A DNA stretch of 64,000 nucleotides from Bryobacterales bacterium (GTDB taxonomy: Bacteria > Acidobacteriota > Terriglobia > Bryobacterales > Bryobacteraceae), in contig DAIDIH010000410.1 of the NCBI GenBank assembly GCA_027459465.1, positions 21,192 through 85,191 of the forward strand, written 5' to 3'. The notes below the pieces were generated by a model. That model made no database searches. It was not told the DNA's origin and saw only the letters and a program-made list of their open reading frames with translations. Shown here in pieces: positions 1 to 64,000 of the stretch; positions within the stretch are counted from its first letter, which is position 1; the number at the start of each line of letters is the position of its first letter. Made by a program: the position numbers and the translations under genes.

Positions 1-817
1 GGTCCCTCAGCATCGCGTAGTCATCGAAATAATCGAGCTTGCGGAGAGGCACCGGGACGGTGCGGCGACGACGTTCGGGCAGAAATGCCAGAATCCGATT
101 GGCAAAGAAAACACCAGCGTCCGGGGCGCGCTGTCCCTGCACGAGCAGCGATCCAAACCCTGAGTACGGAAAGGGAACAGGAATTGTTGGATCTTTGCGC
201 AGCTCGTTATAGAGCGCGCGCAAATCGGGGTCGGCCAGCATGTTGTAGGCGCGCTCGATGGTGGCTAGTTCCGCTTTGGACGCGTTCTCCTTTAGCAGTT
301 CCATGCGCCGGATGCGATAGCCCAGGCGCAATTCCTTAAAGGGCACATCGGGCGGCAGGTGCAGCAGGTAATAAAAGCTGGGCTGGCTTGACCAGGAAGC
401 GTTGCGGTTGGCGGCAAAGAAATAGTCGCGAATTGCCGAGCAGGGTATGTGGATGGCATCAATGCCAGCTTGGCCGCCCACAACCTCGACCTTCACGAAA
501 AGTTCACTTCGCCGGTCCGGCTTCGGTAACGCAGCATAGGCAACCTTGGCGTGGTAAATGTCCGCCCGCCGTAGAGAGGGCTTCCGGATATAGATCTCGG
601 CATCCGCCGTGGTGGTTCCTGCGGAGTCGTGGACGAGGACTTCATCTCCAACCCGCAGGTGTGAACCCACCAGGCCGGATAAAGCGAATTCGCGGCCGTC
701 GGCGCAGACGCAGACGAGTTTTGATCCTTCCCAGCGAATCTGGGTCACGGGGGAAGGAGCTTCCGTTACCGGGCTGACCTCAGGCGACGCGGCAGCGGAC
801 TGCACTGCTGAATCCAT
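1..817 (-). CDS. Hypothetical protein, C-terminus cut by the window edge; contains a degenerate J-domain-like helix
   Basis: Manual reverse translation from the ATG at 817 runs to base 1 with no stop (MDSAVQSAAASPEV...LRLGYRIRRMELLKENASKAELATIERAYNMLADPDLRALYNELRKDP...). It is missing from the ORF track because it is open at the edge. Confidence 0.5.
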   Translation of the reverse strand, partial: MDSAVQSAAASPEVSPVTEAPSPVTQIRWEGSKLVCVCADGREFALSGLVGSHLRVGDEVLVHDSAGTTTADAEIYIRKPSLRRADIYHAKVAYAALPKPDRRSELFVKVEVVGGQAGIDAIHIPCSAIRDYFFAANRNASWSSQPSFYYLLHLPPDVPFKELRLGYRIRRMELLKENASKAELATIERAYNMLADPDLRALYNELRKDPTIPVPFPYSGFGSLLVQGQRAPDAGVFFANRILAFLPERRRRTVPVPLRKLDYFDDYAMLRD

Positions 818-893
818 GCTGCCTGAGCGTAACCCGGATTGAAGATGTGTGCAAACACGGGTATGGGCACCGCAGCCACAGGAGTGTAATCGC

Positions 894-1559
894 ATGTCAA
901 AGAAGGATTTGACGGATGCTGTGCTGCCCTCCATCGAAGAGCGCCACGAATGGCAATCGTTCCTTGGATTATTACCGGCACTGGACCTGAGCGGCGTGGA
1001 CCCGGTTCTGTATCAGCGTTGCCTGGTGGCGGTGTGGCAGTTTCGCGAAACAGCAAGAATCAGTCGGAACGCCTTGCTACAGGCGAGCGGTCTGGGATTC
1101 CATGGTCCAGCGCTGGAGTGTGATCTTCTGCTGGCAGCACTGGTTGGGGACGAAGTGATTGAACCCATTGTATCGAGTCCATTCTGCTTCCGAGTGCGCG
1201 ACAGGAACTGGACCGATCCGGAGTCAGCCTATGCGGCCGATGAGAGCTCGGCGCTGATTGATTCCGTACGGCAGGAACAGTTAGAGCGGTTCAGGATTTT
1301 CGAAGAACTGGATCAGCGCTTGAAGAACCAGGGATTGCGCGAAAAGCGGGTGCGAGCGACCCGGGCGGAAATTGACAGACTGCGGCAGATCTACGAATCG
1401 ACTTGGGCGGAACTGGCAGATGCGGTCGGCAGCAAGTGTGCCGAGACGATTCGAAGCGACATTGAACGGTCTATCGAATCGGTGACACGACAGCTCGATC
1501 TGCCGCTGAGCGAACGCAGAAATTCAGATCTGGAAGGAGAGGACCGATGCAACAAGTGA
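894..1559 (+). CDS. Hypothetical protein
   Basis: Track ORF 849..1559. The ATG at 894 follows AGGAG by 9 nt. The stop overlaps the next start. Confidence 0.5.
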   Translation: MSKKDLTDAVLPSIEERHEWQSFLGLLPALDLSGVDPVLYQRCLVAVWQFRETARISRNALLQASGLGFHGPALECDLLLAALVGDEVIEPIVSSPFCFRVRDRNWTDPESAYAADESSALIDSVRQEQLERFRIFEELDQRLKNQGLREKRVRATRAEIDRLRQIYESTWAELADAVGSKCAETIRSDIERSIESVTRQLDLPLSERRNSDLEGEDRCNK

Positions 1560-2428
1560 ACGGTGTCGAGGGGGCCGCGGCGACGGTGTCCGCAGTTCCA
1601 GTTACGGACAATGGCGATGATCCGACCACGCTTCCGCCGGAGGTGATTGCCAAACTGCGAGAGCCGCTTCCTCCCGAAGCTGTATCTCCAAACCCGCAAA
1701 AGCCAGGGCTATCGGTGATCAAGGTGATCTATGTGGTGGAGCGGCTCAACGAGGTATTCGGACTCAACGGCTGGCGCGTTGTGAACGAAGTCGTGGAAAG
1801 CGGTCGCATGGTAGTGGTGAAGGGAGCGCTGAAAATCCCGAAGTACAACATCCATATCGAGCAGTACGGAGGCAACGACAATCCCGATCGCGGCGATGCG
1901 TATAAGGGGGCCTGCACGGACGCGCTCTCCAAATGTGCAAGCTACCTCGGTATTGGCATGGACGTCTATAAAGGACTCCATGACGACCGTCTGAAGAACG
2001 GCTCCAATCCGCGCGCGAACGGTTCCAACGGCAAGACGGCTGCGGCTCCGCCGCGATCGGGCGGCTCGGCCTCGCCGGATTCGCCGGCGCGGAATACGGA
2101 ACCAACCGGGCTGACAAGCCGCAACATGGCCAGCCGGTTCAGCAGCATGCGCAGCGTGTTGGGAGCCGCCGCGTACGCCGACATTCTCGGCCGGTATGGA
2201 TATCGGGACGTCACGAACATCCCGAGCCTCGAGAAAGCGCGGGAGGTGTATCGGGATTTGCTGGATGGATTCCGCGAGCGATTCGGCGAGACGATGCGGG
2301 CCTTGGGAGCTGACGAATACGGAAAGATCCTGCGCGAGCTGCGCTTCAGCGCGAATGTGAAGCTCAGTCCGGAGCAGGCGGTCCGGGTCTTCAACCATAT
2401 GGAGGAAACGCTAAATGGCGCGCGATGA
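1547..2428 (+). CDS. Rad52/Rad22-family single-strand annealing protein (phage/plasmid type)
   Basis: IEQYGGNDNPDRGDAYKGACTDALSKCASYLGIGMDVYKG matches the conserved Rad52-family core (K.A.TDAlk....GIG..vY). The tail is low-complexity. Confidence 0.7.
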   Translation: MQQVNGVEGAAATVSAVPVTDNGDDPTTLPPEVIAKLREPLPPEAVSPNPQKPGLSVIKVIYVVERLNEVFGLNGWRVVNEVVESGRMVVVKGALKIPKYNIHIEQYGGNDNPDRGDAYKGACTDALSKCASYLGIGMDVYKGLHDDRLKNGSNPRANGSNGKTAAAPPRSGGSASPDSPARNTEPTGLTSRNMASRFSSMRSVLGAAAYADILGRYGYRDVTNIPSLEKAREVYRDLLDGFRERFGETMRALGADEYGKILRELRFSANVKLSPEQAVRVFNHMEETLNGAR

Positions 2429-3071
2429 CATCGGCGATGGAGCAGTGGTAGTAGCGGAGGCGGAGGCGGCGGCCCCGGCCCAGATTGCCAGCACGCTGAC
2501 GCTGTTTCAGGTTGAACAGTCTCTCGTCCTCCTGGCCGAATCAGCCGAAGAGGAAGGGGTTACACCGGAACTTGAACAAGCGCTGATTCGATACCTGGAA
2601 GGGGCGGTAGAGAAGCGCGATCGCGTCGCCGAATTCATCCTGTTCTGCGAGGGCATGGCGGATCTTGCCAAAGCCGAAGTGAAGCGACTTCAAGTCCGGC
2701 AGAAGCACTTTGAAGCCACCGCCGAGCGGGTCTCCACGATGGTGTTGCGCGTCCTCGATTATCTCGGGGTAACGAAACTCGAAGGAAGGACGCACACGCT
2801 GAAGAAGCGCAAGTGCCCCGCGTCGGTGAAGATCGTTGAGGAAGAGAAGATTCCACCTGGATACAAACGCATCACGGTTACGCTCCCGCTGGGTCAATGG
2901 CAGGCGCTGCTGGGGAGCATTCCGGACGAGTCTCAAAAGACGGTTCTTTCCAGCGTTCGTAAGCAGGAAACATCGCTCGATCTGGAGACGATCAAACTGG
3001 CGCTCAATCTGGAGGAGAAGATCGACGGGGCTGATCTAGTCGTGAACAAGTTTACGCTCCATGTGAGCTGA
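2415..3071 (+). CDS. Gp157-like protein (siphovirus Gp157 family)
   Basis: Coiled N-terminal half (EKRDRVAEFILFCEGMADLAKAEVKRLQVRQKHFE), then LEGRTHTLKKRKCPASVKIVEEEKIPPGY, the layout I recall for this family. Overlaps the Rad52-like gene by 14 nt. Confidence 0.55.
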   Translation: MARDDIGDGAVVVAEAEAAAPAQIASTLTLFQVEQSLVLLAESAEEEGVTPELEQALIRYLEGAVEKRDRVAEFILFCEGMADLAKAEVKRLQVRQKHFEATAERVSTMVLRVLDYLGVTKLEGRTHTLKKRKCPASVKIVEEEKIPPGYKRITVTLPLGQWQALLGSIPDESQKTVLSSVRKQETSLDLETIKLALNLEEKIDGADLVVNKFTLHVS

Positions 3072-3326
3072 CGATCAGCCGGCAGCATAGGTTGGCAGCG
3101 CCGAGTTACAAAGTGCGGGGAAATGCGTGGGGCTACGGCAGTCACTCGCAAAGGTGGTACTGCGCCAGCATTCGCATGGATCGGGCTGCCGCGGTCTCTG
3201 AACGACTCGCGGCGCAAAAGCCGGTGTTCGAGGTGCATCCCCAGTGGCAGGGGCCGGCGAGGATGGCTGAACGCCGGGTTGAAGTGTGTTGGGGGTACGG
3301 CACTCTAAGGGAGGAGAGAACAACAA

Positions 3327-3869
3327 ATGTTTACCGAATTGATGCCGCTGCTCAAGCAGCGTGCTGTCATGATCACGATTTCGGACATCGGCGAGGGCCT
3401 GCTCAGGATAAATTTTATCCCGCGTAAGATCGAGGGCGCATCTGACGAAAACTTGGCGTTGACAACTCCGTTGTCCATTACTGGCAGGCCCGAGGAATTA
3501 GACCGGGAATTGCCCGGGCAGCTTGCTTCGTTTACCGAATCGATCCTGAAGACCGGCACAAATCTGGAGGAGCTGAAGGTGCAGCACGCGGCTGCCGTCA
3601 AGGCTCTGGAAGCCGAGAACAGAAAGAGGCTGGATGATAAGAAAAAGTCAAACGGTTCGAAGGCCGGGAGTACGCCTCCGCCCAATTTGAACGATGCGCC
3701 TGTGTTCAAGGACGGCAAACCCGTGTTCGGCAGCAAAACGGCGCCGCCTCCGACTGAAAGCAGGAGCCTGTTCGAGACAGCGGAAAGGGAAGGCGAGAAC
3801 ATCGTTGAGCACTCGAACAGCGATCAAGAGACGGCGCCGGATCCTCCGAGCGCATCCGAGAATTCTTAA
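3327..3869 (+). CDS. PRTRC system protein E
   Basis: MFTELMPLLKQRAVMITISDIGEGLLRINFIPRK...ALTTPLSITGRPEELDRELP followed by a Lys/Pro/Ala-rich tail, the recalled pattern of PRTRC protein E. Same strand as PRTRC C/F/B/ThiF. Confidence 0.75.
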   Translation: MFTELMPLLKQRAVMITISDIGEGLLRINFIPRKIEGASDENLALTTPLSITGRPEELDRELPGQLASFTESILKTGTNLEELKVQHAAAVKALEAENRKRLDDKKKSNGSKAGSTPPPNLNDAPVFKDGKPVFGSKTAPPPTESRSLFETAEREGENIVEHSNSDQETAPDPPSASENS

Positions 3870-3966
3870 ACCCAATTGAGCCGGCAGGGAGGAAGAGCGC
3901 GAGAGAGAGTGTAGGATGCCAGAGTAGTTGACAGTCCCGCCATTGATTCTAAACAGGCACCGACGA

Positions 3967-4407
3967 TTATTTCCCAGAATTGCTGGCAATCTGTGTCACG
4001 ATTGCTGGCAGAATCCTACGCTTGTGGCATTGCTCCTGGCATAATCCTACTGTCGTGCCGTCGACGAATTTTGCCGGATCATGGAAAGTTTCGATACCCT
4101 TGGCCTCGAGGCTGTTCTCGCTTTGGCCCGGCACAGGGTCCGTAAATGTTCGCTTGAACTGAATCAACTCCGGCCAGCGGATCATGGAGATCCCCTGACA
4201 CACCGTGTGCGTACATTCGGGGAGACCACTCCGTGAGTTCTCCGGCTCCTACAGCACCTTTTTCGGATCGCAGCCGCGCAGGGCGCAAGTACCGCCGTAT
4301 GGCAGCTCATCGATGACAGCGACTTGCCAGCCCGCGGCGCAGGACTTGTGCGTCGGAGGCGACGCGGCAGCACCCGTGCCGATGACCACGAGATCAAGTG
4401 TTTGCAT
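3967..4407 (-). pseudogene. Remnant of a FAD-dependent pyridine nucleotide-disulfide oxidoreductase (truncated, frameshifted)
   Basis: From the ATG at 4407: MQTLDLVVIGTGAAA...YGGTCALRGCDPKKVL then TAG. Homology continues in other frames (GAGELTEW..MYAHGVSG.. / IRWPELIQFKRTFTDPVPGQSENSLEAKGIETFHDPAKFVDGTTV) and ends near 4055. Confidence 0.65.
3979..4050. repeat. Three direct copies of ATTGCT(CC)GGCA; two are followed by (G/T)AATCCTAC
   Basis: attgctggca at 3979-3988 and 4001-4010; attgctcctggca at 4029-4041; aatcctac at 4012-4019 and 4043-4050. Lies at the left junction of the mercury segment. Confidence 0.6.
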
Positions 4408-4423
4408 TATGGCTTCACGAACT

Positions 4424-5854
4424 TCATTCCGCGCAGCAGCTCATTTTCGACACATCTTTCGTATAAGACAAAGCGACGATTTTCAGTGCCTCCGCCATCG
4501 TCGGATATACGTGTAGCATTCCCGCGAAATCCTCAATCTTCGCGCCGAAGCGCAGCCCCATCGCCGCCTCGTGAATGACCTCCGCGGCATTGAGGCCGTG
4601 CATGGAGACGCCGAGCACCTTCCGGGTGTTCCGGTCGGCCACCATCTTGATAACGCCGCGGGGCGCGCGCACCGCTCCCGCGCGCGGGACCAGCGTCATC
4701 GGAACGATACGGCACTCGCATGTGTACTCTTGGGCGTTCGCCTCCCCGTCCGTGAGCCCCACGCTGCCGACTTGCGGATCGCTAAAGACGGCGCGGGGAA
4801 CCACCGCATGATTGACTTTGCGGCCCGCGCCCTTCAGCGCATTGTCCGCAGCGATGCCGCCGTCCTGAGCTCCCACCGGCGTTGCCATTTGGCTGTGCGC
4901 GTGGGAGTTAATGACATCCCCCGCCGCGAAAATGTGCCCGGCCGACGTGCGAAGTTCATCGTCCACCTTGACGAACCCATGCTCATCCACTTCAACCTGC
5001 GCCTTTTCCAGGGCGAGGCCGTCCGTGTTCGGCCGCCGGCCGGTTGCTACCAGTAGGCGGGCCGCTTTGAATTCCCGCTGTCTGCCGCCCGCTTGCGCCG
5101 TTACAGTGACCTGGACCTCGTCGCCCTGCACCCGGACAACCTTCGCGCCGGTGTGAATAGTGATCCCTTCATCCCGGAATGACGCCGCGACGGATTCCGA
5201 AATTTCGGGCTCGCCGCCGGAAAGAATACGCTCCCCGCGTTCCAGAATAGTCACCTGGGTCCCGAAGCGGGCGAACATCTGCCCGAGTTCGACCGCAATA
5301 TAGCCCCCGCCGACGACGACGAGAGAGGCCGGCAGTTCGCGCAGCTCCATATTGTCCTGACTGGTGAGCAAGTCACTGGTCAGATACGGCGTGGACGAGA
5401 GGCCGGGAATACCAGGGATTTCCGGCGAAGTACCGGTCGCGATCAGCAGGTATTCCCCCCTGAGGGCCTGGCGGCCGATGGAAACCTCGTGCGGGCCTGT
5501 CATCTCTGCCCGCCCACTGAACACCTTGATGCGCTTCGACCCTTCGACGATGCTGCGATATTTCTTGTCCCGGTAGTCACGGATGACGTGATCCTTCTGT
5601 CCGACGAGCGCGGGAAAATCCAGTGTCATCGCCCCCGGGTTGAGGCCCGGAAAGCGGGGATTGTTGGCGTCGTAGAAAATCTTCGCCGCCTCAATAAGGT
5701 TCTTGGAGGGGAGGCAACCGCGGTTCACGCAGGTGCCACCCAACGTGCGGACCTCCGTCATGACCGCCGTCTTCCCCAACGCCGCCGCGCGCAAGGCCGC
5801 GGCGAAGGCCGTCGAGCCGGAACCGAGAATCACCAAATCGAACTGTTCAGCCAT
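4424..5854 (-). CDS. merA: Mercuric reductase, core form without an N-terminal HMA domain
   Basis: [13 protein letters not shown] loop, redox [14 protein letters not shown]-terminal vicinal Cys pair (..VSKMSCCAE). 476 aa, within a mer gene context. Confidence 0.85.
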
Positions 5855-5993
5855 GACTGCTCCCCACTATCCAGCCACGCGCAGCAGCGCGCGGTACGTT
5901 CCATCCGCCGCGGCGGTATAGGCGAGATGGCCGCTGCAGCCGCGCGGAGATGCGCGTCGAATCGAAAAGGCTCGCGGCTGTATCTCTGGCCGT

Positions 5994-6185
5994 TCAATGC
6001 GCGTGCTTCCGGCGCGCGAGATAAAGCCCCAGGCCCGCGAGCCCTAGGAACATCACCAGCCGGCCCATCAAAATCGAATCATTCAGAATGAACCCGAGGC
6101 CGACGGCCGATACGATGCCCGCGACCAGAAAACGCGCAAAGTAGTACAGCGCCGCAAATACCGCGCCGCCGAGGCCCAAGGCCAT
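5994..6185 (-). CDS. Small two-TM membrane protein, unknown function
   Basis: 63 aa, strongly hydrophobic, between merA and the other mer transport genes on the same strand. Confidence 0.4.
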   Translation of the reverse strand: MALGLGGAVFAALYYFARFLVAGIVSAVGLGFILNDSILMGRLVMFLGLAGLGLYLARRKHAH

Positions 6186-6221
6186 CAGCGCCCGGCCGAA
6201 ATGTCTTTTGGCGACCGTCTA

Positions 6222-6443
6222 TCACTTGCGCACCTGCCTTTCATTCAACCTGCAGCGACTCTCATTGCGGGGACACGTGGCGCAGCTGCGTTTCAAGTAA
6301 CAGATGAAGCCCGCGACCCCGAGAACGCCAAACGTGCTACAGATCACCGGCCAGGTTGGCCGCAAAAAAGCAAGCGAGACGCCCGAAAGGATGAGCAGCG
6401 GAACGCCGCAGCATAGGAAATGGAGCACCGCGAAGAGCGCCAC
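6222..6443 (-). CDS. Small membrane protein with a vicinal Cys pair, MerF/MerE-like putative Hg transporter
   Basis: FLCCGVPLLIL in TM1 resembles the MerF LCCFTP motif. A second Cys cluster (CATCP) sits at the C-terminal end. Confidence 0.45.
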   Translation of the reverse strand: MALFAVLHFLCCGVPLLILSGVSLAFLRPTWPVICSTFGVLGVAGFICYLKRSCATCPRNESRCRLNERQVRK

Positions 6444-6525
6444 CGCACCGCATCCGCCATATTCTCTCAGCCTCGCCAGTTAATAACGCGGCTCCCCCGC
6501 CGGCGAATTCCCGTTCGACGAGCCT

Positions 6526-6930
6526 TTATTTCTTTGCTTTGGTCGCCAGGATCTTGTTGATCTCCGGGTTGAGGCCCTCGGCGAACCAACTTTCGGCGAG
6601 CGCCAGTTCGGCCTCTGATAGCCCGACCTTGGTCTTGGCACTTTCCAGAAATTGTTTCTGCGCCTCTCCCACAGCTTTGTTGTAGCTGCTGAGCGCTTGA
6701 GTATATTGCTCCTTTTGGGCTGCGCTGAGCTTGAACATCTGGGCGTTGCCGGGGCAAAGCTGGCCCGTCTTCATGTGCCCGCAGAATATCTCGGGCGCAT
6801 CGGACTTAGGGTGTACCTCCTTTGCGCTCGCTCCCCCGTGTCCCTCGTGTTCCTGGGCATAGAAAGTCCCCGCGGCAAACAGGGTCATCAGCACGGTCAT
6901 GGGAATCAATCCCGCAGTTAAACGTTTCAT
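6526..6930 (-). CDS. Secreted/periplasmic protein with a Cys pair and a His-rich patch, putative metal binding
   Basis: Start chosen at MKRLTAGLIPMTVLMTLFAAGTFYAQ (signal peptide). Contains HEGHGG and CGHMKTGQLC. Confidence 0.5.
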   Translation of the reverse strand: MKRLTAGLIPMTVLMTLFAAGTFYAQEHEGHGGASAKEVHPKSDAPEIFCGHMKTGQLCPGNAQMFKLSAAQKEQYTQALSSYNKAVGEAQKQFLESAKTKVGLSEAELALAESWFAEGLNPEINKILATKAKK

Positions 6931-6993
6931 AGCGGCAATCTCCTTTTCTTGGATCTCTGGCTCGCTTCTCGAAGAATGAAGCCTAAAACACAC

Positions 6994-7983
6994 CTATAAA
7001 GAATGCGGCGCCGTGGCGATGTGAAAACCGGCGTCGCTGATGACTTTTTGCAATGCGGCGACGTTCTGCGTGCTTGGATCGTAGGTCACGACGGCTTTGC
7101 GGCTGTCAACATCCAGCTTCGCATCCGCCACGCCAGGCAGCTTGCGGAGGGTGGCCGAGAGGCTAACTGCGCAGGCTGGGCAGTCCATATCGCGAACTTG
7201 GAAGGCAACCGTTGACAGACCTGCCGAGCTCGCAGAACGGGCCGGGACGGGCTGCCGAACCACCATTTGCGCTACCGCTCCCGAGTAGTAAGGAAACGCC
7301 GCCAAAGCGACCACGCCCGTAGCGAGAATCCCCAATGCGATACGGTTCCAGCGGCTCATCGGCTTCGTCGCGCAGAGACTGCCGGCGGCGCAGGCCTTCT
7401 TGTGATCGCGCCAGGCGAGGAAAAATCCGCCGACCAGCAGCAGCCCGGTCAGGCCGAGCAGGTACGGCCGCCATTTTTCGAACGCCACGCCGGCGGCGAT
7501 CGCGCCCGCGCCTGTCACCGCCGCCACAATAGGGAGAATGCAGCACAATGAAGCGCCAATGGCAGCAGCTACCGAGGCCACCAGAAGCAATCCTTTCTGC
7601 TTCGGAACGGATTCGGCTGCCTGCGCCGTACCCGCCGGAACTGCACAGCAGTCGTGCGCAGCGGGATGTCCGCCTGCCGCTTCCCGCACGGCAGTGCGAA
7701 TCAGGTCCAGAGGGGGAGTTCCTACCTGTCTGCCTCCATCGGCATACGTCCGGCACATCACGCCAAAGTCTTTGGACAAGCGCGCGGATGGCTCGATATC
7801 AAGACCGCCGATGCGGACCGTCGGCGAGCCCAGAAAGCCTAACGAACGGGCAGCAACGCCATCTGGCACGTTGACATCAACCACCTCCGCGGCCACGCCC
7901 TCCTGCTGCAGGATTTCTTTCACGCGATCTACTGTCGGAGCGTAATTCGGGCATCCGTCAAAAAAGAAAATTTCAACTTTCAT
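6994..7983 (-). CDS. merT: Three-domain fusion: thioredoxin-fold (DUF2703-like) + MerT + MerP-like HMA
   Basis: N-terminus MKVEIFFFDGCPNY...GSPTVRIGGLDIE...CRTY. Middle SLCCILPIV...WRPYLLG...FFLAWRDHKKACAAGSLCA (MerT signature). C-terminus VRDMDCPACAVSLS (HMA). Confidence 0.75.
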   Translation of the reverse strand: MKVEIFFFDGCPNYAPTVDRVKEILQQEGVAAEVVDVNVPDGVAARSLGFLGSPTVRIGGLDIEPSARLSKDFGVMCRTYADGGRQVGTPPLDLIRTAVREAAGGHPAAHDCCAVPAGTAQAAESVPKQKGLLLVASVAAAIGASLCCILPIVAAVTGAGAIAAGVAFEKWRPYLLGLTGLLLVGGFFLAWRDHKKACAAGSLCATKPMSRWNRIALGILATGVVALAAFPYYSGAVAQMVVRQPVPARSASSAGLSTVAFQVRDMDCPACAVSLSATLRKLPGVADAKLDVDSRKAVVTYDPSTQNVAALQKVISDAGFHIATAPHSL

Positions 7984-8423
7984 GATTTACCTTCCTGCCT
8001 GTCGGCATGCGCAATCTGCTCCAGAACGGGGCAGCATTCTTCCTCTGCGCTGGTGTGCCTTTTCAGGCTGCGGTCGCAATTGCGAAGTGCTCCTTTTAAG
8101 TCGCTCTCCAAAGCCTGAAGTTGCTCGATCTTGAGGCGCACGGACTCCAGCTTGCGCTGCAACAGCTCCCGGACGTGGGAGCACGCCTGCAGCTTTTCGT
8201 CTCTCAGAAGGAGCAGCTCCCGAATTTCGGCGAGTGAAAACCCCAGAGTCTGGGCATGATGGATGAAGTGCAGCCGTTCGACCGACTCCCCGCTGTAGAG
8301 CCGAAATCCTCCCGCCGTTCGAGCAGGCCGGGGCAAAAGGCGCTGCTTCTCATAGAAGCGGATCGCATCGACCGTTAGACCTGTCTCTTGAGCAACGTCT
8401 CCAATCTGAAGGGCGTGAGACAT
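7980..8423 (-). CDS. merR: MerR-family regulator, probably the Hg(II)-responsive MerR
   Basis: HTH IGDVAQETGLTVDAIRFYEKQRLL. Cys at about 81, 115 and 128/129 (QACSH, RNCD, EECCP), close to the MerR Cys triad spacing. It is the first gene of the mer operon. Start taken at MSHALQ. Confidence 0.75.
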   Translation of the reverse strand: MSHALQIGDVAQETGLTVDAIRFYEKQRLLPRPARTAGGFRLYSGESVERLHFIHHAQTLGFSLAEIRELLLLRDEKLQACSHVRELLQRKLESVRLKIEQLQALESDLKGALRNCDRSLKRHTSAEEECCPVLEQIAHADRQEGKS

Positions 8424-8445
8424 GAATTTAGACCTTCTATTTATA

Positions 8446-8477
8446 AAGATACACTCTGGAGTTGACTCCAGAGTCAA
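8446..8477 (-). promoter_or_regulatory. MerR-type promoter: TTGACT, 19-20 nt spacer containing a 10-bp inverted repeat, then TATCTT
   Basis: Minus strand reads TTGACT CTGGAGTCAACTCCAGAGTG TATCTT. Inverted repeat ACTCTGGAGT/ACTCCAGAGT at 8453-8474. About 20 nt upstream of the merR ATG. Confidence 0.6.
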
Positions 8478-8667
8478 GCTTTTTTTGGGGCTCTGGGTTG
8501 CACCCCAGGCACGTGCTGCATTGGCTACCCAGGTGATGGGCTGCAATGTGCGGGTGAGCGGTGGCTGTCTCAGCCGGGTTTACCTCCTGTGACGGCGTAG
8601 TGTTTGGCGACGCAGGGCAAAGGTTGTTCCCGGACGGAGCGGCAGGAGTCGCGCCACTAGAACGTGA

Positions 8668-9320
8668 TCATGCTCGCTGAACAGGACGGCTCGCGCGAAA
8701 AACCCGTCGCATGGGCTTACCCGAGTCGGTTTCCTTAATCAGTCTGTACTCCGCCCACTTCTGTTTTCGGAGGGCCTTGACGCGGCGCTGTGACTCCTCT
8801 CGCAGCATCCTGCGAGTTGGAAGCTGTATCTGGGCTGCGACATCCTTGCGGATGAAATAGGCGTGGCTCCTTCCTGCGTCAGGGCTCGGAATGGCGAGTA
8901 ACGGCGGGCCCGACTCATTCAGGTGGCGCGCAAGAGAGCCACTGTTGAGGCGAAATCGCCGAGCGAGGACCGATGTTGACACGTAGCCTTCTGCGAACGT
9001 CGACCTTCTTTCTCGGGCCCCATTTTGGCAACCCATTTCGATAGCCGACAGCAACGCCAAGCAACCCTTGTGTTACCACGCCGCCAATGATGTTGGTTCT
9101 GACCCCCAAACATGGCTGCCGGTTCCTTGAAACTGAGGAAACTGTCCCGTGGCGCCGTAATGCCGGGCGTCGGGCGGTATTTGCGGAGATCTTCGGACCG
9201 GAACAGATAACCAGTGATTCCGCGAAACCGGTTTGTGCGACCCGTCGGGACGAGGCTACCATCAACTACAGCCCGGATGACAGCGGCAAGGCCTGAATCG
9301 CGGCCGAGGTAGTTCTTCAT
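8668..9320 (-). pseudogene. Degraded gene of unknown family with HTH-like segments; needs two frame changes
   Basis: Three overlapping frames read on from one another: MKNYLGRDSGLAAVIRAVVDGSLVPTGRTNRFRGITGYLF..SFLSFKE / LGVRTNIIGGVVTQGLLGVAVGYRNG / STFAEGYVSTSVLARRFRLNSGSLARHLNESGPPLLAIPS.. Confidence 0.4.
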
Positions 9321-9562
9321 CGCATGGCGCAGCGCGATAAACTCGCCTGGCTTCGAGTATTCCGTCCCCGGGGCTCAACCGGCGTCACGAACGAATGCAC
9401 TCATCAGTGCAACTGCCGACCTGGACGATCGGGACCTCGAAGAAGTGACTTTATTTTATGCGCGATTCAGAACGGCGCAACGAGCGAAGCGAAAGGCCTG
9501 ACGCTACGCAACTCAACCTGCGCAGAAGCTGCACGCCCGCTCTATATCACAAATTCTGAGAT

Positions 9563-9582
9563 TTCGTGTCACGTGACACGAA
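9563..9582. promoter_or_regulatory. Perfect 20-bp palindrome flanked by AATTCTGA direct repeats, upstream of PRTRC C
   Basis: ttcgtgtcac|gtgacacgaa at 9563-9582. aattctga at 9552-9559 and 9590-9597. 55 nt upstream of the PRTRC C ATG. Confidence 0.5.
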
Positions 9583-9636
9583 TGTCAATAATTCTGAAAT
9601 CCTACAGAGAGAGAGAGAGAAGAGGTTATAAAATCC

Positions 9637-9690
9637 ATGACCATTGAAAAGATGACCCGCGAATTCCGTTACGACAATCTTCGGCTGGCC
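9637..9690 (+). pseudogene. PRTRC system protein C (ubiquitin-like), 5' fragment cut by IS3
   Basis: MTIEKMTREFRYDNLRLA runs straight into the IS3 terminal repeat. Confidence 0.75.
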
Positions 9691-9708
9691 TGACCTGCCT
9701 CGATTTTC

Positions 9709-10539
9709 TCAGCCAGTCATAACTGAGGATTTCAAGATTTCGGCAAACTCGTTCGGCGTTCGGTAGCCCAGGCTGCTGTGGGGCCGTTCGCCATTGTACT
9801 CATCCCGCCACGCCGCGATCTTTGCCCTGGCGTCGAACAGATTCCGAAACCAGTTCGCATTCAGGCACTCGTCTCGCAGTCGACCGTTGAAGCTCTCCAC
9901 GTGGCCGTTCTGCATGGGCCGCCCCGGTTGAATATGGATCAGGTGAATCTTTCGCTCTTCACACCAGCTCAGAAAATGTCGACTGGTCAACTCAGGCCCG
10001 TTGTCGCAACGAATCGCTTCCGGGTTTCCTCGACGTTCCACTACGGCCTCTAGCGCGCGCGTCACCCGACGGCTCGACAAACTCACATCGACTTCTAAAG
10101 AAAGGTTTTCTCTCGTAAAGGAATCCACAACCGTTAAAACACGAATGCCTCGACCTGTCGCTAGGGCATCCGAGACGAAATCCAGCGCCCATTCCTGATT
10201 CGATCGCACCAGATGCGAGGCCACTGCCACTCGCGCCAACCGCTTCCGCTTTAACCGCCGCACCATCAGCCCCTCGGCTCGATACAGCCGATACACGCGT
10301 TGCGCGCTTGCTTCAAATCCTCGCTTGGTCACCAACGCGTGCAATCGCCGGTATCCATACCGTGGCTTTTGACGCGCCAGACTCACCAACTCCTGCCGCA
10401 GTGCCGCGTTGTGATCCGTCCGTGGCTCGTAACGATAACTGCTCCGATCGAGTGCGATGAGCTTGCAGGCCCGACGCTCGCTCACCCCGAGTTGCTCGCA
10501 GGCGAACGCCACATCGGCCCTCACGCCGGCAAGCTCCAC
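9709..10539 (-). CDS. IS3-family transposase OrfB (DDE/rve core)
   Basis: WALDFVSD...LTVVDSFTRE...IRCDNGPELTS...HIQPGRPMQNGHVESFNGRLRDECL...ERPHSSLGYRTP. Confidence 0.85.
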   Translation of the reverse strand: MELAGVRADVAFACEQLGVSERRACKLIALDRSSYRYEPRTDHNAALRQELVSLARQKPRYGYRRLHALVTKRGFEASAQRVYRLYRAEGLMVRRLKRKRLARVAVASHLVRSNQEWALDFVSDALATGRGIRVLTVVDSFTRENLSLEVDVSLSSRRVTRALEAVVERRGNPEAIRCDNGPELTSRHFLSWCEERKIHLIHIQPGRPMQNGHVESFNGRLRDECLNANWFRNLFDARAKIAAWRDEYNGERPHSSLGYRTPNEFAEILKSSVMTG

Positions 10540-10802
10540 CCGTTTTTTCGGATCACCGCTTTCAGTACTTCCTTGTCGAGGCTGAGGTCGGCAACCAGGT
10601 GTTTCAGGCGCCGGTTTTCATCCTCCAGCCCCTTCAGTCGTTGTGCTTCGTTGACGTCCATGCCGCCGTACTTCGATTTCCAGGTGTAGATCGTCGCGTC
10701 GCTGACTCCGATCTCCCTAGCCAGTTCCGGCACTTTCCGCCCGGCCTCGTGCTGCTTCAGCACACCGATAATCTGCTCTTCTGTGAACCGCCCCTTCTTC
10801 AT
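10521..10802 (-). CDS. IS3-family transposase OrfA (HTH)
   Basis: MKKGRFTEEQIIGVLKQHEAGRKVPELAREIGVSDATIYTWKSKYGGM... An A6 run at 10543-10548 (CGAAAAAACGG) lies in the orfA/orfB overlap, a likely -1 slippage site. Confidence 0.85.
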   Translation of the reverse strand: MKKGRFTEEQIIGVLKQHEAGRKVPELAREIGVSDATIYTWKSKYGGMDVNEAQRLKGLEDENRRLKHLVADLSLDKEVLKAVIRKNGWSLPA

Positions 10803-10890
10803 CCTTGGATCTCCTTTTCGTCGTCGTTTTTACTTCGCCGATTTTCGAGATCCTCAATTTTAACTGGTAGAGATTATCGAGGGCAGGTCA

Positions 10891-11044
10891 GGCCGATCCC
10901 AATGAGAAGCTCAGTATCGATGAGGTGAAGGTCGCGTACTCCGCGACATATCCCGAGATCGCCACTGCGACAGTGACCGGACCGGAAGCGGTCGGCGGCA
11001 AGCTGGTGTACCACTTGACGAAGGCCATCGGCACCAAGGGATGA
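10891..11044 (+). pseudogene. PRTRC system protein C, 3' fragment
   Basis: ..DPNEKLSIDEVKVAYSATYPEIATATVTGPEAVGGKLVYHLTKAIGTKG*. Joined in frame to the 5' fragment after removing the IS and one GGCC copy, it gives a 67-aa protein. Confidence 0.75.
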
Positions 11045-11244
11045 ACAAGACCAAGATCCTCGCGGAACTGACACGAGTGATTCAGGGCCATACCGGCAAG
11101 ACAAGCGAGATCGTCCGGGAGTTCAAGAAATGTCCGCAGTTTCAGCAGTGCTGCAAGATCCTAGCGCAGGCACTGCAACACAACAGTTACAGCCGAAAGC
11201 GCTCGCCGACGACGGCGCCGCCCGGGCTTGTCCCCCCTGGCTGA
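11041..11244 (+). CDS. Small ORF translationally coupled to PRTRC C (ATGA overlap); could be the true 5' end of the next gene
   Basis: MNKTKILAELTRVIQGHTGKTSEIVREFKK... It overlaps ORF 11130.. by 115 nt in another frame, so only one of the two readings of this stretch is likely real. Confidence 0.3.
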   Translation: MNKTKILAELTRVIQGHTGKTSEIVREFKKCPQFQQCCKILAQALQHNSYSRKRSPTTAPPGLVPPG

Positions 11245-12239
11245 TTGCACCGGGGGCCAGCCTGGAAATACCAAGACTGGATAGAGTGGCTCTTCATCAT
11301 GTTTCGTTCGGCAGCGACTCAGCCGCCGCGCGCTTTGCGACGATCCTGCTCGAAATCGGTATCGCGAGCCCGGCAGATTGGAAACAATCCGATAATGAGC
11401 CGACAAAATTTCTGCTTCGGGCATTCGACCGCTTCATACGGAGCCACGGCGAATCTGCAATTGATGGCGCCTTCGAAGTATCTGTCACGCTTTCTACTGA
11501 CCCGCACGAATGGTGCGAGGCGGAAGACGAGCCGGACGGCTCACAGATGTTTCTCTACGTGGAGTCAGCGTCGTGCGGCTTCGTGAATCTGGGGCCGGCG
11601 TTGGCGCTCTTTGAAAAAGAGCATCGCCGTTTGGCGGCGACGTTCGCCCGCCTTTTCCTGAGCGGTATCGGGAGTTGCTTCCGGATCTATGACGACCGCG
11701 ACGCCGAAGAGCACCTTTCCTATCTCGAAGACAATTACGATCCTCAGGAGGACGCTGAAGCCCTTGCCGCGCTACCGGATCGCGAGAAGATTCTGCCGGC
11801 GTGCATGAAGCAAAAGCCACTTGGCCGGAGAGCTCTGAGGGCCATGTTGCCGCGAATAGCGCCCCGGAGCAGAGTGGCACGGTTGCTGAGAGCAACGCTG
11901 GAACTCGCGCGTGTGTCCAACCGGGTACACCTTCCAGAAATTCCAGAGCCGATCCGTGAGCTTTTCTGCGATTGCAATCCGCCGGTTCCAGTACTGCTGG
12001 CAATATTTGAATTGGGGGATGCCGTGGAAGCCTGTTTTGACGACGAGCGGCAATCGATGCTGGAAGCGACACCTGAGCCCTGGCCGCTGATTCCTTTTGA
12101 TGGGACGAACGTCGAAAGTACGCGCCGGGCATTCGACTGCTTAGGTGGTGCTCTGGGCATCCTCGCCGCCGCACGGCGCGTGCTCGATCTGATACCGGGC
12201 TGGGAACCGATCGCCCGGAATCGGGAGAACGGATCATGA
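11130..12239 (+). CDS. PRTRC system protein F-like, start uncertain
   Basis: 369-aa acidic protein in the position held by protein F between C and B in the PRTRC cassettes I recall. The stop overlaps the B start. Confidence 0.5.
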   Translation: MSAVSAVLQDPSAGTATQQLQPKALADDGAARACPPWLIAPGASLEIPRLDRVALHHVSFGSDSAAARFATILLEIGIASPADWKQSDNEPTKFLLRAFDRFIRSHGESAIDGAFEVSVTLSTDPHEWCEAEDEPDGSQMFLYVESASCGFVNLGPALALFEKEHRRLAATFARLFLSGIGSCFRIYDDRDAEEHLSYLEDNYDPQEDAEALAALPDREKILPACMKQKPLGRRALRAMLPRIAPRSRVARLLRATLELARVSNRVHLPEIPEPIRELFCDCNPPVPVLLAIFELGDAVEACFDDERQSMLEATPEPWPLIPFDGTNVESTRRAFDCLGGALGILAAARRVLDLIPGWEPIARNRENGS

Positions 12240-12934
12240 ACAAGATCGTCCATTTCGGTTCCAATCGGACCTTCGGGTTGGCCAAGGCAATTCTGGTTTA
12301 CTCCGATGGTCAGGAGCTGTTCGCGACCGTGCATGAGCCGCGGAATTCGCCCGACGGTGGACCGCCTTATCTCGATGCCGGTGAACCTCTCAATATCGAA
12401 TTCATGAAGGAATTAGCGAGAGGACTTGGACGGACAGTGCCGCGGGAAATTCTTCCGGCCAATGTTCTTGTGCGCACGCCCGACATGCTGGTCTGGTGGG
12501 CAAAACAGCAGCGCCGGGTCATGTTTTACGGCGATGCAAGCGATGGGCGGACACTGAATGGGAAGTTGTTTCCGCAGCCGCCCCTCGTGTTCAAGGTTTG
12601 CGGCTCGGAACTCTCGGTTCGGGCATTGGCGGAAAATCAGCGGCCTACGGCCAGTACGCCTCTGATGGTTGCGCCGTATTGGAACTGCGACCGTCAGGGC
12701 GGGCGGGTCTGCCAAGGGAGCATGCGCGTGCCGGGCAAGATGTGCCTGGAGGCGATGAAGGGCTGGGAGAAGGCGTTCTTTGAAAGCGAATTCACGCATG
12801 CGGCGCTGGGATGTCAGCTCACGACGCATCCAGAAGGCTTTCTTGGATTGTGGCGTGACCTGGCCGGAAGCGCGGATCTGTTCCCGGCGGAGTTTCTTAT
12901 AAAAAGCCAGGAGTCGCTGCAGAGTTTCGTATAG
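12236..12934 (+). CDS. PRTRC system protein B (prokaryotic E2-like)
   Basis: AKAILVY...PLMVAPYWNCDRQGGRVCQGSMRVPG. A central conserved Cys in a PxxN...C context, immediately upstream of the ThiF gene. Confidence 0.65.
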   Translation: MNKIVHFGSNRTFGLAKAILVYSDGQELFATVHEPRNSPDGGPPYLDAGEPLNIEFMKELARGLGRTVPREILPANVLVRTPDMLVWWAKQQRRVMFYGDASDGRTLNGKLFPQPPLVFKVCGSELSVRALAENQRPTASTPLMVAPYWNCDRQGGRVCQGSMRVPGKMCLEAMKGWEKAFFESEFTHAALGCQLTTHPEGFLGLWRDLAGSADLFPAEFLIKSQESLQSFV

Positions 12935-12949
12935 GCGCGGGAGGATTGA

Positions 12950-13729
12950 GTGCACACGATCATACCTCATCTGTTGCGTGGCACGGTGAGAATTGCCGTT
13001 GTGGGTTGCGGCGGCACAGGAAGCGCCATGATTGGCGGCTTACCCCATTTGCACCAGGCAATGCTGGCCGAGGGCCACCCTGATGGCCTGGCCGTCACAG
13101 TCTATGACGGAGACCGGATCTCGGCCGCGAACTGCGTACGCCAGCCATTTTCTGCCGGTGAAATCGGGCTATTCAAATCGGTCGTTCTCATCAACCGCCT
13201 GAACCTGTTCTGGGGATTGGAGTGGAAGGCTGTGCCGCAGCACGTCACCGGCCAGGAGATTACCAATAACTTCGACATGGTCATCGGCTGCGTAGATACG
13301 CGGGCCGCGCGGGGATCGATTCACGAAGCCGTTACCAGTTCCTGGTCCGCGACGACGTATTGGCTGGACGTCGGAAACTCTAGTGACACTGGGCAGTTCG
13401 TCCTCGGACAACCGCTCAATCGCGCGAACAAGCACAAAGCTGCGCGATTACGGACCGTGTCGGAGCTCTTTCCAGAGATCATCGATCCATCGCTCGATGA
13501 TGATTCCCAACCGAGTTGCAGCGCGGCTGAGGCCTTGCTTAGGCAACACGCATTTATCAATCAAACGCTGGCGAACCACGCCCTCGCGCTGTTGAGCCGG
13601 TTATTCCGTGGCGAGCCACTGGAGTGGCACGGAGGCTTCGTGAATTTGGCAAGCGGATCGGTTGTCGCGTTGCGCGCGGATTCCAGAGTCTGGAGAGGAA
13701 TGCGAAGAAGGGCTCTCCGGGCCGCATGA
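12950..13729 (+). CDS. PRTRC system ThiF-family (E1-like) protein
   Basis: RIAVVGCGGTGSAMIGGL nucleotide loop, YDGDRISAANCVRQPF, GCVDTRAAR. GTG start after GGGAGG. Confidence 0.8.
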   Translation: MHTIIPHLLRGTVRIAVVGCGGTGSAMIGGLPHLHQAMLAEGHPDGLAVTVYDGDRISAANCVRQPFSAGEIGLFKSVVLINRLNLFWGLEWKAVPQHVTGQEITNNFDMVIGCVDTRAARGSIHEAVTSSWSATTYWLDVGNSSDTGQFVLGQPLNRANKHKAARLRTVSELFPEIIDPSLDDDSQPSCSAAEALLRQHAFINQTLANHALALLSRLFRGEPLEWHGGFVNLASGSVVALRADSRVWRGMRRRALRAA

Positions 13730-13804
13730 AGCTGAGAACGAGGTTATCAAGGCCAACGGGCTGCGCATCTCCGCGTGCGCCCGCGCGCATTTTGGTTAGA
13801 TGGA

Positions 13805-14119
13805 CTAGTCCACTCCCGCAGCAGCGCCGTCGGGCAGTTCGGCCCGGTCGTTTAACGTCGTGGAAAGTTCCTTTCCCGCTTTAAACACCGCCGTCCGCTT
13901 AGCGGGAATTGATAGGGTTTCGCCAGTACGCGGATTGCGGGCCTGTCGAGGCTTCGTTTCGCGGACCTTGAACACACCGAGACCGCGCAGATCTATTTTC
14001 TCGCCGCGCTGAAGTGCTTGCTTCAGCACGTCGACGACTGCTTCCAGTGCTCTCTCGGTCTCGGTTTTCGTCTTGCCGAGAGTACCGGCGAGCGTTTCGA
14101 CGAACTCAGCTTTTGTCAT
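13805..14119 (-). CDS. HU/IHF-family DNA-binding protein
   Basis: MTKAEFVETLAG...LRGLGVFKVRETKPRQARNPRTGETLSIPAKRTAVFKAGKEL. Confidence 0.85.
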   Translation of the reverse strand: MTKAEFVETLAGTLGKTKTETERALEAVVDVLKQALQRGEKIDLRGLGVFKVRETKPRQARNPRTGETLSIPAKRTAVFKAGKELSTTLNDRAELPDGAAAGVD

Positions 14120-14204
14120 GTGCTTTTCCACTGTAACTGGTTGCATGCCGTGATGGGCAGATGCGATTCCGATCCAACAATCCTGCAAAACAAAGGAGAT
14201 CGTC

Positions 14205-15716
14205 GTGATACGAAGTACAAGTGATTTCACTAAAGCGTTCCGGGCGGCTCGCCGGGTATCAACGCCGCTGATCGTAGTGCGCACACCCGACCCGGCGAGT
14301 TCAGTTCAACTCGTCCTGTCTGCGGTGAATGGCGCCAACGAAAAAACCCCCGCGCTCCACTGGGACGCCGTACGCGGGCTGGTCGGTGTGAATGATGCGG
14401 GCAAGGCGCACGCACGTGAGATCGTGGGCGACGCGGAGCCAAGCTCTGTTGGCCCGGATGGTGTGCTCGCGCTCGGTGAAAAGCTGCGTGAAGACTCGAT
14501 CCTTTTCATTGCAAACGCGCACCGGTTTTACGGAGATGTTGCAGTTGCCCAGGGGATCTGGAACCTGCGGGATGGCTACAAGGCACGGGGGTGCATGCTC
14601 GTCCTGCTGACAACGTTGAGCGCGAGTCTGCCCGAAGAACTCGCTCAGGACGTTTTGGTCCTGGACGAACCACTGCCGACGATCGCGGATCTGGAGCGAA
14701 TCGTTCAGGAGACCGTGGACGCGGCGGACATGGCCCCTCTGGGCGGAACGGAAATGCAGCGTGCCGTCGACGCGCTAATCGGCCTGGCTGCTTTTCCAGC
14801 GGAGCAGGTGGTCGCCATGTCGCTCTCGAAGCAGGGTCTCGATGGCGAACAGTTATGGCAGCGAAAGCGGCAGATCATCGAACAGGTTCCCGGGCTGAAG
14901 ATTTGGCGCGGAGGGGAAACCTTTGAGGAGATCGGCGGCTGCGAGAATGTGAAAGAATTTCTGCGGGCAATCCTGGCTGGCGCGGATTCTCCACGAGTTG
15001 TGGTGTTCGTAGACGAGATCGAAAAAGCCTTCGCCGGGACCGGCACAGACTTGTCGGGCGTGAAGACCGAGATGACCGGGACCATGCTCACCTGGATGCA
15101 AGACAACGAGGCGGATGGGCTGATTTTCATCGGGCCAGCCGGCGCGGCAAAAAGCGCAGTCGCCAAGGCGACAGGCAACACCGCGGGCATACCGACAATC
15201 GCATTTGATCTGGGTGCGATGCAAAGTTCCTTGGTCGGAGGATCGGGTGAGCGTCTTCGCGCGGCGCTGAAGGTCGTTGAGGCGGTGAGCCAGGGCCGTG
15301 CGTTGTTCATTGCGACATGCAACTCGATCGCCTCGCTTCCGCCCGAATTGCGCCGGCGCTTTACGCTGGGCACTTTTTTCTTCGATTTGCCCTCAGCGGA
15401 CGAGCGCGAGGTGATCTGGAGGATTTACGAAAAGAAGTACAGTGTCTCTGGTGATCGGCCTGAAGACGAGGGCTGGACGGGCGCCGAGATTAAAGAGTGT
15501 TGCCGAAAAGCTGGACGGCTGGGGCTGCCGCTGAGGCGCGCCGCCGAGTACACGGTGCCGATATCGAAATCCGCCGCCGAACAGATCAAGTCGCTGCGCC
15601 AGCAAGCATCGGGCAGGTTCATCAGTGCATCGAGCGCGGGTGTCTACCGCTACGAGGAAACGGCGACGGCGCCAGCGCCGGCGACAGCGCGGCGCATCCG
15701 GAGTGTGGAGGCTTAA
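14205..15716 (+). CDS. Ycf46-like two-domain AAA+ ATPase with non-canonical motif order
   Basis: VVVFVDEIEKAFAG..TMLTWMQD comes before LIFIGPAGAAKSAVAKA..VGGSGERLR, which comes before ALFIATCNSIASLPPELRRRF..DLPSADERE. GTG start after AAAGGAG. Confidence 0.75.
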   Translation: MIRSTSDFTKAFRAARRVSTPLIVVRTPDPASSVQLVLSAVNGANEKTPALHWDAVRGLVGVNDAGKAHAREIVGDAEPSSVGPDGVLALGEKLREDSILFIANAHRFYGDVAVAQGIWNLRDGYKARGCMLVLLTTLSASLPEELAQDVLVLDEPLPTIADLERIVQETVDAADMAPLGGTEMQRAVDALIGLAAFPAEQVVAMSLSKQGLDGEQLWQRKRQIIEQVPGLKIWRGGETFEEIGGCENVKEFLRAILAGADSPRVVVFVDEIEKAFAGTGTDLSGVKTEMTGTMLTWMQDNEADGLIFIGPAGAAKSAVAKATGNTAGIPTIAFDLGAMQSSLVGGSGERLRAALKVVEAVSQGRALFIATCNSIASLPPELRRRFTLGTFFFDLPSADEREVIWRIYEKKYSVSGDRPEDEGWTGAEIKECCRKAGRLGLPLRRAAEYTVPISKSAAEQIKSLRQQASGRFISASSAGVYRYEETATAPAPATARRIRSVEA

Positions 15717-15721
15717 ACACG

Positions 15722-16135
15722 ATGAGCAAGTACGGAGTTTTGGATACCCAGATAAAAGAACAGAAGCACCTGATCGCCGCGCTTGAAGAGATGGGCTATC
15801 GGGTGGAAGTTCATCCGGAAGGCGCTGCTTTGTTCGGCTACGAAGGTCGGGAGCGGCCGGAGAAGGCGAACATCATCATCCGCCGGCGCCAGTTGGATTC
15901 GGCGTCGAATGATATCGGCTTTGCGCGGACGGCGGATGGACGTTACGTCGCGAGGCTGAGCGAGTATGACCAGCAGATCGGATTCAATCAAAAGTGGCTG
16001 AACCGGGTCCACCAGGTCTATAAGGAGAAGCAAACCATCGCCATTGCGAAAGCGAAGGGGTACATCTTCCAGGGCCGGGAGGTCGTCAAGACCGATCAGG
16101 GCGAGCGGATTCAGCTCCGGTTTGCTGTTCGATGA
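15722..16135 (+). CDS. DUF1257 (Ycf35-like) protein
   Basis: MSKYGVLDTQIKEQKHLIAALEEMGY...NDIGFARTADGRYVARLSEYD...WLNRVHQVYKE...ERIQLRFAVR matches the recalled Ycf35 pattern. Confidence 0.7.
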   Translation: MSKYGVLDTQIKEQKHLIAALEEMGYRVEVHPEGAALFGYEGRERPEKANIIIRRRQLDSASNDIGFARTADGRYVARLSEYDQQIGFNQKWLNRVHQVYKEKQTIAIAKAKGYIFQGREVVKTDQGERIQLRFAVR

Positions 16136-16145
16136 GGGGGCGACG

Positions 16146-16340
16146 ATGGCGCAGAAGACAGTAACAATTGTGATCGATGAGAATGGAAACAGCTCAATCG
16201 ATTTGGAAGGTTTCGCCGACAACAGCTGTACCAAGGTGTTCGACGACTTCCGTGGCGGCGACAAGGTCAGGACGGAACGCAAGAAGGCATCGTTCTACAA
16301 CGCGACGCAGACTGAAAAGCCGGCGAGCACCGGCCGCTGA
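16146..16340 (+). CDS. DUF2997-like mini-protein
   Basis: MAQKTVTIVIDENGNSSIDLEGFADNSCTKVFDDF. This family commonly sits next to DUF1257. Confidence 0.6.
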   Translation: MAQKTVTIVIDENGNSSIDLEGFADNSCTKVFDDFRGGDKVRTERKKASFYNATQTEKPASTGR

Positions 16341-16354
16341 GAGGGAGAAGCAGG

Positions 16355-16954
16355 ATGTTGGTGCATGGATTCGTACCTGTCAGCCGCGCCAACGGGCCTG
16401 GGCGGCGCGCGGTGTTGTGGGTTCAAGGGTGCACGCTCAACTGCGATTCGTGCTTCAACTGGGCGAGCCATCCGTTCGAAGGTGAACCTACCGATGGAAG
16501 TGATATTATTCGGCGCGTCCTTACTCTGCAACATGCAGGGCAAATCGAAGGTTTGACGTTTTCCGGCGGCGAGCCGATGCAACAGGCAAGTTCGCTGCTG
16601 GAGCTGATCGAGAGACTGCGCGCCGGTAGCCCAACACCATTGAGTTTCGGAATGTTCACAGGGTACACGCTCGAGGAGTTGGAGCGAGGTCAGTACTTTA
16701 CGTTCGAAGAGTGCCTCGACAAGATAGCGACCTGGCGCCTGATCCGCGCCCGGCTCGATTTTGCAGTTGCCGGGAGGTACAACCGCCTCGCACCGGTGGC
16801 GCTTCCGATGCGCTCCAGCCGCAATCAACGCTTGCATCTTTTCACCACACGATACCGGGAAGGCGACTTTGCGGAGCCGACGGTGGAAGTGTCGATTGAA
16901 GAAGATGGATCCGCGACGGTCACTGGCCTTCCATTATTGGGCGTTCCGGCATAA
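16355..16954 (+). CDS. Radical SAM protein of the glycyl-radical-enzyme activase (NrdG/PflA-like) type
   Basis: ANGPGRRAVLWVQGCTLNCDSCFNWASH (CxxxCxxC) and LTFSGGEPM. 199 aa. Confidence 0.7.
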   Translation: MLVHGFVPVSRANGPGRRAVLWVQGCTLNCDSCFNWASHPFEGEPTDGSDIIRRVLTLQHAGQIEGLTFSGGEPMQQASSLLELIERLRAGSPTPLSFGMFTGYTLEELERGQYFTFEECLDKIATWRLIRARLDFAVAGRYNRLAPVALPMRSSRNQRLHLFTTRYREGDFAEPTVEVSIEEDGSATVTGLPLLGVPA

Positions 16955-16994
16955 CGAGTCGGCGCAATTACCAAGTAAACGAGTGAGGTGATCG

Positions 16995-17405
16995 GTGACC
17001 GAGCCACTGGAGTCTGGTTCATTCAATCCGTTCCCCGGTATCGCTGAACAACTGACGAGGGAAAAGGCTGCCCTGAGGGCGGCGCGGCGCGACGAGCATA
17101 AAGCAAAAGCGGCGCCGCTGCTGGCCGCTGCGGGTCTGCTCGAAGCATGCACGCCGGACGAACTGATGAACGCTGCCCGCAAGCAAGCTGAGAACTGGGA
17201 TCGAACTGATCGACGGTTCGTGCGGTTCGCGCGGCTGGCGCGCTATTTTGTATCGCGCCGGGTGACTCCTGAGGAATTGGGCGTTATGGATCGCCGCCGA
17301 GCGAAATTGCGGAAGAGCCCGGCGTACGGGGCGGATTTCTGGCGCCGGGCACTCGGAAATCTGTGTGGCCGGGACGCGACGTACCGGAAGCGCCACGCGG
17401 GATAG
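16995..17405 (+). CDS. Hypothetical basic protein
   Basis: Track ORF on the backbone strand. No recognised motif. Confidence 0.4.
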   Translation: MTEPLESGSFNPFPGIAEQLTREKAALRAARRDEHKAKAAPLLAAAGLLEACTPDELMNAARKQAENWDRTDRRFVRFARLARYFVSRRVTPEELGVMDRRRAKLRKSPAYGADFWRRALGNLCGRDATYRKRHAG

Positions 17406-17446
17406 CGGATTCAACAATTCATCGAAAGTGAAAGGAGAAGTCTATC

Positions 17447-18355
17447 ATGGCTGCATTGGCCATCCCCATCGAGGGACAGGAGCAGAGCCTGTCGCAAAGT
17501 ACCGTAATTCTACAAGTCAAGTTTGGCTTACTCGGAGATTCCCGAAAGGTTTCCAGTTCGCAAGTTGAAGTCGATACCGACAAGCAGCTACTGCGGGTCG
17601 CCAAGAAAATCCTGGTGTCGGCCGAATTCGAGGCGATCCGTCAGGTGGACCGGAGGGTAAAGAAGTACCTGGACAGTGTCTGTGTGCCTTTTGAGACAGG
17701 CACACGGTTCCTGGCGGTCCCGCTGATCGAGGACGTTGACCACAAGCTCCACGATTTTGAACGGGAACGCGCCGCTTGGGTTGATCGCTTCCTGGACTCG
17801 TATCCGACGCTGTGCGAGAGCATGAGCGAACGGTTGCGGGTCCTGCACAATCCGACCGATTATCCCCCGCTCGACATGGTCAAGGCGCGATTTTACTTCA
17901 CTTGGCGCTACGTCGCCTACGGAGTGCCGGGACAGCTGAAGACGATTTCGGGCCGCATCTGGCAGGAGGAGCGCGACAAAGCCGCTCAACGGTTCGCCGA
18001 GGCGCAGACCGAAGCACAGGTTCTGCTGCGGGAATCCATGTTGGAACTGGTCAACCACATGATGGAGCGACTGGAAGCTTCTGAGAATGGAAAACCAAAG
18101 GTCTTCAAGAAGTCCACGGTCGCGAATCTATGCGACTTTCTGGCGACGTTCGACTTCCGCAATATCGCGAATGACAGTGAGCTGAAGGAACAGGTGGACA
18201 AGGCGCGGGTGCTTCTTGCCGGCGTGACAGCCGAAGAAATCCGGACTACGGCGGACCTGCGTTCCCGGGTCAAGGCCGGCATGTCAGAGATCGCCGGCAA
18301 GCTGGATGCGATGGTGATCTCGATGCCACGCCGCAAGTTTCGGCCGGAGGACTGA
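17447..18355 (+). CDS. Hypothetical protein, possibly the DUF3150 family seen near PRTRC cassettes
   Basis: 302 aa with AGGAGA upstream. The family assignment is recollection only. Confidence 0.45.
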   Translation: MAALAIPIEGQEQSLSQSTVILQVKFGLLGDSRKVSSSQVEVDTDKQLLRVAKKILVSAEFEAIRQVDRRVKKYLDSVCVPFETGTRFLAVPLIEDVDHKLHDFERERAAWVDRFLDSYPTLCESMSERLRVLHNPTDYPPLDMVKARFYFTWRYVAYGVPGQLKTISGRIWQEERDKAAQRFAEAQTEAQVLLRESMLELVNHMMERLEASENGKPKVFKKSTVANLCDFLATFDFRNIANDSELKEQVDKARVLLAGVTAEEIRTTADLRSRVKAGMSEIAGKLDAMVISMPRRKFRPED

Positions 18356-18428
18356 AGGCTCTCAAGGGAGCCTTCACGCCACGCCAATCATTCAGTTTTA
18401 AATCACAGCAATTAGGAATAGCAGACAT

Positions 18429-18959
18429 ATGGGCTACTCGGTGTACTACAACGGCGAGATCGACATCTCCCCGCAATTGGGCGAGGAGCATGAAATGGTC
18501 CTGGACGATGCTCTCAGAAACGGGAAGTTCGCAGCGCTCGGGATCACCGATGATGATCGGCAAGGCCTCTATCACGGGTGCGATTGGGAAGTCCGCGATG
18601 GTTGCTTAGGCATTGAGGGCGAGTCGCGGGGCGAACAGGACGAGTGGTTGCGGCTCCTGATCAGCAGATTCCTGCAGCCGAACGGCTATACGCTATCTGG
18701 CGAAGTGAGCTGGGACGGCGATGAATCCGGAGATACTGGCGTCATCTACGTCAGTGAGAATCGCGTCGAGGCGGTGAGCGACACGATCACGAACGCGGGA
18801 CCGAGCTGGTGCCCGCATCTCCCCGAATCACAAACTCTGGAACTGGTACGTGCGGGACGGGGCGTGGTGGCGTCGTGGGAAAGCGGCGACCTCGCAGGGC
18901 AAGTCCGGCGGCTGGCCGTTGCACTCGATGAGTTCGTGGACATACCCAGACAAAGCTGA
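18429..18959 (+). CDS. Hypothetical acidic protein
   Basis: Track ORF MGYSVYYNGEIDISPQLGEEHE... Confidence 0.45.
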   Translation: MGYSVYYNGEIDISPQLGEEHEMVLDDALRNGKFAALGITDDDRQGLYHGCDWEVRDGCLGIEGESRGEQDEWLRLLISRFLQPNGYTLSGEVSWDGDESGDTGVIYVSENRVEAVSDTITNAGPSWCPHLPESQTLELVRAGRGVVASWESGDLAGQVRRLAVALDEFVDIPRQS

Positions 18960-18979
18960 AGCATAGATCCGCACCGCTA

Positions 18980-20122
18980 GTGAGCTGTCTCAGTCATTGT
19001 GTGAGCTGTCTCAGTCATTGTGTTACTTTGATCCGTCGCCTCGGGTCGGTGTAGGTCCAGCGGAACGGCTTCGCTGACTTGCAATAGGCTTGAATGTATT
19101 TTCGGATCTTCCGAGATAGGTCGGCGACGGAGGTGAAAACGCCTCGGTCGATTACATCTCGCTGAATCTTGGCAAACCACAGCTCTACTTGGTTGAGCCA
19201 GGAGGAGTACGTTGGGGTGAAGTGAAACCGTACCTTAGGAGTTTCATCCAGAAACTCCTGAACGGCCGCTGTCTTGTGAGCCGACAGGTTGTCCAGTACG
19301 ATGTGAATCTCTCTGGCCCATCGGGTTTTACCCACCACGTCGCGCAGGAAGGCGATGAAGTCAGCACTGGTGTGCCGCGCTGTTGTCTTACCTTCGACTT
19401 TTCCCGTTTTTACGTCCAGAGCGGCATACAGCGAGAGCGTGCCGTGACGGTAGTACTCAAATCCATGGCGCTCGGCCCGGCCCGGCGAAAGCGGCAGCAC
19501 AGGATCCAACCGATCGAGCGCCTGAACCGCCGTCTTCTCGTCGACACAGAATACCGCCGCATGCTGCGGCGGCTTTAAATACAACGCAATGATGTCGGCC
19601 GCTTTCTGTTCGAAGGCCGGATCGTTGCTCATCATATAGCGATCCAGCCGATGTGGTTTCAATCTCGCCTGCGCCAGGATCCGCTGTACCGTCGCATGAC
19701 TCAAGTTCAGGTCAGCAGCAAGCTTCCGGCACGACCAGTGCGTGCTGCCGTCCGGCGGTTTGTGTTGGACTCTACGCGCGACACGCGCCTGCACGGCCGG
19801 AGTTGCCGCGCGCGGTTGACTACCTTTATGTCGTGGCTCCAGACCGTCTATACCGGCTTCCTGAAATCGAGCCTTCCATCGAGCAATCGTCGGCTTGGTG
19901 GTCCGCAGTGTCGCCACAATCTGCTCGTAAGTCATCCCCTCCGCAAGCGACAGGATGAGCTTTGCACGAAAGACATCCCCCGCGGGCAACGTGCGCGAAT
20001 GCGCCCATTTGGTCAGTTCCTCGCGTTGACTCTCCGTCAGTTCCAGCAAACCTCCATATCGTGTCACAACAGGGAGACGCTGGTACGCGATACACGGTTA
20101 CTGAATGACTGAGACACGCCAC
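18980..20122 (-). mobile_element. IS630-family insertion sequence, flanked by a TA duplication; left terminal repeat present as a 21-bp tandem duplication
   Basis: Ends GTGAGCTGTCTCAGTCATT (18980-) and reverse complement GTGGCGTGTCTCAGTCATT (-20122). TA at 18978-79 and 20123-24. gtgagctgtctcagtcattgt occurs twice (18980-19000, 19001-19021). Confidence 0.85.
19015..20067 (-). CDS. IS630-family transposase
   Basis: HTH N-terminus, VFCVDEKTAVQALDR, IHIVLDNLSAHKT, TPTYSSWLNQVELWF. The stop lies inside the terminal repeat. Confidence 0.9.
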   Translation of the reverse strand: MTRYGGLLELTESQREELTKWAHSRTLPAGDVFRAKLILSLAEGMTYEQIVATLRTTKPTIARWKARFQEAGIDGLEPRHKGSQPRAATPAVQARVARRVQHKPPDGSTHWSCRKLAADLNLSHATVQRILAQARLKPHRLDRYMMSNDPAFEQKAADIIALYLKPPQHAAVFCVDEKTAVQALDRLDPVLPLSPGRAERHGFEYYRHGTLSLYAALDVKTGKVEGKTTARHTSADFIAFLRDVVGKTRWAREIHIVLDNLSAHKTAAVQEFLDETPKVRFHFTPTYSSWLNQVELWFAKIQRDVIDRGVFTSVADLSRKIRKYIQAYCKSAKPFRWTYTDPRRRIKVTQ

Positions 20123-20263
20123 TAGTGGCATCGTGGTATGCCGGATCGGTGCCGTGTGCGCTTCAGCAGTCGGAAATCCAGACTTCACGGGGCAACGCAC
20201 CCGCGCCCGGATCGGACACCAAGCGCGAGCTAGGCTGCGCCGGCAAGGAAGGAGAACATTCAC

Positions 20264-20554
20264 ATGGTATGCGATTTTTGCAGTGCGCCGGGACCGTCCT
20301 GGAGATTTGAGGCGCAACCGTTCGCAACGGTGTGTGGCAGTATTGTAGCTACCAGCGATAGCGGCTGGGCAGCTTGCGACGCCTGCTGCGCCCTGATCGT
20401 GGCGAAGGACCACATAGCTCTCCTGGAGCGCGGCGCACAACTGATCCCGGATATTCCCGAGTTGCGCGAGTGGGTCCGGATAGCCCATCAGTCGTTCTTC
20501 GAACATCAATTGAATTCTCCACCGGCGCGCATCGAGAGTCGAGTATCGGCCTGA
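20264..20554 (+). CDS. Hypothetical Cys-rich protein (CxxC ... CxxCC, zinc-ribbon-like)
   Basis: MVCDFCSAPG...WAACDACCALI. RBS AGGAAGGAGA. Confidence 0.45.
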   Translation: MVCDFCSAPGPSWRFEAQPFATVCGSIVATSDSGWAACDACCALIVAKDHIALLERGAQLIPDIPELREWVRIAHQSFFEHQLNSPPARIESRVSA

Positions 20555-20592
20555 GCCCAGCGGCAGCCCTGAAGAGCGAACCATTTCCAAGA

Positions 20593-20904
20593 ATGTCACG
20601 TGCGCAAGGTGAAATCCATCTCATGGTGGGAAACGCAGTGAGTTACTTTGATTTCGAATTAATACCGGAGATGGCTGCTTCACTGGTTCATACCCTCAAC
20701 CGAGCGTGCGAGGGCGCCAGGAAATTGGACAAACGCTCCGGATTCGGAAGGTACCTTGATCCTTTGGGCACGGGATGCACGGAGTGCCGGGAACACCTGC
20801 TGAATGCGTTGTTCGACCTTGTCTTTGCCCGAAACGGCGTGGGGACGGCCGTGTGCAACCCGGCATCGTCTTCTGTGGCGGAAAACGCAAAGCCGCGGAC
20901 GTAA
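20593..20904 (+). CDS. Hypothetical protein, start uncertain
   Basis: Internal ATG of track ORF 20374..20904; the upstream part overlaps the previous gene. Confidence 0.3.
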   Translation: MSRAQGEIHLMVGNAVSYFDFELIPEMAASLVHTLNRACEGARKLDKRSGFGRYLDPLGTGCTECREHLLNALFDLVFARNGVGTAVCNPASSSVAENAKPRT

Positions 20905-21188
20905 CGGTTCCGGGACAAGAGGCTGGCGTTGCGTCAATGTGGGTTGCTCGCGAAGCTTTGTCATTGGACCGAAGCTTCCGGGGTGGAATTAACCATCCTA
21001 TCCAATCGAAGAAGCCGGAGTTTCACCGGCTGGTATTCCTCGCGGGCAAGACGATTCGCTAGGCATGCGACGCGCTTGCGATCTCAATGAGCGCCGGCGA
21101 TAACTGGTATCGAAAGATGGCTGCGGTCAGGAAGTCGGCCGGACACAAATGTCCAGTGATGTGATTGAGCGGCGCCTGCGCGGCATCG

Positions 21189-21695
21189 CTACAGAGTCGC
21201 GATCCACGAGAGCACGAAATTGTAGACGCCGTGCATGAGGGCGGCGGCAGCGGCCGACTCAGAACGCACACGCAGCCACCCGAACGCCGCGCCGGTCAGG
21301 AAGGTGGTGAAGAGGCTGAGTCCAGTGCGTCCGACGTGGGAAAGGGCAAAGACGAATGCGATAACCAGAACTGTGGCGGGGCAGGTGTACCGCTGGAACG
21401 CTCGCACCCGGCTCAGGATCTGAAACAAGAGCCAGAAGAAAAGGCCGCGAAAGAGCAGTTCCTCCAGCATGGCTCCAGAGGAGGTAGCCAGCAGGACTGT
21501 ATATGGAGGTGGAACGGCGCCCAGCGACTGGTGAAACAGTCTGGTGATCGACCAGACGGCGACAGCGGCAGCGATGCCCGCGACGAAACTGTAAAGCCAG
21601 AAGCCTTGACGTGGCGACACCCAGCCCACACGCCGTAGCCATTTCGTTTTGCCGAAGGCAGAATGGCCTAACACCAACAAAAGCAATGTGAGCAA
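21189..21695 (-). CDS. CPBP-family (CAAX/Abi) intramembrane protease; probably longer, to 21876, with a frameshift
   Basis: MLEELLFRGLFF, FALSH, HGVYN motifs. A TTG at 21876 overlaps the upstream stop (TTGA) and opens a frame encoding a further TM segment (DLGIGLLLLLTWQVTSIAV) that leaves the main frame near 21700-21725. Confidence 0.65.
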   Translation of the reverse strand: MLTLLLLVLGHSAFGKTKWLRRVGWVSPRQGFWLYSFVAGIAAAVAVWSITRLFHQSLGAVPPPYTVLLATSSGAMLEELLFRGLFFWLLFQILSRVRAFQRYTCPATVLVIAFVFALSHVGRTGLSLFTTFLTGAAFGWLRVRSESAAAAALMHGVYNFVLSWIATL

Positions 21696-21872
21696 GGTGG
21701 CGAGCGCCAGGCTGCTTGGGCTTCACCGCGATCGATGTGACCTGCCATGTGAGTAGCAATAAGAGACCAATGCCGAGATCGGAATTGGCCGGAGCTCCGT
21801 CTCTGACGAGTGCGGCGAAGCGAGCAAACAACTTCCTGATCTTGAAATTGAGAGCCCGGGCGCTGAGATTAC

Positions 21873-22667
21873 TCAAATCAGGGTCTCCCCGCAGACGGAT
21901 CGGAAACCGCAGGAGTGGCATCGTCCGGCCTGGCTGTGGCTGATATGGCATTCAACGCCCTGCCTGGCGACGCGAATCTCGTCCATTATCCCGAGCAGCC
22001 GAGCACGAAGATCTGGCGTGTATTGGACTGGAAGGGTGCGGTCCTCATACCGTACTAAGCCGTAGGGGACGGGAACCCGATAGAGGTCTTCTACCAGAAG
22101 ACAGTATCCCGCCACTTGAAACAGGTGACCGTCATAGGGGCGCCCCGAATCTGGAGAACGTCCGGACTTCACCTCGACCGGAACCAGTCCGTTTTCGATG
22201 CGAACCAGGTAGTCCGGTTTTCCGGTAAGGCGGTAGCGCCTGGATGTGAGCGGCGCAGATTGGGGGAAGGAGCGGCCCACGTCCGCGTACAGAATTTCGC
22301 GGCTCGGGAGCCCGCTGCGAAGGAACAGTCTCCACCCGAAGAGCCATGCCAAAATTGCGGCGATCAGGCCAATCAGAAGAAACATAACAGCGGCTGCTTT
22401 TCAGTGGGCATGTGTCCAGAACCAATACGCGGCGGCAAGCACCAGGACGAAGATCAGCGTATAGGTCGCGGCGGGTATCAGGCGTTGACAAAAATCAACG
22501 AGACGGCCATGCCGCTGGTGGCGCGCAATCCCGGCGCGCCTTCTGTCAATCTGCACTTGGCTTGGCCGAACTCCTTGTGCAGTCAGGAACCAACTTCTGT
22601 GGCAAAACACATAATCGCTGATCTCAGAAACGCGGATCAGATTGTGGCGGCGCATTGCTAACCTCAT
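21873..22667 (-). pseudogene. Cas4-like PD-(D/E)xK nuclease with an internal two-TM hairpin, interrupted by an in-frame TGA
   Basis: N-terminal part ISDYVFCHRSWFL plus a TM; TGA at 22401-22403; 5 codons later MFLLIGLIAAILAWLF (TM), GKPDYLV, VPVEVKSG, FQVAGYCLL, CHSCGFRSVC. Both ORFs are in the same frame. Confidence 0.6.
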
Positions 22668-23140
22668 TGTGCAAGCTCGACATGGCCAAAAGCGGCCAGA
22701 TAGCGCGGGGTCGCGACGGAAACTGAAGGATTGTCTATTGTGCCGCGATAGCGCTGGCGAAGGCCAACGCGGCTCGACGTACGGTTCTGGTCCTCGAGAT
22801 GAAACAGATGCCCGGAAACTATCACTGGCGCATTTCCATTTACCCTGGTCAACCCTCGCGCCGGCGGAGAGTTCAGCGGATTCAGCGTTCGATCGTCATC
22901 AGTGCCCGAGCGGTAGTGGGGAGCTGTTGAGAGTTCAACCGCCTGTGCCAAGCCCTTACAATCCGGGAAGAACGAAAGGATCGCCCATTGTCCTTCGACA
23001 TGGAAGCGGACTGTTCCGCGCCAACTGTCGAAGCGTCCGGAGGTGCCCATCAGGGCGACAATCTGGTCTTCCCAGACGAGAGGATTGGGAGGCTTTGTCT
23101 GCGCGCGGATCACGGGATTCGGCTCGTTTATTATCCGCAT
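22664..23140 (-). CDS. Hypothetical protein
   Basis: Start taken at MRIINEPNPV. The upstream part of the track ORF is Arg-rich and looks out of frame. The stop overlaps the Cas4-like start. Confidence 0.4.
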   Translation of the reverse strand: MRIINEPNPVIRAQTKPPNPLVWEDQIVALMGTSGRFDSWRGTVRFHVEGQWAILSFFPDCKGLAQAVELSTAPHYRSGTDDDRTLNPLNSPPARGLTRVNGNAPVIVSGHLFHLEDQNRTSSRVGLRQRYRGTIDNPSVSVATPRYLAAFGHVELAQ

Positions 23141-23451
23141 CTTCTCTTTGCGAAAGCTTTCGATAATTTCGCAAAAGCGTTGTTTTTGTTGGCGACGTCC
23201 GAGATTGTCGGTGCCGGAGGGACGCTCGCAGGGCTGATGGCGGGCGAAGCCGAAGAGGAGATGGCGCCGGGGTCGAAGGTGATGCGCTGAATGTTGCCTA
23301 TCGAGACGGTCTCTACCCAATCCGCCGATAGAAAGCAGATCGCCGTGGTCGTTCCGCCGAGGTAAGTCCCGGATATCACACGACCGTCTTTCAGAGTCAG
23401 TGTATCCCCCAGGGCGAGAGCAGAAATCAGGAACACGGTCCACCGCAACAT
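23131..23451 (-). CDS. Small secreted protein
   Basis: MLRWTVFLISALALG signal peptide. Overlaps the next gene by 10 nt. Confidence 0.45.
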   Translation of the reverse strand: MLRWTVFLISALALGDTLTLKDGRVISGTYLGGTTTAICFLSADWVETVSIGNIQRITFDPGAISSSASPAISPASVPPAPTISDVANKNNAFAKLSKAFAKRRCG

Positions 23452-23919
23452 GACCAGGATCCGGCCTCATTTTAACCCGAATCGCCAAAACCGGCGTTTT
23501 CGCCAAAGTGTACGAAGGGCAAGCGGCTGACAGAAAGCCCTCTGCGCTTACCACCGGCGTGTGTGTTGCGACAAACCCAGTACTTTGCCTCTTTAGCCCT
23601 TATCCTTGCTATTGGCGTCGTCGCAATGTATTGATTTGGCCGCTTTAGCGGCTGGCTGCATTTTGGTGAATCAGCCATAAGGCTACCGGGAGTGCAGCCC
23701 GGCCCCATAACCCTGCCTGAAATTCATCGAGTTCGCTGGTCATCGGCGCGTCACGGCCTCGCCTAGTACAAACGAGTACAAACAAAATCGACGTCAGCTG
23801 GATGATCCGGTTCTTGCGGACATTCGGACTGGCCAAGTCCGTGCGTGTAATCAGGCTATATATTATCGTTTCCTCAAAGCCGCGAAATCCCCTCAGCCCT
23901 TCCGCGACGTATACACGAT

Positions 23920-24809
23920 CTAACGGTGTGACTGCGGCGCATTTGGCCAAGACGGACTTGTTGTCAATTCAATCCTCCACAGAGGGCCATTAGGAAACAG
24001 GCTTTGCTCCGCTTTGACGAAGGCGGGAGTCCCGCTGGAGACAATCCAGACCTTAGTATTGGGAGGCTCTTTGCCAATCAGTGGCGCAATGACGCCGGTA
24101 AGGCCACCCAGTTCGACCTTCAGGACGAAAAGCGTCGCTTTGTAACGGGCGCCAACCACGGAAAATCTATCCTCGCCGCGGACTACGATCGCGAGTTTCA
24201 CCAGCCGGGGCTTTGGCGTAGCCGCCACATAAGACACCTTCGTCTCCGCGGCATCGTCCGGATGTTCTTGAGGATATTCAGAATGATTCCGTTTGCCAGA
24301 TCCGGCGGAAGGTTCATGTGTTCATCCTCGACCTTTTCTTTACCCTCATCTGGATACCGGACGATTACTCGCCCGGTAGAGGCATTGATCGAGACATCCG
24401 TCGGGTTAGGAAATGATGGGCCCTTCTGAATGTGGTGGTCGGTAATGAGCCGAAAATCATGCAGTTGGGAAAAAACAGCGGTTTCATCGTCGACGGAGCC
24501 GTCCTTGAAGTGGAAAACGAGACGCGACACCACCCGATTTCCCCGGACGGCCTGTGTAAGATCGCCCGCCGCAAGAATCTTGCCCTCCAGCGTTCGTAGC
24601 GCGAGAAAACCATGGACCGATCCCTCCTGATAGCGCACGGGTATGGATTCGGCAGACAAGTGGCCGGGCTGAAGCAGAACGACCGCAAGCAGGCTCATAA
24701 CACTTGGTACCACAGCGCTACCGGTTCGGGGTCCCATTGACATCTTCGAACAGACTATTGATTCATGGTCTCTGAGGTTCGGCCTGTTTAGCCAGCTTGG
24801 CTGTGACAT
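23920..24809 (-). pseudogene. Secreted hypothetical protein, apparently frameshifted near 24240-24255
   Basis: ORF 24198..24809 (..GIILNILKNI) turns Arg-rich junk where ORF 23920..24237 (..PDDAAETKVSYVAATPKPRLVKLAIVV..) opens in the adjacent frame. Confidence 0.45.
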
Positions 24810-24819
24810 CGAAGGTTGC

Positions 24820-25113
24820 CTAACGGTCGTTGTTGGGATCGAAAATGAACGAACCGAGCACGTGGGGCGCGCACTGGCGAAAGCCCGGCAGCCGGTCTCT
24901 TAGTTCCGGTCCGGAGCTTTCGAAGTCCTTGAAGACGGATTTCAAGCCCTGTAGAGTAAGCAGATCCGGATCGAAGCGCACCAGAGTTTCATGGCTCATT
25001 AAAAGATCGTCATAGCAAGCCGGCGTGGCAGTCGCGATCACGTAGAGCCAGCCCGATGTGATAACGCCTCTTCCCAAGGAGACACCGCTCGGCTTTACCA
25101 GATGAACGGGCAT
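24820..25113 (-). CDS. Hypothetical protein
   Basis: Track ORF only. Confidence 0.3.
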   Translation of the reverse strand: MPVHLVKPSGVSLGRGVITSGWLYVIATATPACYDDLLMSHETLVRFDPDLLTLQGLKSVFKDFESSGPELRDRLPGFRQCAPHVLGSFIFDPNNDR

Positions 25114-25261
25114 TCGAACCGCCCGCCTTTCCCCTCACGCCCCAATTTTAGAATCCGGGCTAGGAGGTCGGCAAGGCGGGCGAGTATATTTCCGGACGCC
25201 AATTGCATCTACCCGATGTATTCCGGAAGACCGCCACGCGTTCCTGTTTAATACTGGAATT

Positions 25262-26191
25262 ATGTCCGAGTTTTGGAGCCTGCGAGGACTTTCGTGGCGG
25301 GAGTTGGCCAAGCGGACATGTCGCAAAAGTTGGCAGGACGAGGTCTTCGGGCAATCGGCCAGGCTTGCGTTTTATTTTTTCTTCGCAATCTTTCCTGCCT
25401 TTCTGCTGCTGCTGATTCTACTCGCCAGGTTTGCCGGTGCCGGATCTGACTTGTTTGGTGCCCTGCTCGATTCCTTTAACCAGGTTCTTCCTCCGGATGC
25501 GGCGGCGCTTATTGCGAGTACCACACGGCAGCTAAGCGGAAGTGCCATCCCCGGTGCTGGAGCCGTCGTGGCAGCCCTCGGTGCGGCTTGGGCAGCTCTG
25601 AACGGAACCTGGGCTATCATGGCCGGACTGAACAAGGCCTATGAAGTCGAAGAAGGACGGCCGTGGTGGCGTGTTTTGTCTATCACTTTCGGCCTGACCA
25701 TATCTCTGAGCGTTCTGGGGCTCATCGGGCTCGCAGGCATCCTCTACGGCCATCGAACCGAGAACTTGATCGGCCAGTATATGGGGGCACCTGGTCCCTT
25801 TGGATTCCTGTGGCGCCTTTTGCATTGGGGGTAATCGTGATTCTATTGGTATTATCCTTCGCCGTGCTCTATCGCTTCGGACCGAACTTAATTAAGAGAT
25901 CGGCGATGGCAATGGAGTACCCCTGGCGCGGTTGTCGCAGTTACGCTGTGGGTTGCATCCATACTGCTGCTTCGGGTCTACCAGCAACATTTCAGTTCAT
26001 CCCAGAGGATCTACGGCAGACTGAATCCAGTAGCGACGCTTCTGCTGTGGCTCTATCTCACAGGCGCGGCTATCTTCATCGGCGGTGAGGTCAACTCCGA
26101 AATTGAGAAAGCCGCGGCGGAAGCCCGTCACGTGGACGCGAGGGAGGCTGGCGAGCGGCGAAGCGGCGGCGAGGGCGGCTCCGACTCGTAG
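25262..26191 (+). pseudogene. YihY/BrkB-family membrane protein carrying two compensating frameshifts
   Basis: Frame A reads to TAA at 25832. Frame B carries GVIVILLVLSFAVLYRFGPNL. The reading returns to frame A at 25907 (WQWSTPGAVVAVTLWVAS...YGRLNPVATLLLWLYLTGAAIFIGGEVNSEIE) and stops at TAG 26189-26191. Confidence 0.7.
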
Positions 26192-26487
26192 GCATTGAGG
26201 TCGAGATTCCTGACGCCCTGAGGCCCCGCATCCTCGGAATGGTCCAACCTCCCGACTCCCTAGAAAATCCCCGGAGCGATCTCCGCAAGTTATTGAAAAT
26301 GCGTCCGAGGGATTTTCATCCTCCGTTGCGCGCCGCGGCGCATGTCTACGCGTCTCCACAGGGGCGCCTGACACCACAATGCCCTCCCTAAGATTGCTGT
26401 TGCAAGTTTATGGGTCAGACCACCGCCACCACCGCCGCGGCGGTGTCTGTGTGTGTGATCATCACCACCAAACCAGGAAGCCTCGTC

Positions 26488-27516
26488 ATGGCTCGAAATT
26501 ATGCAAAACTGCGCATGAATTTCTATCCGCTGCCCGATGCCGTTGCTGAGCACATCGGACAACACCTTTCTTTTCAACACGGCTGCTCCATCCTCGATCC
26601 CTGTGCCGGAGAGGGCAAAGCGGTCATGGCAATGACCCGACACGCCCCCGCGGGCCGCAGGTACGGAATCGAACTTGATGCCTATCGCGCCGAAGAAGCT
26701 GGCAAGGTGCTCGACGTCGTCGTCCAGGGCGACGCGCTCAATACCCGCAGCAGGGTGGAGTCGTTCGGTATGGCATTTTGCAATCCGCCATTCGACTTCG
26801 AACAGGGCGAGCAGGGCGGCAATCAACGCATGGAGAAGCTCTTCGCCGCGCATATCTCACGCTGGCTCGTTCCAGAAGGCATTCTCGTGCTGGTGATCCC
26901 GAGTGATCGTCTGGCGGACTGCGCCCGAACTCTCGCTTATCACTTCGCTGATCTGCACGTCTACCGGCTGGAAGCGCCGGAGTGTGAGCGGTACCGGCAA
27001 ATTGTGGTGTTCGCCAAGGCGAAGACGAGACGCGAGCGAGAGAAAACCCGCGACCAGGTGATCACGCAGACCGAGGTTTATCTGAGCGGCCTGATGCGTG
27101 ATCCACTCCGCGTTACATCGCTGTCCGAGGCCGATGTGACATACGTTGTGCCAGCGTCCGGTCCGGCAGAACTGGTTTACAGCGGCCTGCCGCTCGATAC
27201 GATCGAGGACCTGCTGCCAAGCTCACCGGCTTACCGTCAGCTCGCCCCGGTGCTGAATCCCGAGCCGCCCAGACTCAGCACGCGTCCCCTTACGCCTCTG
27301 CATAAGGGACATTTGGGCCTCCTGGCTGTGGCGGGAGCGATCAATTCCACAGTGGGCACAGGCGAACGGCTACACCTCGCGGCCTGGCAGACGAAGAAGA
27401 AGATTACGAAATGGGAAGAGGAGGAGGGCGATAAGACCGTGATCCACGAGCGCGAGCAGTTTGTTCACGAGCTCGCGGTCGCGTTTCCCGATGGCCGTAC
27501 CGCCATACTGGAATGA
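26488..27516 (+). CDS. SAM-dependent N6-adenine (gamma-class) DNA methyltransferase
   Basis: Motif I ILDPCAGEG precedes motif IV FCNPPF. Start taken at MARNYAKL. Confidence 0.7.
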   Translation: MARNYAKLRMNFYPLPDAVAEHIGQHLSFQHGCSILDPCAGEGKAVMAMTRHAPAGRRYGIELDAYRAEEAGKVLDVVVQGDALNTRSRVESFGMAFCNPPFDFEQGEQGGNQRMEKLFAAHISRWLVPEGILVLVIPSDRLADCARTLAYHFADLHVYRLEAPECERYRQIVVFAKAKTRREREKTRDQVITQTEVYLSGLMRDPLRVTSLSEADVTYVVPASGPAELVYSGLPLDTIEDLLPSSPAYRQLAPVLNPEPPRLSTRPLTPLHKGHLGLLAVAGAINSTVGTGERLHLAAWQTKKKITKWEEEEGDKTVIHEREQFVHELAVAFPDGRTAILE

Positions 27517-28113
27517 AGAACGCACATCTGCGCTTTGGCTTCGCGGAGTTTGAAAAGACTCAGAAGACCACGGCCATGAAGGTTCGGCTCACCGCAGATC
27601 AATTCATCGGGGAACCAGAATCGGGCAAGGCGCATCTGCTGTCCGTGATCGGCGGGGATTCCGACGTGGGCGCCGTCTACGCGGCCATTCAGTTGCACGA
27701 ATCCCTGCTCGTCGGAGGCCCCGACCTGCGAACACGGCACTACCGGTTTGGAGAACACGCAAGCTTGTACCGTGGCACGATCAAGGTTCCGGGCCGCCAA
27801 CGACCCGTTCGGCATCTGGTCGCAGCCTCAGCCGACCTGCAAGGCGCGGGCGAGCCGGGGTCTATCATCCTGCACCGCAACTCACCGGATTTCCATCCTT
27901 CGTCGGCTTGCGAGCGCCCTTGGTTTGCCGTTGCTGCCCGCATGGGCCAACTGGCTCTCCTTGCAGTTGCAATCACAAAAACGCATCCACAGACTCGCAG
28001 GACTTAACTGCTCGCCGGTCATCGTGACGGGCACAAAAGCCGAATTTCTGGAATGGATCGGAGCCGCCCTGAAAACCGGCGACATCGTGATCCCGCAACC
28101 ACCTACATCGTAG
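27513..28113 (+). CDS. Hypothetical protein between the methyltransferase and the helicase; possible frameshift near 27850-27900
   Basis: ORF 27513..28007 is protein-like only in its first ~120 aa. ORF 27748..28113 ends with a convincing ..VIVTGTKAEFLEWIGAALKTGDIVIPQP. Confidence 0.4.
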
Positions 28114-28144
28114 CCCGCCAATCCCTGCGGGCATAGGAGCCCGC

Positions 28145-30424
28145 ATGGAACTGCCCGACTCAATTTCCGATTACCTCCGTGAATTCTCCACAGAGCTTAG
28201 CGATCAGATCCTTACGTCATTTCCGCCCCTGCATGGTCCCAATGACGTGCCATCTCCCGTGCTCGGAACGCTGTATCGGCAGGCGTTCAAGGCTCAGGAG
28301 GTCGCGATCATGGGCACTCTGCGTCGCCTCGAACGCGCCCGCACCGCCGCGATTATCGGGGAGATGGGTACCGGCAAGACATTTATGGCCATGTCGGCGG
28401 TGCATTGTGAGGCCGCGGGCCGCCCCTACGCCTGTCTGGTCGTAGCCCCGGGTACGCTGGTCGAGAAATGGTCCCGCGAATTGCTTCAGACCATTCCCGG
28501 AGCCAGGGTCTACATGATCGACAGCCTTCGCTCGCAGCGCCCGGGGATGGCCGGACCACAGGGCGTCAATGAAGTGCGTTTACGAAACGGCCGCATTGTC
28601 CGGGATGGCGTCCACACGTCACTGACCGACATGCGGCTCCGGCGCGATCACAAATCCCCATGGCATCGCTGGATCGCGGAACACGGCAAGGGAGCGCATT
28701 TTTTCATCCTGGGACGCGACAAAGGAAAATTAGGCCACTTCTGGCGGCACAGCTTCAACATCGCCCGCTGCGGTCCACACTCCGGCGTCGTGGTCAACCC
28801 CGACAGCGGTCGGCCCATGATCATCGATGAAGATCATCGCCTGCTGCAATCTGACTTCGATCGCAAGGAACGGTTCAGCGAGGTGCTGAACTCCGACCGC
28901 CGCGCTCTGTACAGCCCATTGTGGCAGGCGGATGAGACGAAGATCCGGCGCTATGCACCCATCGAATTCGTGGGCCGCTTTTTACTTGGCTTCTTCCGAT
29001 ACGGCATTGCCGACGAGGTACATGAAGCCAAGGCCGCCGATACCGCCCAGGGCAACGCTCTGGGCAAGTTGGCCGCTGCTGTAGACAAACTCATTGTCCT
29101 CACTGGGACCTTGACCGGCGGTGTCGCTTCGGACGTATTCCACATCCTGTTCCGCATCGACGCACACCGCATGGTTACCCAAGGCTATGAATATGGCGAC
29201 GCAGGCCTGCGCGGCTTTAGCCAGACCTACGGCGTGTTGGAAACGATCACCACCATCGAGGCGGAAGATAATGCCTGCTCCAAAGCGCGAGTCACCCGGC
29301 AAGTCAAGCAGAAGCCAGGCGCTTCTCCCCTGCTGTTCGGCAGGTTCCTCATGGATCTCGCCGCTTTCGTGTCCCTCGAAGACATCTCGGCCCAGTTGCC
29401 GCCGTACACCGAAGAAGTCGTTACGGTTCCCATGGACGAGGAATTGGCGAAGGCATATAAAGGACTCGAAGAGGATATCACGGAAGCGCTTCGCGAACAT
29501 CGGGGCAACTCATCCGTTGCAAGCACGGCTCTGAATATTTTGCTTTTGTACCCGGATAGACCTTTTAATATCGGACCGCTATATGGCTCCGAATACGATC
29601 CCGAGACGCGGCGCCGCGAGCGGTTTCTGATCGCCACTCCGGCCGACCTCGACGAAGACTTCCTCTATGCCAAAGAACGCAAGCTTATCGAGATCGTGCA
29701 AGAGGAACTCAAGAACAACCGCGGCGTCCAGATCTATGCGACCTACACTCAGAAGCGAGACGTGACTCACCGGCTGCTGCACATCCTTGAGCGAGCCGGG
29801 ATCCGCAGCGCAATCCTTACAACCGATACGCCGCCTGAACAACGGGAGGCCTGGTACGAGCGTAAATTGAAGGCGGGCGTTCACGTGTTCATTTCCCACC
29901 CACGCCTTATCCAGGTCGGACTCGATCTGCTATGCGCTCCCGCCATTATCTGGTATCAGACCGGATATTCCACTTTCACGCTGCGGCAAGCCAGCCGCCG
30001 AAGCTGGCGGATCGGACAAAAGCGGCCAGTCTCGGTGCGTTTTCTCTGCTATGACCAGACCGCGCAGGTCGGGTGCCTTCGGCTGATGGGCAAGAAACTG
30101 CTGGTGTCCATGGCGCTCGAAGGTAAGTTTGTCGATTCCGAATTGCAGTCGATGGACGAGGGTGATGACGTGCTGACCTTGCTCGCGCGAGAGCTTGTGA
30201 TGAATCGTGGCGTGGGTGAATCTGCGGATGCCGTGTGGCGCCAGCTTCGCGCGCAGTCCGGCGTCGTTCATCGCGCTGACGAACCTGAACCGATGGCAGA
30301 GCCCGTTCCAGTGGCACTGCCGAGACGCCAGTCGAGTTCGGACCTCGTGTTCGGGCAGACGATCAATCCGGAACGGAAGCGCTCCCCGGCGCAGACGCCC
30401 GTCGAGCAATTGGAGCTTTTCTAG
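28145..30424 (+). CDS. SNF2-family (SF2) helicase
   Basis: GEMGTGKT, IADEVHEAK (DExH), LTGTLTGG, QASRRSWRIGQKRPV (motif VI). Confidence 0.8.
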   Translation: MELPDSISDYLREFSTELSDQILTSFPPLHGPNDVPSPVLGTLYRQAFKAQEVAIMGTLRRLERARTAAIIGEMGTGKTFMAMSAVHCEAAGRPYACLVVAPGTLVEKWSRELLQTIPGARVYMIDSLRSQRPGMAGPQGVNEVRLRNGRIVRDGVHTSLTDMRLRRDHKSPWHRWIAEHGKGAHFFILGRDKGKLGHFWRHSFNIARCGPHSGVVVNPDSGRPMIIDEDHRLLQSDFDRKERFSEVLNSDRRALYSPLWQADETKIRRYAPIEFVGRFLLGFFRYGIADEVHEAKAADTAQGNALGKLAAAVDKLIVLTGTLTGGVASDVFHILFRIDAHRMVTQGYEYGDAGLRGFSQTYGVLETITTIEAEDNACSKARVTRQVKQKPGASPLLFGRFLMDLAAFVSLEDISAQLPPYTEEVVTVPMDEELAKAYKGLEEDITEALREHRGNSSVASTALNILLLYPDRPFNIGPLYGSEYDPETRRRERFLIATPADLDEDFLYAKERKLIEIVQEELKNNRGVQIYATYTQKRDVTHRLLHILERAGIRSAILTTDTPPEQREAWYERKLKAGVHVFISHPRLIQVGLDLLCAPAIIWYQTGYSTFTLRQASRRSWRIGQKRPVSVRFLCYDQTAQVGCLRLMGKKLLVSMALEGKFVDSELQSMDEGDDVLTLLARELVMNRGVGESADAVWRQLRAQSGVVHRADEPEPMAEPVPVALPRRQSSSDLVFGQTINPERKRSPAQTPVEQLELF

Positions 30425-30819
30425 GTATTTGCCGGACAGATTGTCCCACCTGAGCGGCAAGCGGTCGGGCTTTCGGCTCCGGCGCTTCCATGAATAGGCC
30501 TCTCCGCGCGGACATCTTTTCGAGATGTAACACGAAATACCACACCCGCGGACCGTACAGCGTCGACGGCTCGATACGTACACCGAACCCAGTCTTAAAC
30601 ATCCGCTTGCACGAGCGGGACCGAACGCCCTGAAGGGCTTGACCTGCTCATGCTTCTTGCTTGCCTGAGCAACGTAAAGAGCATCCCAAAAGCGATCCAC
30701 GACTGCGGCGGGCAAGGAACGTGAATCTCGTCTGGAATCTCGTTCGGCGGTCCGCGCCCAGCACATAAAAACGCCCGAAGCGACTCCCTTTCGCGGGTGT
30801 ACCACAGGAGCACCTATTT

Positions 30820-31149
30820 ATGGAATTACTTTCTGAAGAGATTAAGAAGAGTCTGCCCGCATTGTATTCACAGGAATCATCACCGAATCCAAATGTGTAC
30901 GCGAAATTCTTTACCCCCGATGCCGGCTGGACGTGGTTCGTCACGGAAGGCTCTGAGGAAAGCGAAGATTGGTTGCTGTTCGGATACGTGATCGGGCTTG
31001 AGGAGGAGTGGGGATATTTCCTGCTGTCAGAAATCGAGGGTATACGCGGGCCGCTCGGTCTTCCGGTGGAGCGGGATCTGTGGTTTCAGCCAGGCCCAAT
31101 GGACGAAGTGCTTCGGCGCGAGCGGCCGCCGAGCGGGCGCTCTGCTTGA
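30820..31149 (+). CDS. DUF2958-family protein
   Basis: SLPALYSQE...VYAKFFTPDAGWTWFVTEGSE..LLFGYVIGLEEEWGYFLLSEI...VERDLWFQP. Confidence 0.7.
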   Translation: MELLSEEIKKSLPALYSQESSPNPNVYAKFFTPDAGWTWFVTEGSEESEDWLLFGYVIGLEEEWGYFLLSEIEGIRGPLGLPVERDLWFQPGPMDEVLRRERPPSGRSA

Positions 31150-31335
31150 CGACAGATTGTTCCAATCTAGTGATTCGGCGAAGGGATCCGACGGCCGCAA
31201 CGACATCGTAGGACAACGGCTCCCTCGGGCGCGCCACGACACTCCGGGGTGAGTGGCCAGGACTACCCAAGACCGCCGCCGGTGAGTTGTGGAACAGCTC
31301 TCCGACATCCTCCGACATCGCTTCCCGCAGCATGC

Positions 31336-31366
31336 CACTATTTTTCGTGATACACTATTTTTCGTG
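31336..31366 (+). promoter_or_regulatory. Two 14-bp direct repeats (CACTATTTTTCGTG), likely the vapBC operator
   Basis: 31336-31349 and 31353-31366. The second copy ends in the proposed GTG start of vapB. Confidence 0.5.
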
Positions 31367-31606
31367 GAGAATCGTAACATTACGTTGAGCTTGCCCCGAG
31401 AGTTGTTGAGGCGAATTAAGCGCCTGGCGGCCGATCGCGACACATCGGTTTCTTCCATGATGATCGAGGCGCTCACTCGCTTGGCAGACGAGGATCGCCG
31501 CTACTCAGCCGCTCGCAAGCAGGCACTTGCCGCTCTGCGGTCCGCTCGATCGCTCGGCACCGGTGGTCGGCGAACCTGGTCCCGCGACGAGCTCCATGAG
31601 CGCTGA
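31364..31606 (+). CDS. vapB: Ribbon-helix-helix antitoxin (VapB/CopG-like)
   Basis: ITLSLPRELLRRIKRLAADRDTSVSSMMIEAL. The stop overlaps the vapC start. Confidence 0.65.
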   Translation: MENRNITLSLPRELLRRIKRLAADRDTSVSSMMIEALTRLADEDRRYSAARKQALAALRSARSLGTGGRRTWSRDELHER

Positions 31607-32033
31607 ACCCGCAGGAGAGTTCGTCGATGCTAACGTGCTGGTCTACGCCTTCGACGCATCTGCTGGAGCCAAGCAGATAGTGGCAGAGCGCCTGCTGGAG
31701 CGCCTCTGGGATGGCGAAACGGGATGCCTCAGCGTGCAGGTGCTGCAAGAGTTCTTCGTGACCGTCACCCGCAAGGTAGCTGAGCCGCTCTCGATCGATG
31801 AGGCAGCCGATCGGGTTCGAGAGTTCGCGGCATGGAAGATTTTCGCGCCGACCGCGGCCGATGTGCTAGCTGCGATCACACTTCTCAAGCAAGCGCAACT
31901 GAGCTTCTGGGACGCGATGGTGATCGAGGCCGCCGCCCAATCGGGCTGTGATGTCCTATGGACCGAGGACTTGAATGACGGCCAACTCCTGCGCGGAGTT
32001 CGCATTCGCAATCCATTTCGCACGCCGCGTTGA
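31596..32033 (+). CDS. vapC: PIN-domain toxin
   Basis: FVDANVLVYAF, LQEFF, FWDAMVIEAA, LWTEDLNDG (acidic PIN residues). Confidence 0.75.
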   Translation: MSAEPAGEFVDANVLVYAFDASAGAKQIVAERLLERLWDGETGCLSVQVLQEFFVTVTRKVAEPLSIDEAADRVREFAAWKIFAPTAADVLAAITLLKQAQLSFWDAMVIEAAAQSGCDVLWTEDLNDGQLLRGVRIRNPFRTPR

Positions 32034-32164
32034 GACCATAACTTTGCCGCGAAGAAGGCAACTGGGTTTCGGGGCGGTCGAACCACGATATGGAACCCTC
32101 GTGGGGCGAACGGCCATGAAACATAACCTTGCCGCAACCGCAGTTGGGAAGCATATCCTTGCCG
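32032..32164 (+). repeat. Subterminal transposase-binding-site-like repeats of element A (left side)
   Basis: gagaccataactttgccgcgaag 32032-54, gaaacataaccttgccg 32118-34, gaagcatatccttgccg 32148-64. Compare element B sites at 38720-42, 38797-813, 38827-45. Confidence 0.6.
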
Positions 32165-32321
32165 TGAGATCGAGACCCGACATCCTGACCTAGAGCATCG
32201 TAACGTCGGCAAGCTCGAAGTGGCGCGGCAGATGGCCAACCACGAGCGCGCCCCGGACTACCGGCCTTTACGACCGGCGCAACGACCAGGTCGCACTCGA
32301 CGACGCGGAGCAGATTCTCAT

Positions 32322-33539
32322 TTAAGAAGGATCTCGAACTCCCGCTGCAGGTCTCAACCGTCGTGCGGCTGTTTCCGCGCGGAAAAGAAATATCGCGAGA
32401 AGCGCAAGGACGGACTGGACGCCGCTAAAAGCAGCCAGGGCAGTGCCCAGGCCAAGCGAAAGCGCCATCCCGAAGATGAGGCTTCCCAGCCCAAAGCCGC
32501 TAAAGAGCGCGAAGACGTTAAGCCCCATGGCTTGACCTGTCCGCGTTCCTCCGAGATGGGTAACAATGCCCGCAAGAAGCGGCTGCGTCATGTCGTATCC
32601 GAGAGAGAGCACCGTGACCGCCACCGCCGCCACCAGCAAGGGAATAGATGGGATGAGCGCCGCCGCAGCAAACGCGCCGAGGCCCATCCCGAGCGGAATG
32701 AGCCAACGGCGTCCCCACCGGTCCGCCAGACGCCCGATCACGGGACCAAAAAGGAAGCCCGGCACGCCGTAGCCAAGAAGAGCAAGGCCGATGCCGACTT
32801 CCCCGAGGCTGTATTTTTTGGCGAAGTACAATCCGAGCCACGTATAAACGCCGGAGTGAAACACGCCGTTCAGGAGCACGTAGCAATATGTCCGAAGCCC
32901 GCGGGCCGTGCTGACGAGCTCACGATATCCGCGCAGCACCTGCCGCAGCGATGCGCTTGGCTGCGGGGTTCGTAGGTCGAGCAAAGCCACGCGGGGCAGC
33001 AGGAGGACGAGCACCGCTCCGCCCGCGGCGGCGACGCCGAGAAAGAGCATGCGCCAGCCGACAAACGGCTCCAGTACGACGCCGACCGTCGAGCCGAACG
33101 CCATGCCCCCGGCCATCGCCCCGAAAAGCCACCCGAGCGGACGCCCCCGCCTTTCATACTGAAATAAGTCGCCCATGAGCGCCAGGCCAAGCGGCACAAC
33201 GCCGCTCGCTCCGATTCCGGTGATAAACCGCCAGATGATAAGTTGCTGCGCGGTCTGCGCCGTTGCCGTCAGCGCGGTCAGCACGGTGAAGGCCGCGAGC
33301 GACATGAGCATGATCCGCCTTCGCCCAAGCCGGTCTGAAAGAATGCCGTAAAAGAGCGTCGAGATGCCATAGGGAATCAGGTATGCGGGTACGGCGAGCC
33401 CCAGCGTCTGCTCGCTGGTCCCAAACGCTGCCGCGAGATGCGGAATAAGCGGGGCGATCATGTAGGCCTGAAAGAAAATGAAGAACGTCGCCCCCGAGAG
33501 GATACGGACAAGCCTTTCCTCCGGTACTGCGGCCCGCAT
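32322..33539 (-). CDS. MFS transporter
   Basis: 12-TM-like profile and the SDRLGRRRIML loop motif. Confidence 0.75.
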   Translation of the reverse strand: MRAAVPEERLVRILSGATFFIFFQAYMIAPLIPHLAAAFGTSEQTLGLAVPAYLIPYGISTLFYGILSDRLGRRRIMLMSLAAFTVLTALTATAQTAQQLIIWRFITGIGASGVVPLGLALMGDLFQYERRGRPLGWLFGAMAGGMAFGSTVGVVLEPFVGWRMLFLGVAAAGGAVLVLLLPRVALLDLRTPQPSASLRQVLRGYRELVSTARGLRTYCYVLLNGVFHSGVYTWLGLYFAKKYSLGEVGIGLALLGYGVPGFLFGPVIGRLADRWGRRWLIPLGMGLGAFAAAALIPSIPLLVAAVAVTVLSLGYDMTQPLLAGIVTHLGGTRTGQAMGLNVFALFSGFGLGSLIFGMALSLGLGTALAAFSGVQSVLALLAIFLFRAETAARRLRPAAGVRDPS

Positions 33540-33546
33540 GTTATGA

Positions 33547-33876
33547 CTACGCCTCGACGGCCGTGAAACCCGTCTTCACGACCGTCTCCTTGATCTGTTC
33601 CTTCCGCACACGGCCCGGCTCATACTGCACGTAGATGTGCTTCTGCGATACCTTCGACCGGACTTCGCGCACGCCTGGAACCGCAGTCAGAGCCGCGCTG
33701 ATTTTCTCGGCGCACCCTTCGCAGACCATATTCGTCACGAGAAACTCCACGTCCGCGACTGGTCCAGATTCCGCCAGATCATCTTCGCGTTCCCGGTCAA
33801 TCCCACCGCTGCGGGGTCTCTTCAGAAGATAGGACAGTGGTTTTCTTTTCATCGAACCTCCAAAAATGAACTGCAT
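33547..33876 (-). CDS. HMA-domain metallochaperone (CopZ-like), start uncertain
   Basis: VTNMVCEGCAEKISAAL. Confidence 0.65.
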   Translation of the reverse strand: MQFIFGGSMKRKPLSYLLKRPRSGGIDREREDDLAESGPVADVEFLVTNMVCEGCAEKISAALTAVPGVREVRSKVSQKHIYVQYEPGRVRKEQIKETVVKTGFTAVEA

Positions 33877-33881
33877 CGATA

Positions 33882-34232
33882 TCAGGGGCGTATCGTTCGC
33901 TCAAAGGCCGCCTTGAGATCGGCGTCTGTGATCAACCCGTCGAGACGCTCAACCTCTTTGCCATCGCGCAGAATAAGCACCGTAGGGATGCTCTGAACTC
34001 CGAAGCGCTCTGCCACCGCCATGTCGCGTTCAATGTCCACACGATAAACAGGCAGGCGTCCTGCGTATTGCTCGGCCAGGCGCTCCAGGCGTGGCTCCAG
34101 AGTCCGGCAGGGTGGACACGTCGCCTGATAAAAATCCAGGGCGACCGGCCACTTTGTGTGAAACGCCCGTGCTTCGAGGTTGGCACTTGTTAAGGTCTCA
34201 ATCGTTGCCAATGTTGTGCTCCCTCGCTTCAA
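33882..34232 (-). CDS. Thioredoxin
   Basis: FYQATCPPCRTLEP (CPPC), QSIPTVLILRDGKEV. Confidence 0.75.
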   Translation of the reverse strand: MKRGSTTLATIETLTSANLEARAFHTKWPVALDFYQATCPPCRTLEPRLERLAEQYAGRLPVYRVDIERDMAVAERFGVQSIPTVLILRDGKEVERLDGLITDADLKAAFERTIRP

Positions 34233-34459
34233 TCAACGCGCGTCTCGTAACCGGCCTTACTTAAGCGTTCCGCGATCACAGCGGCATCCAGCTTTGCCGC
34301 GTCGAACAGCACCTCGATACGTTGGTTGCGCGCCTGCGCGCGAACCTGCCCCACGCCATCTAGGCCTTTCAGCAGGCCCTCGACGCGCTGCTCGCAGCCC
34401 TCACACACGAGCCGCTGATCGCCGATGACTTCAAAAGTAATGGACTTGAACATAGGCAA
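34229..34459 (-). CDS. HMA-domain protein
   Basis: QRLVCEGCEQRVEGLL. 76 aa. Confidence 0.65.
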   Translation of the reverse strand: MPMFKSITFEVIGDQRLVCEGCEQRVEGLLKGLDGVGQVRAQARNQRIEVLFDAAKLDAAVIAERLSKAGYETRVD

Positions 34460-34468
34460 AACCTTCCC

Positions 34469-36943
34469 TTAATGAGACTCCTGGAGCTGCGCCGGCGCTC
34501 CGGTTGCAATCTGCGGCGGATGCCCGACCGTCTTGATTGCCTCGAAGAAATAGTTGCCGCGGCCCCACAGGGAATTAATGAAGATCGCCGTTACGCTTGC
34601 CGCCATGGCGACCATGCCCCATATCGGGTAGACCAATCCGGTAGCGGCCAACGGAATCCCCAACCCGTTAAAAAGAAATGCGAGGGATACGTTTTGCACG
34701 ATCTTCCGGTAACTACGGCGGCTGATTTCGTAGGCATCGAGCACGGCGCCAACGCGCTTGTTGAGGATGACAACGTCGGCCGATTCGATAGCGATGTCGG
34801 CTCCGCTGCCGAAGGCGATGCCAACCTCGGCTTGCATTAGGGCCGGAGCGTCATTGATGCCGTCGCCTACCATGGCGACGCGAGCGGTCTCCTGCAGCTT
34901 GCGGATCATCGCCGCCTTCTCGGCTGGCAATACGCGCGCATGGACCTCTTCGATGCCAGCGGCACGGGCGAAATGCAGTGCCGCCTGCTCGTTGTCGCCG
35001 GTGATCAGGCTGGTGCGGATGCCGAGCGCGTGGAGCCGGCGCACCGTCTCCGCTGCGTCGGACCGCAGCGCGTCGCCGAGCGCCAGAAGACCGAGAAGCG
35101 TGCCCTCCCGTGCAGCCGCGATGACCGTCAGTCCGCGCCCCTCGAGTTCTTTGATGCGTTCGTCCTGGCGTGCAAGGTTCACTCCTTGGACTGCGAGAAA
35201 AACCGGGCTACCGACTATCAGCCTCGCTTGGCCAAGCCGCGCCCTTACACCGTGACCGGTCAACGCCTCGAATTCCTGCACCTCGGGCAGAGCGATACCG
35301 CGTTTAAACGCCTCTTCTACCACAGCCCGGGCGAGCGGGTGTTCGGACCCGGCCTCCACGGCTCCTGCGAGCGCGAGCAACTCCTCTTCTGAGAAGGCCA
35401 CCGGGACGATCTCCCGTAAAGCGGGACGACCCTCGGTCAGCGTGCCGGTCTTGTCGAAAACCACGCGCTGCACGCGTCGCAGGGCTTGAAACGCTTCGCC
35501 GGTGCGCATCAGCACGCCGCGCTCGGCCCCTTCGCCAGCGCCCCTTACGATCGACAGCGGCGCTGAGATCCCCACTGCGCAGGGATAGCCCATTACGAGC
35601 ACGCTCAGGCCGGCAAACATTGCACGCTGCAGATCGGGGGAGCCTCCGCCGATCACTGGCGCGAGCAGCCAGAAAAGGGTCGCGCCGGCCGCAGTGACGA
35701 GCACGATGGGTGTGTACACGCGCAGCACGCGGTCCACCAGGTGCAGCAGCCCCGGTTTCAGGGCACGGGCGTCTTCCACACTGCGTACCACTTGCCTCAG
35801 AAAACTCTCTTCACCCACCACCGTGACGCGCACGAGCAGCGTGCCGTGACCATTCAGGGCGCCACTCAGAGTCCGGTCTCCTTGGCGTTTCTCGACAGGT
35901 ACCGGCTCGCCAGTGACGAGCGATTCGTCTACGTCCGATTCCCCGGATTCGACCTGACCATCCACCGGAACCCGCTCACCTGGGCGGATTCTCACCAAGT
36001 CGCCGACGCGCACCTGTTCGAGCGGCACCGCTTCGTCCCTGCCATCCTTTACGACATAGGCAACATCAGGCTCAAGGTCCAGAAGCTTCTTGACCGCCTG
36101 CGAGCTGCGGGTTTTCACGATCAGCGACAGCCATTCGGAAAAGATGTGATACGTGAGGACCATGACCGCCACCGAGAAAAACGCCACTGTCGGATAGTTC
36201 GGCGGACGGAATGCCAGGCCGATCAAGCCGCCGGCGAGCCCTGCGAATGCCCCGAATTCAACCAACACGTGCTGGTTGAGAATGCCGCGCCGGAGCGCCA
36301 TGAAGGCCATGCGCACAATGTGCCCGCCCAGACCGAAAATGAGGAACAGGGCGAGCACTCCGGCGAGCCATGGGGTGGCTGCGCCGAACGCGCCGCGCAA
36401 CTGCAGAGCGTAGGTACCGGTCCCCAGCGCGGCTAGAAGCGCCGAGCCGACAACCGCCCAGCGCATGGCGTAGCTGCGCAAGACCACGAAGGAGAAGGCT
36501 ACCAGGCTCGCGATGGAAAACACGCACAGTGCGAACCAAGCGCTATTGACCGGGTACCCGGCCAACCCCATCGCTGCAATGCTCATGGCCAGTGCGGACA
36601 CGAAACGCCTGCGCTCGCGCACCAGCGCTCTCTCTTCTTCATCATACGGACGCAGCTTGCGCGGATCAGAGACGGTATAGCCGATATCCTTGAGCGTCTG
36701 CAGCAGGTCCTCGGCCCGCGCCACGCTCGGGTCGTACTCGATAAGCGCCTGTTCATGCGTCAGACTCACTGCGACTTTGTCCACGCCAGGCCGCCGGCCC
36801 AGCGCCTTCTCGATCGTGCCGGTGCACAACGAACAGTGCAGCCCCCCGATCCGCGCGCGGATTCGGCGGCGGCCCGGCAGTTTGGAGGGTTCCTCGCTCC
36901 AGAAATGTTGAGCGGATTCAACGGCCGTTGTGGTGGTACTCAT
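34469..36943 (-). CDS. P1B-type heavy-metal ATPase with atypical transmembrane metal-site motifs
   Basis: [22 protein letters not shown]; N-terminal HMA-like [10 protein letters not shown]6 is GYPCAVG (not CPC). Later TMs read LFNGLGIP and MAASV. Confidence 0.85.
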
Positions 36944-36964
36944 ACGACAAAACTCCCTTCCTTC

Positions 36965-37651
36965 CTAAAGCAGGGCGATGAACGCCCTTGTGTAATACAG
37001 GCTGACGAAGATGAGGGCGCAGCCGCTCGCAACCTGAATGGCCCCTCTCCAGGAACCCAACCGGGTGAACCGCATCAATGCTCCGGCGAAAAAACCCGCG
37101 AGCAGGAACGGCAACCCGCGCCCAATGCCGAACGCCAGCGCCAGGATGAACCCGTATTCAGGCCGGGCCTGGGCCGCCGCCACAGTCAGCAACAGCAGCA
37201 GCGGCGCGGCCGAGGTTCCCAGGCTGAAAATGAACCCGTAGAGAAACGTCCCGGCCAGACCGGTTCCGCGCAAGGAAGCGAGCTTCTGTACGCTCAGCCG
37301 CGGACCCCGGAACGCCGCCAGCGCGGCAATCATGGAAACCAGCGCCATCCCCAGAGCCCAGCAACGGCCGAACGATTCCGTCAGAACAGCCCCCAGACGG
37401 CCCGCCAGGCTGCCAAGAATGGTGAGGTTGACGACGATGCCGGCGAAGAACGCTATCGCGATCAGAAACCCATCGCGACGATTGTCCTTCGCGGAACTGC
37501 CCACCACGCCCGCGACTCCCAGGCCGACCGGAACCGTACACGGACACACCGCGCTTGCGACGACGCCGGCCAGGATCGTCACGAGCACCGCCCACAGCGA
37601 CCCGTGGGGCAAACTCGATGCGAATCTTTTGAGAAATTCGTCGAGCATCAT
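36965..37651 (-). CDS. CcdA/DsbD-family thiol-disulfide transmembrane electron transporter
   Basis: SAVCPCTVPVGLG in TM1, six-TM-like profile, FGIGRGLPF. Confidence 0.7.
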   Translation of the reverse strand: MMLDEFLKRFASSLPHGSLWAVLVTILAGVVASAVCPCTVPVGLGVAGVVGSSAKDNRRDGFLIAIAFFAGIVVNLTILGSLAGRLGAVLTESFGRCWALGMALVSMIAALAAFRGPRLSVQKLASLRGTGLAGTFLYGFIFSLGTSAAPLLLLLTVAAAQARPEYGFILALAFGIGRGLPFLLAGFFAGALMRFTRLGSWRGAIQVASGCALIFVSLYYTRAFIALL

Positions 37652-38037
37652 CGCGGCGCCTCGTCTGGGACAGGTGTACCGGCCTTGTAGCCGAGCTGGT
37701 TGATCGCCGCCACGAGCTGCGCCGGCAAAACCTTGCCTTCGCTGTAACGCACCAGCGCCTCGCGCCGTTCAAGGCTGATCTCCGCCTCCTGCACACCGGG
37801 AACAGATTTCAGGGCCTTCTTGACGTTGCCCGCACACACGGTGCAGATCATTCCCTCGACGGGAATTCGCACGGTCTTCGTTTGGCCGACAGCGGCTTGT
37901 GCGCTGACGCCGGCACGGTGCTGCCCTATGGCAATAATGCACACCGCGCCCGCGCCAAGTACGGCGATGGCGACGAGTATTAACCAAACTGGCGCTACTG
38001 CATTTCGTTTTTCAGCCATCGTCCTTCCCCTTCTCAC
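37648..38037 (-). CDS. Membrane-anchored HMA-domain (MerP-like) protein
   Basis: N-terminal TM, then VEGMICTVCAGNVKKAL. Confidence 0.65.
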   Translation of the reverse strand: MRRGRTMAEKRNAVAPVWLILVAIAVLGAGAVCIIAIGQHRAGVSAQAAVGQTKTVRIPVEGMICTVCAGNVKKALKSVPGVQEAEISLERREALVRYSEGKVLPAQLVAAINQLGYKAGTPVPDEAPR

Positions 38038-38049
38038 TGCGAGTCCTCA

Positions 38050-38460
38050 TCATTCCGAAGCCTCTTCGTCGAGACTCTCAAGAATTGGGCATTCCGCCAA
38101 GGGGCCGCACCCGTCGCACTGCTCAGTCAGTCCGCGCAAGGCTCTTTTCATTCTTTCGAGCGCCCGAATCTTTTGTTCGATATCGGCGAGCTTTGCGTCC
38201 GCCCGCGCGCGAATGTCGGCGCGCTTTGCCCCTGGCTTCATGCGAAGCGACAGCAACTCGCGTATCTCATTCAGGGAGAAGCCTAGTTCCTGCGCCCGTT
38301 TAATGAACCGCACCCGTCGCGCAGCCTCGCTCGGAAACATACGGTAGCCCGCTGGAGTCCGGGGCGGCTTGGGGAGAAGACCCTGCCGCTCGTAGTAGCG
38401 GATCGTTTCGAGGTTCACACCGCCCTGTTGCGCGAGGCGGCTAATCGTCAGCGTTTCCAT
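38050..38460 (-). CDS. MerR-family metal-responsive regulator (CueR-like C-terminus)
   Basis: Start at METLTISRLAQQGGVNLETIRYYERQGLL. C-terminal CDGCGPLAECPILESL. No Cys at the start of the dimerisation helix. Confidence 0.75.
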   Translation of the reverse strand: METLTISRLAQQGGVNLETIRYYERQGLLPKPPRTPAGYRMFPSEAARRVRFIKRAQELGFSLNEIRELLSLRMKPGAKRADIRARADAKLADIEQKIRALERMKRALRGLTEQCDGCGPLAECPILESLDEEASE

Positions 38461-38482
38461 CGCCTTCCTTGTCTCTGTCTGT

Positions 38483-38514
38483 AGTGTAAACCCCGTACCT
38501 AGGTACAGAGTCAA
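38483..38514 (-). promoter_or_regulatory. MerR-type promoter: TTGACT, 19-20 nt spacer with palindrome GTACCTAGGTAC, then TACACT
   Basis: Minus strand reads TTGACT CTGTACCTAGGTACGGGGTT TACACT. About 22 nt upstream of the regulator ATG. Confidence 0.6.
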
Positions 38515-38628
38515 GGGGAGATTTCGAGGAATTTATGGAATTTTAGCAGGAAGACGAAAGGATGAAGTTGGCCCGGAAGCAGACGCGCGCCGGGCGGTCC
38601 GAGGCGTGGGGGGTGGTTGTTGTTCTTG

Positions 38629-38675
38629 GAACCATAACCTTGCCGTTAAGCGGCAGAATTATGCGTTATGTCACA
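38629..38675. repeat. Right end of Tn7-like element A (inverted pair of sites ending ...GTCACA)
   Basis: gaaccataaccttgccg ttaag cggcagaattatg cgttatgtcaca. Same architecture as 49948-49992. Confidence 0.65.
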
Positions 38676-38690
38676 AGAAGGAATAATAAT

Positions 38691-38845
38691 TGTGACTTAA
38701 CCCATAAACTTGCCGCGTTGAGACCATAACTTCGCCGCGAAGAGGGCGCTCCTTGATAGCCAAATCAGTTCAGGATTGTTCCTGCGGAGTGGCGAGGAAG
38801 CATAATCCTGCCGAAAGCGCACGGTTGAGAAGCATATCCTTGCCG
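38691..38845 (+). repeat. Left-end array of four CATAAnCTTGCCG-type sites of element B
   Basis: Sites at 38701-15, 38720-42, 38797-813 and 38827-45, all in the same orientation. Confidence 0.7.
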
Positions 38846-38894
38846 CGAGCGCAGAGTTGCATGTACTATCGATTTAATTGTAGGATTGTGTTGT

Positions 38895-39506
38895 ATGCCT
38901 CGGAATCACCGCGATGCCCAACGGCGGCTCTTTGAGATCGCTGAAGGCCAGCAGGGTTTCTTCACCGCGAAGCAAGCGAAGGCTGCTGGTTTCGCCGAGA
39001 ACACCCACCCCTATCATGTGCAGGTCGGAAACTGGCTTCGCGAACATCGTGGGATCTACAGGCTCGCCCTTTTTCCGCCAGCGGAACATCCTGATCTGGT
39101 GAAGTGGGCGCTGTGGTCGAAGAATCGGGATGAGGTAATCGAAGGAGCCTACAGCCATCAGACCGCCCTGAGCCTATACGAGCTGTCGGATCTTAATCCG
39201 GCCAAGCTTCACATGACTGTTCCCACGCGTTTCCGGCGAAACAGCGAGGTTCCCGGCATCCTTGTGCTCCATTATGCGGACCTCCCCACCGAGGATGTCC
39301 AGACGGCACAGGGCTTCAAGTACACTCGGCCCCTGCGGACCATTCTCGATCTGATCGAAGCCGATAGTGTCGAGCGGACGTTTCTATGCCAGGCGCTGAG
39401 GCAGGCTCTCCATCGTGGATTGATCACGCGATCGGAGGTCAAACGTGTCAAGCTGCGCTCTCCAGCTCAGAGGCTGTTCCAGGATCTTCTGCGGCAGGTT
39501 GCGTAA
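38895..39506 (+). CDS. AbiEi-family antitoxin / transcriptional regulator
   Basis: GFFTAKQAKAAGFAENTHPYHVQVGNWLREHRGIYRL. TAATG overlap with the next gene. Confidence 0.65.
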   Translation: MPRNHRDAQRRLFEIAEGQQGFFTAKQAKAAGFAENTHPYHVQVGNWLREHRGIYRLALFPPAEHPDLVKWALWSKNRDEVIEGAYSHQTALSLYELSDLNPAKLHMTVPTRFRRNSEVPGILVLHYADLPTEDVQTAQGFKYTRPLRTILDLIEADSVERTFLCQALRQALHRGLITRSEVKRVKLRSPAQRLFQDLLRQVA

Positions 39507-40381
39507 TGCCGCGAGAGTATGCATCGGCGGATGCATTCCGCAGGGCGCTCGAAGTCCGTCTCAACAAGGCTGCCGAAACCGAACTGATTCAAGTAAATCG
39601 CTTGCGGCGCCAAGTGGCTTTTGACCGCCTGTTGGCGCGATTGTTTCGAATCGACCCAGTTCCCTGGGTGCTGAAGGGCGGCTACGCTTTGGAGCTTCGC
39701 TTCAGAACGGCGCGAGCGACGATCGATATTGACCTGACAGTGCAGAGAGTAGCGACCGCAGCGGAAGGCGATGCGAACCAGGTCCTGCGGGATATGCTTC
39801 AGGATGCCGCCAGCTTCAGCCTTGGAGATTGGTTTGAGTACACCATCGGTCCGCCGGTGCTAGATTTGGACGCGGCACCTTATGGCGGGGCTAGGTATCC
39901 CGTTGAAGCCCGTTTGGACGGGAGGATCTTCGCGCGCTTTCATCTGGACGCAGGTATTGGCGACGCAGTGATCCAACCAGTGGAGATTATCGAGTGCCGC
40001 GACTGGCTGAGTTTCGCAGGTATAGCCTCTGCGCGGGTTCAAACGATTTCGCAAGAGCAGCAGTTCGCCGAGAAACTCCACGCCTATACGCTGCCAAGGA
40101 GTTCCGCTAACAGCCGCGTGAAAGACCTTGTTGATCTTGCTCTTCTGATCGGATCTGATGGGCTCAACCCGAAGCGGACGGCGGATGCGGTGCATCTGAC
40201 ATTCGACCGAAGACGGACCCACGAGTTGCCACCAGCGCTGCTGGAACCGCCGCGGGATTGGCAGGGGCGCTTCCTGACGTTGGCCGAGGAATGCCAACTC
40301 GCAGGAGATATGGACACGGTGTTCCGCGACGTTGAGGGGTTCTTCGAGCGCACGATGAAGCATAGGGGAAGACGGAGCTAG
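39506..40381 (+). CDS. AbiEii/AbiGii-family nucleotidyltransferase toxin
   Basis: WVLKGGYALELRFRTARATIDIDLTV. Confidence 0.65.
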   Translation: MPREYASADAFRRALEVRLNKAAETELIQVNRLRRQVAFDRLLARLFRIDPVPWVLKGGYALELRFRTARATIDIDLTVQRVATAAEGDANQVLRDMLQDAASFSLGDWFEYTIGPPVLDLDAAPYGGARYPVEARLDGRIFARFHLDAGIGDAVIQPVEIIECRDWLSFAGIASARVQTISQEQQFAEKLHAYTLPRSSANSRVKDLVDLALLIGSDGLNPKRTADAVHLTFDRRRTHELPPALLEPPRDWQGRFLTLAEECQLAGDMDTVFRDVEGFFERTMKHRGRRS

Positions 40382-40389
40382 GTTGCAGT

Positions 40390-42855
40390 ATGGGCGAGCG
40401 GGATCCTAATACCGACCAACTGGAGACCATGCTCGCCGACTATCAGCGGCTGAAGGAGGAGAACGCCGCACTTCGCCGGCTCCTAGTTGAAAATGGAATC
40501 ACGATACCGGCGCCGCCGAAGAATTGCTCGCCACCTCCCGCGCAGCTACATGCGCAGGATGCGGGCGTCAATGAGCACTCGGGCAAAGAAGCAAAGATCG
40601 CCTTATTCCGCAGTTTGTTCCGAGGACGGGAAGATGTCTATGCGTTGCGTATGCGGTTCAAGAGCGGCGAGTGGGGTTATGTCCCGGCCTCAATCCGCGA
40701 TTGGAAGGCGGTCCTCTCTGCGGACGCGGCCCTTCGAAAGAAGGTCGACCAGAAGACCAGGAAGCTGTTGCCTCTCACAGACGAAGTACTGCGACAACAC
40801 TTGGAGGGCAAGCAGACCATCGGCGTCTATCCTTTGCTCGTAGACGAAACGTGCTGGTTTCTGGCCGCCGATTTTGACAAGAAAAGCTGGCAGGATGACG
40901 CCGCGGCATTCCTGGAAACGTGTCGTGAGCTGGGCGTATCGGCGGCACTTGAACGATCACGTTCGGGCAACGGCGGCCATCTCTGGATTTTCTTCGAGCG
41001 CGCCATCCCGGCGGCAACGGCGCGACAGCTCGGTAGTCTGATTCTCACCAGAACCATGGATCGGCGCCACCAGCTCGGGATGGACTCATACGACCGCTTC
41101 TTCCCCAACCAGGACACGATGCCAAAGGGCGGCTTTGGGAATCTCATCGCCCTCCCGCTGCAACGGATGCCGCGCCAGAACGACAACAGCGTGTTCCTCG
41201 ATTCGGATTTCTGTCCTCGTCTCGATCAATGGAAGTTTCTCTCGTGCGTACAGAAGATGGCGCCTGATTCCGTGGAAGCCCTCGTGCGTGAGGCCATGCG
41301 TACCGGCAGTGTAATCGGAGTTAGGATCAGCCTGGCGGATGAGGACGATGAGGCCGAGCCGTGGACCACGCCTCCCTCTAAACGGCGGATGCCAAAGCCG
41401 ATAGCCGGACCGCTCCCTGAACGCGTCGAGATTGTACGATCGAATCTTCTATACGTTGAGAAGAAAAATCTGCCGCCGGCGATGCTGAATCGCCTGTTGC
41501 GCCTGGCAGCGTTCCAGAACCCTGAGTTCTACAAGGCGCAGGCGATGCGCCTTTCCACATTCGGCAAGCCACGGATTATCTCGTGTGGCCAGGACTTTGC
41601 ACAGCATATTGCGCTGCCTCGCGGTTGCCTGGCGGAAGCCACAGCCTTGCTCGCGGATCACAAGATCAAAGTTGACTTCCGCGATGAGCGCTACCCCGGC
41701 ACTCCCATTGAAGCGAACTTCGACGGCCAACTGCGCACGTATCAAGAAGACGCTGTAGTCGGCATAGGCGATCACGACGATGGGATCCTGTGCGCGCCCA
41801 CAGCTTTCGGCAAAACAGCAGTTGCCGCTTGGCTGATCGCGAAACGAAAGGTGAACACGCTGGTTTTGGTCCACCGGCAACAGTTGCTCGACCAATGGCA
41901 TGAACGCCTGGCAATGTTTCTCGGGCTGCCACCGAACTCGATCGGGCAGATCGGCGGTGGAAAATCGGACCGGACCGGCTGCATCGATGTAGCGGTGATT
42001 CAAAGTCTCCACCGGAAAGACGAAGTGAAGGATTTCGTTGCTGAATACGGGCAAGTGATCGTGGATGAATGCCACCACATCTCCGCCTTCACGTTCGAAC
42101 AGGTGATGAAACAGGTGAAGGCAAGATACGTAGTTGGTCTGACGGCTACGCCGACGCGAAAGGACGGCCATCATCCGATCATCTACATGCAATGCGGTCC
42201 GATCCGGTTCAACATGAGCGCCCGGACCATGACCGAAGCGACGCCTTTCGAGCATAAGGTCATCCCACGTCATACCGATTTCCGGATGCCGGCCGAGATG
42301 ACGGATGTGGCGATTCAGGATGTCTATGCGGCCTTGGTCAGCGATTCGGCGCGCAACGCGATGATCGCCGGCGATCTCAGACGGGCCTTGGAGGCTGGAC
42401 GTTCGCCGCTCTTGCTCACCGGCCGAAAGGAGCATCTCCAGTTCTTCGCCACGGAAGTGGAAGGATTCGCCAAGCATATTTTCGTGCTCAAGGGCGGTAT
42501 GGGTAAGAAGCAACGTCGAACGATCGCGGAGGCGCTCGCGGCCGCCCCTGAAACCGAAGGCCGCGTGATTATCGCGACCGGCAGTTACATTGGTGAAGGC
42601 TTTGATGACGCGCGCCTCGATACTCTCTTTCTGGCTATGCCGATTTCGTGGAAAGGCACGCTGCAGCAGTACGTGGGGCGGCTACATAGGCTCCACGATG
42701 GCAAACGTGTTGTGCAGGTCTACGACTACATCGACCCGAATGTGCCGATGCTGGCCAGGATGTATGAACGACGGCAAAGAGGCTACGACGCCATCGGATA
42801 CACCATCGAACGTCCGCAGGCAGACTTGCTTAGCACCAACACCGCACAGATTTGA
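40390..42855 (+). CDS. Archaeo-eukaryotic-primase-like domain fused to a DEAD/DEAH SF2 helicase (resembles TOTE conflict-system primase proteins)
   Basis: LFRSLFRGREDVYA..IGVYPLLVDETCWFLAADFDKKSW..ERSRSGNGGHLWIFF..SYDRFFPNQDTMPKGGFGNLIALPLQ, then CAPTAFGKT, VIVDECHH, GLTATPTRKDG. Confidence 0.65.
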   Translation: MGERDPNTDQLETMLADYQRLKEENAALRRLLVENGITIPAPPKNCSPPPAQLHAQDAGVNEHSGKEAKIALFRSLFRGREDVYALRMRFKSGEWGYVPASIRDWKAVLSADAALRKKVDQKTRKLLPLTDEVLRQHLEGKQTIGVYPLLVDETCWFLAADFDKKSWQDDAAAFLETCRELGVSAALERSRSGNGGHLWIFFERAIPAATARQLGSLILTRTMDRRHQLGMDSYDRFFPNQDTMPKGGFGNLIALPLQRMPRQNDNSVFLDSDFCPRLDQWKFLSCVQKMAPDSVEALVREAMRTGSVIGVRISLADEDDEAEPWTTPPSKRRMPKPIAGPLPERVEIVRSNLLYVEKKNLPPAMLNRLLRLAAFQNPEFYKAQAMRLSTFGKPRIISCGQDFAQHIALPRGCLAEATALLADHKIKVDFRDERYPGTPIEANFDGQLRTYQEDAVVGIGDHDDGILCAPTAFGKTAVAAWLIAKRKVNTLVLVHRQQLLDQWHERLAMFLGLPPNSIGQIGGGKSDRTGCIDVAVIQSLHRKDEVKDFVAEYGQVIVDECHHISAFTFEQVMKQVKARYVVGLTATPTRKDGHHPIIYMQCGPIRFNMSARTMTEATPFEHKVIPRHTDFRMPAEMTDVAIQDVYAALVSDSARNAMIAGDLRRALEAGRSPLLLTGRKEHLQFFATEVEGFAKHIFVLKGGMGKKQRRTIAEALAAAPETEGRVIIATGSYIGEGFDDARLDTLFLAMPISWKGTLQQYVGRLHRLHDGKRVVQVYDYIDPNVPMLARMYERRQRGYDAIGYTIERPQADLLSTNTAQI

Positions 42856-42920
42856 GCCTCAAAACATTTCACATTGATCTTGTTTCTTCTTGTGTACGTG
42901 TGCTAGTATGCACCTATACG

Positions 42921-43256
42921 ATGCCGCTTAAAGGGTCGCCGGAAGACGTAAAACGCTGGTTTCAGGAGGCCACTCGCGGCCTGTGGCCTGTAGCGGCAGG
43001 ATCGCTGTCTTTTCGTAAGAGTCCCTGTATCCGGTCGCATTGCGGCCTTTGTGAATCAGGACAGGGACATTCCAGCTACGCGCTCTATGGAAAAAAGGGC
43101 AAGCGGCGTTTTTCAATCTATGTACCGGAGGAGTTGGCGCCAGACGTTGAGCGGGCCATCCGGAACGGGCGCAGCCTTCAACAGCTGATTGCGGAAGCCG
43201 GTCGAAGGTACGCATTGGCGTTGAAGGGAGAGCGTCGCTCACGGGACCACCGCTAG
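42921..43256 (+). CDS. Small Cys/His protein, DUF6788-like
   Basis: AAGSLSFRKSPCIRSHCGLCESGQGHSSYALYGKKGKRRFSIYVPEE. Confidence 0.5.
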   Translation: MPLKGSPEDVKRWFQEATRGLWPVAAGSLSFRKSPCIRSHCGLCESGQGHSSYALYGKKGKRRFSIYVPEELAPDVERAIRNGRSLQQLIAEAGRRYALALKGERRSRDHR

Positions 43257-43274
43257 ACACCAGGAGGTAGCGGT

Positions 43275-45983
43275 TTGTTAAGCGAAGCGGATTTCAGTGC
43301 TTGGTGCGGTCGGCTCAGGCTGAGCGCAAAGTGCTGCGAGATCGTCTCCGACGTGCGATCCCGGCCTCCTACTCGCCGCGTTGGCGGCGGGCGCAGCAAT
43401 GTAAGCGGGCGCTATCCCAGTCGGAAGATGGGAGTCACCATTCAGTTTGAAAGCCATCGCGTCGAGCTGCCCGCCATCTATGAAATGGAACACGACCCGA
43501 GCGTCTTGGAGTATTACGATCAGCCGCCGTCGATTTCGCTCGCCTACGCTTCCGCCAACGAAAGACGGCTTTCCGTCCTCCACACGCCGGACTTCTTTGC
43601 GATTCGAGCCGACGCGGCGGGCTGGGAAGAGTGCAAGACTGAACAGGATTTGGAAAAGCTCGCCGAGAAGAGCCCCAATAGGTACCGGCGGGACTCGAAT
43701 GGCGGCTGGCAGTGTCCTCCGGGCGAAAGCTACGCAACCCAGTTCGGCCTCTATTACCGCGTCCGCTCGTCCGACGCCATCAACTGGACACTCCAACAGA
43801 ATCTTCAGTTCCTGGAAGACTATTTCCGATTTGACGCGATGGCCATCAGCCCGAGGTCGCGCGAAGCTGTCGCTGCTGAGATTGCGCGGCAACCGGGACT
43901 CGTTTTGAGCGATTTGATTGATCGAACGAAAGAGGTGGCGAGCCGAGATGATATCTATGTGATGATTGCCGCGGGGGAGATCTTCGCGGACCTCGGCGCC
44001 GCCGCGATTGCACAACCCGCCGCCGTCGCCATGTTCGCTAATGCTGAAATGAGCGCCGCAATCCGGCGGATTGACGGATCACTGAGCGCAGCGACGGGGA
44101 AGGTGGAAATCGCAGTAGAGCCCGGCGCGCCGGTTTCGTGGGATGGCACGGAGTGGCGAATCGTGAACGTGGGCGACCGGAACATCAGCCTGCTTGGCGT
44201 CAATGGGGCGCTTACGGAGTTGCCCCGCGACACCTTCGACAGATTGCTGTCGGTTGGGTCTTTGAAGAATGCCGCAGCCGGATCACCACAGCTTTCAGAA
44301 GCGACCAGGATTCTGAGTGGCGCCAACGAAGCCGATCTTCGCGAAGCGAACAGGCGTTTCGATTTGGTGAGGAAGCATATCAATGGCGAACGCCTGTCCG
44401 TGCCGTTGCGAACGATACGATTTTGGACGGCTCTGTATCGAGCTGCGCAAGAAAAAGATGGCAGCGGATATCTCGGCCTGCTTCCAAGGGCCCGCTTTCG
44501 AGGCAACCGTACGAGCAGACTTTCACAAAAGGCTCAAGCGCTCACCGAGGAGTGGATTGCAAAGGATTACGAAAGCCTTAAGCAGAGATCCAGGCGCTCG
44601 TCATGGGCCCTACTGAAGGCGAGATGCGAGGAGCAGGACCTCCAGGCGCCCAGCTATAAGACGTTTTGCTTATGGGTGCGGAAGCGCCCCGTTTTCGAGC
44701 AGACCTTGAAGAGACAAGGTCCGCGCGCCGCGTACGCTCATGCCGCCATCTACCTCGAACTGAGTGGCACGACACCCCGCCACGGGGACCGACCCTTCGA
44801 GATCGCCCATATCGATCACACTGAGTTGGATGTCGAGTTGGTGTGCTCACAGACAGGCCGCCTGCTCGGGCGTCCGTGGCTGACGCTCCTCACGGACGCT
44901 TATTCGCGCCGTGGACTGGCGTTCTACCTGACATTCGACCCGCCGAGCTATCGGTCCTGCATGATGATCTTGCGCGAGTGCGTGCGCAGGCATGCACGAT
45001 TGCCGCAAATCATCGTGATCGATGGAGGCGCGGAGTTCCAGAGCACCTATTTCGAAACGCTCCTGGCTCGGTACGAGTGCATCAAAAAGACCAGGCCGCC
45101 GGCCAAGGCGCGCTTTGGCGCAGTTTGCGAACGCCTGTTCGGAACCACCAACACGCAGTTCATCCATAATCTTCGAGGCAATACGCAGATAACCCGCAAT
45201 GTTCGACAGGTGACCCGGTCTGTCAACCCGAAGGCGCTTGCGGCCTGGACACTCAGTGAGCTTTACGATCGCACCTCTGAGTACCTGTACGAGGTTTATG
45301 AGATGAGTGACCATCCGGCCTTGGGGCAAAGTCCCCGACAAGCTTTTCAGGCGGGATTGGAAGCTGGCGGGCTTCGCCCGCAGCGGATGATCCCGTATGA
45401 CCAAGAGTTCCTGGTCGCCACGCTTCCTACGACCCCGAAGGGAACAGCCGTTGTTGCAGCGGGCCGCGGCGTGAAGATCAATCATATTTACTACTGGTCG
45501 GGCAACTTCCGGGAGCCCGGCGTCGAGAATGAGACGGTCCCAGTCCGTTACGACCCATTTGATGCGGGAACGGCATACGCGTTTGTTGGGAAGCAATGGG
45601 TGGTATGCCAGTCGGAGCACTTCGCAGCGTTCCGGGGACGATCTGAAAAGGAGGTGCTGATCGCGAGCCGGGAGATCCAGAAGCGAAGACAAGAACACTC
45701 ACGCCATGGTGGAATCACCGCCCGCCGGCTGGCAGATTTCCTGGTTTCGGTCGAGTCTGACGAAGCGCTGCTTCAACAGCGCTTCAGAGATCGTGAGAGT
45801 ACAGCCGTGCGTGGTGGCATGATAGTTGACCATCCGGCTTTGGAAGTAGTTGAACAACATCAGTCCCGCCCTGAGCTGGACGATCACGCCGCCCTCACAA
45901 CCAATCTGCAGGCGTACCGGCCTGCGCTTCTTGACATTATCGCCACTCAAGCAGGTCTTCTGTCGACAATCCTTGTTCCGTAA
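43275..45983 (+). CDS. TnsA-TnsB fusion transposase (restriction-fold endonuclease N-domain + DDE/rve core)
   Basis: N-domain FESHRVELPAIYEMEHDPSVLEYYDQPP...LHTPDFFAIRADAAGWEECK. Core IAHIDHTELDV..LLTDAYSRR..IVIDGGAEFQS...CERLFGT. 902 aa. Confidence 0.75.
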   Translation: MLSEADFSAWCGRLRLSAKCCEIVSDVRSRPPTRRVGGGRSNVSGRYPSRKMGVTIQFESHRVELPAIYEMEHDPSVLEYYDQPPSISLAYASANERRLSVLHTPDFFAIRADAAGWEECKTEQDLEKLAEKSPNRYRRDSNGGWQCPPGESYATQFGLYYRVRSSDAINWTLQQNLQFLEDYFRFDAMAISPRSREAVAAEIARQPGLVLSDLIDRTKEVASRDDIYVMIAAGEIFADLGAAAIAQPAAVAMFANAEMSAAIRRIDGSLSAATGKVEIAVEPGAPVSWDGTEWRIVNVGDRNISLLGVNGALTELPRDTFDRLLSVGSLKNAAAGSPQLSEATRILSGANEADLREANRRFDLVRKHINGERLSVPLRTIRFWTALYRAAQEKDGSGYLGLLPRARFRGNRTSRLSQKAQALTEEWIAKDYESLKQRSRRSSWALLKARCEEQDLQAPSYKTFCLWVRKRPVFEQTLKRQGPRAAYAHAAIYLELSGTTPRHGDRPFEIAHIDHTELDVELVCSQTGRLLGRPWLTLLTDAYSRRGLAFYLTFDPPSYRSCMMILRECVRRHARLPQIIVIDGGAEFQSTYFETLLARYECIKKTRPPAKARFGAVCERLFGTTNTQFIHNLRGNTQITRNVRQVTRSVNPKALAAWTLSELYDRTSEYLYEVYEMSDHPALGQSPRQAFQAGLEAGGLRPQRMIPYDQEFLVATLPTTPKGTAVVAAGRGVKINHIYYWSGNFREPGVENETVPVRYDPFDAGTAYAFVGKQWVVCQSEHFAAFRGRSEKEVLIASREIQKRRQEHSRHGGITARRLADFLVSVESDEALLQQRFRDRESTAVRGGMIVDHPALEVVEQHQSRPELDDHAALTTNLQAYRPALLDIIATQAGLLSTILVP

Positions 45984-46241
45984 AATCCAGGCGTGGTGCC
46001 CTGCGTGCTTTGAAGATTGGCGACAGAGCGGCTCGTTGCTGTACTTGCCCCTATTGTGGGCTTTACGGATGGTCACTATGTGCGTGAAGCACAGGCGTCC
46101 GCTGTCGGACATGTGCCCTCACTGCGGACGGCATTTCGGACCGCTTAATGCCCGGAGCAGGCCCGGTTATTGCTCGCGCTGCCGGCGGTGGCTTGGTCAA
46201 AGTTCAACGGCGTCGCAACAGGACTTCAGGCAAGTGCGGTG
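45850..46241 (+). pseudogene. TniQ/TnsD-like target selector, 5' fragment; its own N-terminus is missing and it is cut by IS66
   Basis: IQAWCPACFEDW...CVKHRRPLSDMCPHCGRHF...YCSRCRRWL zinc-finger region. The frame opens inside the tnsAB 3' end. Confidence 0.6.
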
Positions 46242-46249
46242 GTATTTGT

Positions 46250-47134
46250 TTACCGTGTGAGATTGCCGCTTAACCGCTGTCGCGCGGCCGCCGCGAGCGG
46301 ATAAACATAGATGTCTTTGACTGCCTGACCATGAGCTTTGTGCTCGCGGTCCATGCGACCGCGTCCGGTGGTTTGCCCGATATAGATCCAGTTGGCAGCC
46401 CGATAGCACGTCCCGCGAAAACGAGTCGGATCCACCAGCGTTTCCAGCAGCAGGGGACGACACCCATATCGGATCTCCCAATCGCGCGGCATTTGCCGGG
46501 CACTCAGTGCCAGGATTTTGCTGGCCAGTCCTTTGACTTGCACCCAAGGCAGCATCAGAAATCGGCCATTGTTCACGATCGACTGGAGATTGTGTCGCCG
46601 CTGCTCGTCGCTCCAGCCGATCCAGACATCCCGCGCCTGCATCTTCCAAGCCGGCGAGGTCCAGAGCAGACACGCCAACTCCCGGTCGCGATTCCGCACC
46701 CAATAGCGCAGGTGTGCGCCGAACGGCACACGGCATCCCAGATAGTGATACCGTTCCATCTGCTCGCGCCACCGGCGGCTCTCGGCTGGTCCTTCCACCA
46801 GAGCCAGTTCCAGGGGCTCGCATTCGCGGGCGGCGCCTGCCACCGGTGTGGGTTCCCAGTGCGGCCGGGATCCATCCGCCCGCCGTGGACCTCTCCCGCC
46901 CCGTTGGCGCAGCTCGGGAAGTTGCAAGAACCCTTCGCCCTGGAGCCGCTCCAGCAGTTGCCGGCACTCGTGGTTCTTCAACCCTCCGTTGGGCCGTGTC
47001 CAGTTCAGCAATTCGCACACGGTACGCGCGATTTCGGTGACTCCCAGGGCAGAAAACTCGCGCGCCATCTGGCGTATCAACTCCAGTTCGTCGGCGCGAA
47101 ACGTGCGGCCGCAAAAGGTCAGGGATTCGGGCAT
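46250..47134 (-). CDS. DUF4338-domain protein (DruA-like)
   Basis: YHYLGCRVPFGAHLRYWV..LLWTSPAWKMQARDVWIGW..NNGRFLMLPWVQVKGLASKIL..LLETLVDPTRFRGTCYRAANWIYIGQTTGRGR. Confidence 0.65.
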   Translation of the reverse strand: MPESLTFCGRTFRADELELIRQMAREFSALGVTEIARTVCELLNWTRPNGGLKNHECRQLLERLQGEGFLQLPELRQRGGRGPRRADGSRPHWEPTPVAGAARECEPLELALVEGPAESRRWREQMERYHYLGCRVPFGAHLRYWVRNRDRELACLLWTSPAWKMQARDVWIGWSDEQRRHNLQSIVNNGRFLMLPWVQVKGLASKILALSARQMPRDWEIRYGCRPLLLETLVDPTRFRGTCYRAANWIYIGQTTGRGRMDREHKAHGQAVKDIYVYPLAAAARQRLSGNLTR

Positions 47135-47155
47135 GGAAGGGGAGAAAGGCGCGGC

Positions 47156-48445
47156 TCAGCCCGCGCCGGGCACAATGTCCAGGATTACGGCGCGGGGCGC
47201 ACGCAACAGCCTCACACCGCGCGTGAAAGCGTCCTTGCTCTGCTGCCAGCAGGTGCGCAGCACGCTGGCCAGGATCTGGTGCGTGCGCGCTCCTGCCCAG
47301 GTTCGGCTCCCGCCCCACACCTTGCGCGCGATCACCATCCCGCGAATGGCGCGTTCTGCCGTATTGTTGGTGGCATCCAAACCGAAACAGTGCAGGAAGG
47401 TGAACAGCCAGAGCTGCTCATGTTCGAGGTGGCGCGCCAGCCGACGGTTCGCCGCGTTCCGGCGGCGTGTTTCCAGTATCCGGTCCAGTTTCGCCTCCAG
47501 CTTTCCGGTGACGGTCCGCCTGCCGTGTTCGGAGATCTCGCCCGCCGCATAGCGCTCACGCAACTCCAAGCTGGTCCGGAGCAGTTGCTCCACAGCCCGT
47601 GGGAAAGTCCATGCCGCCGGCGGGGCGATCTGTGCCATCTCGCGGCAGCGCCTGAGCAGATGGGCCAGACAACTTTGATGAAACGCAAACTGGAACCGAT
47701 AATAGGGCGCCCAGCCGTCATGAATCAGAAATCCATCATATTTGGCCCCCAAGATCTTCACCGACTGCTCGTATCCGCGGCCCGGCAGAATGGCGTAGAC
47801 GGTCACCTGCGCGCTCACCGCCACGTGCAACCACTGGAGCTGCCCGGCCACTCTCCAGCCGGTTTCGTCCATGCCGTTAACAGGAGCTTGCCGCGCGGTT
47901 TCCACCAGTCTGTCATAGGTCGGCGCCGCCCGGCCCGCCATCCGCGCCAGGGCCCGATATAGCCCTCCGCGACTGACCTCCAGCCCGAATCCATAGCACA
48001 GGACTTGTCGCGTGTGCCCCAGCGACAGCCCCATCTGCTTGTTCAGAATCGCCGCCAAGGTCACCGCTTCCGGCCCCAACTGCACGCTACCGACTCCCAC
48101 TGCATCCGAGGTCTGTAACTGATGGCGTCCCTGTACGCGGCGTCGGCAATCGCGGCAGCGACCCACGGCGATATCGAAACGACGTACGACGGTCCGCCGC
48201 ACAATCTCTTCCTGATACTGCGTTTCGCAGCTTTCCGACTCCACGCCGCCGCCGCAATGCGGGCAGTGATCCGGCAAGGGAACCGCGATGCGTTCATCCA
48301 CCCGCGCCGGGATGGGGCGGCATGCCTGTCGGCCGTAGCGGCCGCCCGATTTACGGCCCGGTCGCTTCGGGTTGGCTTTCGGCCTGCCCCGTGAATGAGG
48401 CGCGGCCTGACGCCTGGTAGCACGCAAAGCTGCTTCCAGCTCCAC
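47156..48445 (-). CDS. IS66-family transposase; its N-terminal coiled-coil lies in another frame at 48351..48593
   Basis: CPHCGG...CRDCRRRV zinc finger, MDETGWRV, LIHDGW. The upstream ORF ends ..LKQETERLRR, where this ORF begins ELEAALRATRRQ. Confidence 0.8.
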   Translation of the reverse strand: MELEAALRATRRQAAPHSRGRPKANPKRPGRKSGGRYGRQACRPIPARVDERIAVPLPDHCPHCGGGVESESCETQYQEEIVRRTVVRRFDIAVGRCRDCRRRVQGRHQLQTSDAVGVGSVQLGPEAVTLAAILNKQMGLSLGHTRQVLCYGFGLEVSRGGLYRALARMAGRAAPTYDRLVETARQAPVNGMDETGWRVAGQLQWLHVAVSAQVTVYAILPGRGYEQSVKILGAKYDGFLIHDGWAPYYRFQFAFHQSCLAHLLRRCREMAQIAPPAAWTFPRAVEQLLRTSLELRERYAAGEISEHGRRTVTGKLEAKLDRILETRRRNAANRRLARHLEHEQLWLFTFLHCFGLDATNNTAERAIRGMVIARKVWGGSRTWAGARTHQILASVLRTCWQQSKDAFTRGVRLLRAPRAVILDIVPGAG

Positions 48446-48685
48446 GGCGCAGGCGTTCCGTTTCCTGTTTCAAGCGCTCGATCTCTTTGCGCAGCTTGTC
48501 GTTTTCCTGCTGCGCTCGATCCAACTCTCGTTTGGGAACGAACTCGATGCTCTCGGGGTGCAGGTTTCTCGCCGGCCGTCCCGTTGGTTTCATCCAACCC
48601 TACGGTAGCCGAAACCGCCCCATTTGTCCAGCGAAATCTTGGGGAGGTCTTATTTCAGAAGTCTGACAGGCCGGTAAACAAATAC

Positions 48686-49957
48686 GTGCGGTGCACCGGC
48701 GACCACATATGGATGGCGGGTTGTGTTGGCGATGTACTGGCTTCGATGCCGAAGTTTGAGGAAGATCAACTCGGTGACATCCTGCGCGAGAACATGGCCA
48801 AACTCGGTAACAAGGTTGCGGACGGGAATCATCGTGCCTTCTCCGTCCTCACAGGTGTTCATTCGGACAATGCATCGGGATGGTTGGCCGGCCGGCACCG
48901 CCCTCGTCCGGCCGTGCTGTTTCAGCTCTGTCACCGATTGCAGATCTCAACTTCGGAGCTGCTTCGTCGAAATGGCAACTGGAGCGTGCCGGCTGAAATC
49001 GCCGCCACTGGATTCGCCACCAGCAGGCGCGGCGCCTGGCGCGATGACCCGGACCGAATAAAGGCAGCGCTCCTTGATGCTCTCAAAGAAGATCCGCCTC
49101 CGAGTCTTAAGGACATTGCCTTTCGTTATGACTACAGAACATGCATTCCGTTGAGGCGATTGGACCCACACACTTGCAAACAGATCGCTCTTCGATACCG
49201 AGCCTTTCACAGACGCTGGTACAACACCTGGGTCGTGCGCGACAGAGAATGCACACGGCAGGAGATCGAGTGCATTCTTAGAGAGTCCCTTGCTCGCGAG
49301 CGGCCGATCCCGATCACGCAGATCGCGGCGCAGCTAGGGCACGAGTCCCCGCAGCGATTACAAACACACTTTCCGGAGCTCTGTAAAGCAATCGCTCAAA
49401 AGGCGGCCGAGTGTCGAAGAGAATCCCGCGAACGGTTGCGGGCGGCCTTGGTCAGGGCCATAGCAGAAGACCCGCCACCGACAGCTAGATCTTTGTCAAA
49501 GCGAATGGGATGCAGCCAGAGTGCGCTGGACTACCATTTCCCGGATCTATGTAGGAAACTGCAGGCGACGAGAAGGGCGTCGAGAGCGTTCGAACGCGAG
49601 GCGATCAGACTGAAAATCGACACACTCGCAACCGAAATGAAAAATGCGAGCGTACGCGAGATCTGCCTGAAAGCCGGAGTCACATCGGAGTTCCTACTTA
49701 CCAACTTTCCGGCCTTATATAAACAGATCGCTTCCAAGTATATGGCGCGCGTAAATGAACTGAGACAGCAGCGTCGTGCGGCGCTTCACCTTGATGTTCA
49801 AAGGGCGGTCATTGGACTGTCTCGGGCAGGTGCGACACCGACGCTGAGTAAAGTTATCCCGCTTCTCAGCTCGGAAGCCGCGCGGGACTGGAATCGGATC
49901 CGTCAAGAGATCAGCGATGCGATCCGCCGACTTAATTCGCCCGTGTTGGAAGCATAA
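48686..49957 (+). pseudogene. TniQ/TnsD-like target selector, 3' part
   Basis: The frame continues VRCTGDHIWMAGCVGDVL... with repeated HTH-like modules. Removing the IS and one duplication copy rejoins ..QDFRQVR|CTGDH.. in frame. The stop lies inside the right-end site. Confidence 0.6.
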
Positions 49958-49992
49958 CCTTGCCGAACGGCAAAGTTATGGGTTAAGTCACA
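49948..49992. repeat. Right end of Tn7-like element B (inverted pair of sites ending ...GTCACA)
   Basis: ggaagcataaccttgccg aa cggcaaagttatg ggttaagtcaca. Confidence 0.75.
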
Positions 49993-50026
49993 ATAATAAT
50001 ACCGCTGAAGGAGGGAGCAGCGCAAA

Positions 50027-50593
50027 ATGAACGAGAAGGTGCAATTTCGAACGAACGTCCCCGTAGAGGTCGCCTTAAAGTACAACGACGGCAAGGAAGT
50101 GACTGGCCAGTATGGCGATCAGGTGCTGTACACGCTCACTGATGGGCGGGTGATGTACGTCCCGCCGATCGTCAAGGGGAAGATCGACGAAGCAGGGATC
50201 AGCAAGGGCGAATTGTTTACGATCACGAAGGCGGAGAAAAAGAACGGCACTCGCCGCACAATCGAATGGGTTATCGGAACAAACGAAGACGTGCCGTCGA
50301 AAAGTGCGACACAGACGAAGGCGTCGGGCAGCGGACCTGCACAACCGGTAAGCAACGGCTCCGGGGGTAGCACGACTCAAGGAAACAGCAACGGCCGAAG
50401 GACGATTCCACCCGGAGATCCGAAGGGCTTTCTCGCAACCGGACAGGGCCAGTTTCTTCTGCAGGCTTTCTCAGCAGCCGTTGATTTGGCCGCTTGTACG
50501 GAACGGTATGCATCGACCTGTGGAATGCAGTTCCAATTCACGGGCGAGGATTTGCGTGAGATCGGCCTGAGTATTTACAGGAGTGGGAAGTAG
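50027..50593 (+). CDS. Hypothetical protein, 34 nt downstream of the Tn7-like insertion point
   Basis: RBS GAAGGAGGGA. MNEKVQFRTNVPVEVALKYNDGKEV... with a Gly/Ser/Thr-rich linker. Confidence 0.5.
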   Translation: MNEKVQFRTNVPVEVALKYNDGKEVTGQYGDQVLYTLTDGRVMYVPPIVKGKIDEAGISKGELFTITKAEKKNGTRRTIEWVIGTNEDVPSKSATQTKASGSGPAQPVSNGSGGSTTQGNSNGRRTIPPGDPKGFLATGQGQFLLQAFSAAVDLAACTERYASTCGMQFQFTGEDLREIGLSIYRSGK

Positions 50594-50600
50594 GTGGACC

Positions 50601-51386
50601 ATGAGTAACGGGCCGGAAGCGCTACTGCTGGCGGCCGAGGTTCTCTCTCCGAGCCAGGTTGCGCAATTTCTGAACTGTCCTGCGAAGTGGATGTTTCGAT
50701 ACCTCATGGATCTCAAGGAGCCTGGTACGTCCGCGCAGGCGTTGGGCAAGGCGTTCCATGAAACCATCGCGCACAATTTTCGTCAAAAGCGGGATTCCTC
50801 ACGCGACCTGCCGTCAGCCGAATGCCTTGAATTCTTCCGGAAAGCTCTTGGCGAGCGCCTCCAAGAGGCGGTGCTCCAGAAAGGCGAACATCCCATGGAG
50901 TTCCTCGAACTCGGCGAGATGATGGTGGGGAAGTACTTGGCGGAGGCCGCCCCGCTGATTCAGCCCGCTGCGGTGGAGTCACGAGTCTCCGGGATCATCG
51001 GTGGGGTCAAGGTCGCGGGTTATGTCGATCTGATGGACATCGAAGGACGGATCATCGATTCAAAGACGGCGCTCAAACCGATCAGAGGAATCGCGCACGA
51101 TCATCGGCTGCAGCTGATCAGCTACGTCATGATCACACCGGCGGCGAGCGGAGCCTGCCGCTTGGATACGGTCACGAAAGGAAAGACTGTCAGCCTCATC
51201 CAGAAGAGTTTTGTCGTCGCGGAGCAAGACCGGCGCTATGCGGAGGCGATCTACCCCATGGTCGAGGATTCCATTCGAGACGGGATCTTTCTGCCCCGCC
51301 GAAGCAGTCCGCTTTGCTCGCGGCGATACTGCGGGTTCTGGAAGGCATGCGAGAAGGAATATGGCGGCATTGTTCGCCCAGATTAG
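50601..51386 (+). CDS. PD-(D/E)xK / Cas4-like exonuclease (phage/plasmid type)
   Basis: FLNCPAKWMFRY, GYVDLMD..IIDSKT, QLISY, C-terminal CSRRYCGFWKAC. Confidence 0.7.
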   Translation: MSNGPEALLLAAEVLSPSQVAQFLNCPAKWMFRYLMDLKEPGTSAQALGKAFHETIAHNFRQKRDSSRDLPSAECLEFFRKALGERLQEAVLQKGEHPMEFLELGEMMVGKYLAEAAPLIQPAAVESRVSGIIGGVKVAGYVDLMDIEGRIIDSKTALKPIRGIAHDHRLQLISYVMITPAASGACRLDTVTKGKTVSLIQKSFVVAEQDRRYAEAIYPMVEDSIRDGIFLPRRSSPLCSRRYCGFWKACEKEYGGIVRPD

Positions 51387-51525
51387 GCAGCGGCCGGATT
51401 TGTTACGAGGTCATGACTGCCATTTAGGGTAAGAATTTTACAAATTCGGAACGAATTTCCGGAACTAGCGCGAAACGTTTTGGCGCCCGGCGCGTTCACA
51501 GAATTACAAGGGACAGGGCGGAGCT

Positions 51526-54186
51526 ATGAAGATCCGGCGAACGCTCAAAGCGCTTGGAATCGCAACGGCGGGCGCCGCTCTCCTGCTCGCTGGCCTCGTC
51601 TTCTGGAACCCAGCCACTCCTGCCCGCCAACGGTACCCTAATTCAAACAATCCACGTGAGTTGTTGGACGAGGCAGAGCACCTGTTTTGGCTCAACAATC
51701 CCCTCGAGGCACGGCCGCTGTACGCGCGAGCCGCGCAGTTGTTCGCGGCGGAGGGTGACAGACGCAATGCTTTCTACGCAAGCGTCAGCCAAATTCCAGC
51801 CGAGATGGAAAGCACGAATCTCGCCGATCTCTCCCAGTATTTGGCGAAGGAACTCCGGCGTCCCGGAATCGACAAGGACCCTCGCCTGCGCCTACGCGTG
51901 CTTGTAGTGAAGGGGGAAGTTGATTTGGACCTCGATGGCCTGTCTTCGCGGCCGGTTTGGAAGGAAGTCGAATCGCTTGCCGGTTCGATGGGAGAGCGGC
52001 AGCTCGCTTCACGCGCGTCGGGGGAGCTAGGAATCCTCGCTTTCCTGGAGGGCAACAGCTCGGAGGCAAAGTGGCGAGTCGGAAAGGCGCTGGTGTACGC
52101 CAAACTGGTCAACGATGTTGGCGCGCAGATTCGGTACCTCTCGATGATCGGTCAGGGGTTCGCTGAAGTCGGGCGGTCTGAAGAGGCGTTGAAGTATCTC
52201 GATGCGGCTCTCGACAAGGCCGCCAGGAACCCGGACACAGGATTTCCGAGGCTAGCGACAATCGGCAAAGTTTCCGCTCTTACCACTGCCGGGCGCTATG
52301 GGGAAGCCCGCGCGCTTCTGAATCATGCACTGGCGTTCGCGAAAGCAAAGAGCCTGATTGGTTACCAAGTCGATGCGTTGGCGCAGTACGGTGTGATCGC
52401 GGCCAAAAGCGGCGACACGCGGCGCGCGATTCAGTTCTATGAACAAGCCGCGGAGATGGCCTCCCGGATTCACTTCCTGCGAGCCACCGCGCAGGTTGAA
52501 TCAGAGTTGGCCGTGTTGTACGAGAAACTGGGAGACCTCAAGCGGGCCAGGGAAAGCGCCGCGGAGAGTGCTAGCGCTCACCGAGCTCTTGGAGAAACAT
52601 ACGCCGTGCCTCATCACCTTGCGGTTCAGGCTAACCTTCTGGCAGAGATGGGCCAGTTGCGCGATGCGGAACACCTGTTTTCCAAGGCTGCCGATGTCAC
52701 CGAAGCAATGCTGTTGAACGCTCCGAGCGTGACCGCTCGGCGAACAGTGATCGCCGCGATGAGTGAGGTCTATGTTGGTTATTTTTCCCTCGCGGCGGAC
52801 CGCTTGAAGAATCTCGAGAAGGCCTTCCAGATTATCGAGGAGGCCCGGGGAAGGGTAGCCGCCGACGAGTTCAGGACTCATCTTCAGGAACCCGCTTCAG
52901 CCGGGGATGCGCCGAGTCCCGTGGAATTACGTATCGCGTCACTAAACAGTCGTTTGCTCGATTCCGGCGATCCAGCCGAACGCGCGAAAATCATGGATGC
53001 CATTTTTCAGGCGGAGCAAGAACTCGCGCCCGATCGCAGGCCGACCGGACGGGTAAGCCCGGTCCCGCTCCGAGCGCTCCAGCACGACCTCGAGCCGGGC
53101 GAAGTCGTGTTGGAGTATGTACTCCGCGAACCGCAATCGTATTGCCTCGTAATCACCCGGCAAGATGTGAGCCTCTCCAAACTGGCGGGAAGCCAGGAGA
53201 TCAGAAAACTCGTAACGAATTATCGGAATTCGATTGGTAATAGAGATGAACGGCATCTGCTTTCAAGGGGGTTGTCGTCGGCACTGTTGAAACCGATCGC
53301 CCAGTATGACGGTAGCCGGGACGTTGTAATCGTGCCGGACGGCGTTCTGAATCTTATCCCGTTCGAAGCTCTTTGGTCCGAACGCGAAGGCTTCGGCCTG
53401 ACCCGCCATTCGTTCACAGTCGTACCTTCGGGCACGGTTCTCCACCTGCTGCGTACAGAGCCGGCAAAGCCAACACGGCTGGCTTTTCTGGGTGTGTCCG
53501 CGTCGGAATCGGGAGTCCCGAAGAAGAAGCCCGTACTACGTTCCGGGCTAAGGATCTTTCGAGAACTCTTTGAGATCAGGCGCTCTGACCTTACGGCGCT
53601 TCCCTCCACGGAAACAGAGGTTAAGTCGATCGCGAAGCTCGTGGGCACGGGTAGTACGTTGCTGCTGCGCGCACAGGCAACGGAGGCGGCATTCAAGAGC
53701 GAGCCGCTCGAGGAAATGAGGGTGATCCACCTTGCACTTCACGGGTTGGCCGATACCACATTCCCGGATCGCTCCGCTCTGGTCTTTTCGGCTGGCGGCC
53801 GTCCGCAAGAAGATGGACTGCTGCAGGCAAGAGAAATCCGGAAGCTCCCAATGAATGCGGAACTGGTCACGCTCTCTGCTTGCGATGCAGGAATAGGCCG
53901 CATCGAAGGCGAGGAAGGAGTGTCGAGCCTGGTCGAAGCATTTCTCAACGCCGGCGCCCGAAGCGTCGTTGCCAGCCTGTGGCCCGCGGAGGATACTTAT
54001 ACGAAAGGGCTGATGGAAGCCTTTTACCGGCATCTTGCCCTGGGCGAGACGAAGAAGGAAGCATTGCGCCACGCCAAGATGGATATGCTTCGGGAGTTCG
54101 GCGACGCGGTGCCTCCTTTGTATTGGGCCGGTTTCGTTCTGGTCGGAGACGGGAACGGAAAGGTTGCATTTGGAGGTGGACCGTGA
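51526..54186 (+). CDS. Membrane-anchored TPR + CHAT (caspase-like) domain protein
   Basis: N-terminal TM, TPR-like repeats, C-terminal VIHLALHG...LVTLSACDAG..VASLWP. Confidence 0.75.
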   Translation: MKIRRTLKALGIATAGAALLLAGLVFWNPATPARQRYPNSNNPRELLDEAEHLFWLNNPLEARPLYARAAQLFAAEGDRRNAFYASVSQIPAEMESTNLADLSQYLAKELRRPGIDKDPRLRLRVLVVKGEVDLDLDGLSSRPVWKEVESLAGSMGERQLASRASGELGILAFLEGNSSEAKWRVGKALVYAKLVNDVGAQIRYLSMIGQGFAEVGRSEEALKYLDAALDKAARNPDTGFPRLATIGKVSALTTAGRYGEARALLNHALAFAKAKSLIGYQVDALAQYGVIAAKSGDTRRAIQFYEQAAEMASRIHFLRATAQVESELAVLYEKLGDLKRARESAAESASAHRALGETYAVPHHLAVQANLLAEMGQLRDAEHLFSKAADVTEAMLLNAPSVTARRTVIAAMSEVYVGYFSLAADRLKNLEKAFQIIEEARGRVAADEFRTHLQEPASAGDAPSPVELRIASLNSRLLDSGDPAERAKIMDAIFQAEQELAPDRRPTGRVSPVPLRALQHDLEPGEVVLEYVLREPQSYCLVITRQDVSLSKLAGSQEIRKLVTNYRNSIGNRDERHLLSRGLSSALLKPIAQYDGSRDVVIVPDGVLNLIPFEALWSEREGFGLTRHSFTVVPSGTVLHLLRTEPAKPTRLAFLGVSASESGVPKKKPVLRSGLRIFRELFEIRRSDLTALPSTETEVKSIAKLVGTGSTLLLRAQATEAAFKSEPLEEMRVIHLALHGLADTTFPDRSALVFSAGGRPQEDGLLQAREIRKLPMNAELVTLSACDAGIGRIEGEEGVSSLVEAFLNAGARSVVASLWPAEDTYTKGLMEAFYRHLALGETKKEALRHAKMDMLREFGDAVPPLYWAGFVLVGDGNGKVAFGGGP

Positions 54187-55418
54187 CGGTCAGTCGAGAA
54201 CAGCGAGGAGAAATTCTTGGCAAGGTCGATCGGCTGGTGCGTACCAGATTTTTCGACCCCAGTTTCAATGGGCGCAATTGGCCGGCCTTGGTCGACCAGC
54301 ACCGGGAGCCGATCTTAAACGCCGTTTCGCCGGAAGAATTCGAGCTAAGAATGACGGCCCTGCTAAAAGAGCTGGGTACAAGCCACACTGGATTCTTCCG
54401 TCGTGAATCGAGAGTAGCCAGCCGCAATTCAATCAATGCGACGTTCAGGAAGCGGGAGATCGCGGAGGGGACCAGATGGGTCTTTCAGGACGTTCAACCC
54501 GGCGGCCCGGCTGATGCTGCCGGTATCAAGCCCGGCGACATCCTCCTGAGTATCGATGAGCAGGAGGTCGCTCCGCCGATTCAGCCTGAGTTTCGAATGG
54601 GGACCACCGCGGGAGTGGCGGTCGTTCAGCGCAATGGCGCAAGGCGTCTGGTCAACGTCGAGCTGAGAGTTCCTCTTGCCAAATATCGCGAGTGTCCGTA
54701 TGCGGAGCCGCGCGACGTAAGCGCACGAAAACTGAGCGCTAGTCTTGGAGTATTAAAAGTGACACTCTTCCCTGGGATTATTGGCATAGATTTCGCCCGA
54801 GATGTTGATCGCGCAGTGGCGGACATTCGGGACTGCGATCGCCTGATTGTGGATCTGCGAGGCAACCCCGGCGGGGGAATTGGCGGGCTGCGATTGATGG
54901 GATACCTGACCCCAGCCCGGTTGCCGGTGGGATATAGCCTGACGCGGCAAAGTGCGGAACGAGGATACAGAAAGGAAGACCTCCCGCAATTTCGCGGAGT
55001 TCCGTCACAGAAGTGGATGCTGCCATTCCTGCTGCTTCGTTTCGCAGGCAGAGATCACTCCATCGTGGTTGTAACAGAAGGGCTCGGACGCCAGAAGTTT
55101 CATGGCCGCATCGTGGTTTTGGTGAATGAGCATACTTCTGGCGCCGGTGAAATGGTTGCCGGATTTGCGAAAGAGAACAGCTTGGCGAAGATCGTCGGCA
55201 CGAGGACTGCCGGCCGCTTGCTCGGTGGGGAAGGATTCAAAGTTGGAGCTGGGTATATTACGTTTCTGCCGGTGGGCTGCTACCTCTCGTGGGGCGGCCA
55301 CCGTTTTGAAGGGAACGGCGTAACGCCCGACCTGGAGGTCGACTGGTCGCCGGAAAGCATCGCGGACGGGACGGACAACCAGTTGAATAGGGCGGTCGAA
55401 GTAGTCAACAGCCTATAA
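54183..55418 (+). CDS. S41-family (C-terminal processing) peptidase with a PDZ domain, start uncertain
   Basis: GPADAAGIKPGDILLSID (PDZ), LIVDLRGNPGGG, VLVNEHTSGAGE. The GTG overlaps the CHAT stop (GTGA). Confidence 0.7.
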   Translation: MTVSREQRGEILGKVDRLVRTRFFDPSFNGRNWPALVDQHREPILNAVSPEEFELRMTALLKELGTSHTGFFRRESRVASRNSINATFRKREIAEGTRWVFQDVQPGGPADAAGIKPGDILLSIDEQEVAPPIQPEFRMGTTAGVAVVQRNGARRLVNVELRVPLAKYRECPYAEPRDVSARKLSASLGVLKVTLFPGIIGIDFARDVDRAVADIRDCDRLIVDLRGNPGGGIGGLRLMGYLTPARLPVGYSLTRQSAERGYRKEDLPQFRGVPSQKWMLPFLLLRFAGRDHSIVVVTEGLGRQKFHGRIVVLVNEHTSGAGEMVAGFAKENSLAKIVGTRTAGRLLGGEGFKVGAGYITFLPVGCYLSWGGHRFEGNGVTPDLEVDWSPESIADGTDNQLNRAVEVVNSL

Positions 55419-55420
55419 TC

Positions 55421-56059
55421 CTACGGGAGCACGAGCGGCGAGTAGCTCCATTCGGAATCATCTTTGCGAACGCCGAGGGCATATTTGCCAGAGCGCAGCT
55501 TGGCGGAGTTCAGATCAATCGCCAGCACTGTGGAACCGTCCCGGCCCAGCACGGCTTGTCCGGACGTGGACAGAAGGGGATCCGTTTGCCCATCACGACA
55601 GACCTGAACCTGGTACGCTCCAGGTTCACTTCCGAGAGGCAACGTGAGAGACAGGTGCACGATGCCGCGAGGCAATACGAACGGAGAAGGATGAATTGCC
55701 GCTTGATGTAGTCCCCGGAATACCGGCCGCTCCTGAAGGTTGAATGCTGTGGCGAATTGCGGCGTCGGAGTGCGATAAAGCGCACGGTAGCCAATGAAGA
55801 CTATGCTGGCAAGGATCAGCGCTGCGGCCGTCGCGATGCTGGTCAGCCGAATCACACGGCGTCGGCGGATCTGATTACGAATGCCTAAATACGTTGAAAA
55901 GCAAGGCGAACAATGGAAGATGTGCTCTTGGTCTGGCGCACTGATCGGGACGGTTCTGCGGGCCATCCCTTCCAAAATTTCCGGAGCCGGGCAACCGATG
56001 CGCTGGGGGTTGGGATAGGCCCTGATAATAGCCTGGCGGAACCATTCGAGCTCATCCAT
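55421..56059 (-). CDS. Anti-sigma-factor-like protein (zf-HC2 + single TM)
   Basis: HIFHCSPC fits Hx3Cx2C. TM segment LTSIATAAALILASIVFIGY. Confidence 0.5.
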   Translation of the reverse strand: MDELEWFRQAIIRAYPNPQRIGCPAPEILEGMARRTVPISAPDQEHIFHCSPCFSTYLGIRNQIRRRRVIRLTSIATAAALILASIVFIGYRALYRTPTPQFATAFNLQERPVFRGLHQAAIHPSPFVLPRGIVHLSLTLPLGSEPGAYQVQVCRDGQTDPLLSTSGQAVLGRDGSTVLAIDLNSAKLRSGKYALGVRKDDSEWSYSPLVLP

Positions 56060-56072
56060 CCGTTAGGATATA

Positions 56073-56624
56073 TTACGACGAATCCCGGCGATTCAGGGCC
56101 TCGATGATGGACTGAGCTTTAATTCGAACCTGTTTCATGCGCTTCGACGTAGTGCTTGGGTTCGCACGCAGCATCATCGCGAGGTCCCGGGCCGAGGTTT
56201 TTTCGAGGAGCGCCCGAAAATAGGGGATGTCCTCGGACATGAGATTATTCTCCACGATCGACAGGAGTTGCTGAAGATAAACCGTCTCGGAGGGATCCGA
56301 ACGCGGATCGGCGATCATTGCCGCATCGATCTCCGCCGGGCGGCGGCGCAGCGTTTGTTCGGCGACGGGCAATTCGGCAACTGCGGCCAGCCATTGGCTC
56401 TCGGACAGGGTTTGGACGTGGATCTTAAGGAGTTCGAGATTCACACGCCTTCGCCCACCCAGATGAAGGCGAAGCCAGCGGGCAACCTCCTTAAAGTGGC
56501 TGCCGGCGGGCAAGAACCCATCAGGAACAGACTTTCTTTCGCTTGACGCGAACCCCTGAGCGCTCTTGATCGGCACGTGGAACCCCGATCGGGAACGCCC
56601 TATTTTACTCCAAAAAAACCTCAA
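56073..56624 (-). CDS. Putative sigma-70 region-4-like / HTH protein paired with the anti-sigma gene
   Basis: Only the C-terminal SARDLAMMLRANPSTTSKRMKQVRIKAQ resembles region 4.2. Region 2 was not recognised. Confidence 0.3.
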   Translation of the reverse strand: MRFFWSKIGRSRSGFHVPIKSAQGFASSERKSVPDGFLPAGSHFKEVARWLRLHLGGRRRVNLELLKIHVQTLSESQWLAAVAELPVAEQTLRRRPAEIDAAMIADPRSDPSETVYLQQLLSIVENNLMSEDIPYFRALLEKTSARDLAMMLRANPSTTSKRMKQVRIKAQSIIEALNRRDSS

Positions 56625-56770
56625 TCCAAACCGGCGAATTTGGCGTTCTGAAAACCTTATATAAGTAGGGGCTCTTTTTCCTGGAGAGACGCCCCAAAAG
56701 GGTAGCGCGAAAGCGCTGGCGATCGGATTAGGTATTCAAACGAGCTGACGCTAATCAGGGGCCCGCCGTA

Positions 56771-58027
56771 GTGGCGGGCATTCGTCCGGGTAATCAGTTG
56801 GAGGACGAAATGGAAGAGATCAAGACAGAGGCCGGCGTAGTCATCGACAGCGCCACAGTGAACAGTTTCTGGACGCGCGAGCGGGAAGCTGTGTTGCGGA
56901 AGGGACTTCCGGAGGAGCCGAACGCGAAGGGCAAGGCGATCGACAAGATGCGGGCTCTGCACCCCAAACTCAAAAAGCTCAATACGATCGAGAAGCGACT
57001 CGATGGCGTGGCGCCCAATGGTCTCGCCATTTGGATGACAGCCGAATTCTGGAAGCGAGAGATCGATCTTGCACTAATTGAAGGGATCTACTCCGGACAA
57101 AAGAAGCGCCCCGAGGCGCTCGAAAGAATCCGCGCGATCTGGCCGGAGCTCGACGGCGAAGCTCTACGCGAGCGCATGGAAAAGCTCGCCTCCGATAGTC
57201 AGCCGGAGTGGTTCCAGAAAAGCTTCTGGGACCGCCTGGACCCGATTCTACTCGCCGGGATGAAGCAAGGAAAAATCGAAGAACGGCAAGCGATTGACAA
57301 AGTGCTCAAGCTGCATCCGGAACTGCGGATCGAGCGGGTCTGGGCGCGAATTCGCGATCTGCGCCATCGAAACCGGAAGGCGACTCAGCCGCACATTGGG
57401 CCATTTCCGTGGACCGAGGAACAGGAACAACGTCTCCTCGCGCTGTACAGAGAGGTCGGGCTGAAAGAGGCTGTCTCGATCCTGCAGCAAGCGACAGGCT
57501 GGCCGCGGGACGCCATTATTCGCAGGGCGCACAAGCTCGGCGTGCCGAAGAAGGAATACCAGAGGAAACAGGAATGGAGTGAAGTCGACCGGACCTTTCT
57601 CCTGGTTTCGGTCCGGCATACGCCGGTCAAAAGGATAGCGCGACAATTGGGACGTCCGGAAAAAGCCGTCTGGGTGCAGGTTTGGCGAGAGGGCTTGCCG
57701 GCCGCCTGCGAGGAGGGGTATAGCCGAAGAGAACTGTGCCGGAAATTTCATGTTTCCTCAGTAACGCTGCGCCGATGGATCCGTTCGGAGTGGCTGAAAG
57801 ACGGCGCTGACAGGCGCGTCCCCGAACGCTCGGTCAGGGCCTTCTTGCGCCAGCATCCGGACTTGGTGGCTTGGGATCGGCTCGATTCAGAAGCACGGGA
57901 CTGGGTATTGGAGCTTTCCGCGAAAGAAGATGGGGCAAATGAAGTAGTAGTTGCCAAAGAGAGCAACGGAAAGCGTGTCAAGCCTTCGTTTGAGAAGCAG
58001 CTTGCCGCCGCCACTGGTCAAACGTAG
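56771..58027 (+). CDS. Hypothetical protein with repeated helical/HTH-like modules
   Basis: Track ORF. Recurring ..HPEL..ERI.AIWPEL.. segments. Confidence 0.45.
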   Translation: MAGIRPGNQLEDEMEEIKTEAGVVIDSATVNSFWTREREAVLRKGLPEEPNAKGKAIDKMRALHPKLKKLNTIEKRLDGVAPNGLAIWMTAEFWKREIDLALIEGIYSGQKKRPEALERIRAIWPELDGEALRERMEKLASDSQPEWFQKSFWDRLDPILLAGMKQGKIEERQAIDKVLKLHPELRIERVWARIRDLRHRNRKATQPHIGPFPWTEEQEQRLLALYREVGLKEAVSILQQATGWPRDAIIRRAHKLGVPKKEYQRKQEWSEVDRTFLLVSVRHTPVKRIARQLGRPEKAVWVQVWREGLPAACEEGYSRRELCRKFHVSSVTLRRWIRSEWLKDGADRRVPERSVRAFLRQHPDLVAWDRLDSEARDWVLELSAKEDGANEVVVAKESNGKRVKPSFEKQLAAATGQT

Positions 58028-58481
58028 GAAGTACGCGAGGCCGCTGGCGCTTCCAATCCTCATCACATTGAAGCCAATAGTCGGTGATCTGATCCATCCG
58101 AGGGTCCCTCGTCGCGTAGTAGCCAAGAGCGTGCAGCCATCCCTCTGCCCGAGCGAACCCGAATCTTTCGCGGTCAAGCCAGGAAATCAGGCGCAGCCAG
58201 AGAAAATCCCGTTCGCGCGGATGCGCACGACGGTATGATGCAGCATCATCCAGGAACCCTGGGCAGCGGTCGTCCAACAGGCTCTTCATCTCCGCAGAAA
58301 TGCCTCCCTCGACTTCCACAATCAAGCGAACCCAGAACGCGAACGCGCGCCACTCGATGTACTCGGTGACGGCGGTGGCGAGGCGTTCGGGATCAGTGGA
58401 CGGCAGTTGGGACTCAGCCAGTTTTTGGGATTTGCGCGCCAGGGCGGTTTCGGCTCGGCGATACATCGTCTCTTTCTTCAT
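57978..58481 (-). CDS. Hypothetical protein
   Basis: Start taken at MKKETMYRRAE within the track ORF. Its convergent 3' end overlaps the previous gene by 50 nt. Confidence 0.4.
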   Translation of the reverse strand: MKKETMYRRAETALARKSQKLAESQLPSTDPERLATAVTEYIEWRAFAFWVRLIVEVEGGISAEMKSLLDDRCPGFLDDAASYRRAHPRERDFLWLRLISWLDRERFGFARAEGWLHALGYYATRDPRMDQITDYWLQCDEDWKRQRPRVLPTFDQWRRQAASQTKA

Positions 58482-58775
58482 GGCGGAAGTGACACTCACG
58501 GGGAAGCCTGTTCGTATTGGCGACTGTGGGCCAAGCCCTGTCGCAAGCCGTGCTCGGTAAACTCCGCTGTACCATATCGCGGTTGCGCTGCGCAAGATTT
58601 GGTGCGATTTCGCCGGCACGGGGACCTCTTCTCATAGGTCCGTTGTGGAGCGAAGGTTCCTGCGAGAGGCGCACTTTTACACAATGACCAATCAATCAGT
58701 GGCATGTGCCCGCGCGGTCGGTGATTTAGGCGTTCTGGTCCTCTGGCTGGCGGCGGGATCGGAAGAATTACGTGC

Positions 58776-59846
58776 TCAACGGCCGAGAGGCCAATCTTTT
58801 CCGATTCCGTGGCGGCGAAACCATGCAGCAAGTTCTTCTTTGGTCTGGACTTCATCCAGGTCTTGGACCAAGCAGAAGACATTGTGACCGGCTCTTTCCA
58901 GCCGGCGCAACTCAGTTTGCCAGCTCTCAACCTCGAATTTCAGCTTACGGCGGGCGCGGGGATCCAAGGCCTCGCCCTGCTCGTCGCAATACTCATCAAG
59001 CAGGTACATAAGCCCGGCTGTTCGCAACGGTTCTTCATGGTAACGAATCTGCGTGACCGTGCTCGTACCGTGATCGGCAACGATGGCACTCGCTACCTCC
59101 CGGCGCAGTGCCTCCAGTTCGCCCACGTCGAATCTGGCCTCGTCCCCGAGCCGGATGGCAGCTGTCAGGGCAGCATAGAAAGCCTCCGTCACCTTCGCTT
59201 CTTTCGCTGCATTGTTTTCGAGTGGGCGCGTGCGTACCTGGTCGCTATCCGGCGAGCGTGGCGCGGTGTCATTCCGATGGCGCTCCCGCGCCTTCATTCC
59301 CTCAGCCCAACGTTGGGATTTGGTGATTAACTCTTTGAGGAACGGAGCCTTGGCGTCGGAATAGACGATAAGGCTGGAGCCGCCTTGCGCAAGGATCTCG
59401 CGTTTCTGCCTGCCATAGAAATCCGCCTCATGCAGGTTGTCCCTGAGGTAATCACGCAAGGCGAGGTTCTGTTGCCAGAGTTTTCGGTCCCACACGGCTT
59501 GGAGGTTGACTGGGAATGGCGGATTCCGCCGGCGAAAATAACGGCCGCCGGGGACGCCGGCTTCGCCGAGATCCTCGTAACCAGCCGTCGCCATAACCGG
59601 CACCAAAGCCTGCGCCGAAGTGGGCTTTGCGACTGAAGCCTGCAGATCGATGATCGGCTTGGCCGTGAGGCCCGGAATGGCGGTGCTGCCGATGTGGACG
59701 ATCTCGCGCGCCCGGCGGCCGAGGACGACCCGAAGTCGGTTGATCTCTTCCTCAGCTCGGGCGGGCCAGCCTGGGTCGTAGGCACTTAATTCGACGTGTT
59801 CGTCGAGCTTGGGCCGGGGCTGGTGCGTCGATGTTGCCACGTTCAT
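58776..59846 (-). CDS. GrpB-family protein with a ~170-aa C-terminal extension
   Basis: VELSAYDPGWP..IVHIGSTAIPGLTAKPIIDL... Confidence 0.6.
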   Translation of the reverse strand: MNVATSTHQPRPKLDEHVELSAYDPGWPARAEEEINRLRVVLGRRAREIVHIGSTAIPGLTAKPIIDLQASVAKPTSAQALVPVMATAGYEDLGEAGVPGGRYFRRRNPPFPVNLQAVWDRKLWQQNLALRDYLRDNLHEADFYGRQKREILAQGGSSLIVYSDAKAPFLKELITKSQRWAEGMKARERHRNDTAPRSPDSDQVRTRPLENNAAKEAKVTEAFYAALTAAIRLGDEARFDVGELEALRREVASAIVADHGTSTVTQIRYHEEPLRTAGLMYLLDEYCDEQGEALDPRARRKLKFEVESWQTELRRLERAGHNVFCLVQDLDEVQTKEELAAWFRRHGIGKDWPLGR

Positions 59847-60457
59847 TTATAATATCGCCCTTGGGGATTGGCGTCGGGCAATCGGATTTTCTCAGGCAAA
59901 GGCGCGCGAGAAAACGGGGAAGGCTCTGGCCCCTGACAGGCGGACCGTCCGTTCGAATACGAAGACTGGCAGAAGTTGCGCGGCCGATAGGCTGAACTCT
60001 TATTAGACCCCGACAAGAGGGATCGGCAAGGGGCCACGCCGACTCTCGGTATGATGACCCTGAGGTGGAGGCGAGGTGGAGGCGGGGTTGCGTCCGCTGT
60101 GATCGTCGTCATTGAGTGGCGAAAATGGAGGCTGCGCACATGCGTCAGTCAGGAACTGCTGTCCAAGAAGTGACCGTCTCCGCAAGAACGCCCGCAGACG
60201 GGCCAAGTGACTGCGAGAGACTGTCGCCACGGACGGGCGCATATCGCTTTCGAGAAAGCGGCGAACAGCTTTTTCGTAGTACCTGGTCCGCTCCGGGCGT
60301 GAAATACAGATTGGCGAGCGGGTATCTTTGAGATTTCACCAAGGCCGCGCCTCGATCGATAACGGACGCGATCGGAGCCCGATGAGATAGTAACGCTAAC
60401 GTGCATCCCTTGAACTTGATAACAGAGACTCGGCGCCGCTGTAGGCGACTGAGTACT

Positions 60458-61630
60458 TTACTTCATCAAGCGGGCCGTTTGTATTTTAGTGGTGCCGGAA
60501 TTGCCCCACGCAATCAAGGTTTCACCGGCCACCTGCAGGAGTCGCGGATAGCCAATGCTTGACCGGGACCCCTTGGCAACTTCGATAACAGGACCGGTGC
60601 CGCCCGCGCTGCTGACGCGGCGAGCGAGCAGGCGGACCCCGTCCGCACCTGAGCCTTCCTCAAGCCAGGACACGAGCGCCCCACCCTGATCGTCGAGGGC
60701 GACCGACGTGTGGCCAAAGGAATTGCCCGTACTGATACGAACCGGCTTGGCGAAAGTCGCACCGCCGTCATTCGAGAGTACGAGTTGCGTTCGTGGAGAA
60801 TCCTGCGCTTCGGTATACCAGGCGATTGCAACACGATTATTCCGGGCCGCGGCGGCTGCACCATTCACAGGGCACGCGTTGATCTCCCATTTGTCGGGAT
60901 TCAGGATCTTCGACGGTAACCAGCGGCCGTTCTCGAAGCGAATAACCGCGATGTCGCGAATATCCTGCGGCGTGTGGTCCCGGTAGGCAACAAGCAGGCC
61001 TTTCGATGTTTTGACGATGCTTGTCGGGCAACAGGTACAAACGTCGGAGTCCAGTGTCTCTTCCTTGACAACCCGGCCGTCGCTAGTGACCACGGTCCTC
61101 TTCAAAGCAGATGGCGCATCCTCGCCCTTTAGCGCCTCTAGCCAGACAAGAGACGCCTCCTGATCGCCGCTCGCCACCATAGAAGCCAATGCATGTTGAA
61201 CGGGGCTGCGATCGCGATGGGCCATGACCGGCGCCGTCCATCGAATGCCATCTTTGGACGCCGAAACATATAAATTCTCCGCCTCTCCCGAGCCGGGCGG
61301 CAGCTCGACCCATTCCGCCAGCAACGATCCGTTCGAAAAAGAAATCACCGACGGCGACTCCGCTGGCTGACGGAAGAATTCGCGGTTTGCAATGATCGTC
61401 CGCGGTTCGGACCACTGACCGCTCCGGCGTACGGAGTAGCGCAGCGACAGCGAGCCGTCCTTGGCTTTCTCAAGCCAGCTTAACAACGCGCCGCCGTCTG
61501 CTGTTGTGGCCCAGTGCGCCTGAAGGCTGACCGAGCCAGACGGATTGGGCATTGGTTCCACGCGGAGCGTTTGCCCGAAAGCCGCGATGGACATTGTAAC
61601 CAGCAGAAGAACCGCATATTTGATTCGCAT
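60458..61630 (-). CDS. Secreted BNR/sialidase-like beta-propeller protein
   Basis: Signal peptide; repeated S.DGG.TW-like blades (SKDGIRWT, SNDGGATF). Confidence 0.6.
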   Translation of the reverse strand: MRIKYAVLLLVTMSIAAFGQTLRVEPMPNPSGSVSLQAHWATTADGGALLSWLEKAKDGSLSLRYSVRRSGQWSEPRTIIANREFFRQPAESPSVISFSNGSLLAEWVELPPGSGEAENLYVSASKDGIRWTAPVMAHRDRSPVQHALASMVASGDQEASLVWLEALKGEDAPSALKRTVVTSDGRVVKEETLDSDVCTCCPTSIVKTSKGLLVAYRDHTPQDIRDIAVIRFENGRWLPSKILNPDKWEINACPVNGAAAAARNNRVAIAWYTEAQDSPRTQLVLSNDGGATFAKPVRISTGNSFGHTSVALDDQGGALVSWLEEGSGADGVRLLARRVSSAGGTGPVIEVAKGSRSSIGYPRLLQVAGETLIAWGNSGTTKIQTARLMK

Positions 61631-61663
61631 ACCTCTATTTCCTTTTCCTTTCAGGACCGAGTT

Positions 61664-64000
61664 TCAGAACGTAAGTTTCAACGCCGCTTGTACCAGCCGA
61701 GGAGGCGCGGCTTTCACTACCTGCCCAAAGAGAGGGCTGCTTATGTCTCCATTTACTGCCGCAGGTCCGAAGAACTGCGTGTGATTAAAAGTATTGAACG
61801 TCTCCAGCCGGAATTGCAGCACTTTTGATTCGGAGAATTTGAAGTTTCGAAGTAGAGCGATATCCGAGTTGAACATTCCCGGCCCATGAAAGGACCGGCG
61901 CGAAGCATTGCCGGCAGTACCCAGGGCATTCTGAGAAAACGCGGAGACATTAAAGTACGGCAGGCCGTTGCGCGGATTTCCGTTCAGGTTTAGGCGGGCA
62001 CCACTGTAGTCTGGTAAATCGAGGCTGAAATTGTTAACACCGTTGGGAAGGCTGCCCATCAGTGAATTGTCGCCATCGGAGTGAAGCGTCACCGGAAAGC
62101 CGGTGCTGGCGCGCGTGATGCCGGAGAGGGTCCATCCTTCGAGAAGCTTCTTCCCGTGTTTTGAGAGGCGATCCCATGGAAGTTGCCAATCGTAGCTGGC
62201 AACGAGGTTGTGGGTAAGATCCCACGCCGAAAGCGCGCGCGTCGCGCCAAAATTATAAGGGTTGACTGGATCTGAGAGCGCCGAAGCCTGGTCGATGGAT
62301 TTGCTGAAGGTGTATGCGATAAGAAAATTGAGATTCTTGCTGGTGTGGCGCAGAGTGGCTTGAAAGGAATTGTAGTTTGAATTCCCGATGCTCGCATCGT
62401 AATCGTCATTTCCGTAGGGAGGTCCCAAGCCTTGACGAGTGCCCTGTATTACCTGGCCAGTGGCGGTGACGTATCGGGTGTCCTCCCCGAACGGTCCGCA
62501 GGTTGGAGAAGCGGGAGCGACCGCACGCGGCTGGCTTAAGGCAAGGCAGAGAGCCGGATTGCCGGGATTGGCCGAATATACCACCATCAGATGATGCGCT
62601 TGCGATCCGATGTAGCTTAGACTCAGCAGCGTTGCGGGGCTAAGCTGGCGCTCGATCGAAAGAAAGTAGTTCTCCGTGTATGGGATTGTGTCCCACGGCG
62701 GCGTGGCGGTCATTCCAGTGAGCGGCAGAAACTCGGAGAAGTTGATGCTGGAGTCCGGATTGGCTGATGTATGTCCGCTGAGGGAGGGAAATGTCAGGGG
62801 GAACGGATTAGGGTTGATCTGCCCGGCCGCCGTTATGAAAGGCGTGGCGAAAAGAGGTTGCCCCGGACTGACCGTGAGACCGTAGGGCGGCTGGGGCTCG
62901 TCAAAGGCGACGGTGTTGCCTTGGATCACGGAGTAGAAAATGCCGTAGCCGGCGCGGATGCTGCTTTTACCGGGTCCACCAAACACCTTGCCCAGCAAGC
63001 CATCGGTTGTAGCAGGTGAATACGCCAGCCCCAAACGGGGAGCAACGCGATTGCGTTCCGGCACCAAGGTGTTCGGAACGCCGCGGTCGCCAACATAAAC
63101 CAAGCCGACGGGAGCATTGGGAAAGACCTGCGATTGCTCACCTGGGATGAACGTCGGATTCTGGTCGTATTTCTCGGACCAGTACTGCATCAGTTCCCAT
63201 CGCACGCCGTAGTTTAGAGTGAGACTGGAGTTCAGGCGCCAGCTATCCTGCACAAAAGCACCTGCGTATTTGTGGCGCGCATAATAGGGCTGCGCGTCGG
63301 ACTGATTGAAATTGCTCGCGACGCCGATCAGGAAATCCGCGAAATCGAGCCCGGTCTGCGATCCGGAAAACAAAAAGGACCCATTGAACGTGGCATTCGG
63401 ATTGACGTTGACTTGCGCGATGTTGGCCTCGAAACCGGATTTGAGGGTGTGGCCTCGCACCACACGCGAGAAATTGTCGCTGGCAGTGAAGGTATTGTTT
63501 GCTTGTTTGAGATTGGTCGTGGGTGCTCCCATCGTGAACGAATTGAAAATGACGTTTTCGACGCCCTCAATGGACGGAGCCAGCGGAACGATGCCGGGCG
63601 TGCCCGCGCCAGTGACGAATCCCTGCGATGCCAGACTCGGCCCCACGCCACCGGCTGGTTGACCGACGTTGTTGGAGCTTCGCATGTAACTCAAGTGAAG
63701 CTCGTTGACCGCATAGGCTCCGAAGGTCTTTGTGTGGCCGAGGTTGATGAGTTGCGCGCGCCCCAACGTCAATGCGTTGAACCCAGGCACGCTCGCGCCA
63801 CCCTGACCGGTCGGGTAAGGATTGTTCAGCGTATAGTCATCGAAAAAGTAATACGCCGAGAGCAGCCCCCAACGACCGTTGTCATCATCGATGCGGAAAC
63901 TGGTCTTGTCGTCGTGCAGCCTTTGGCCTTGGGCGCCCGTTGAAAAGGTGCTCGGACCGGCATTAGGCGAGGGGATGTATTGCAGCAGATGTTGGGCCGG
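61664..64000 (-). CDS. TonB-dependent receptor, N-terminus beyond the window edge
   Basis: Ends ..AALKLTF (terminal Phe). Manual translation shows the frame stays open from 63790 to 64000 (..FRIDDDNGRWGLLSAYYFFDDYTL..). Confidence 0.75.
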   Translation of the reverse strand, partial: PAQHLLQYIPSPNAGPSTFSTGAQGQRLHDDKTSFRIDDDNGRWGLLSAYYFFDDYTLNNPYPTGQGGASVPGFNALTLGRAQLINLGHTKTFGAYAVNELHLSYMRSSNNVGQPAGGVGPSLASQGFVTGAGTPGIVPLAPSIEGVENVIFNSFTMGAPTTNLKQANNTFTASDNFSRVVRGHTLKSGFEANIAQVNVNPNATFNGSFLFSGSQTGLDFADFLIGVASNFNQSDAQPYYARHKYAGAFVQDSWRLNSSLTLNYGVRWELMQYWSEKYDQNPTFIPGEQSQVFPNAPVGLVYVGDRGVPNTLVPERNRVAPRLGLAYSPATTDGLLGKVFGGPGKSSIRAGYGIFYSVIQGNTVAFDEPQPPYGLTVSPGQPLFATPFITAAGQINPNPFPLTFPSLSGHTSANPDSSINFSEFLPLTGMTATPPWDTIPYTENYFLSIERQLSPATLLSLSYIGSQAHHLMVVYSANPGNPALCLALSQPRAVAPASPTCGPFGEDTRYVTATGQVIQGTRQGLGPPYGNDDYDASIGNSNYNSFQATLRHTSKNLNFLIAYTFSKSIDQASALSDPVNPYNFGATRALSAWDLTHNLVASYDWQLPWDRLSKHGKKLLEGWTLSGITRASTGFPVTLHSDGDNSLMGSLPNGVNNFSLDLPDYSGARLNLNGNPRNGLPYFNVSAFSQNALGTAGNASRRSFHGPGMFNSDIALLRNFKFSESKVLQFRLETFNTFNHTQFFGPAAVNGDISSPLFGQVVKAAPPRLVQAALKLTF

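What the first reader, a model, noticed from the sequence alone, without database searches (positions are those of the whole stretch)
14205..16954. Ycf46-like AAA+ ATPase with swapped Walker-B and Walker-A modules, clustered with Ycf35/DUF1257, DUF2997 and a radical SAM activase on a mobile element
The 503-aa ATPase has the two-domain layout I recall for cyanobacterial/plastid Ycf46, but its C-terminal AAA module is in a different order.

- Straight after the FEEIGG..VKEFL linker comes ADSP-RVVVFVDEIEKAFAG..TMLTWMQDNEA (Walker B plus the TWM segment).
- Next comes DGLIFIGPAGAAKSAVAKA..LVGGSGERLRAALKVVEAVSQG. This is Walker-A-like and degenerate (GxxGxAKS), plus the GESE-like segment.
- Last comes RALFIATCNSIASLPPELRRRF (sensor 1 and Arg finger).

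In Ycf46 the order is Walker A, GESE, Walker B, TWxxE, VATAN. Two modules of roughly 45-60 aa therefore look exchanged, and the A.SP context before Walker B is retained.

The gene is followed at 5-15 nt spacing by a Ycf35-like gene, a DUF2997 gene and a glycyl-radical-activase-like gene. None of these has a known role on plasmids or ICEs.
Basis: partly seen in the sequence, partly recalled or inferred. Interest (0 to 1): 0.7.

Follow-up and report, generated by a model that had tools for sequence, protein, structure and literature searches.

The report
AAA+ ATPase with relocated Walker-B cassette
This gene encodes a Ycf46-like AAA+ motor in which the roughly 40-residue strand-helix unit carrying Walker B has moved in front of Walker A; the rearrangement is real, shared by a large phage- and island-borne lineage, and apparently undescribed.

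Summary
In the 503-aa protein (14205-15716, +) Walker B (VVVFVDEIEK, 265-274) lies 40 residues before Walker A (GPAGAAKS, 310-317). Sensor 1 (ATCN, 370-373) follows directly after the helix that normally leads into Walker B.

It is not an assembly artefact. 437 of 454 unique relatives from genomes, metagenomes and viral contigs show the same order, and none shows the normal order. The cultured phage Tunturi_3 is among them.

The nearest normal-order relatives sit in the same gene module: AAA, DUF1257, DUF2997, DUF3150. Re-ordering the two segments in silico gives a gap-free alignment to them. The rearranged proteins form one clade (200/200 bootstraps).

Catalytic residues are at least 95% conserved, and inteins target the P-loop and sensor 1. 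Residue covariation recovers the normal sheet neighbours (strand 3 with 4, 1 with 4, 1 with 5). Only the loops far from the ATP site seem rewired, so the protein is probably an active ATPase.

The radical SAM gene is NrdG-like, restricted mainly to Acidobacteriota loci, and has no glycyl-radical partner. The biological role is unknown; I infer an early or establishment function of mobile elements. This is a new variant of a known kind.

The parts
14205..15716 (+). Ycf46-like AAA+ ATPase, 503 aa, with rearranged catalytic domain
   Evidence: ORF. Partial Pfam AAA match. 1858 homologues. 6160 50%-identity clusters at E<=1e-3.
14205..14909 (+). N-terminal domain (residues 1-235), AAA-like alpha/beta fold without nucleotide motifs (inactive D1-like)
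   Evidence: AF2 block pLDDT mostly about 80-90 here (range 69-91) with alternating strands and helices. Best Foldseek PDB hits align across both rings of p97/Cdc48/NVL. No conserved P-loop.
14910..14987 (+). Linker with the FEEIGG motif and helix alpha0 (residues 236-261)
   Evidence: Aligns with the IGG linker of normal-order relatives. E241, G244 and E238 covary with P-loop residues.
14988..15113 (+). Relocated cassette B (residues 262-303): strand beta3 with Walker B D270/E271, pore-loop-2 region, helix alpha3 with TWMQD
   Evidence: Aligns to the Walker B through sensor-1 stretch of VAT. 38-42% identical to the cassette that lies after alpha2 in normal-order relatives. D270 and E271 are invariant in the close set; across diverse members E271 is invariant and D270 at least 90%. 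AF2 predicts strand 265-269 and helix 286-300.
15114..15293 (+). Cassette A (residues 304-363): beta1, Walker A GPAGAAKS (310-317), alpha1, beta2, pore-loop-1 region (SLVGGSGE), alpha2
   Evidence: Pfam AAA positions 1-55 match residues 306-360. G310, G313 and K316 are invariant. Walker A to GxSE spacing is 34 residues, the same as in normal-order relatives.
15294..15392 (+). Cassette C (residues 364-396): beta4 with sensor 1 N373, PPELRRRF arginines, beta5
   Evidence: N373 is invariant and R385 is at least 90% conserved. Inteins are inserted at ATC|N in homologues.
15393..15716 (+). Lid domain and C-terminal tail (residues 397-503) plus stop codon
   Evidence: Weak AAA_lid_3 hit. WTGAEI motif conserved. 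Tail after residue 468 has pLDDT below 50.
15722..16135 (+). DUF1257 (Ycf35-family) protein, 137 aa
   Evidence: Pfam PF06868, E = 3.1e-10, above the cut-off. Present in 53 of 56 well-flanked genome loci. AF2 pLDDT 90, with no PDB fold match.
16146..16340 (+). DUF2997-like protein, 64 aa
   Evidence: No Pfam hit on its own. Aligns with phage Tunturi_3 gp101, which does hit PF11211 at E = 9e-7, and with annotated DUF2997 genes. Present in 53 of 56 genome loci.
16355..16954 (+). NrdG-like radical SAM protein, 199 aa (CTLNCDSC cluster motif, GGEP)
   Evidence: Fer4_12, E = 1e-26. TIGR02491 NrdG scores 81.5 bits against a cut-off of 126.1. Present in 52 of 56 genome loci but only 2 of 61 viral loci. 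No glycyl-radical signature nearby.
17447..18355 (+). DUF3150-like protein, 302 aa, the most constant neighbour of the ATPase
   Evidence: Present in 53 of 56 genome loci and 60 of 61 viral loci. Family members hit PF11348 (L083 E = 1.9e-9, L088 E = 1.1e-5). Normal-order relatives also carry DUF3150 downstream.
12236..13729 (+). PRTRC system protein B (E2-like, 12236-12934) and PRTRC ThiF-family E1 (12950-13729). These are context, not shown to act with the ATPase.
   Evidence: TIGR03737 scores 157.6 bits and TIGR03736 scores 282.1 bits, both above their cut-offs. In related loci they lie 5-9 kb from the ATPase, on either side.
13805..14110 (-). HU/IHF-type DNA-binding protein, transcribed divergently from the ATPase operon
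   Evidence: Pfam Bac_DNA_binding, E = 1.5e-27.

Best explanation
**What it is (shown).**
- The gene encodes a two-domain, Ycf46-type AAA+ protein.
  - The N-terminal domain is AAA-like and has no nucleotide motifs.
  - The C-terminal domain is a catalytic classic-AAA domain.
- In the catalytic domain one strand-helix cassette has been relocated. It comprises strand beta3 with Walker B, the pore-loop-2 region and helix alpha3 (residues 262-303).
- Its normal place is between alpha2 and beta4. Here it lies in front of beta1/Walker A.
- The order along the chain is therefore beta3-alpha3, beta1-alpha1-beta2-alpha2, beta4-alpha4-beta5.

**Origin (inferred).** The rearrangement arose once, within a mobile-element lineage of Ycf46-like ATPases. 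That lineage was already tied to DUF1257, DUF2997 and DUF3150 genes. It has since spread widely in phages and genomic islands, mostly of Acidobacteriota in the sample retrieved here.

**How it works (inferred).**
- The three-dimensional fold is unchanged. The sheet keeps the order 5-1-4-3-2.
- Only the three connecting loops on the side away from the nucleotide are rewired: alpha0 to beta3, alpha3 to beta1, and alpha2 to beta4.
- The P-loop, Walker B, sensor 1 and the arginine fingers therefore still meet, and the protein remains an ATP-hydrolysing ring motor.

**Biological role (inferred, roughly 0.3 confidence).** It is the motor of an early or establishment module of mobile elements. It would remodel or unfold protein clients together with the small DUF1257 and DUF2997 proteins and the DUF3150 protein. 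The NrdG-like radical SAM enzyme is a lineage-specific add-on.
For: **The order is real and family-wide.**
- 221 of 270 relatives show Walker B before Walker A by regular expression, and none shows the reverse.
- 79 of 80 genome loci and 79 of 80 viral loci show it.
- 437 of 454 unique sequences show it, and the rest are undetermined.
- Phage Tunturi_3 gp103 has it.

**It is a relocation, not loss plus gain.**
- Alignments to normal-order relatives show compensating gaps of about 40 aa.
- An in-silico re-ordering aligns without gaps.
- The cassette is 35-42% identical to its normal-order counterpart, like the flanking cassettes.
- Spacings are rigid and cassette-like.

| Step | Rearranged clade | Normal-order relatives |
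|---|---|---|
| IGG to first motif | 27 (to Walker B DE) | 26 or 30 (to Walker A) |
| Walker B DE to next strand motif | 40 (to Walker A) | 41 or 42 (to sensor 1) |
| Walker A to GxSE | 34 | 34 |
| GxSE to next strand motif | 26 (to sensor 1) | 25 (to Walker B DE) |

**Single origin.** The rearranged sequences form one bipartition in 200 of 200 bootstraps. This also holds when the two cassettes are left out.

**Same module as the normal-order relatives.** Those relatives also show AAA, DUF1257, DUF2997 and DUF3150 in that order.

**Function is retained.**
- The key catalytic residues (D270/E271, K316, N373, R385) are at least 90% conserved across members only 31-45% identical to each other.
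- Inteins sit in the P-loop and at sensor 1.

**The fold is retained.**
- AF2 keeps every secondary-structure element, including strand 265-269.
- Covariation used 454 sequences, effective number 193.
  - Of the top 50 couplings, 21 link the relocated cassette to beta2, pore loop 1, alpha2 or beta4.
  - Only 4 link it to beta1, the P-loop, alpha1, alpha4 or beta5 (binomial p = 3e-4).
  - The strongest strand pairs are beta3-beta4, beta1-beta5 and beta1-beta4.
  - Residues just before beta3 couple to the end of alpha2 (A260-V357, z = 18).

**Mobile-element setting.**
- 214 relatives were found in IMG/VR.
- More than 564 relatives were found in metagenome contigs.
- RadC and ParB are neighbours of the normal-order forms.
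- PRTRC, IS elements, mer genes and a Tn7-like element lie in the window.
Against: - I could not read the coordinates of the model. The meeting of K316 with D270/E271 is therefore inferred, not measured.
- The AF2 model is only moderate: mean pLDDT 73, and 55-79 across the catalytic core.
- The covariation analysis has a low effective sequence number (193) and no structural ground truth. The direct beta2-beta3 strand coupling is weak (z = 1.9); that adjacency shows mainly through the loops after the strands.
- The window's own Walker A has Ala where the second conserved Gly normally sits (GPAGAAKS).
- Pore loop 1 lacks the usual aromatic residue (SLVG), so threading of substrates is uncertain.
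- No experiment or annotation gives a function for any module member. PADLOC, PHROGs and PDB searches gave nothing specific.
- The absence of a published description is based on a limited open-access library.
Confidence: 0.75

Rival explanations
1. Local misassembly or sequencing artefact: the true gene has the normal Walker A to Walker B order.
For: None beyond the oddity of the order itself.
Against: - The same order appears in hundreds of independent assemblies from NCBI, ENA, JGI, Logan and IMG/VR, and in a complete cultured-phage genome.
- P0001 is 99% identical to the window protein over its full length.
Confidence: 0.01
2. The relocated cassette does not rejoin the active site. The protein would be an ATP-binding but hydrolysis-dead scaffold or switch, with the upstream DE motif serving another role.
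For: - The window's Walker A is atypical (GPAGAAKS).
- The model confidence in the core is moderate.
- There is no biochemical data.
Against: - Of the Walker B pair, E271 is invariant and D270 at least 90% conserved across a very diverse clade. Most members have fully canonical Walker A motifs.
- Covariation places the cassette next to beta4, beta2 and alpha2.
- Inteins home to the P-loop and sensor 1, as they do in active enzymes.
Confidence: 0.08
3. Three-dimensional domain swapping: in the ring, the beta3-alpha3 cassette of one subunit completes the sheet of its neighbour, so the active fold is assembled in trans.
For: - Covariation cannot tell contacts within a chain from contacts between chains.
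- The cassette is flanked by flexible Gly/Asp-rich loops.
Against: - The rewired loops are no longer than the normal ones. That fits an intramolecular arrangement and leaves little slack to reach a neighbouring subunit.
- The AF2 monomer model assigns 265-269 to a strand, which DSSP does only for residues paired in a sheet within the chain.
Confidence: 0.07
4. The ATPase works as the Cdc48/p97-like segregase of the neighbouring PRTRC ubiquitin-like (E1/E2) system, rather than with DUF1257, DUF2997 and DUF3150.
For: - PRTRC B and ThiF genes lie immediately upstream in the window.
- They lie within 5-9 kb in a subset of related loci.
- The best PDB fold matches are p97/Cdc48.
- A JAB/RadC gene precedes some normal-order relatives.
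Against: - PRTRC genes are detectable within 6 kb in only 7 of 56 genome loci and in no viral locus. DUF3150, by contrast, is present in 60 of 61 viral loci.
- The distance and the side vary.
- Phage Tunturi_3 carries the ATPase module without PRTRC.
Confidence: 0.07
5. The four-gene cluster is a radical-SAM-centred system. The NrdG-like enzyme would install a glycyl radical or another modification on DUF2997 or DUF1257, and the ATPase would be an accessory chaperone.
For: - The radical SAM gene is tightly linked in 52 of 56 Acidobacteriota-type loci.
- DUF2997 has a conserved Gly...Gly..Cys pattern.
- In cyanobacteria DUF2997 and ycf35 are clustered with the ferredoxin gene fed7 (PMC4284462).
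Against: - The radical SAM gene is absent from 59 of 61 viral loci and from all normal-order loci examined, so it cannot be the core.
- No glycyl-radical signature is present.
- The NrdG score is below the cut-off.
Confidence: 0.1

Closest known systems
Normal-order Ycf46-type AAA ATPases of mobile elements (for example WDT73634.1 on a Candidatus Manganitrophus plasmid, WP_281009472.1 on Pseudanabaena plasmid pPg_01, and P0396-P0515) and cyanobacterial/plastid Ycf46 (COG0464, SpoVK/Ycf46/Vps4)
   Same: - Same two-domain architecture and length.
- Same signature motifs: IGG linker, DEI(D/E)K, TW(M/L)Q, VGxSE, AT(C/A/S)N, PPEL.R.
- Same neighbours: DUF1257, DUF2997 and DUF3150.
- 24-31% identity over the full length.
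   Different: - Their order is Walker A, GESE, Walker B, TWxxE, sensor 1.
- Here the Walker B/TWxxE cassette precedes Walker A.
- The rearranged proteins form a separate clade.
- Pfam AAA matches only half of the domain.
Type II classic-clade AAA proteins (p97/VCP, Cdc48, VAT, NVL)
   Same: - Best sequence and fold matches in the PDB.
- Two stacked AAA-like domains.
- Second-region-of-homology arginines and sensor 1 Asn.
   Different: - The first domain lacks all nucleotide motifs.
- There are no N-terminal substrate or adaptor domains of the p97 type.
- Pore loop 1 lacks an aromatic residue.
- The strand connectivity of the active domain is rearranged.
Circularly permuted P-loop GTPases (YlqF/YawG/RsgA families). 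This comparison rests on my own knowledge and was not tested here.
   Same: They are a precedent that the nucleotide-binding motifs of a P-loop fold can occur in a changed order along the chain while the three-dimensional site is kept.
   Different: - Those are true circular permutations of the whole domain in the GTPase class.
- Here two adjacent internal segments of an ASCE/AAA+ domain are exchanged, and the domain's N- and C-terminal ends are unchanged.
NrdG, the anaerobic ribonucleotide reductase activase (for the downstream radical SAM gene)
   Same: - Similar size.
- CX3CX2C cluster motif and GGEP motif.
- Full-length alignment to TIGR02491.
   Different: - The score of 81.5 bits is below the 126.1-bit cut-off.
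- No NrdD or other glycyl-radical enzyme motif is present in the window or in related loci.

Membership tests
AAA+ superfamily, classic AAA (Pfam PF00004) | Walker A P-loop, GxxxxGK[ST] | tested here: met
   GPAGAAKS at 310-317 (Ala replaces the Gly preceding the Lys). G310, G313 and K316 are invariant in the clade. Many members have GPPGSGKS.
AAA+ superfamily, classic AAA (Pfam PF00004) | Walker B hhhhDE, sensor 1 Asn, and arginine finger(s) in the second region of homology | tested here: met
   VVVFVDE (265-271), N373 and R383-R385. D270/E271, N373 and R385 are at least 90% conserved across the diverse set; R383 and R384 are invariant in the close set.
AAA+ superfamily, classic AAA (Pfam PF00004) | Colinear order Walker A, Walker B, sensor 1 (beta1-alpha1-beta2-alpha2-beta3-alpha3-beta4) | tested here: not met
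   Walker B lies 40 residues before Walker A. The Pfam match covers only profile positions 1-55 of 131. Alignments are non-colinear.
AAA+ superfamily, classic AAA (Pfam PF00004) | Five-stranded parallel sheet of order 5-1-4-3-2 that brings the motifs together | tested here: inconclusive
   AF2 retains all elements. Covariation supports beta3-beta4, beta1-beta4 and beta1-beta5 as neighbours, and beta3 loop to beta2 contacts. Coordinates could not be inspected.
AAA+ superfamily, classic AAA (Pfam PF00004) | ATP hydrolysis and ring assembly | not testable with these tools
   This needs biochemistry. It is only inferred from conservation and from intein insertion sites.
Ycf46-type ATPases (COG0464 branch) | N-terminal non-catalytic domain of about 230 aa, then one catalytic AAA domain, with signature motifs DEI(D/E)KAF, TWxQ(E/D) and PPELxR | tested here: met
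   Full-length alignments to the Pseudanabaena and Manganitrophus proteins. BFVD top hits are named ycf46.
Ycf46-type ATPases (COG0464 branch) | Genomic or phyletic link with Ycf35 (DUF1257) | tested here: met
   DUF1257 is adjacent in 53 of 56 genome loci, in phage Tunturi_3 and in normal-order relatives. ycf35 and ycf46 are co-retained in red-algal plastids (PMC5940233).
Ycf46-type ATPases (COG0464 branch) | Normal motif order | tested here: not met
   See above. I therefore file it as a rearranged sister lineage, not as an ordinary Ycf46.
DUF1257 / Ycf35 (PF06868) | Pfam score above the gathering threshold | tested here: met
   40.7 bits against a cut-off of 22.2.
DUF2997 (PF11211) | Pfam score above the gathering threshold | tested here: not met
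   The window ORF has no hit even at E <= 5. Membership is inferred from alignment and synteny with gp101 of Tunturi_3 (29.1 bits against a cut-off of 24.1) and with annotated DUF2997 genes.
DUF3150 (PF11348) | Pfam score above the gathering threshold | tested here: not met
   The window ORF 17447-18355 has no hit. Its homologues L083 (37.7 bits) and L088 (25.3 bits) pass the 24.9-bit cut-off.
NrdG anaerobic RNR activase (TIGR02491) | Score above the NCBIfam cut-off, and a glycyl-radical partner enzyme | tested here: not met
   81.5 bits against a cut-off of 126.1. No glycyl-radical signature is present in the window; the only regex match in related loci, one in L139 (VNRTCGFHV), is outside the module and looks like chance.
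PRTRC system | ThiF-family and protein B components above the NCBIfam cut-offs | tested here: met
   TIGR03736 scores 282.1 against 144.75. TIGR03737 scores 157.6 against 131.45. Other PRTRC components were not searched for.
Known anti-phage defence systems (PADLOC) | Significant match to a defence-system model | tested here: not met
   Only a generic AAA similarity to IetA (23.5 bits) and weak pVip and E1-E2 hits.

The most novel reading that the evidence does not exclude
This would be the first recognised natural lineage of AAA+/ASCE ATPases whose core strands are wired in a non-canonical order along the chain (3-1-2-4-5) yet still build the canonical 5-1-4-3-2 sheet and active site. It is ancient, monophyletic and abundant in phages and genomic islands. 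Together with DUF1257 (Ycf35), DUF2997 and DUF3150 it defines a widespread, uncharacterised mobile-element module. The normal-order cousins of this ATPase include the long-unexplained plastid and cyanobacterial Ycf46/Ycf35 pair.
Probability: 0.55. Interest if true: 0.8.

Novelty: new variant of a known kind. Interest (0 to 1): 0.68.

Why it matters
**Protein evolution.**
- The AAA+ core is among the most studied protein folds, and its motif order is treated as invariant.
- A large natural clade that moved the Walker-B strand-helix unit in front of Walker A, while keeping every catalytic residue, is a ready-made experiment. It bears on how far the connectivity of a Rossmann-like fold can change without loss of function.
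- It would also show how such a change arises. The likely route is an internal duplication of the A+B segment followed by two deletions, but I found no intermediates.

**Annotation.**
- Profile methods report only half a domain for these proteins. They are under-annotated, and alignment-based trees of AAA proteins will mis-handle them.

**Biology.**
- The work ties Ycf46-type ATPases to DUF1257/Ycf35, DUF2997 and DUF3150 as one conserved module of phages, plasmids and islands.
- That gives a testable handle on four families of unknown function. Two of them have been 'ycf' mysteries for decades.
- A cultured phage-host pair that carries the rearranged version is available: Tunturi_3 and Tunturiibacter psychrotolerans.

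Tried and rejected
**Misassembly.** Rejected; hundreds of independent sequences share the order.

**A canonical Walker A upstream of Walker B.** The only candidate is GVNDAGKA at 61-68, and it is not conserved.

**Known defence or phage families.**
- PADLOC and PHROGs gave only generic AAA hits. phrog_8638 matched in 4 separate stretches.

**Function of the partner proteins.**
- DUF1257 has no PDB sequence hit.
- A confident AF2 model of DUF1257 (pLDDT 90) has no significant PDB fold match; the best is E = 0.25 to BamC-N.
- A DUF3150 profile against PDB sequences and against PHROGs gave nothing.

**Literature.**
- Searches covered DUF2997/DUF1257, Ycf46, Ycf35, DUF3150, PRTRC and permuted AAA+ proteins.
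- They found no functional study and no description of this rearrangement.

**Evolutionary intermediates.** I looked for duplicated Walker A-B-A-B arrangements. Only chance regular-expression matches appeared among about 390 sequences.

**Methods that failed or needed repair.**
- A first iterative profile for DUF1257 drifted. It picked up alternative-frame translations of the ATPase 3' end, and I rebuilt it from trimmed envelopes.
- Biopython neighbour-joining and an all-family MAFFT run timed out and were replaced with numpy code.
- The first mean-field covariation run showed block artefacts; I fixed it with a zero-sum gauge and by excluding gaps.

**Not obtained.**
- The source organism: the look-up returned only a 1.6-kb ENA contig and clusters without names.
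- The distance between the P-loop and Walker B in the model: the tool does not expose coordinates.

Full report
**1. What is at the coordinates**

The window carries four tightly packed genes on the + strand.

| Gene | Coordinates | Length | Gap to previous gene |
|---|---|---|---|
| ATPase (GTG start) | 14205-15716 | 503 aa | - |
| DUF1257 | 15722-16135 | 137 aa | 5 nt |
| 64-aa ORF | 16146-16340 | 64 aa | 10 nt |
| Radical SAM | 16355-16954 | 199 aa | 14 nt |

The DUF1257 start is fixed by the 100% identical 137-aa protein P0271.

Family assignments:
- Pfam assigns DUF1257 at E = 3e-10 and Fer4_12/Radical_SAM at E = 1e-26.
- NCBIfam places the radical SAM protein nearest NrdG, at 81.5 bits against a cut-off of 126.1.
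- The two genes upstream are PRTRC protein B and the PRTRC ThiF-family protein, both above their cut-offs.
- An HU-type gene is transcribed divergently from the ATPase.

**2. The rearranged order is real**

Read directly, the ATPase motifs run in this order:
- FEEIGG, 240-245
- VVVFVDEIEK (Walker B), 265-274
- TWMQD, 296-300
- GPAGAAKS (Walker A), 310-317
- VGGSGE, 344-349
- ATCN (sensor 1), 370-373
- PPELRRRF, 379-386

Three independent comparisons show that this is not colinear with ordinary AAA domains.
- Pfam's AAA profile matches only residues 306-360, to profile positions 1-55 of 131.
- phmmer against the archaeal VAT structure gives two out-of-order pieces. Query 304-381 aligns to the Walker A through Walker B part of the chain. 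Query 263-311 aligns to the Walker B through sensor-1 strand.
- BLASTP against two normal-order relatives found on plasmids shows a pair of compensating gaps.
  - The relatives are Pseudanabaena WP_281009472.1 and Candidatus Manganitrophus WDT73634.1.
  - The window protein has about 40 extra residues (263-303) before Walker A.
  - It lacks 37-40 residues after AVSQ(362). That is exactly where the relatives have PCxLxIDEIDKAF...TWxQE.

Cutting residues 262-303 and pasting them after residue 363 in silico gives a gap-free alignment to the normal-order proteins across the whole core.

The relocated cassette is 38-42% identical to its normal-order counterpart. The Walker A cassette is 44-47% identical and the sensor-1 cassette 50-53%. 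The cassette was therefore moved within the lineage, not imported from elsewhere.

**3. It is not an artefact, and it defines a large clade**

Family size:
- The protein has 1858 homologues at E <= 1e-3 among the candidates scored, and the best 120 are 62-99% identical.
- A full scan of 1.84 billion cluster representatives found 6160 clusters at E <= 1e-3 and 1276 at E <= 1e-30.
- The best 150 of these (41-61% identity) almost all align to the query as one colinear stretch.

Motif order across the family:
- By regular expression, 221 of 270 have Walker B before Walker A and none has the reverse.
- The same holds for 79 of 80 loci from GTDB genomes and 79 of 80 loci from IMG/VR.
- After further scans, 437 of 454 unique sequences show it, and the rest are undetermined.
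- The complete genome of the cultured phage Tunturi_3 (PP885686) encodes a 44%-identical rearranged copy, gp103. It is followed by DUF1257 (gp102) and DUF2997 (gp101).

Diversity and origin:
- Members of the clade are only 31-45% identical to each other, so the clade is old.
- I built neighbour-joining trees of 47 rearranged and 46 normal-order sequences plus the Pseudanabaena protein.
- The rearranged sequences form one bipartition in 200 of 200 bootstraps.
- The same result holds when only the N-terminal domain and the part from sensor 1 onwards are used.
- This points to a single origin, within the limits of that sampling.

**4. Is the ATPase still functional?**

Conservation across 147 diverse members:
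- The key catalytic residues are invariant or at least 90% conserved: the Walker B Asp-Glu, the Walker A Gly and Lys, the sensor-1 Asn and R385 of the RRR motif. R383 and R384 are invariant in the closer 40-sequence set.
- Many members have a fully canonical Walker A (GPPGSGKS, GPPGTGKS). The window's GPAGAAKS is therefore a local variant and not a family trait.

Inteins in five representatives:
- P0152 and P0251 carry an intein in the P-loop (GPPG|C...HN|CAKS and ...HN|CGKS).
- P0196 carries one after the P-loop lysine (GHPGTGK|C...HN|S).
- P0133 and P0261 carry one at sensor 1 (IAT|C...HN|CN).
- Pfam confirms Intein_splicing, LAGLIDADG, HNH and Hint domains in four of the five; in P0251 the assignment rests on the splice-junction motifs alone.
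- From general knowledge, inteins typically home to the active sites of working enzymes.

**5. Is the fold kept?**

Topology argument (from general knowledge of the AAA+ fold):
- In the normal fold the sheet order is 5-1-4-3-2, and the catalytic loops all lie at the C-terminal ends of the strands.
- Moving beta3-alpha3 in front of beta1 changes only three connections at the opposite edge: alpha0 to beta3, alpha3 to beta1, and alpha2 to beta4.
- Each new connection reaches a strand only one or two positions away from the old target.
- All crossovers stay right-handed and on their usual face of the sheet.

The data agree with this.

- Spacings between motifs are rigid and nearly the same as in normal-order relatives.

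| Step | Rearranged clade | Normal-order relatives |
|---|---|---|
| IGG to first motif | 27 (to Walker B DE) | 26 or 30 (to Walker A) |
| Walker B DE to next strand motif | 40 (to Walker A) | 41 or 42 (to sensor 1) |
| Walker A to GxSE | 34 | 34 |
| GxSE to next strand motif | 26 (to sensor 1) | 25 (to Walker B DE) |

- AlphaFold2 (40-sequence alignment, mean pLDDT 73) keeps every element: helix 247-258, strand 265-269, helix 286-300, strand 304-309, helix 312-323, strand 331-334, helix 346-362 and strand 366-372.
- The best PDB fold matches are both rings of p97/Cdc48/NVL. The N-terminal 230 residues are therefore an AAA-like domain without nucleotide motifs.
- The best matches among viral models are phage proteins named ycf46.

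Covariation analysis:
- I could not read the model's coordinates, so I ran a mean-field direct-coupling analysis on 454 unique rearranged sequences. The effective number was 193.
- The strongest couplings tie the relocated cassette to the elements that flank it in the normal fold.

| Coupling | Elements | z |
|---|---|---|
| A260-V357 | residues just before beta3, with the end of alpha2 | 18 |
| D282-D335 | post-beta3 loop, with the end of beta2 | 13 |
| S284-L343 | post-beta3 loop, with pore loop 1 | 9.8 |
| V286-S374 | start of alpha3, with the loop after beta4 | 9.6 |
| G292-A354 | alpha3, with alpha2 | 8.9 |
| V267-R365 | beta3, with beta4 | 7.2 |

- G259-V358 (end of alpha0 with the end of alpha2) and T296-A354 (alpha3 with alpha2) behave in the same way as their neighbours in the table.
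- Of the top 50 couplings, 21 link the cassette to beta2, pore loop 1, alpha2 or beta4. Only 4 link it to beta1, the P-loop, alpha1, alpha4 or beta5. The two position sets are of equal size (binomial p = 3e-4).
- At strand level the three strongest pairs are beta3-beta4, beta1-beta5 and beta1-beta4. These are three of the four neighbour pairs of a 5-1-4-3-2 sheet.
- The fourth pair, beta2-beta3, is weak at strand level and shows only through the loops after the strands.
- This is supportive but not conclusive. The effective sequence number is low, relatedness is not fully removed, and contacts between subunits cannot be told from contacts within one.

**6. The gene module**

Counts use loci with at least 3 kb of flank on both sides. 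Detection used profiles that I built from the loci.

| Neighbour within 6 kb | Genome loci (n = 56) | Viral loci (n = 61) |
|---|---|---|
| DUF1257 | 53 | 20 |
| DUF2997-like | 53 | 36 |
| Radical SAM | 52 | 2 |
| Homologue of ORF 17447-18355 | 53 | 60 |

- In the genome loci two gene orders occur. The ATPase comes either first or after the radical SAM gene.
- DUF1257 is under-detected in the viral loci, because several adjacent ORFs of 100-143 aa give only weak Pfam hits.
- ORF 17447-18355 belongs to a divergent DUF3150 family. Its homologues L083 and L088 pass the Pfam cut-off, although the window copy does not.
- Normal-order relatives sit in the same module: AAA, DUF1257, DUF2997, then DUF3150 a few genes on. 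RadC/JAB lies upstream and ParB downstream, in phage- or plasmid-like contexts.
- The core module is therefore AAA + DUF1257 + DUF2997 + DUF3150. The rearrangement happened inside it.
- The radical SAM gene is a later addition confined mainly to Acidobacteriota. Apart from one stray regex match outside the module (L139), which looks like chance, no glycyl-radical signature is present in the window or in the loci, so 'glycyl-radical activase' is only a similarity label.
- PRTRC genes are near the ATPase in only a minority of loci, at variable distance and on either side. I treat them as context.

The window as a whole looks like a genomic island. It carries:
- Rad52 and Gp157
- a mer cluster
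- IS elements
- a DUF6094 methyltransferase with an SNF2 helicase
- a P-type ATPase
- AbiEii
- an AEP-TOTE primase-helicase
- a Tn7-like transposase
- CHAT-TPR

No conjugation genes fall inside the window.

**7. What it does**

Shown:
- The rearranged motif order.
- Its breadth and single clade.
- Conservation of the catalytic residues.
- The conserved module.
- The mobile-element setting.

Inferred:
- The protein is an active ring ATPase with an unchanged fold.
- It is the motor of the module.
- DUF1257, DUF2997 and DUF3150 are its partners or clients.
- The module acts early after a phage or island enters a cell.

The last point rests only on neighbourhood: small early-type genes in Tunturi_3, and RadC and ParB beside the normal-order forms. 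I hold it at about 0.3.

Function searches gave nothing specific.
- PADLOC, PHROGs and PDB searches gave nothing specific.
- The confident DUF1257 model (pLDDT 90) has no PDB fold match.
- The literature offers only co-occurrence. DUF2997, ycf35 and fed7 are clustered in cyanobacteria (PMC4284462). ycf35 and ycf46 are co-retained in red-algal plastids (PMC5940233).

**8. Comparison with what is known, and novelty**

- The protein works like, and descends from, Ycf46-type classic AAA ATPases. It fails one defining feature of the family, the motif order, so I file it as a rearranged sister lineage.
- From my own knowledge, the nearest precedent for a changed motif order in P-loop enzymes is the circularly permuted GTPases. 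Those are true circular permutations in a different class.
- I found no description of an AAA+ protein with Walker B ahead of Walker A in the searchable library. That library is limited to open-access papers and preprints.
- The likely origin is an internal duplication of the A+B segment followed by loss of the outer copies. No intermediate was seen among about 390 sequences.

**Verdict:** This is a new variant of a known kind, with interest about 0.68.

Noticed in passing
Homologues P0133, P0152, P0196, P0251 and P0261 (not in the window): Five rearranged-clade members carry inteins at three sites: the P-loop (GPPG|C...HN|CAKS or CGKS), after the P-loop lysine (GK|C...HN|S), and sensor 1 (IAT|C...HN|CN). 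Homing-endonuclease or Hint domains are present in four of the five. The conserved Cys of ATCN is the +1 splice residue.
   Followed up: yes
window 17447-18355 (+): A 302-aa, mostly helical ORF is the most constant neighbour of the ATPase (60 of 61 viral loci, 53 of 56 genome loci). It belongs to a divergent DUF3150 family.
   Followed up: yes
L001-L080: In Acidobacteriota loci the module occurs in two gene orders: AAA>DUF1257>DUF2997>rSAM>DUF3150 (33 loci) and DUF1257>DUF2997>rSAM>AAA>DUF3150 (19 loci). Single genome bins carry several copies; for example MFD05580.bin.1.127 has L005, L008, L010 and L028.
   Followed up: partly
window 14385-14408 (ATPase residues 61-68): A P-loop-like string, GVNDAGKA, follows a predicted strand in the N-terminal domain. 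The Lys is not conserved in the family and normal-order relatives lack it. It is probably chance, or a relic of a once-active first AAA domain.
   Followed up: yes
window 15722-16135 (+): The DUF1257/Ycf35 model is confident (pLDDT 90, pTM 0.82), a two-lobed alpha+beta fold. It has no significant match among solved structures (best Foldseek E = 0.25).
   Followed up: yes
window 9709-10802 (-) and 19015-20067 (-): Two insertion sequences flank the PRTRC/ATPase region. One is an IS3-type pair of overlapping ORFs; I read this from the sequence and did not run it through a profile search. The other is a DDE_3/IS630-like transposase (Pfam).
   Followed up: partly
window 4424-8546 (-): A mercury-resistance-like cluster: a pyridine-nucleotide disulfide oxidoreductase (MerA-like), a MerT-HMA fusion and a MerR regulator.
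   Followed up: partly
window 39386-45983 (+): An AbiEii toxin-like nucleotidyltransferase is followed by an AEP-TOTE primase fused to a ResIII/DEAD helicase (821 aa). Next comes a 902-aa Tn7-like protein with TnsA-N, rve and Mu-transposase C domains.
   Followed up: no
window 26410-30424 (+): A DUF6094 methyltransferase-like gene, a 164-aa ORF and a 759-aa SNF2/helicase gene lie in tandem.
   Followed up: no
window 1547-3071 (+): Rad52/22-family annealing protein next to a Siphovirus Gp157-like protein, a phage-type recombination pair.
   Followed up: no
window 51526-55418 (+): A TPR-CHAT protease-like protein (886 aa) overlaps the start of a PDZ-S41 peptidase ORF. A PD-(D/E)XK nuclease gene lies just upstream (50583-51386).
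   Followed up: no
L082 (Pseudanabaena plasmid NZ_CP112875, 129.8-138.0 kb): A normal-order Ycf46-type ATPase sits in a different cluster: GrpE, Hsp70-family protein, DUF1257, an ATP-binding protein, a hypothetical protein, DUF2997, the AAA ATPase, then a 734-aa hypothetical protein. This links DUF1257 and DUF2997 to chaperone genes.
   Followed up: no

Follow-up and report, generated by a model that had tools for sequence, protein, structure and literature searches.

A Tn7-like TnsAB-fusion transposon in a Bryobacterales metagenome bin, very probably inactivated by a deletion and an IS insertion

Introduction

How did a Tn7-like element come to encode a fused TnsA-TnsB transposase with no tnsC beside it and only the remains of a tniQ gene, and is such an element able to move? 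We addressed this question for a locus on contig DAIDIH010000410.1 of a Bryobacterales bacterium, using a 64,000-nucleotide stretch of forward-strand DNA (referred to below as the window) together with its relatives in other genomes. An earlier note, made from the sequence alone, had described a transposon that lost tnsC and the 5' part of tniQ by deletion. Our analyses lead us to conclude with high confidence that window 38691-49992 is a recently inactivated transposon of the TnsAB-fusion clade, disabled by a deletion together with an IS insertion and unable to move by itself.

Results

Ends and target-site duplication

The boundaries of the element and its terminal sites are as follows.

38691-49992: Tn7-like element with TGTGAC termini, an ATAAT duplication and sites at both ends
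38686-38690, no strand: left copy of the 5-bp target-site duplication ATAAT, same as 49993-49997
49993-49997, no strand: right copy of the 5-bp target-site duplication ATAAT
38691-38845, plus strand: cargo-proximal end with the terminal TGTGAC and four direct TnsAB-binding-site-like repeats; aligns with the end of relative L002
49953-49992, minus strand: tniQ-proximal end, in which the terminal site and an inward-facing inverted site form a palindromic pair; ends in ...GTCACA

Both of the 25-bp TGTGAC termini that had been claimed, identical at 23/25 positions, were recovered: TGTGACTTAACCCATAAACTTGCCG at 38691-38715 represents one terminus, and its inverted copy with two mismatches lies at 49968-49992, a match for which 0 occurrences are expected by chance. 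The 5-bp ATAAT duplication was likewise read directly on both flanks. Of the previously given span, 38691-49997, the start stands while the end does not, because one ATAAT copy occupies 49993-49997 and the element proper stops at 49992. A site search also located the four same-orientation sites and the inverted pair of the earlier description, with CATAAnCTTGCCG-like sites at 38703, 38725, 38801 and 38833, all on the plus strand, and a pair formed by 49953 (plus) and 49968-49980 (minus). In the whole window, 19 CATAAnCTTGCCG-like matches were observed versus 4.6 expected, and they cluster at the element ends. The 40-bp palindromic-pair architecture was present in 38 clade ends, including those of Nostoc and PmcCAST loci, and the inverted site pair is a trait common to the whole clade. 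TGT...ACA termini with multiple, asymmetric putative transposase-binding sites and a 5-bp target-site duplication (ATAAT on both flanks) both belong to the definition of the TnsAB-fusion clade, and both were found here.

A catalytically intact TnsAB fusion

43275-45983, plus strand: tnsAB, a natural TnsA-TnsB fusion of 902 aa with a TTG start

The proposal that this protein joins a TnsA-type endonuclease to a DDE core agreed with Pfam, with the match to PDB 9BW1 and with the predicted structure. The ORF matches the Pfam families Tn7_TnsA-like_N (27.3 bits versus a cut-off of 26.5), rve and Mu-transpos_C; a profile of 47 relatives matched chain M of 9BW1, the TnsAB of PmcCAST, over its full length (1320 bits), and the 902-aa protein also matches the TnsB chains 7PIK, 7SVW and 8RDU. 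Foldseek searches with the predicted TnsAB structure returned 9BW1, TnsB structures and Tn7 TnsA (1T0F, E 2.5e-5). Modelling of the N-terminal domain as a TnsA-like nuclease had been set beforehand as a test of this assignment, and the model of residues 60-260 (pLDDT ~90) indeed matched TnsA 1T0F. Residues E72, D106, E119 and K121 of the nuclease as well as D514, D583 and E619 of the DDE domain fall in columns that are invariant across the 47 relatives; judged by these alignments, the nuclease and DDE catalytic residues are all intact. Both halves expected of a clade member are present, namely a TnsA-type PD-(D/E)XK nuclease domain with the catalytic E, D and K, and, in the same polypeptide, a DDE (RNase H-fold) TnsB core with a Mu-transposase-type C-terminal domain.

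The fusion of TnsA to TnsB is not unusual and defines a known, large clade. Its relatives comprise more than 3,400 proteins and 503 genome loci, mainly from Acidobacteriota and Nostoc, with Bryobacterales and Terriglobia bins providing the closest relatives of the window element. Almost all relatives carry tnsAB-tnsC-tniQ, as is the case in L002-L006, and among 84 further loci only five gave no tnsC match. In three of these five (L030, L066 and L074) the sequence stops at or just past tnsAB, in L040 tnsC lies ~6.3 kb further downstream instead, and L019 shows neither tnsC nor tniQ despite a 10-kb downstream flank.

A deletion removed the TnsAB tail, tnsC and the start of tniQ

45916-45917, no strand: junction of a ~1.5-kb deletion, equivalent to L002 7526-9023, with 4-bp CGTA microhomology

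The earlier note reported no AAA+ ORF between 45983 and 49957, and a sensitive search bore this out: with every filter disabled, a TnsC profile derived from 75 relatives found no tnsC in the window (best E 2.8, outside the element), and a clade-specific HMM found none in the 6.6-Mb genome assembly. A TnsC AAA+ regulator beside the transposase, as present in L093, L094 and L002, is therefore missing from the window. Mapping against intact relatives, as the earlier note had suggested, defined the gap. Window 38691-45916 corresponds to L002 297-7525 at 86.7% identity, after which the alignment jumps to L002 9024. The sibling L093 matches the window at 99.2% identity as far as 45916, where it goes on to AEF, a stop codon and the start of tnsC, while L094 (93% identical) retains the 3' end of tnsC as well as tniQ codons 1-110 and has an unoccupied IS site; comparison with L094 reveals the CGTA microhomology at the junction. 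Both siblings that define the breakpoints are short metagenomic contigs (2.1 and 2.3 kb) from different samples. The deletion took the last three tnsAB codons, which form part of the TnsC-binding hook, together with the entire tnsC gene and 110 codons from the tniQ start. These comparisons thus agree with the proposed loss of tnsC and the tniQ 5' part and indicate that tnsC was lost here by deletion.

Our comparisons add to the earlier reading that the deletion also removed the C-terminal TnsC-binding hook of TnsAB. Codons 1-881 of tnsAB are authentic, and the final 21 (45918-45980) come from tniQ DNA in a different reading frame. While TnsAB of the relatives ends in ...Y-(A/G/E)-E-F, the window protein retains Y881 followed by 21 unrelated residues, so that its native ...Y-A-E-F hook is replaced by out-of-frame tniQ codons and the hook that clade members carry is absent. 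[quoted passage not shown] By analogy with this homologue, which shares ~54% identity, hook function would be lost in the window TnsAB, and the element's own TnsAB would therefore probably be unresponsive to TnsC supplied in trans.

The tniQ remnant is split by an IS66-family element

45917-46241, plus strand: first part of the tniQ/tnsD remnant with the zinc-finger region, corresponding to codons ~111-218 of the intact gene (632-639 aa)
48694-49957, plus strand: tniQ/tnsD remnant part 2, C-terminal region with helix-turn-helix repeats; stop codon within the transposon end
46242-48685, minus strand: IS66-family insertion sequence of 2,444 bp with 14-bp inverted repeats and an 8-bp duplication
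47156-48445: DDE_Tnp_IS66 transposase in the IS (NF033517 227.5 bits versus a cut-off of 180; Pfam E 5e-36)
46250-47134: DruA/DUF4338-like ORF in the IS

In line with the short TniQ-like frame noted before, the tniQ frame opens only at 45850, right after a stop codon, overlaps the tnsAB 3' end and contains only positions 94-142 of the 142-position Pfam profile. The remnant is 63% identical to residues 114-631 of L003 TniQ (tblastn). A complete TniQ/TnsD target selector is absent, as codons 1-110 are deleted and the rest is split by the IS. The 8-bp duplication GTGCGGTG flanks the IS at 46234-46241 and 48686-48693, and its 14-bp terminal inverted repeats GTATTTGTTTACCG are perfect. Excision of the IS in silico restored a single 551-codon tniQ frame, consistent with the suggestion that an IS66 element split what was left of the gene. 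The IS shares with the IS66 family its DDE transposase, terminal inverted repeats and 8-bp duplication. It differs in carrying the DruA/DUF4338-like ORF and in that no Pfam or NCBIfam match to TnpA or TnpB was obtained among the ORFs scanned within it; the transposase is possibly frameshifted near 48445. The IS66-family element is present as a single copy in the assembly.

Alternative explanations for the missing tnsC

Fusion of the tnsAB end of one stacked element to the tniQ middle of another by illegitimate recombination could produce a similar arrangement. Elements of the family do stack at this locus, where a relic element lies 15 bp away, and on the tnsAB side of the junction the nearest sequences are L002 and L093, while the tniQ part is nearer to L003/L094 than to L002 (63% versus 50% protein identity). 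Such mixed similarity needs no chimera, however, because tniQ modules vary between otherwise close relatives in general, and the identical ATAAT at both ends is expected for one insertion rather than for a two-element fusion. We therefore consider a chimeric origin very unlikely. A collapsed or mis-joined metagenome contig, which might be suspected in a bin of 410 contigs with 7% contamination, appears extremely unlikely as the cause of the missing tnsC: the junction microhomology is just 4 bp and far below assembler overlap, the contig is 141 kb long with both junction sides colinear with relatives, and the IS is flanked by a clean 8-bp duplication. A natural TnsC-independent variant that transposes with only TnsAB and a short TniQ is hardly credible even though TnsAB is full-length with every family-invariant residue retained, since the sibling with 99.2% identical tnsAB has tnsC directly downstream, only L019 among relatives with adequate flank also lacks tnsC, and the short TniQ frame starts with out-of-frame tnsAB codons, has no ATG ahead of the zinc finger and is IS-split; no independent insertions of the deleted form were found at other sites in this genome assembly.

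Loss of mobility

Loss by deletion and IS insertion remains the preferred explanation. By homology to PmcCAST and Tn7, the TnsD-type TniQ of intact members would bind the start of the target gene and then load a TnsC AAA+ ring, which would recruit TnsAB via the last seven TnsAB residues. The TnsA domain is predicted to cut the 5' strands and the DDE domain to cut and join the 3' strands with a 5-bp stagger, so that the tniQ-proximal end would land 32-34 bp upstream of the target gene ATG. In the window copy, one ~1.5-kb deletion between two CGTA tetranucleotides eliminated the tnsAB tail, tnsC and the tniQ start, and the IS66-family element entered the rest of tniQ, before or after the deletion, with an 8-bp duplication. 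The ends and the TnsAB catalytic domains are still intact. Because the deletion and the IS destroyed control and targeting genes, the locus represents an ordinary case of transposon decay.

The earlier note had considered the element immobile, or mobilisable only in trans. Immobility is in agreement with the absent tnsC, the broken tniQ and the lost TnsAB hook. The search for a complete copy that could act in trans found none in the assembly, a 6.6-Mb metagenome bin of 410 contigs (94.6% complete, 7% contamination): it contains one tnsAB and only three element ends, and no tnsC, second tnsAB or further ends were detected in it. The element is therefore immobile there, although an unassembled or unbinned contig might carry a helper copy.

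Cargo, upstream gene and candidate attachment site

38886-39506, plus strand: AbiEi antitoxin-like cargo gene (Pfam AbiEi_4 E 2e-8)
39386-40381 (ORF), plus strand: AbiEii nucleotidyltransferase toxin-like cargo gene (Pfam AbiEii E 4e-30)
40390-42855, plus strand: cargo gene for an 821-aa AEP-primase (TOTE-type)-SF2 helicase fusion (AEP-TOTE E 1e-89; ResIII E 1.5e-23)
42921-43256, plus strand: DUF6788 small CCCH zinc protein of 111 aa, directly upstream of tnsAB
50027-50593, plus strand: candidate attachment-site gene of 188 aa without family assignment, ATG 34 bp from the element end

The AbiEii-like gene probably starts near 39507, as in L002; the AbiEi/AbiEii-like pair is also found in L002 and 9 other loci, and the primase/helicase gene occupies an equivalent position in 15 related loci. 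The DUF6788 match of the 111-aa protein (E 1.2e-4) is below the Pfam gathering cut-off, and its model (pLDDT 87) matched no solved fold. In 45 of 84 loci, tnsAB is preceded by a DUF6788 homologue at a distance of 14-138 bp.

The 188-aa gene is the probable attachment-site gene. In L003, L004 and L094 a homologous gene likewise begins close to the element, at 33-34 bp from its end; the TniQ proteins of these loci are 63-93% identical, and in the relatives the tniQ-proximal end appears to sit 32-34 bp upstream of the target gene start codon.

Relationship to known systems

The cores of PmcCAST (I-B2) and McCAST (I-D) are members of this TnsAB-fusion clade. PmcCAST (type I-B2, Nostoc sp. 'Peltigera membranacea cyanobiont' 210A; PDB 9BW1) has a natural TnsAB fusion of the same length that is alignable end to end (~54% identity at locus L054), its tnsAB-tnsC-tnsD order matches the intact relatives of the window element, and a palindromic pair of putative binding sites is likewise found at its tnsD-proximal end. 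PmcCAST TnsAB ends in the hook motif ...Y-x-E-F, whereas the window TnsAB is hook-less, tnsC is missing and tniQ is broken. Unlike PmcCAST, the window element showed no Cascade gene, CRISPR array or second TniQ among its ORFs, and it probably targets a protein-coding gene at its 5' end rather than a tRNA. The Nostoc loci have no DUF6788 gene, in contrast to the acidobacterial branch, which carries one upstream of tnsAB. McCAST carries the same fused transposase, in which D106A abolishes cut-and-paste; the window equivalent is D106 in HTPDFF. Sites in both orientations at one end, as in the window element, have been reported for this clade, although hosts and target genes differ and the window copy is defective.

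Tn7 of E. coli (TnsA, TnsB, TnsC, TnsD and TnsE) and the window element both combine a PD-(D/E)XK nuclease with a DDE transposase and a TniQ-domain target selector, both have TGT...ACA ends with several asymmetric transposase-binding sites (putative in the window), and both make a 5-bp duplication upon site-specific insertion beside a gene. In contrast to Tn7, TnsA and TnsB are a single polypeptide in the window element, there is no TnsE, the transposition genes point toward the attachment-site end while the cargo lies on the opposite side, and one end has sites in both orientations.

The window copy is of little importance alone and represents a textbook death of a complex transposon via microhomology deletion and IS insertion, which is well documented here because near-identical intact siblings exist. 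In soil Acidobacteriota, the TnsAB-fusion clade from which the I-B2 and I-D CRISPR-associated transposons arose is abundant; its elements travel there with the AbiE pair, the AEP-primase/helicase gene and an uncharacterised zinc protein, and their attachment sites seem to lie where accessory genes have their 5' ends. We tentatively suggest, as a possibility held with less than even confidence, that the acidobacterial branch might constitute an undescribed Tn7-like sub-type, with a four-gene core (the conserved DUF6788 gene plus tnsAB-tnsC-tniQ). Its TnsD-type selectors would home on accessory genes that are themselves part of mobile or defence islands, 32-34 bp ahead of their start codons, and not on conserved housekeeping genes or tRNAs; the window copy would be a dead member.

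A second relic element in tandem

32028-38675, plus strand: further relic element, arranged in tandem and belonging to the same family, without tns genes

The tniQ-type end of this relic is intact (38633-38675), while its other end has no terminal site and abuts the stop codon of a PIN gene. Its cargo comprises an MFS transporter, a P-type ATPase, a DsbD-like protein and MerR.

Architecture and gene content of the element

The Tn7-like element spans positions 38691-49992 of the window. As the earlier note had read from the sequence, it is bounded by 25-bp termini that begin with TGTGAC and are identical at 23 positions: TGTGACTTAACCCATAAACTTGCCG at 38691-38715 returns as an inverted copy with two mismatches at 49968-49992 (0 expected by chance), and the 5-bp duplication ATAAT is present on both flanks (38686-38690 and 49993-49997). 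In L002, a related locus, the 5-bp flanks of the element do not match each other. A site search identified 19 CATAAnCTTGCCG-like sites in the window versus 4.6 expected, clustered at the element ends in the arrangement described before, with four direct copies within 38703-38845 and an inverted pair within 49953-49980. This inverted pair at the tniQ-proximal end has a 40-41-bp architecture common to 38 ends, including those of Nostoc loci and of the CRISPR-associated transposon PmcCAST, in agreement with a published remark that one end in the TnsAB-fusion clade carries sites of both orientations (PMC9881144). Judged from these ends, the pair is a trait of the family and not peculiar to the window copy. 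All genes of the element are on the plus strand, except those of an IS66-family insertion.

Features of the element
38886-39506, plus: AbiEi
39386-40381 (ORF), plus: AbiEii
40390-42855, plus: AEP-TOTE primase fused to an SF2 helicase
42921-43256, plus: DUF6788 small protein, 111 aa
43275-45983, plus: 902-aa TnsA-TnsB fusion (Pfam Tn7_TnsA-like_N, rve, Mu-transpos_C)
45850-46260, plus: TniQ fragment (Pfam TniQ, profile positions 1-93 missing)
46242-48685, genes minus: IS66-family element (NCBIfam IS66, terminal repeats, duplication)
up to 49957, plus: TniQ C-terminal part

The AbiEi/AbiEii pair and the AEP-TOTE primase-helicase occur upstream of DUF6788-tnsAB at the same position in 10-15 related loci (those listed are L002, L006, L010, L012, L013, L016, L026, L027, L029, L039, and L045). 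Because their identities across loci (60-90%) track the transposase, they represent a stable co-travelling module, not random cargo.

The TnsA-TnsB fusion is real and the family norm

The proposal that a TnsA-type endonuclease and a DDE core are joined in one 902-aa protein was confirmed at several levels. All three Pfam domains lie on this single polypeptide, which has more than 3,400 full-length homologues of 830-900 aa. A profile of 47 TnsAB relatives matched chain M of PDB 9BW1, the natural TnsAB of PmcCAST within the TnsABCD transpososome, from end to end (1320 bits), and additionally matched TnsB structures. In an AlphaFold model, the N-terminal domain indeed folds as a TnsA-like nuclease, with a pLDDT of ~90 over residues 60-260 and a match to TnsA of Tn7 (1T0F, E = 2.5e-5); the DDE core was poorly modelled, and further fold matches were 9BW1, TnsB of Tn7 and ShCAST, and Mu transposase. 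The family-invariant nuclease residues (E72, D106, E119, and K121) and DDE residues (D514, D583, and E619) are all present. In McCAST, another CRISPR-associated transposon, changing the equivalent of D106 to alanine yields a cointegrate former (PMC9881144). The fusion, rated noteworthy in the earlier note, is the family norm and has been described before for this clade (PMC9881144, PMC10293859, PMC11915506).

Relatives point to a deletion of tnsC and the 5' part of tniQ

L002, a soil metagenome contig whose TnsAB is 85% identical to that of the window, shares the AbiE pair, the AEP-helicase, and the DUF6788 gene, and has an intact core of tnsAB (884 aa), tnsC (387 aa, AAA_22/TniB), and tniQ (632 aa), an order also found in L003-L006. 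Window positions 38691-45916 are colinear with L002 297-7525 at 86.7% identity, and the alignment past 45916 picks up at L002 9024, leaving ~1,498 bp missing relative to L002. Two metagenome siblings refine the breakpoint. L093 is 99.2% identical to the window over 1,785 bp, ending exactly at 45916, beyond which it encodes ...Y-A-E-F-stop and then the beginning of tnsC, MASAAIPRR. L094 (93% identical) carries the tnsC 3' end and 110 undeleted tniQ codons before the breakpoint, lacks the IS, and has the same transposon end and downstream gene as the window.

Junction sequences (slash, breakpoint)
L093: CAGGCGTA/TGCGG
L094: AAACCGTA/CCAGCCTGCGC
Window: CAGGCGTA/CCGGCCTGCGC

Comparing the three junctions places the deletion between two CGTA tetranucleotides. 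Together, L002, L093, and L094 bear out the suspected loss, map it as ~1.5 kb at 45916, and indicate that it removed tnsC along with the 5' part of tniQ. The remaining tniQ has lost the part of the TniQ domain ahead of the zinc finger (Pfam profile positions 1-93), in line with the N-terminal truncation noted before. In L094, tniQ itself is called as two ORFs due to a frameshift at ~700-1024, just after the first zinc-finger motif, reflecting a sequencing error or else a separate event of decay.

The deletion also altered the end of the transposase, where 21 residues read out of frame now stand in place of the original last three. PmcTnsAB binds the TnsC heptamer through a hook made up of its final seven residues, and truncation of the hook or mutation of its aromatic residues abolishes transposition (PMC11915506). 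The window protein retains the tyrosine of the hook (...Y-x-E-F in relatives) and lacks the phenylalanine and a free C-terminus at that position. Read against the PmcTnsAB data, it would no longer be recruited via the hook.

An IS66-family element interrupts tniQ

The insertion comprises 2,444 bp (46242-48685) with perfect 14-bp inverted repeats and an 8-bp duplication, GTGCGGTG, and is present once in the assembly. The previously claimed disruption of tniQ, which may have come before or after the deletion, is supported by a transposase above the NCBIfam IS66 cut-off, by in silico removal of the IS and one duplication copy, which restored a 551-codon frame, and by the empty site in L094. An apparent one-base frameshift splits the transposase gene at 48430-48460 (minus): a 178-aa frame with a coiled-coil N-terminus (48597-48061) would run into a 429-aa frame (48445-47156) with one base fewer near CGCCGTGGAG. 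Downstream of the transposase, the IS contains a DruA/DUF4338-like ORF (46250-47134, minus; Pfam E = 1.7e-44), apparently as a passenger or accessory gene.

No residual TnsC or helper copy in the assembly, and no TnsC-less family

A family naturally devoid of TnsC can be dismissed, as a tnsC match is missing from only five of the 84 related loci and the 99.2% identical sibling keeps the gene. In nearly all loci with a match, tnsC directly follows tnsAB (~6.3 kb downstream in L040). The contig ends at or just after tnsAB in the no-match loci L030, L066, and L074, and the sequence is cut within tnsC in L005 and L084. L019, with 10 kb of downstream flank, is the only amply flanked locus of the 84 lacking tnsC, and it also lacks tniQ; L039 has tnsC and no tniQ. 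Such decay is thus not confined to the window copy.

A hidden or divergent TnsC at 45.9-50.0 kb was ruled out by searching every six-frame piece of the window with an HMM of 75 clade sequences and all filters off (--max). No TnsC was detected in the window, the best E-value being 2.8 outside the element, which agrees with the reported absence of an AAA+ regulator ORF at 45983-49957. A 543-aa ORF at 46331-47962 (plus) without family match was taken as spurious because it is antisense to the IS genes.

A complete copy acting in trans was likewise ruled out within the 6.58-Mb assembly, which contains one TnsAB, no TnsC at E <= 0.01, and three element termini, namely both ends of the element and one end of a neighbouring relic. 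A helper is probably absent beyond the assembled, 94.6%-complete bin as well.

Target genes of the TniQ variants

The adjacent gene has its ATG 32-34 bp away from the tniQ-proximal end. The window, L003, L004, and L094, whose TniQ proteins are 63-93% identical, share homologous 188-aa genes at this place; L002, whose TniQ is 50% identical, has a DUF1257 gene. This co-variation supports TnsD-type recognition, in which TniQ would recognise the 5' end of the target gene. Pfam, NCBIfam, and PHROG gave no significant family match for the 188-aa gene. Its patchy distribution (5/41 related genomes) and the Cas4-like PD-(D/E)XK nuclease gene that follows it mark the target as an accessory gene; none of the five genomes offered an occupied or alignable empty attachment site. 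In L006, DUF6094 methyltransferase and SNF2-like helicase genes (4241-5278 and 16456-17640) flank a related Tn7-like element and have homologues in the two neighbouring genes at window 26410-30424, so TniQ variants seem to target different genes of one kind of mobile island.

A conserved DUF6788 gene and a neighbouring relic

The earlier note holds on every main point. The window element is an ordinary, decayed member of a known and abundant family. When one genome per species was scanned, 503 related loci emerged, mostly from Acidobacteriota (Bryobacterales, Terriglobia, and Pyrinomonadaceae) and Nostocales, with some from Chloroflexota. Any novelty would lie not in the window copy but in the intact acidobacterial relatives with their conserved DUF6788 gene and their apparent homing on accessory-gene 5' ends. 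Of the 84 related loci, 45 have the DUF6788 gene, at a distance of 14-138 bp upstream of tnsAB; these 45 are exclusively from Acidobacteriota, and the gene is absent from Nostoc, Pyrinomonadaceae, and Chloroflexota loci. Its product has four invariant residues (C36, C41, C44, and H50) and was modelled with a pLDDT of 87 as a helix, a three-stranded sheet, and a 40-residue helix. This confident model found no PDB match with E < 0.09, and a literature search returned no paper mentioning the family.

In tandem with the element lies the relic (32028-38675), which belongs to this family too. It retains an intact tniQ-type end (38633-38675), separated from the element by 15 bp; at the other end, three subterminal sites remain, and the 3' end of a PIN-domain gene (31527-32033) takes the place of the terminal site, with the cut exactly at the stop of that gene. 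The relic lacks tns genes, and its cargo is of the metal-resistance type (MFS transporter, HMA P-type ATPase, DsbD-like protein, and MerR). The element is inserted between the relic and the target gene and so arrived after the relic. In L029, a tniQ-type end (6388-6427) lies 35 bp upstream of the DUF6788-tnsAB of another copy with no cargo-side end between them, an arrangement that may represent a truncated tandem.
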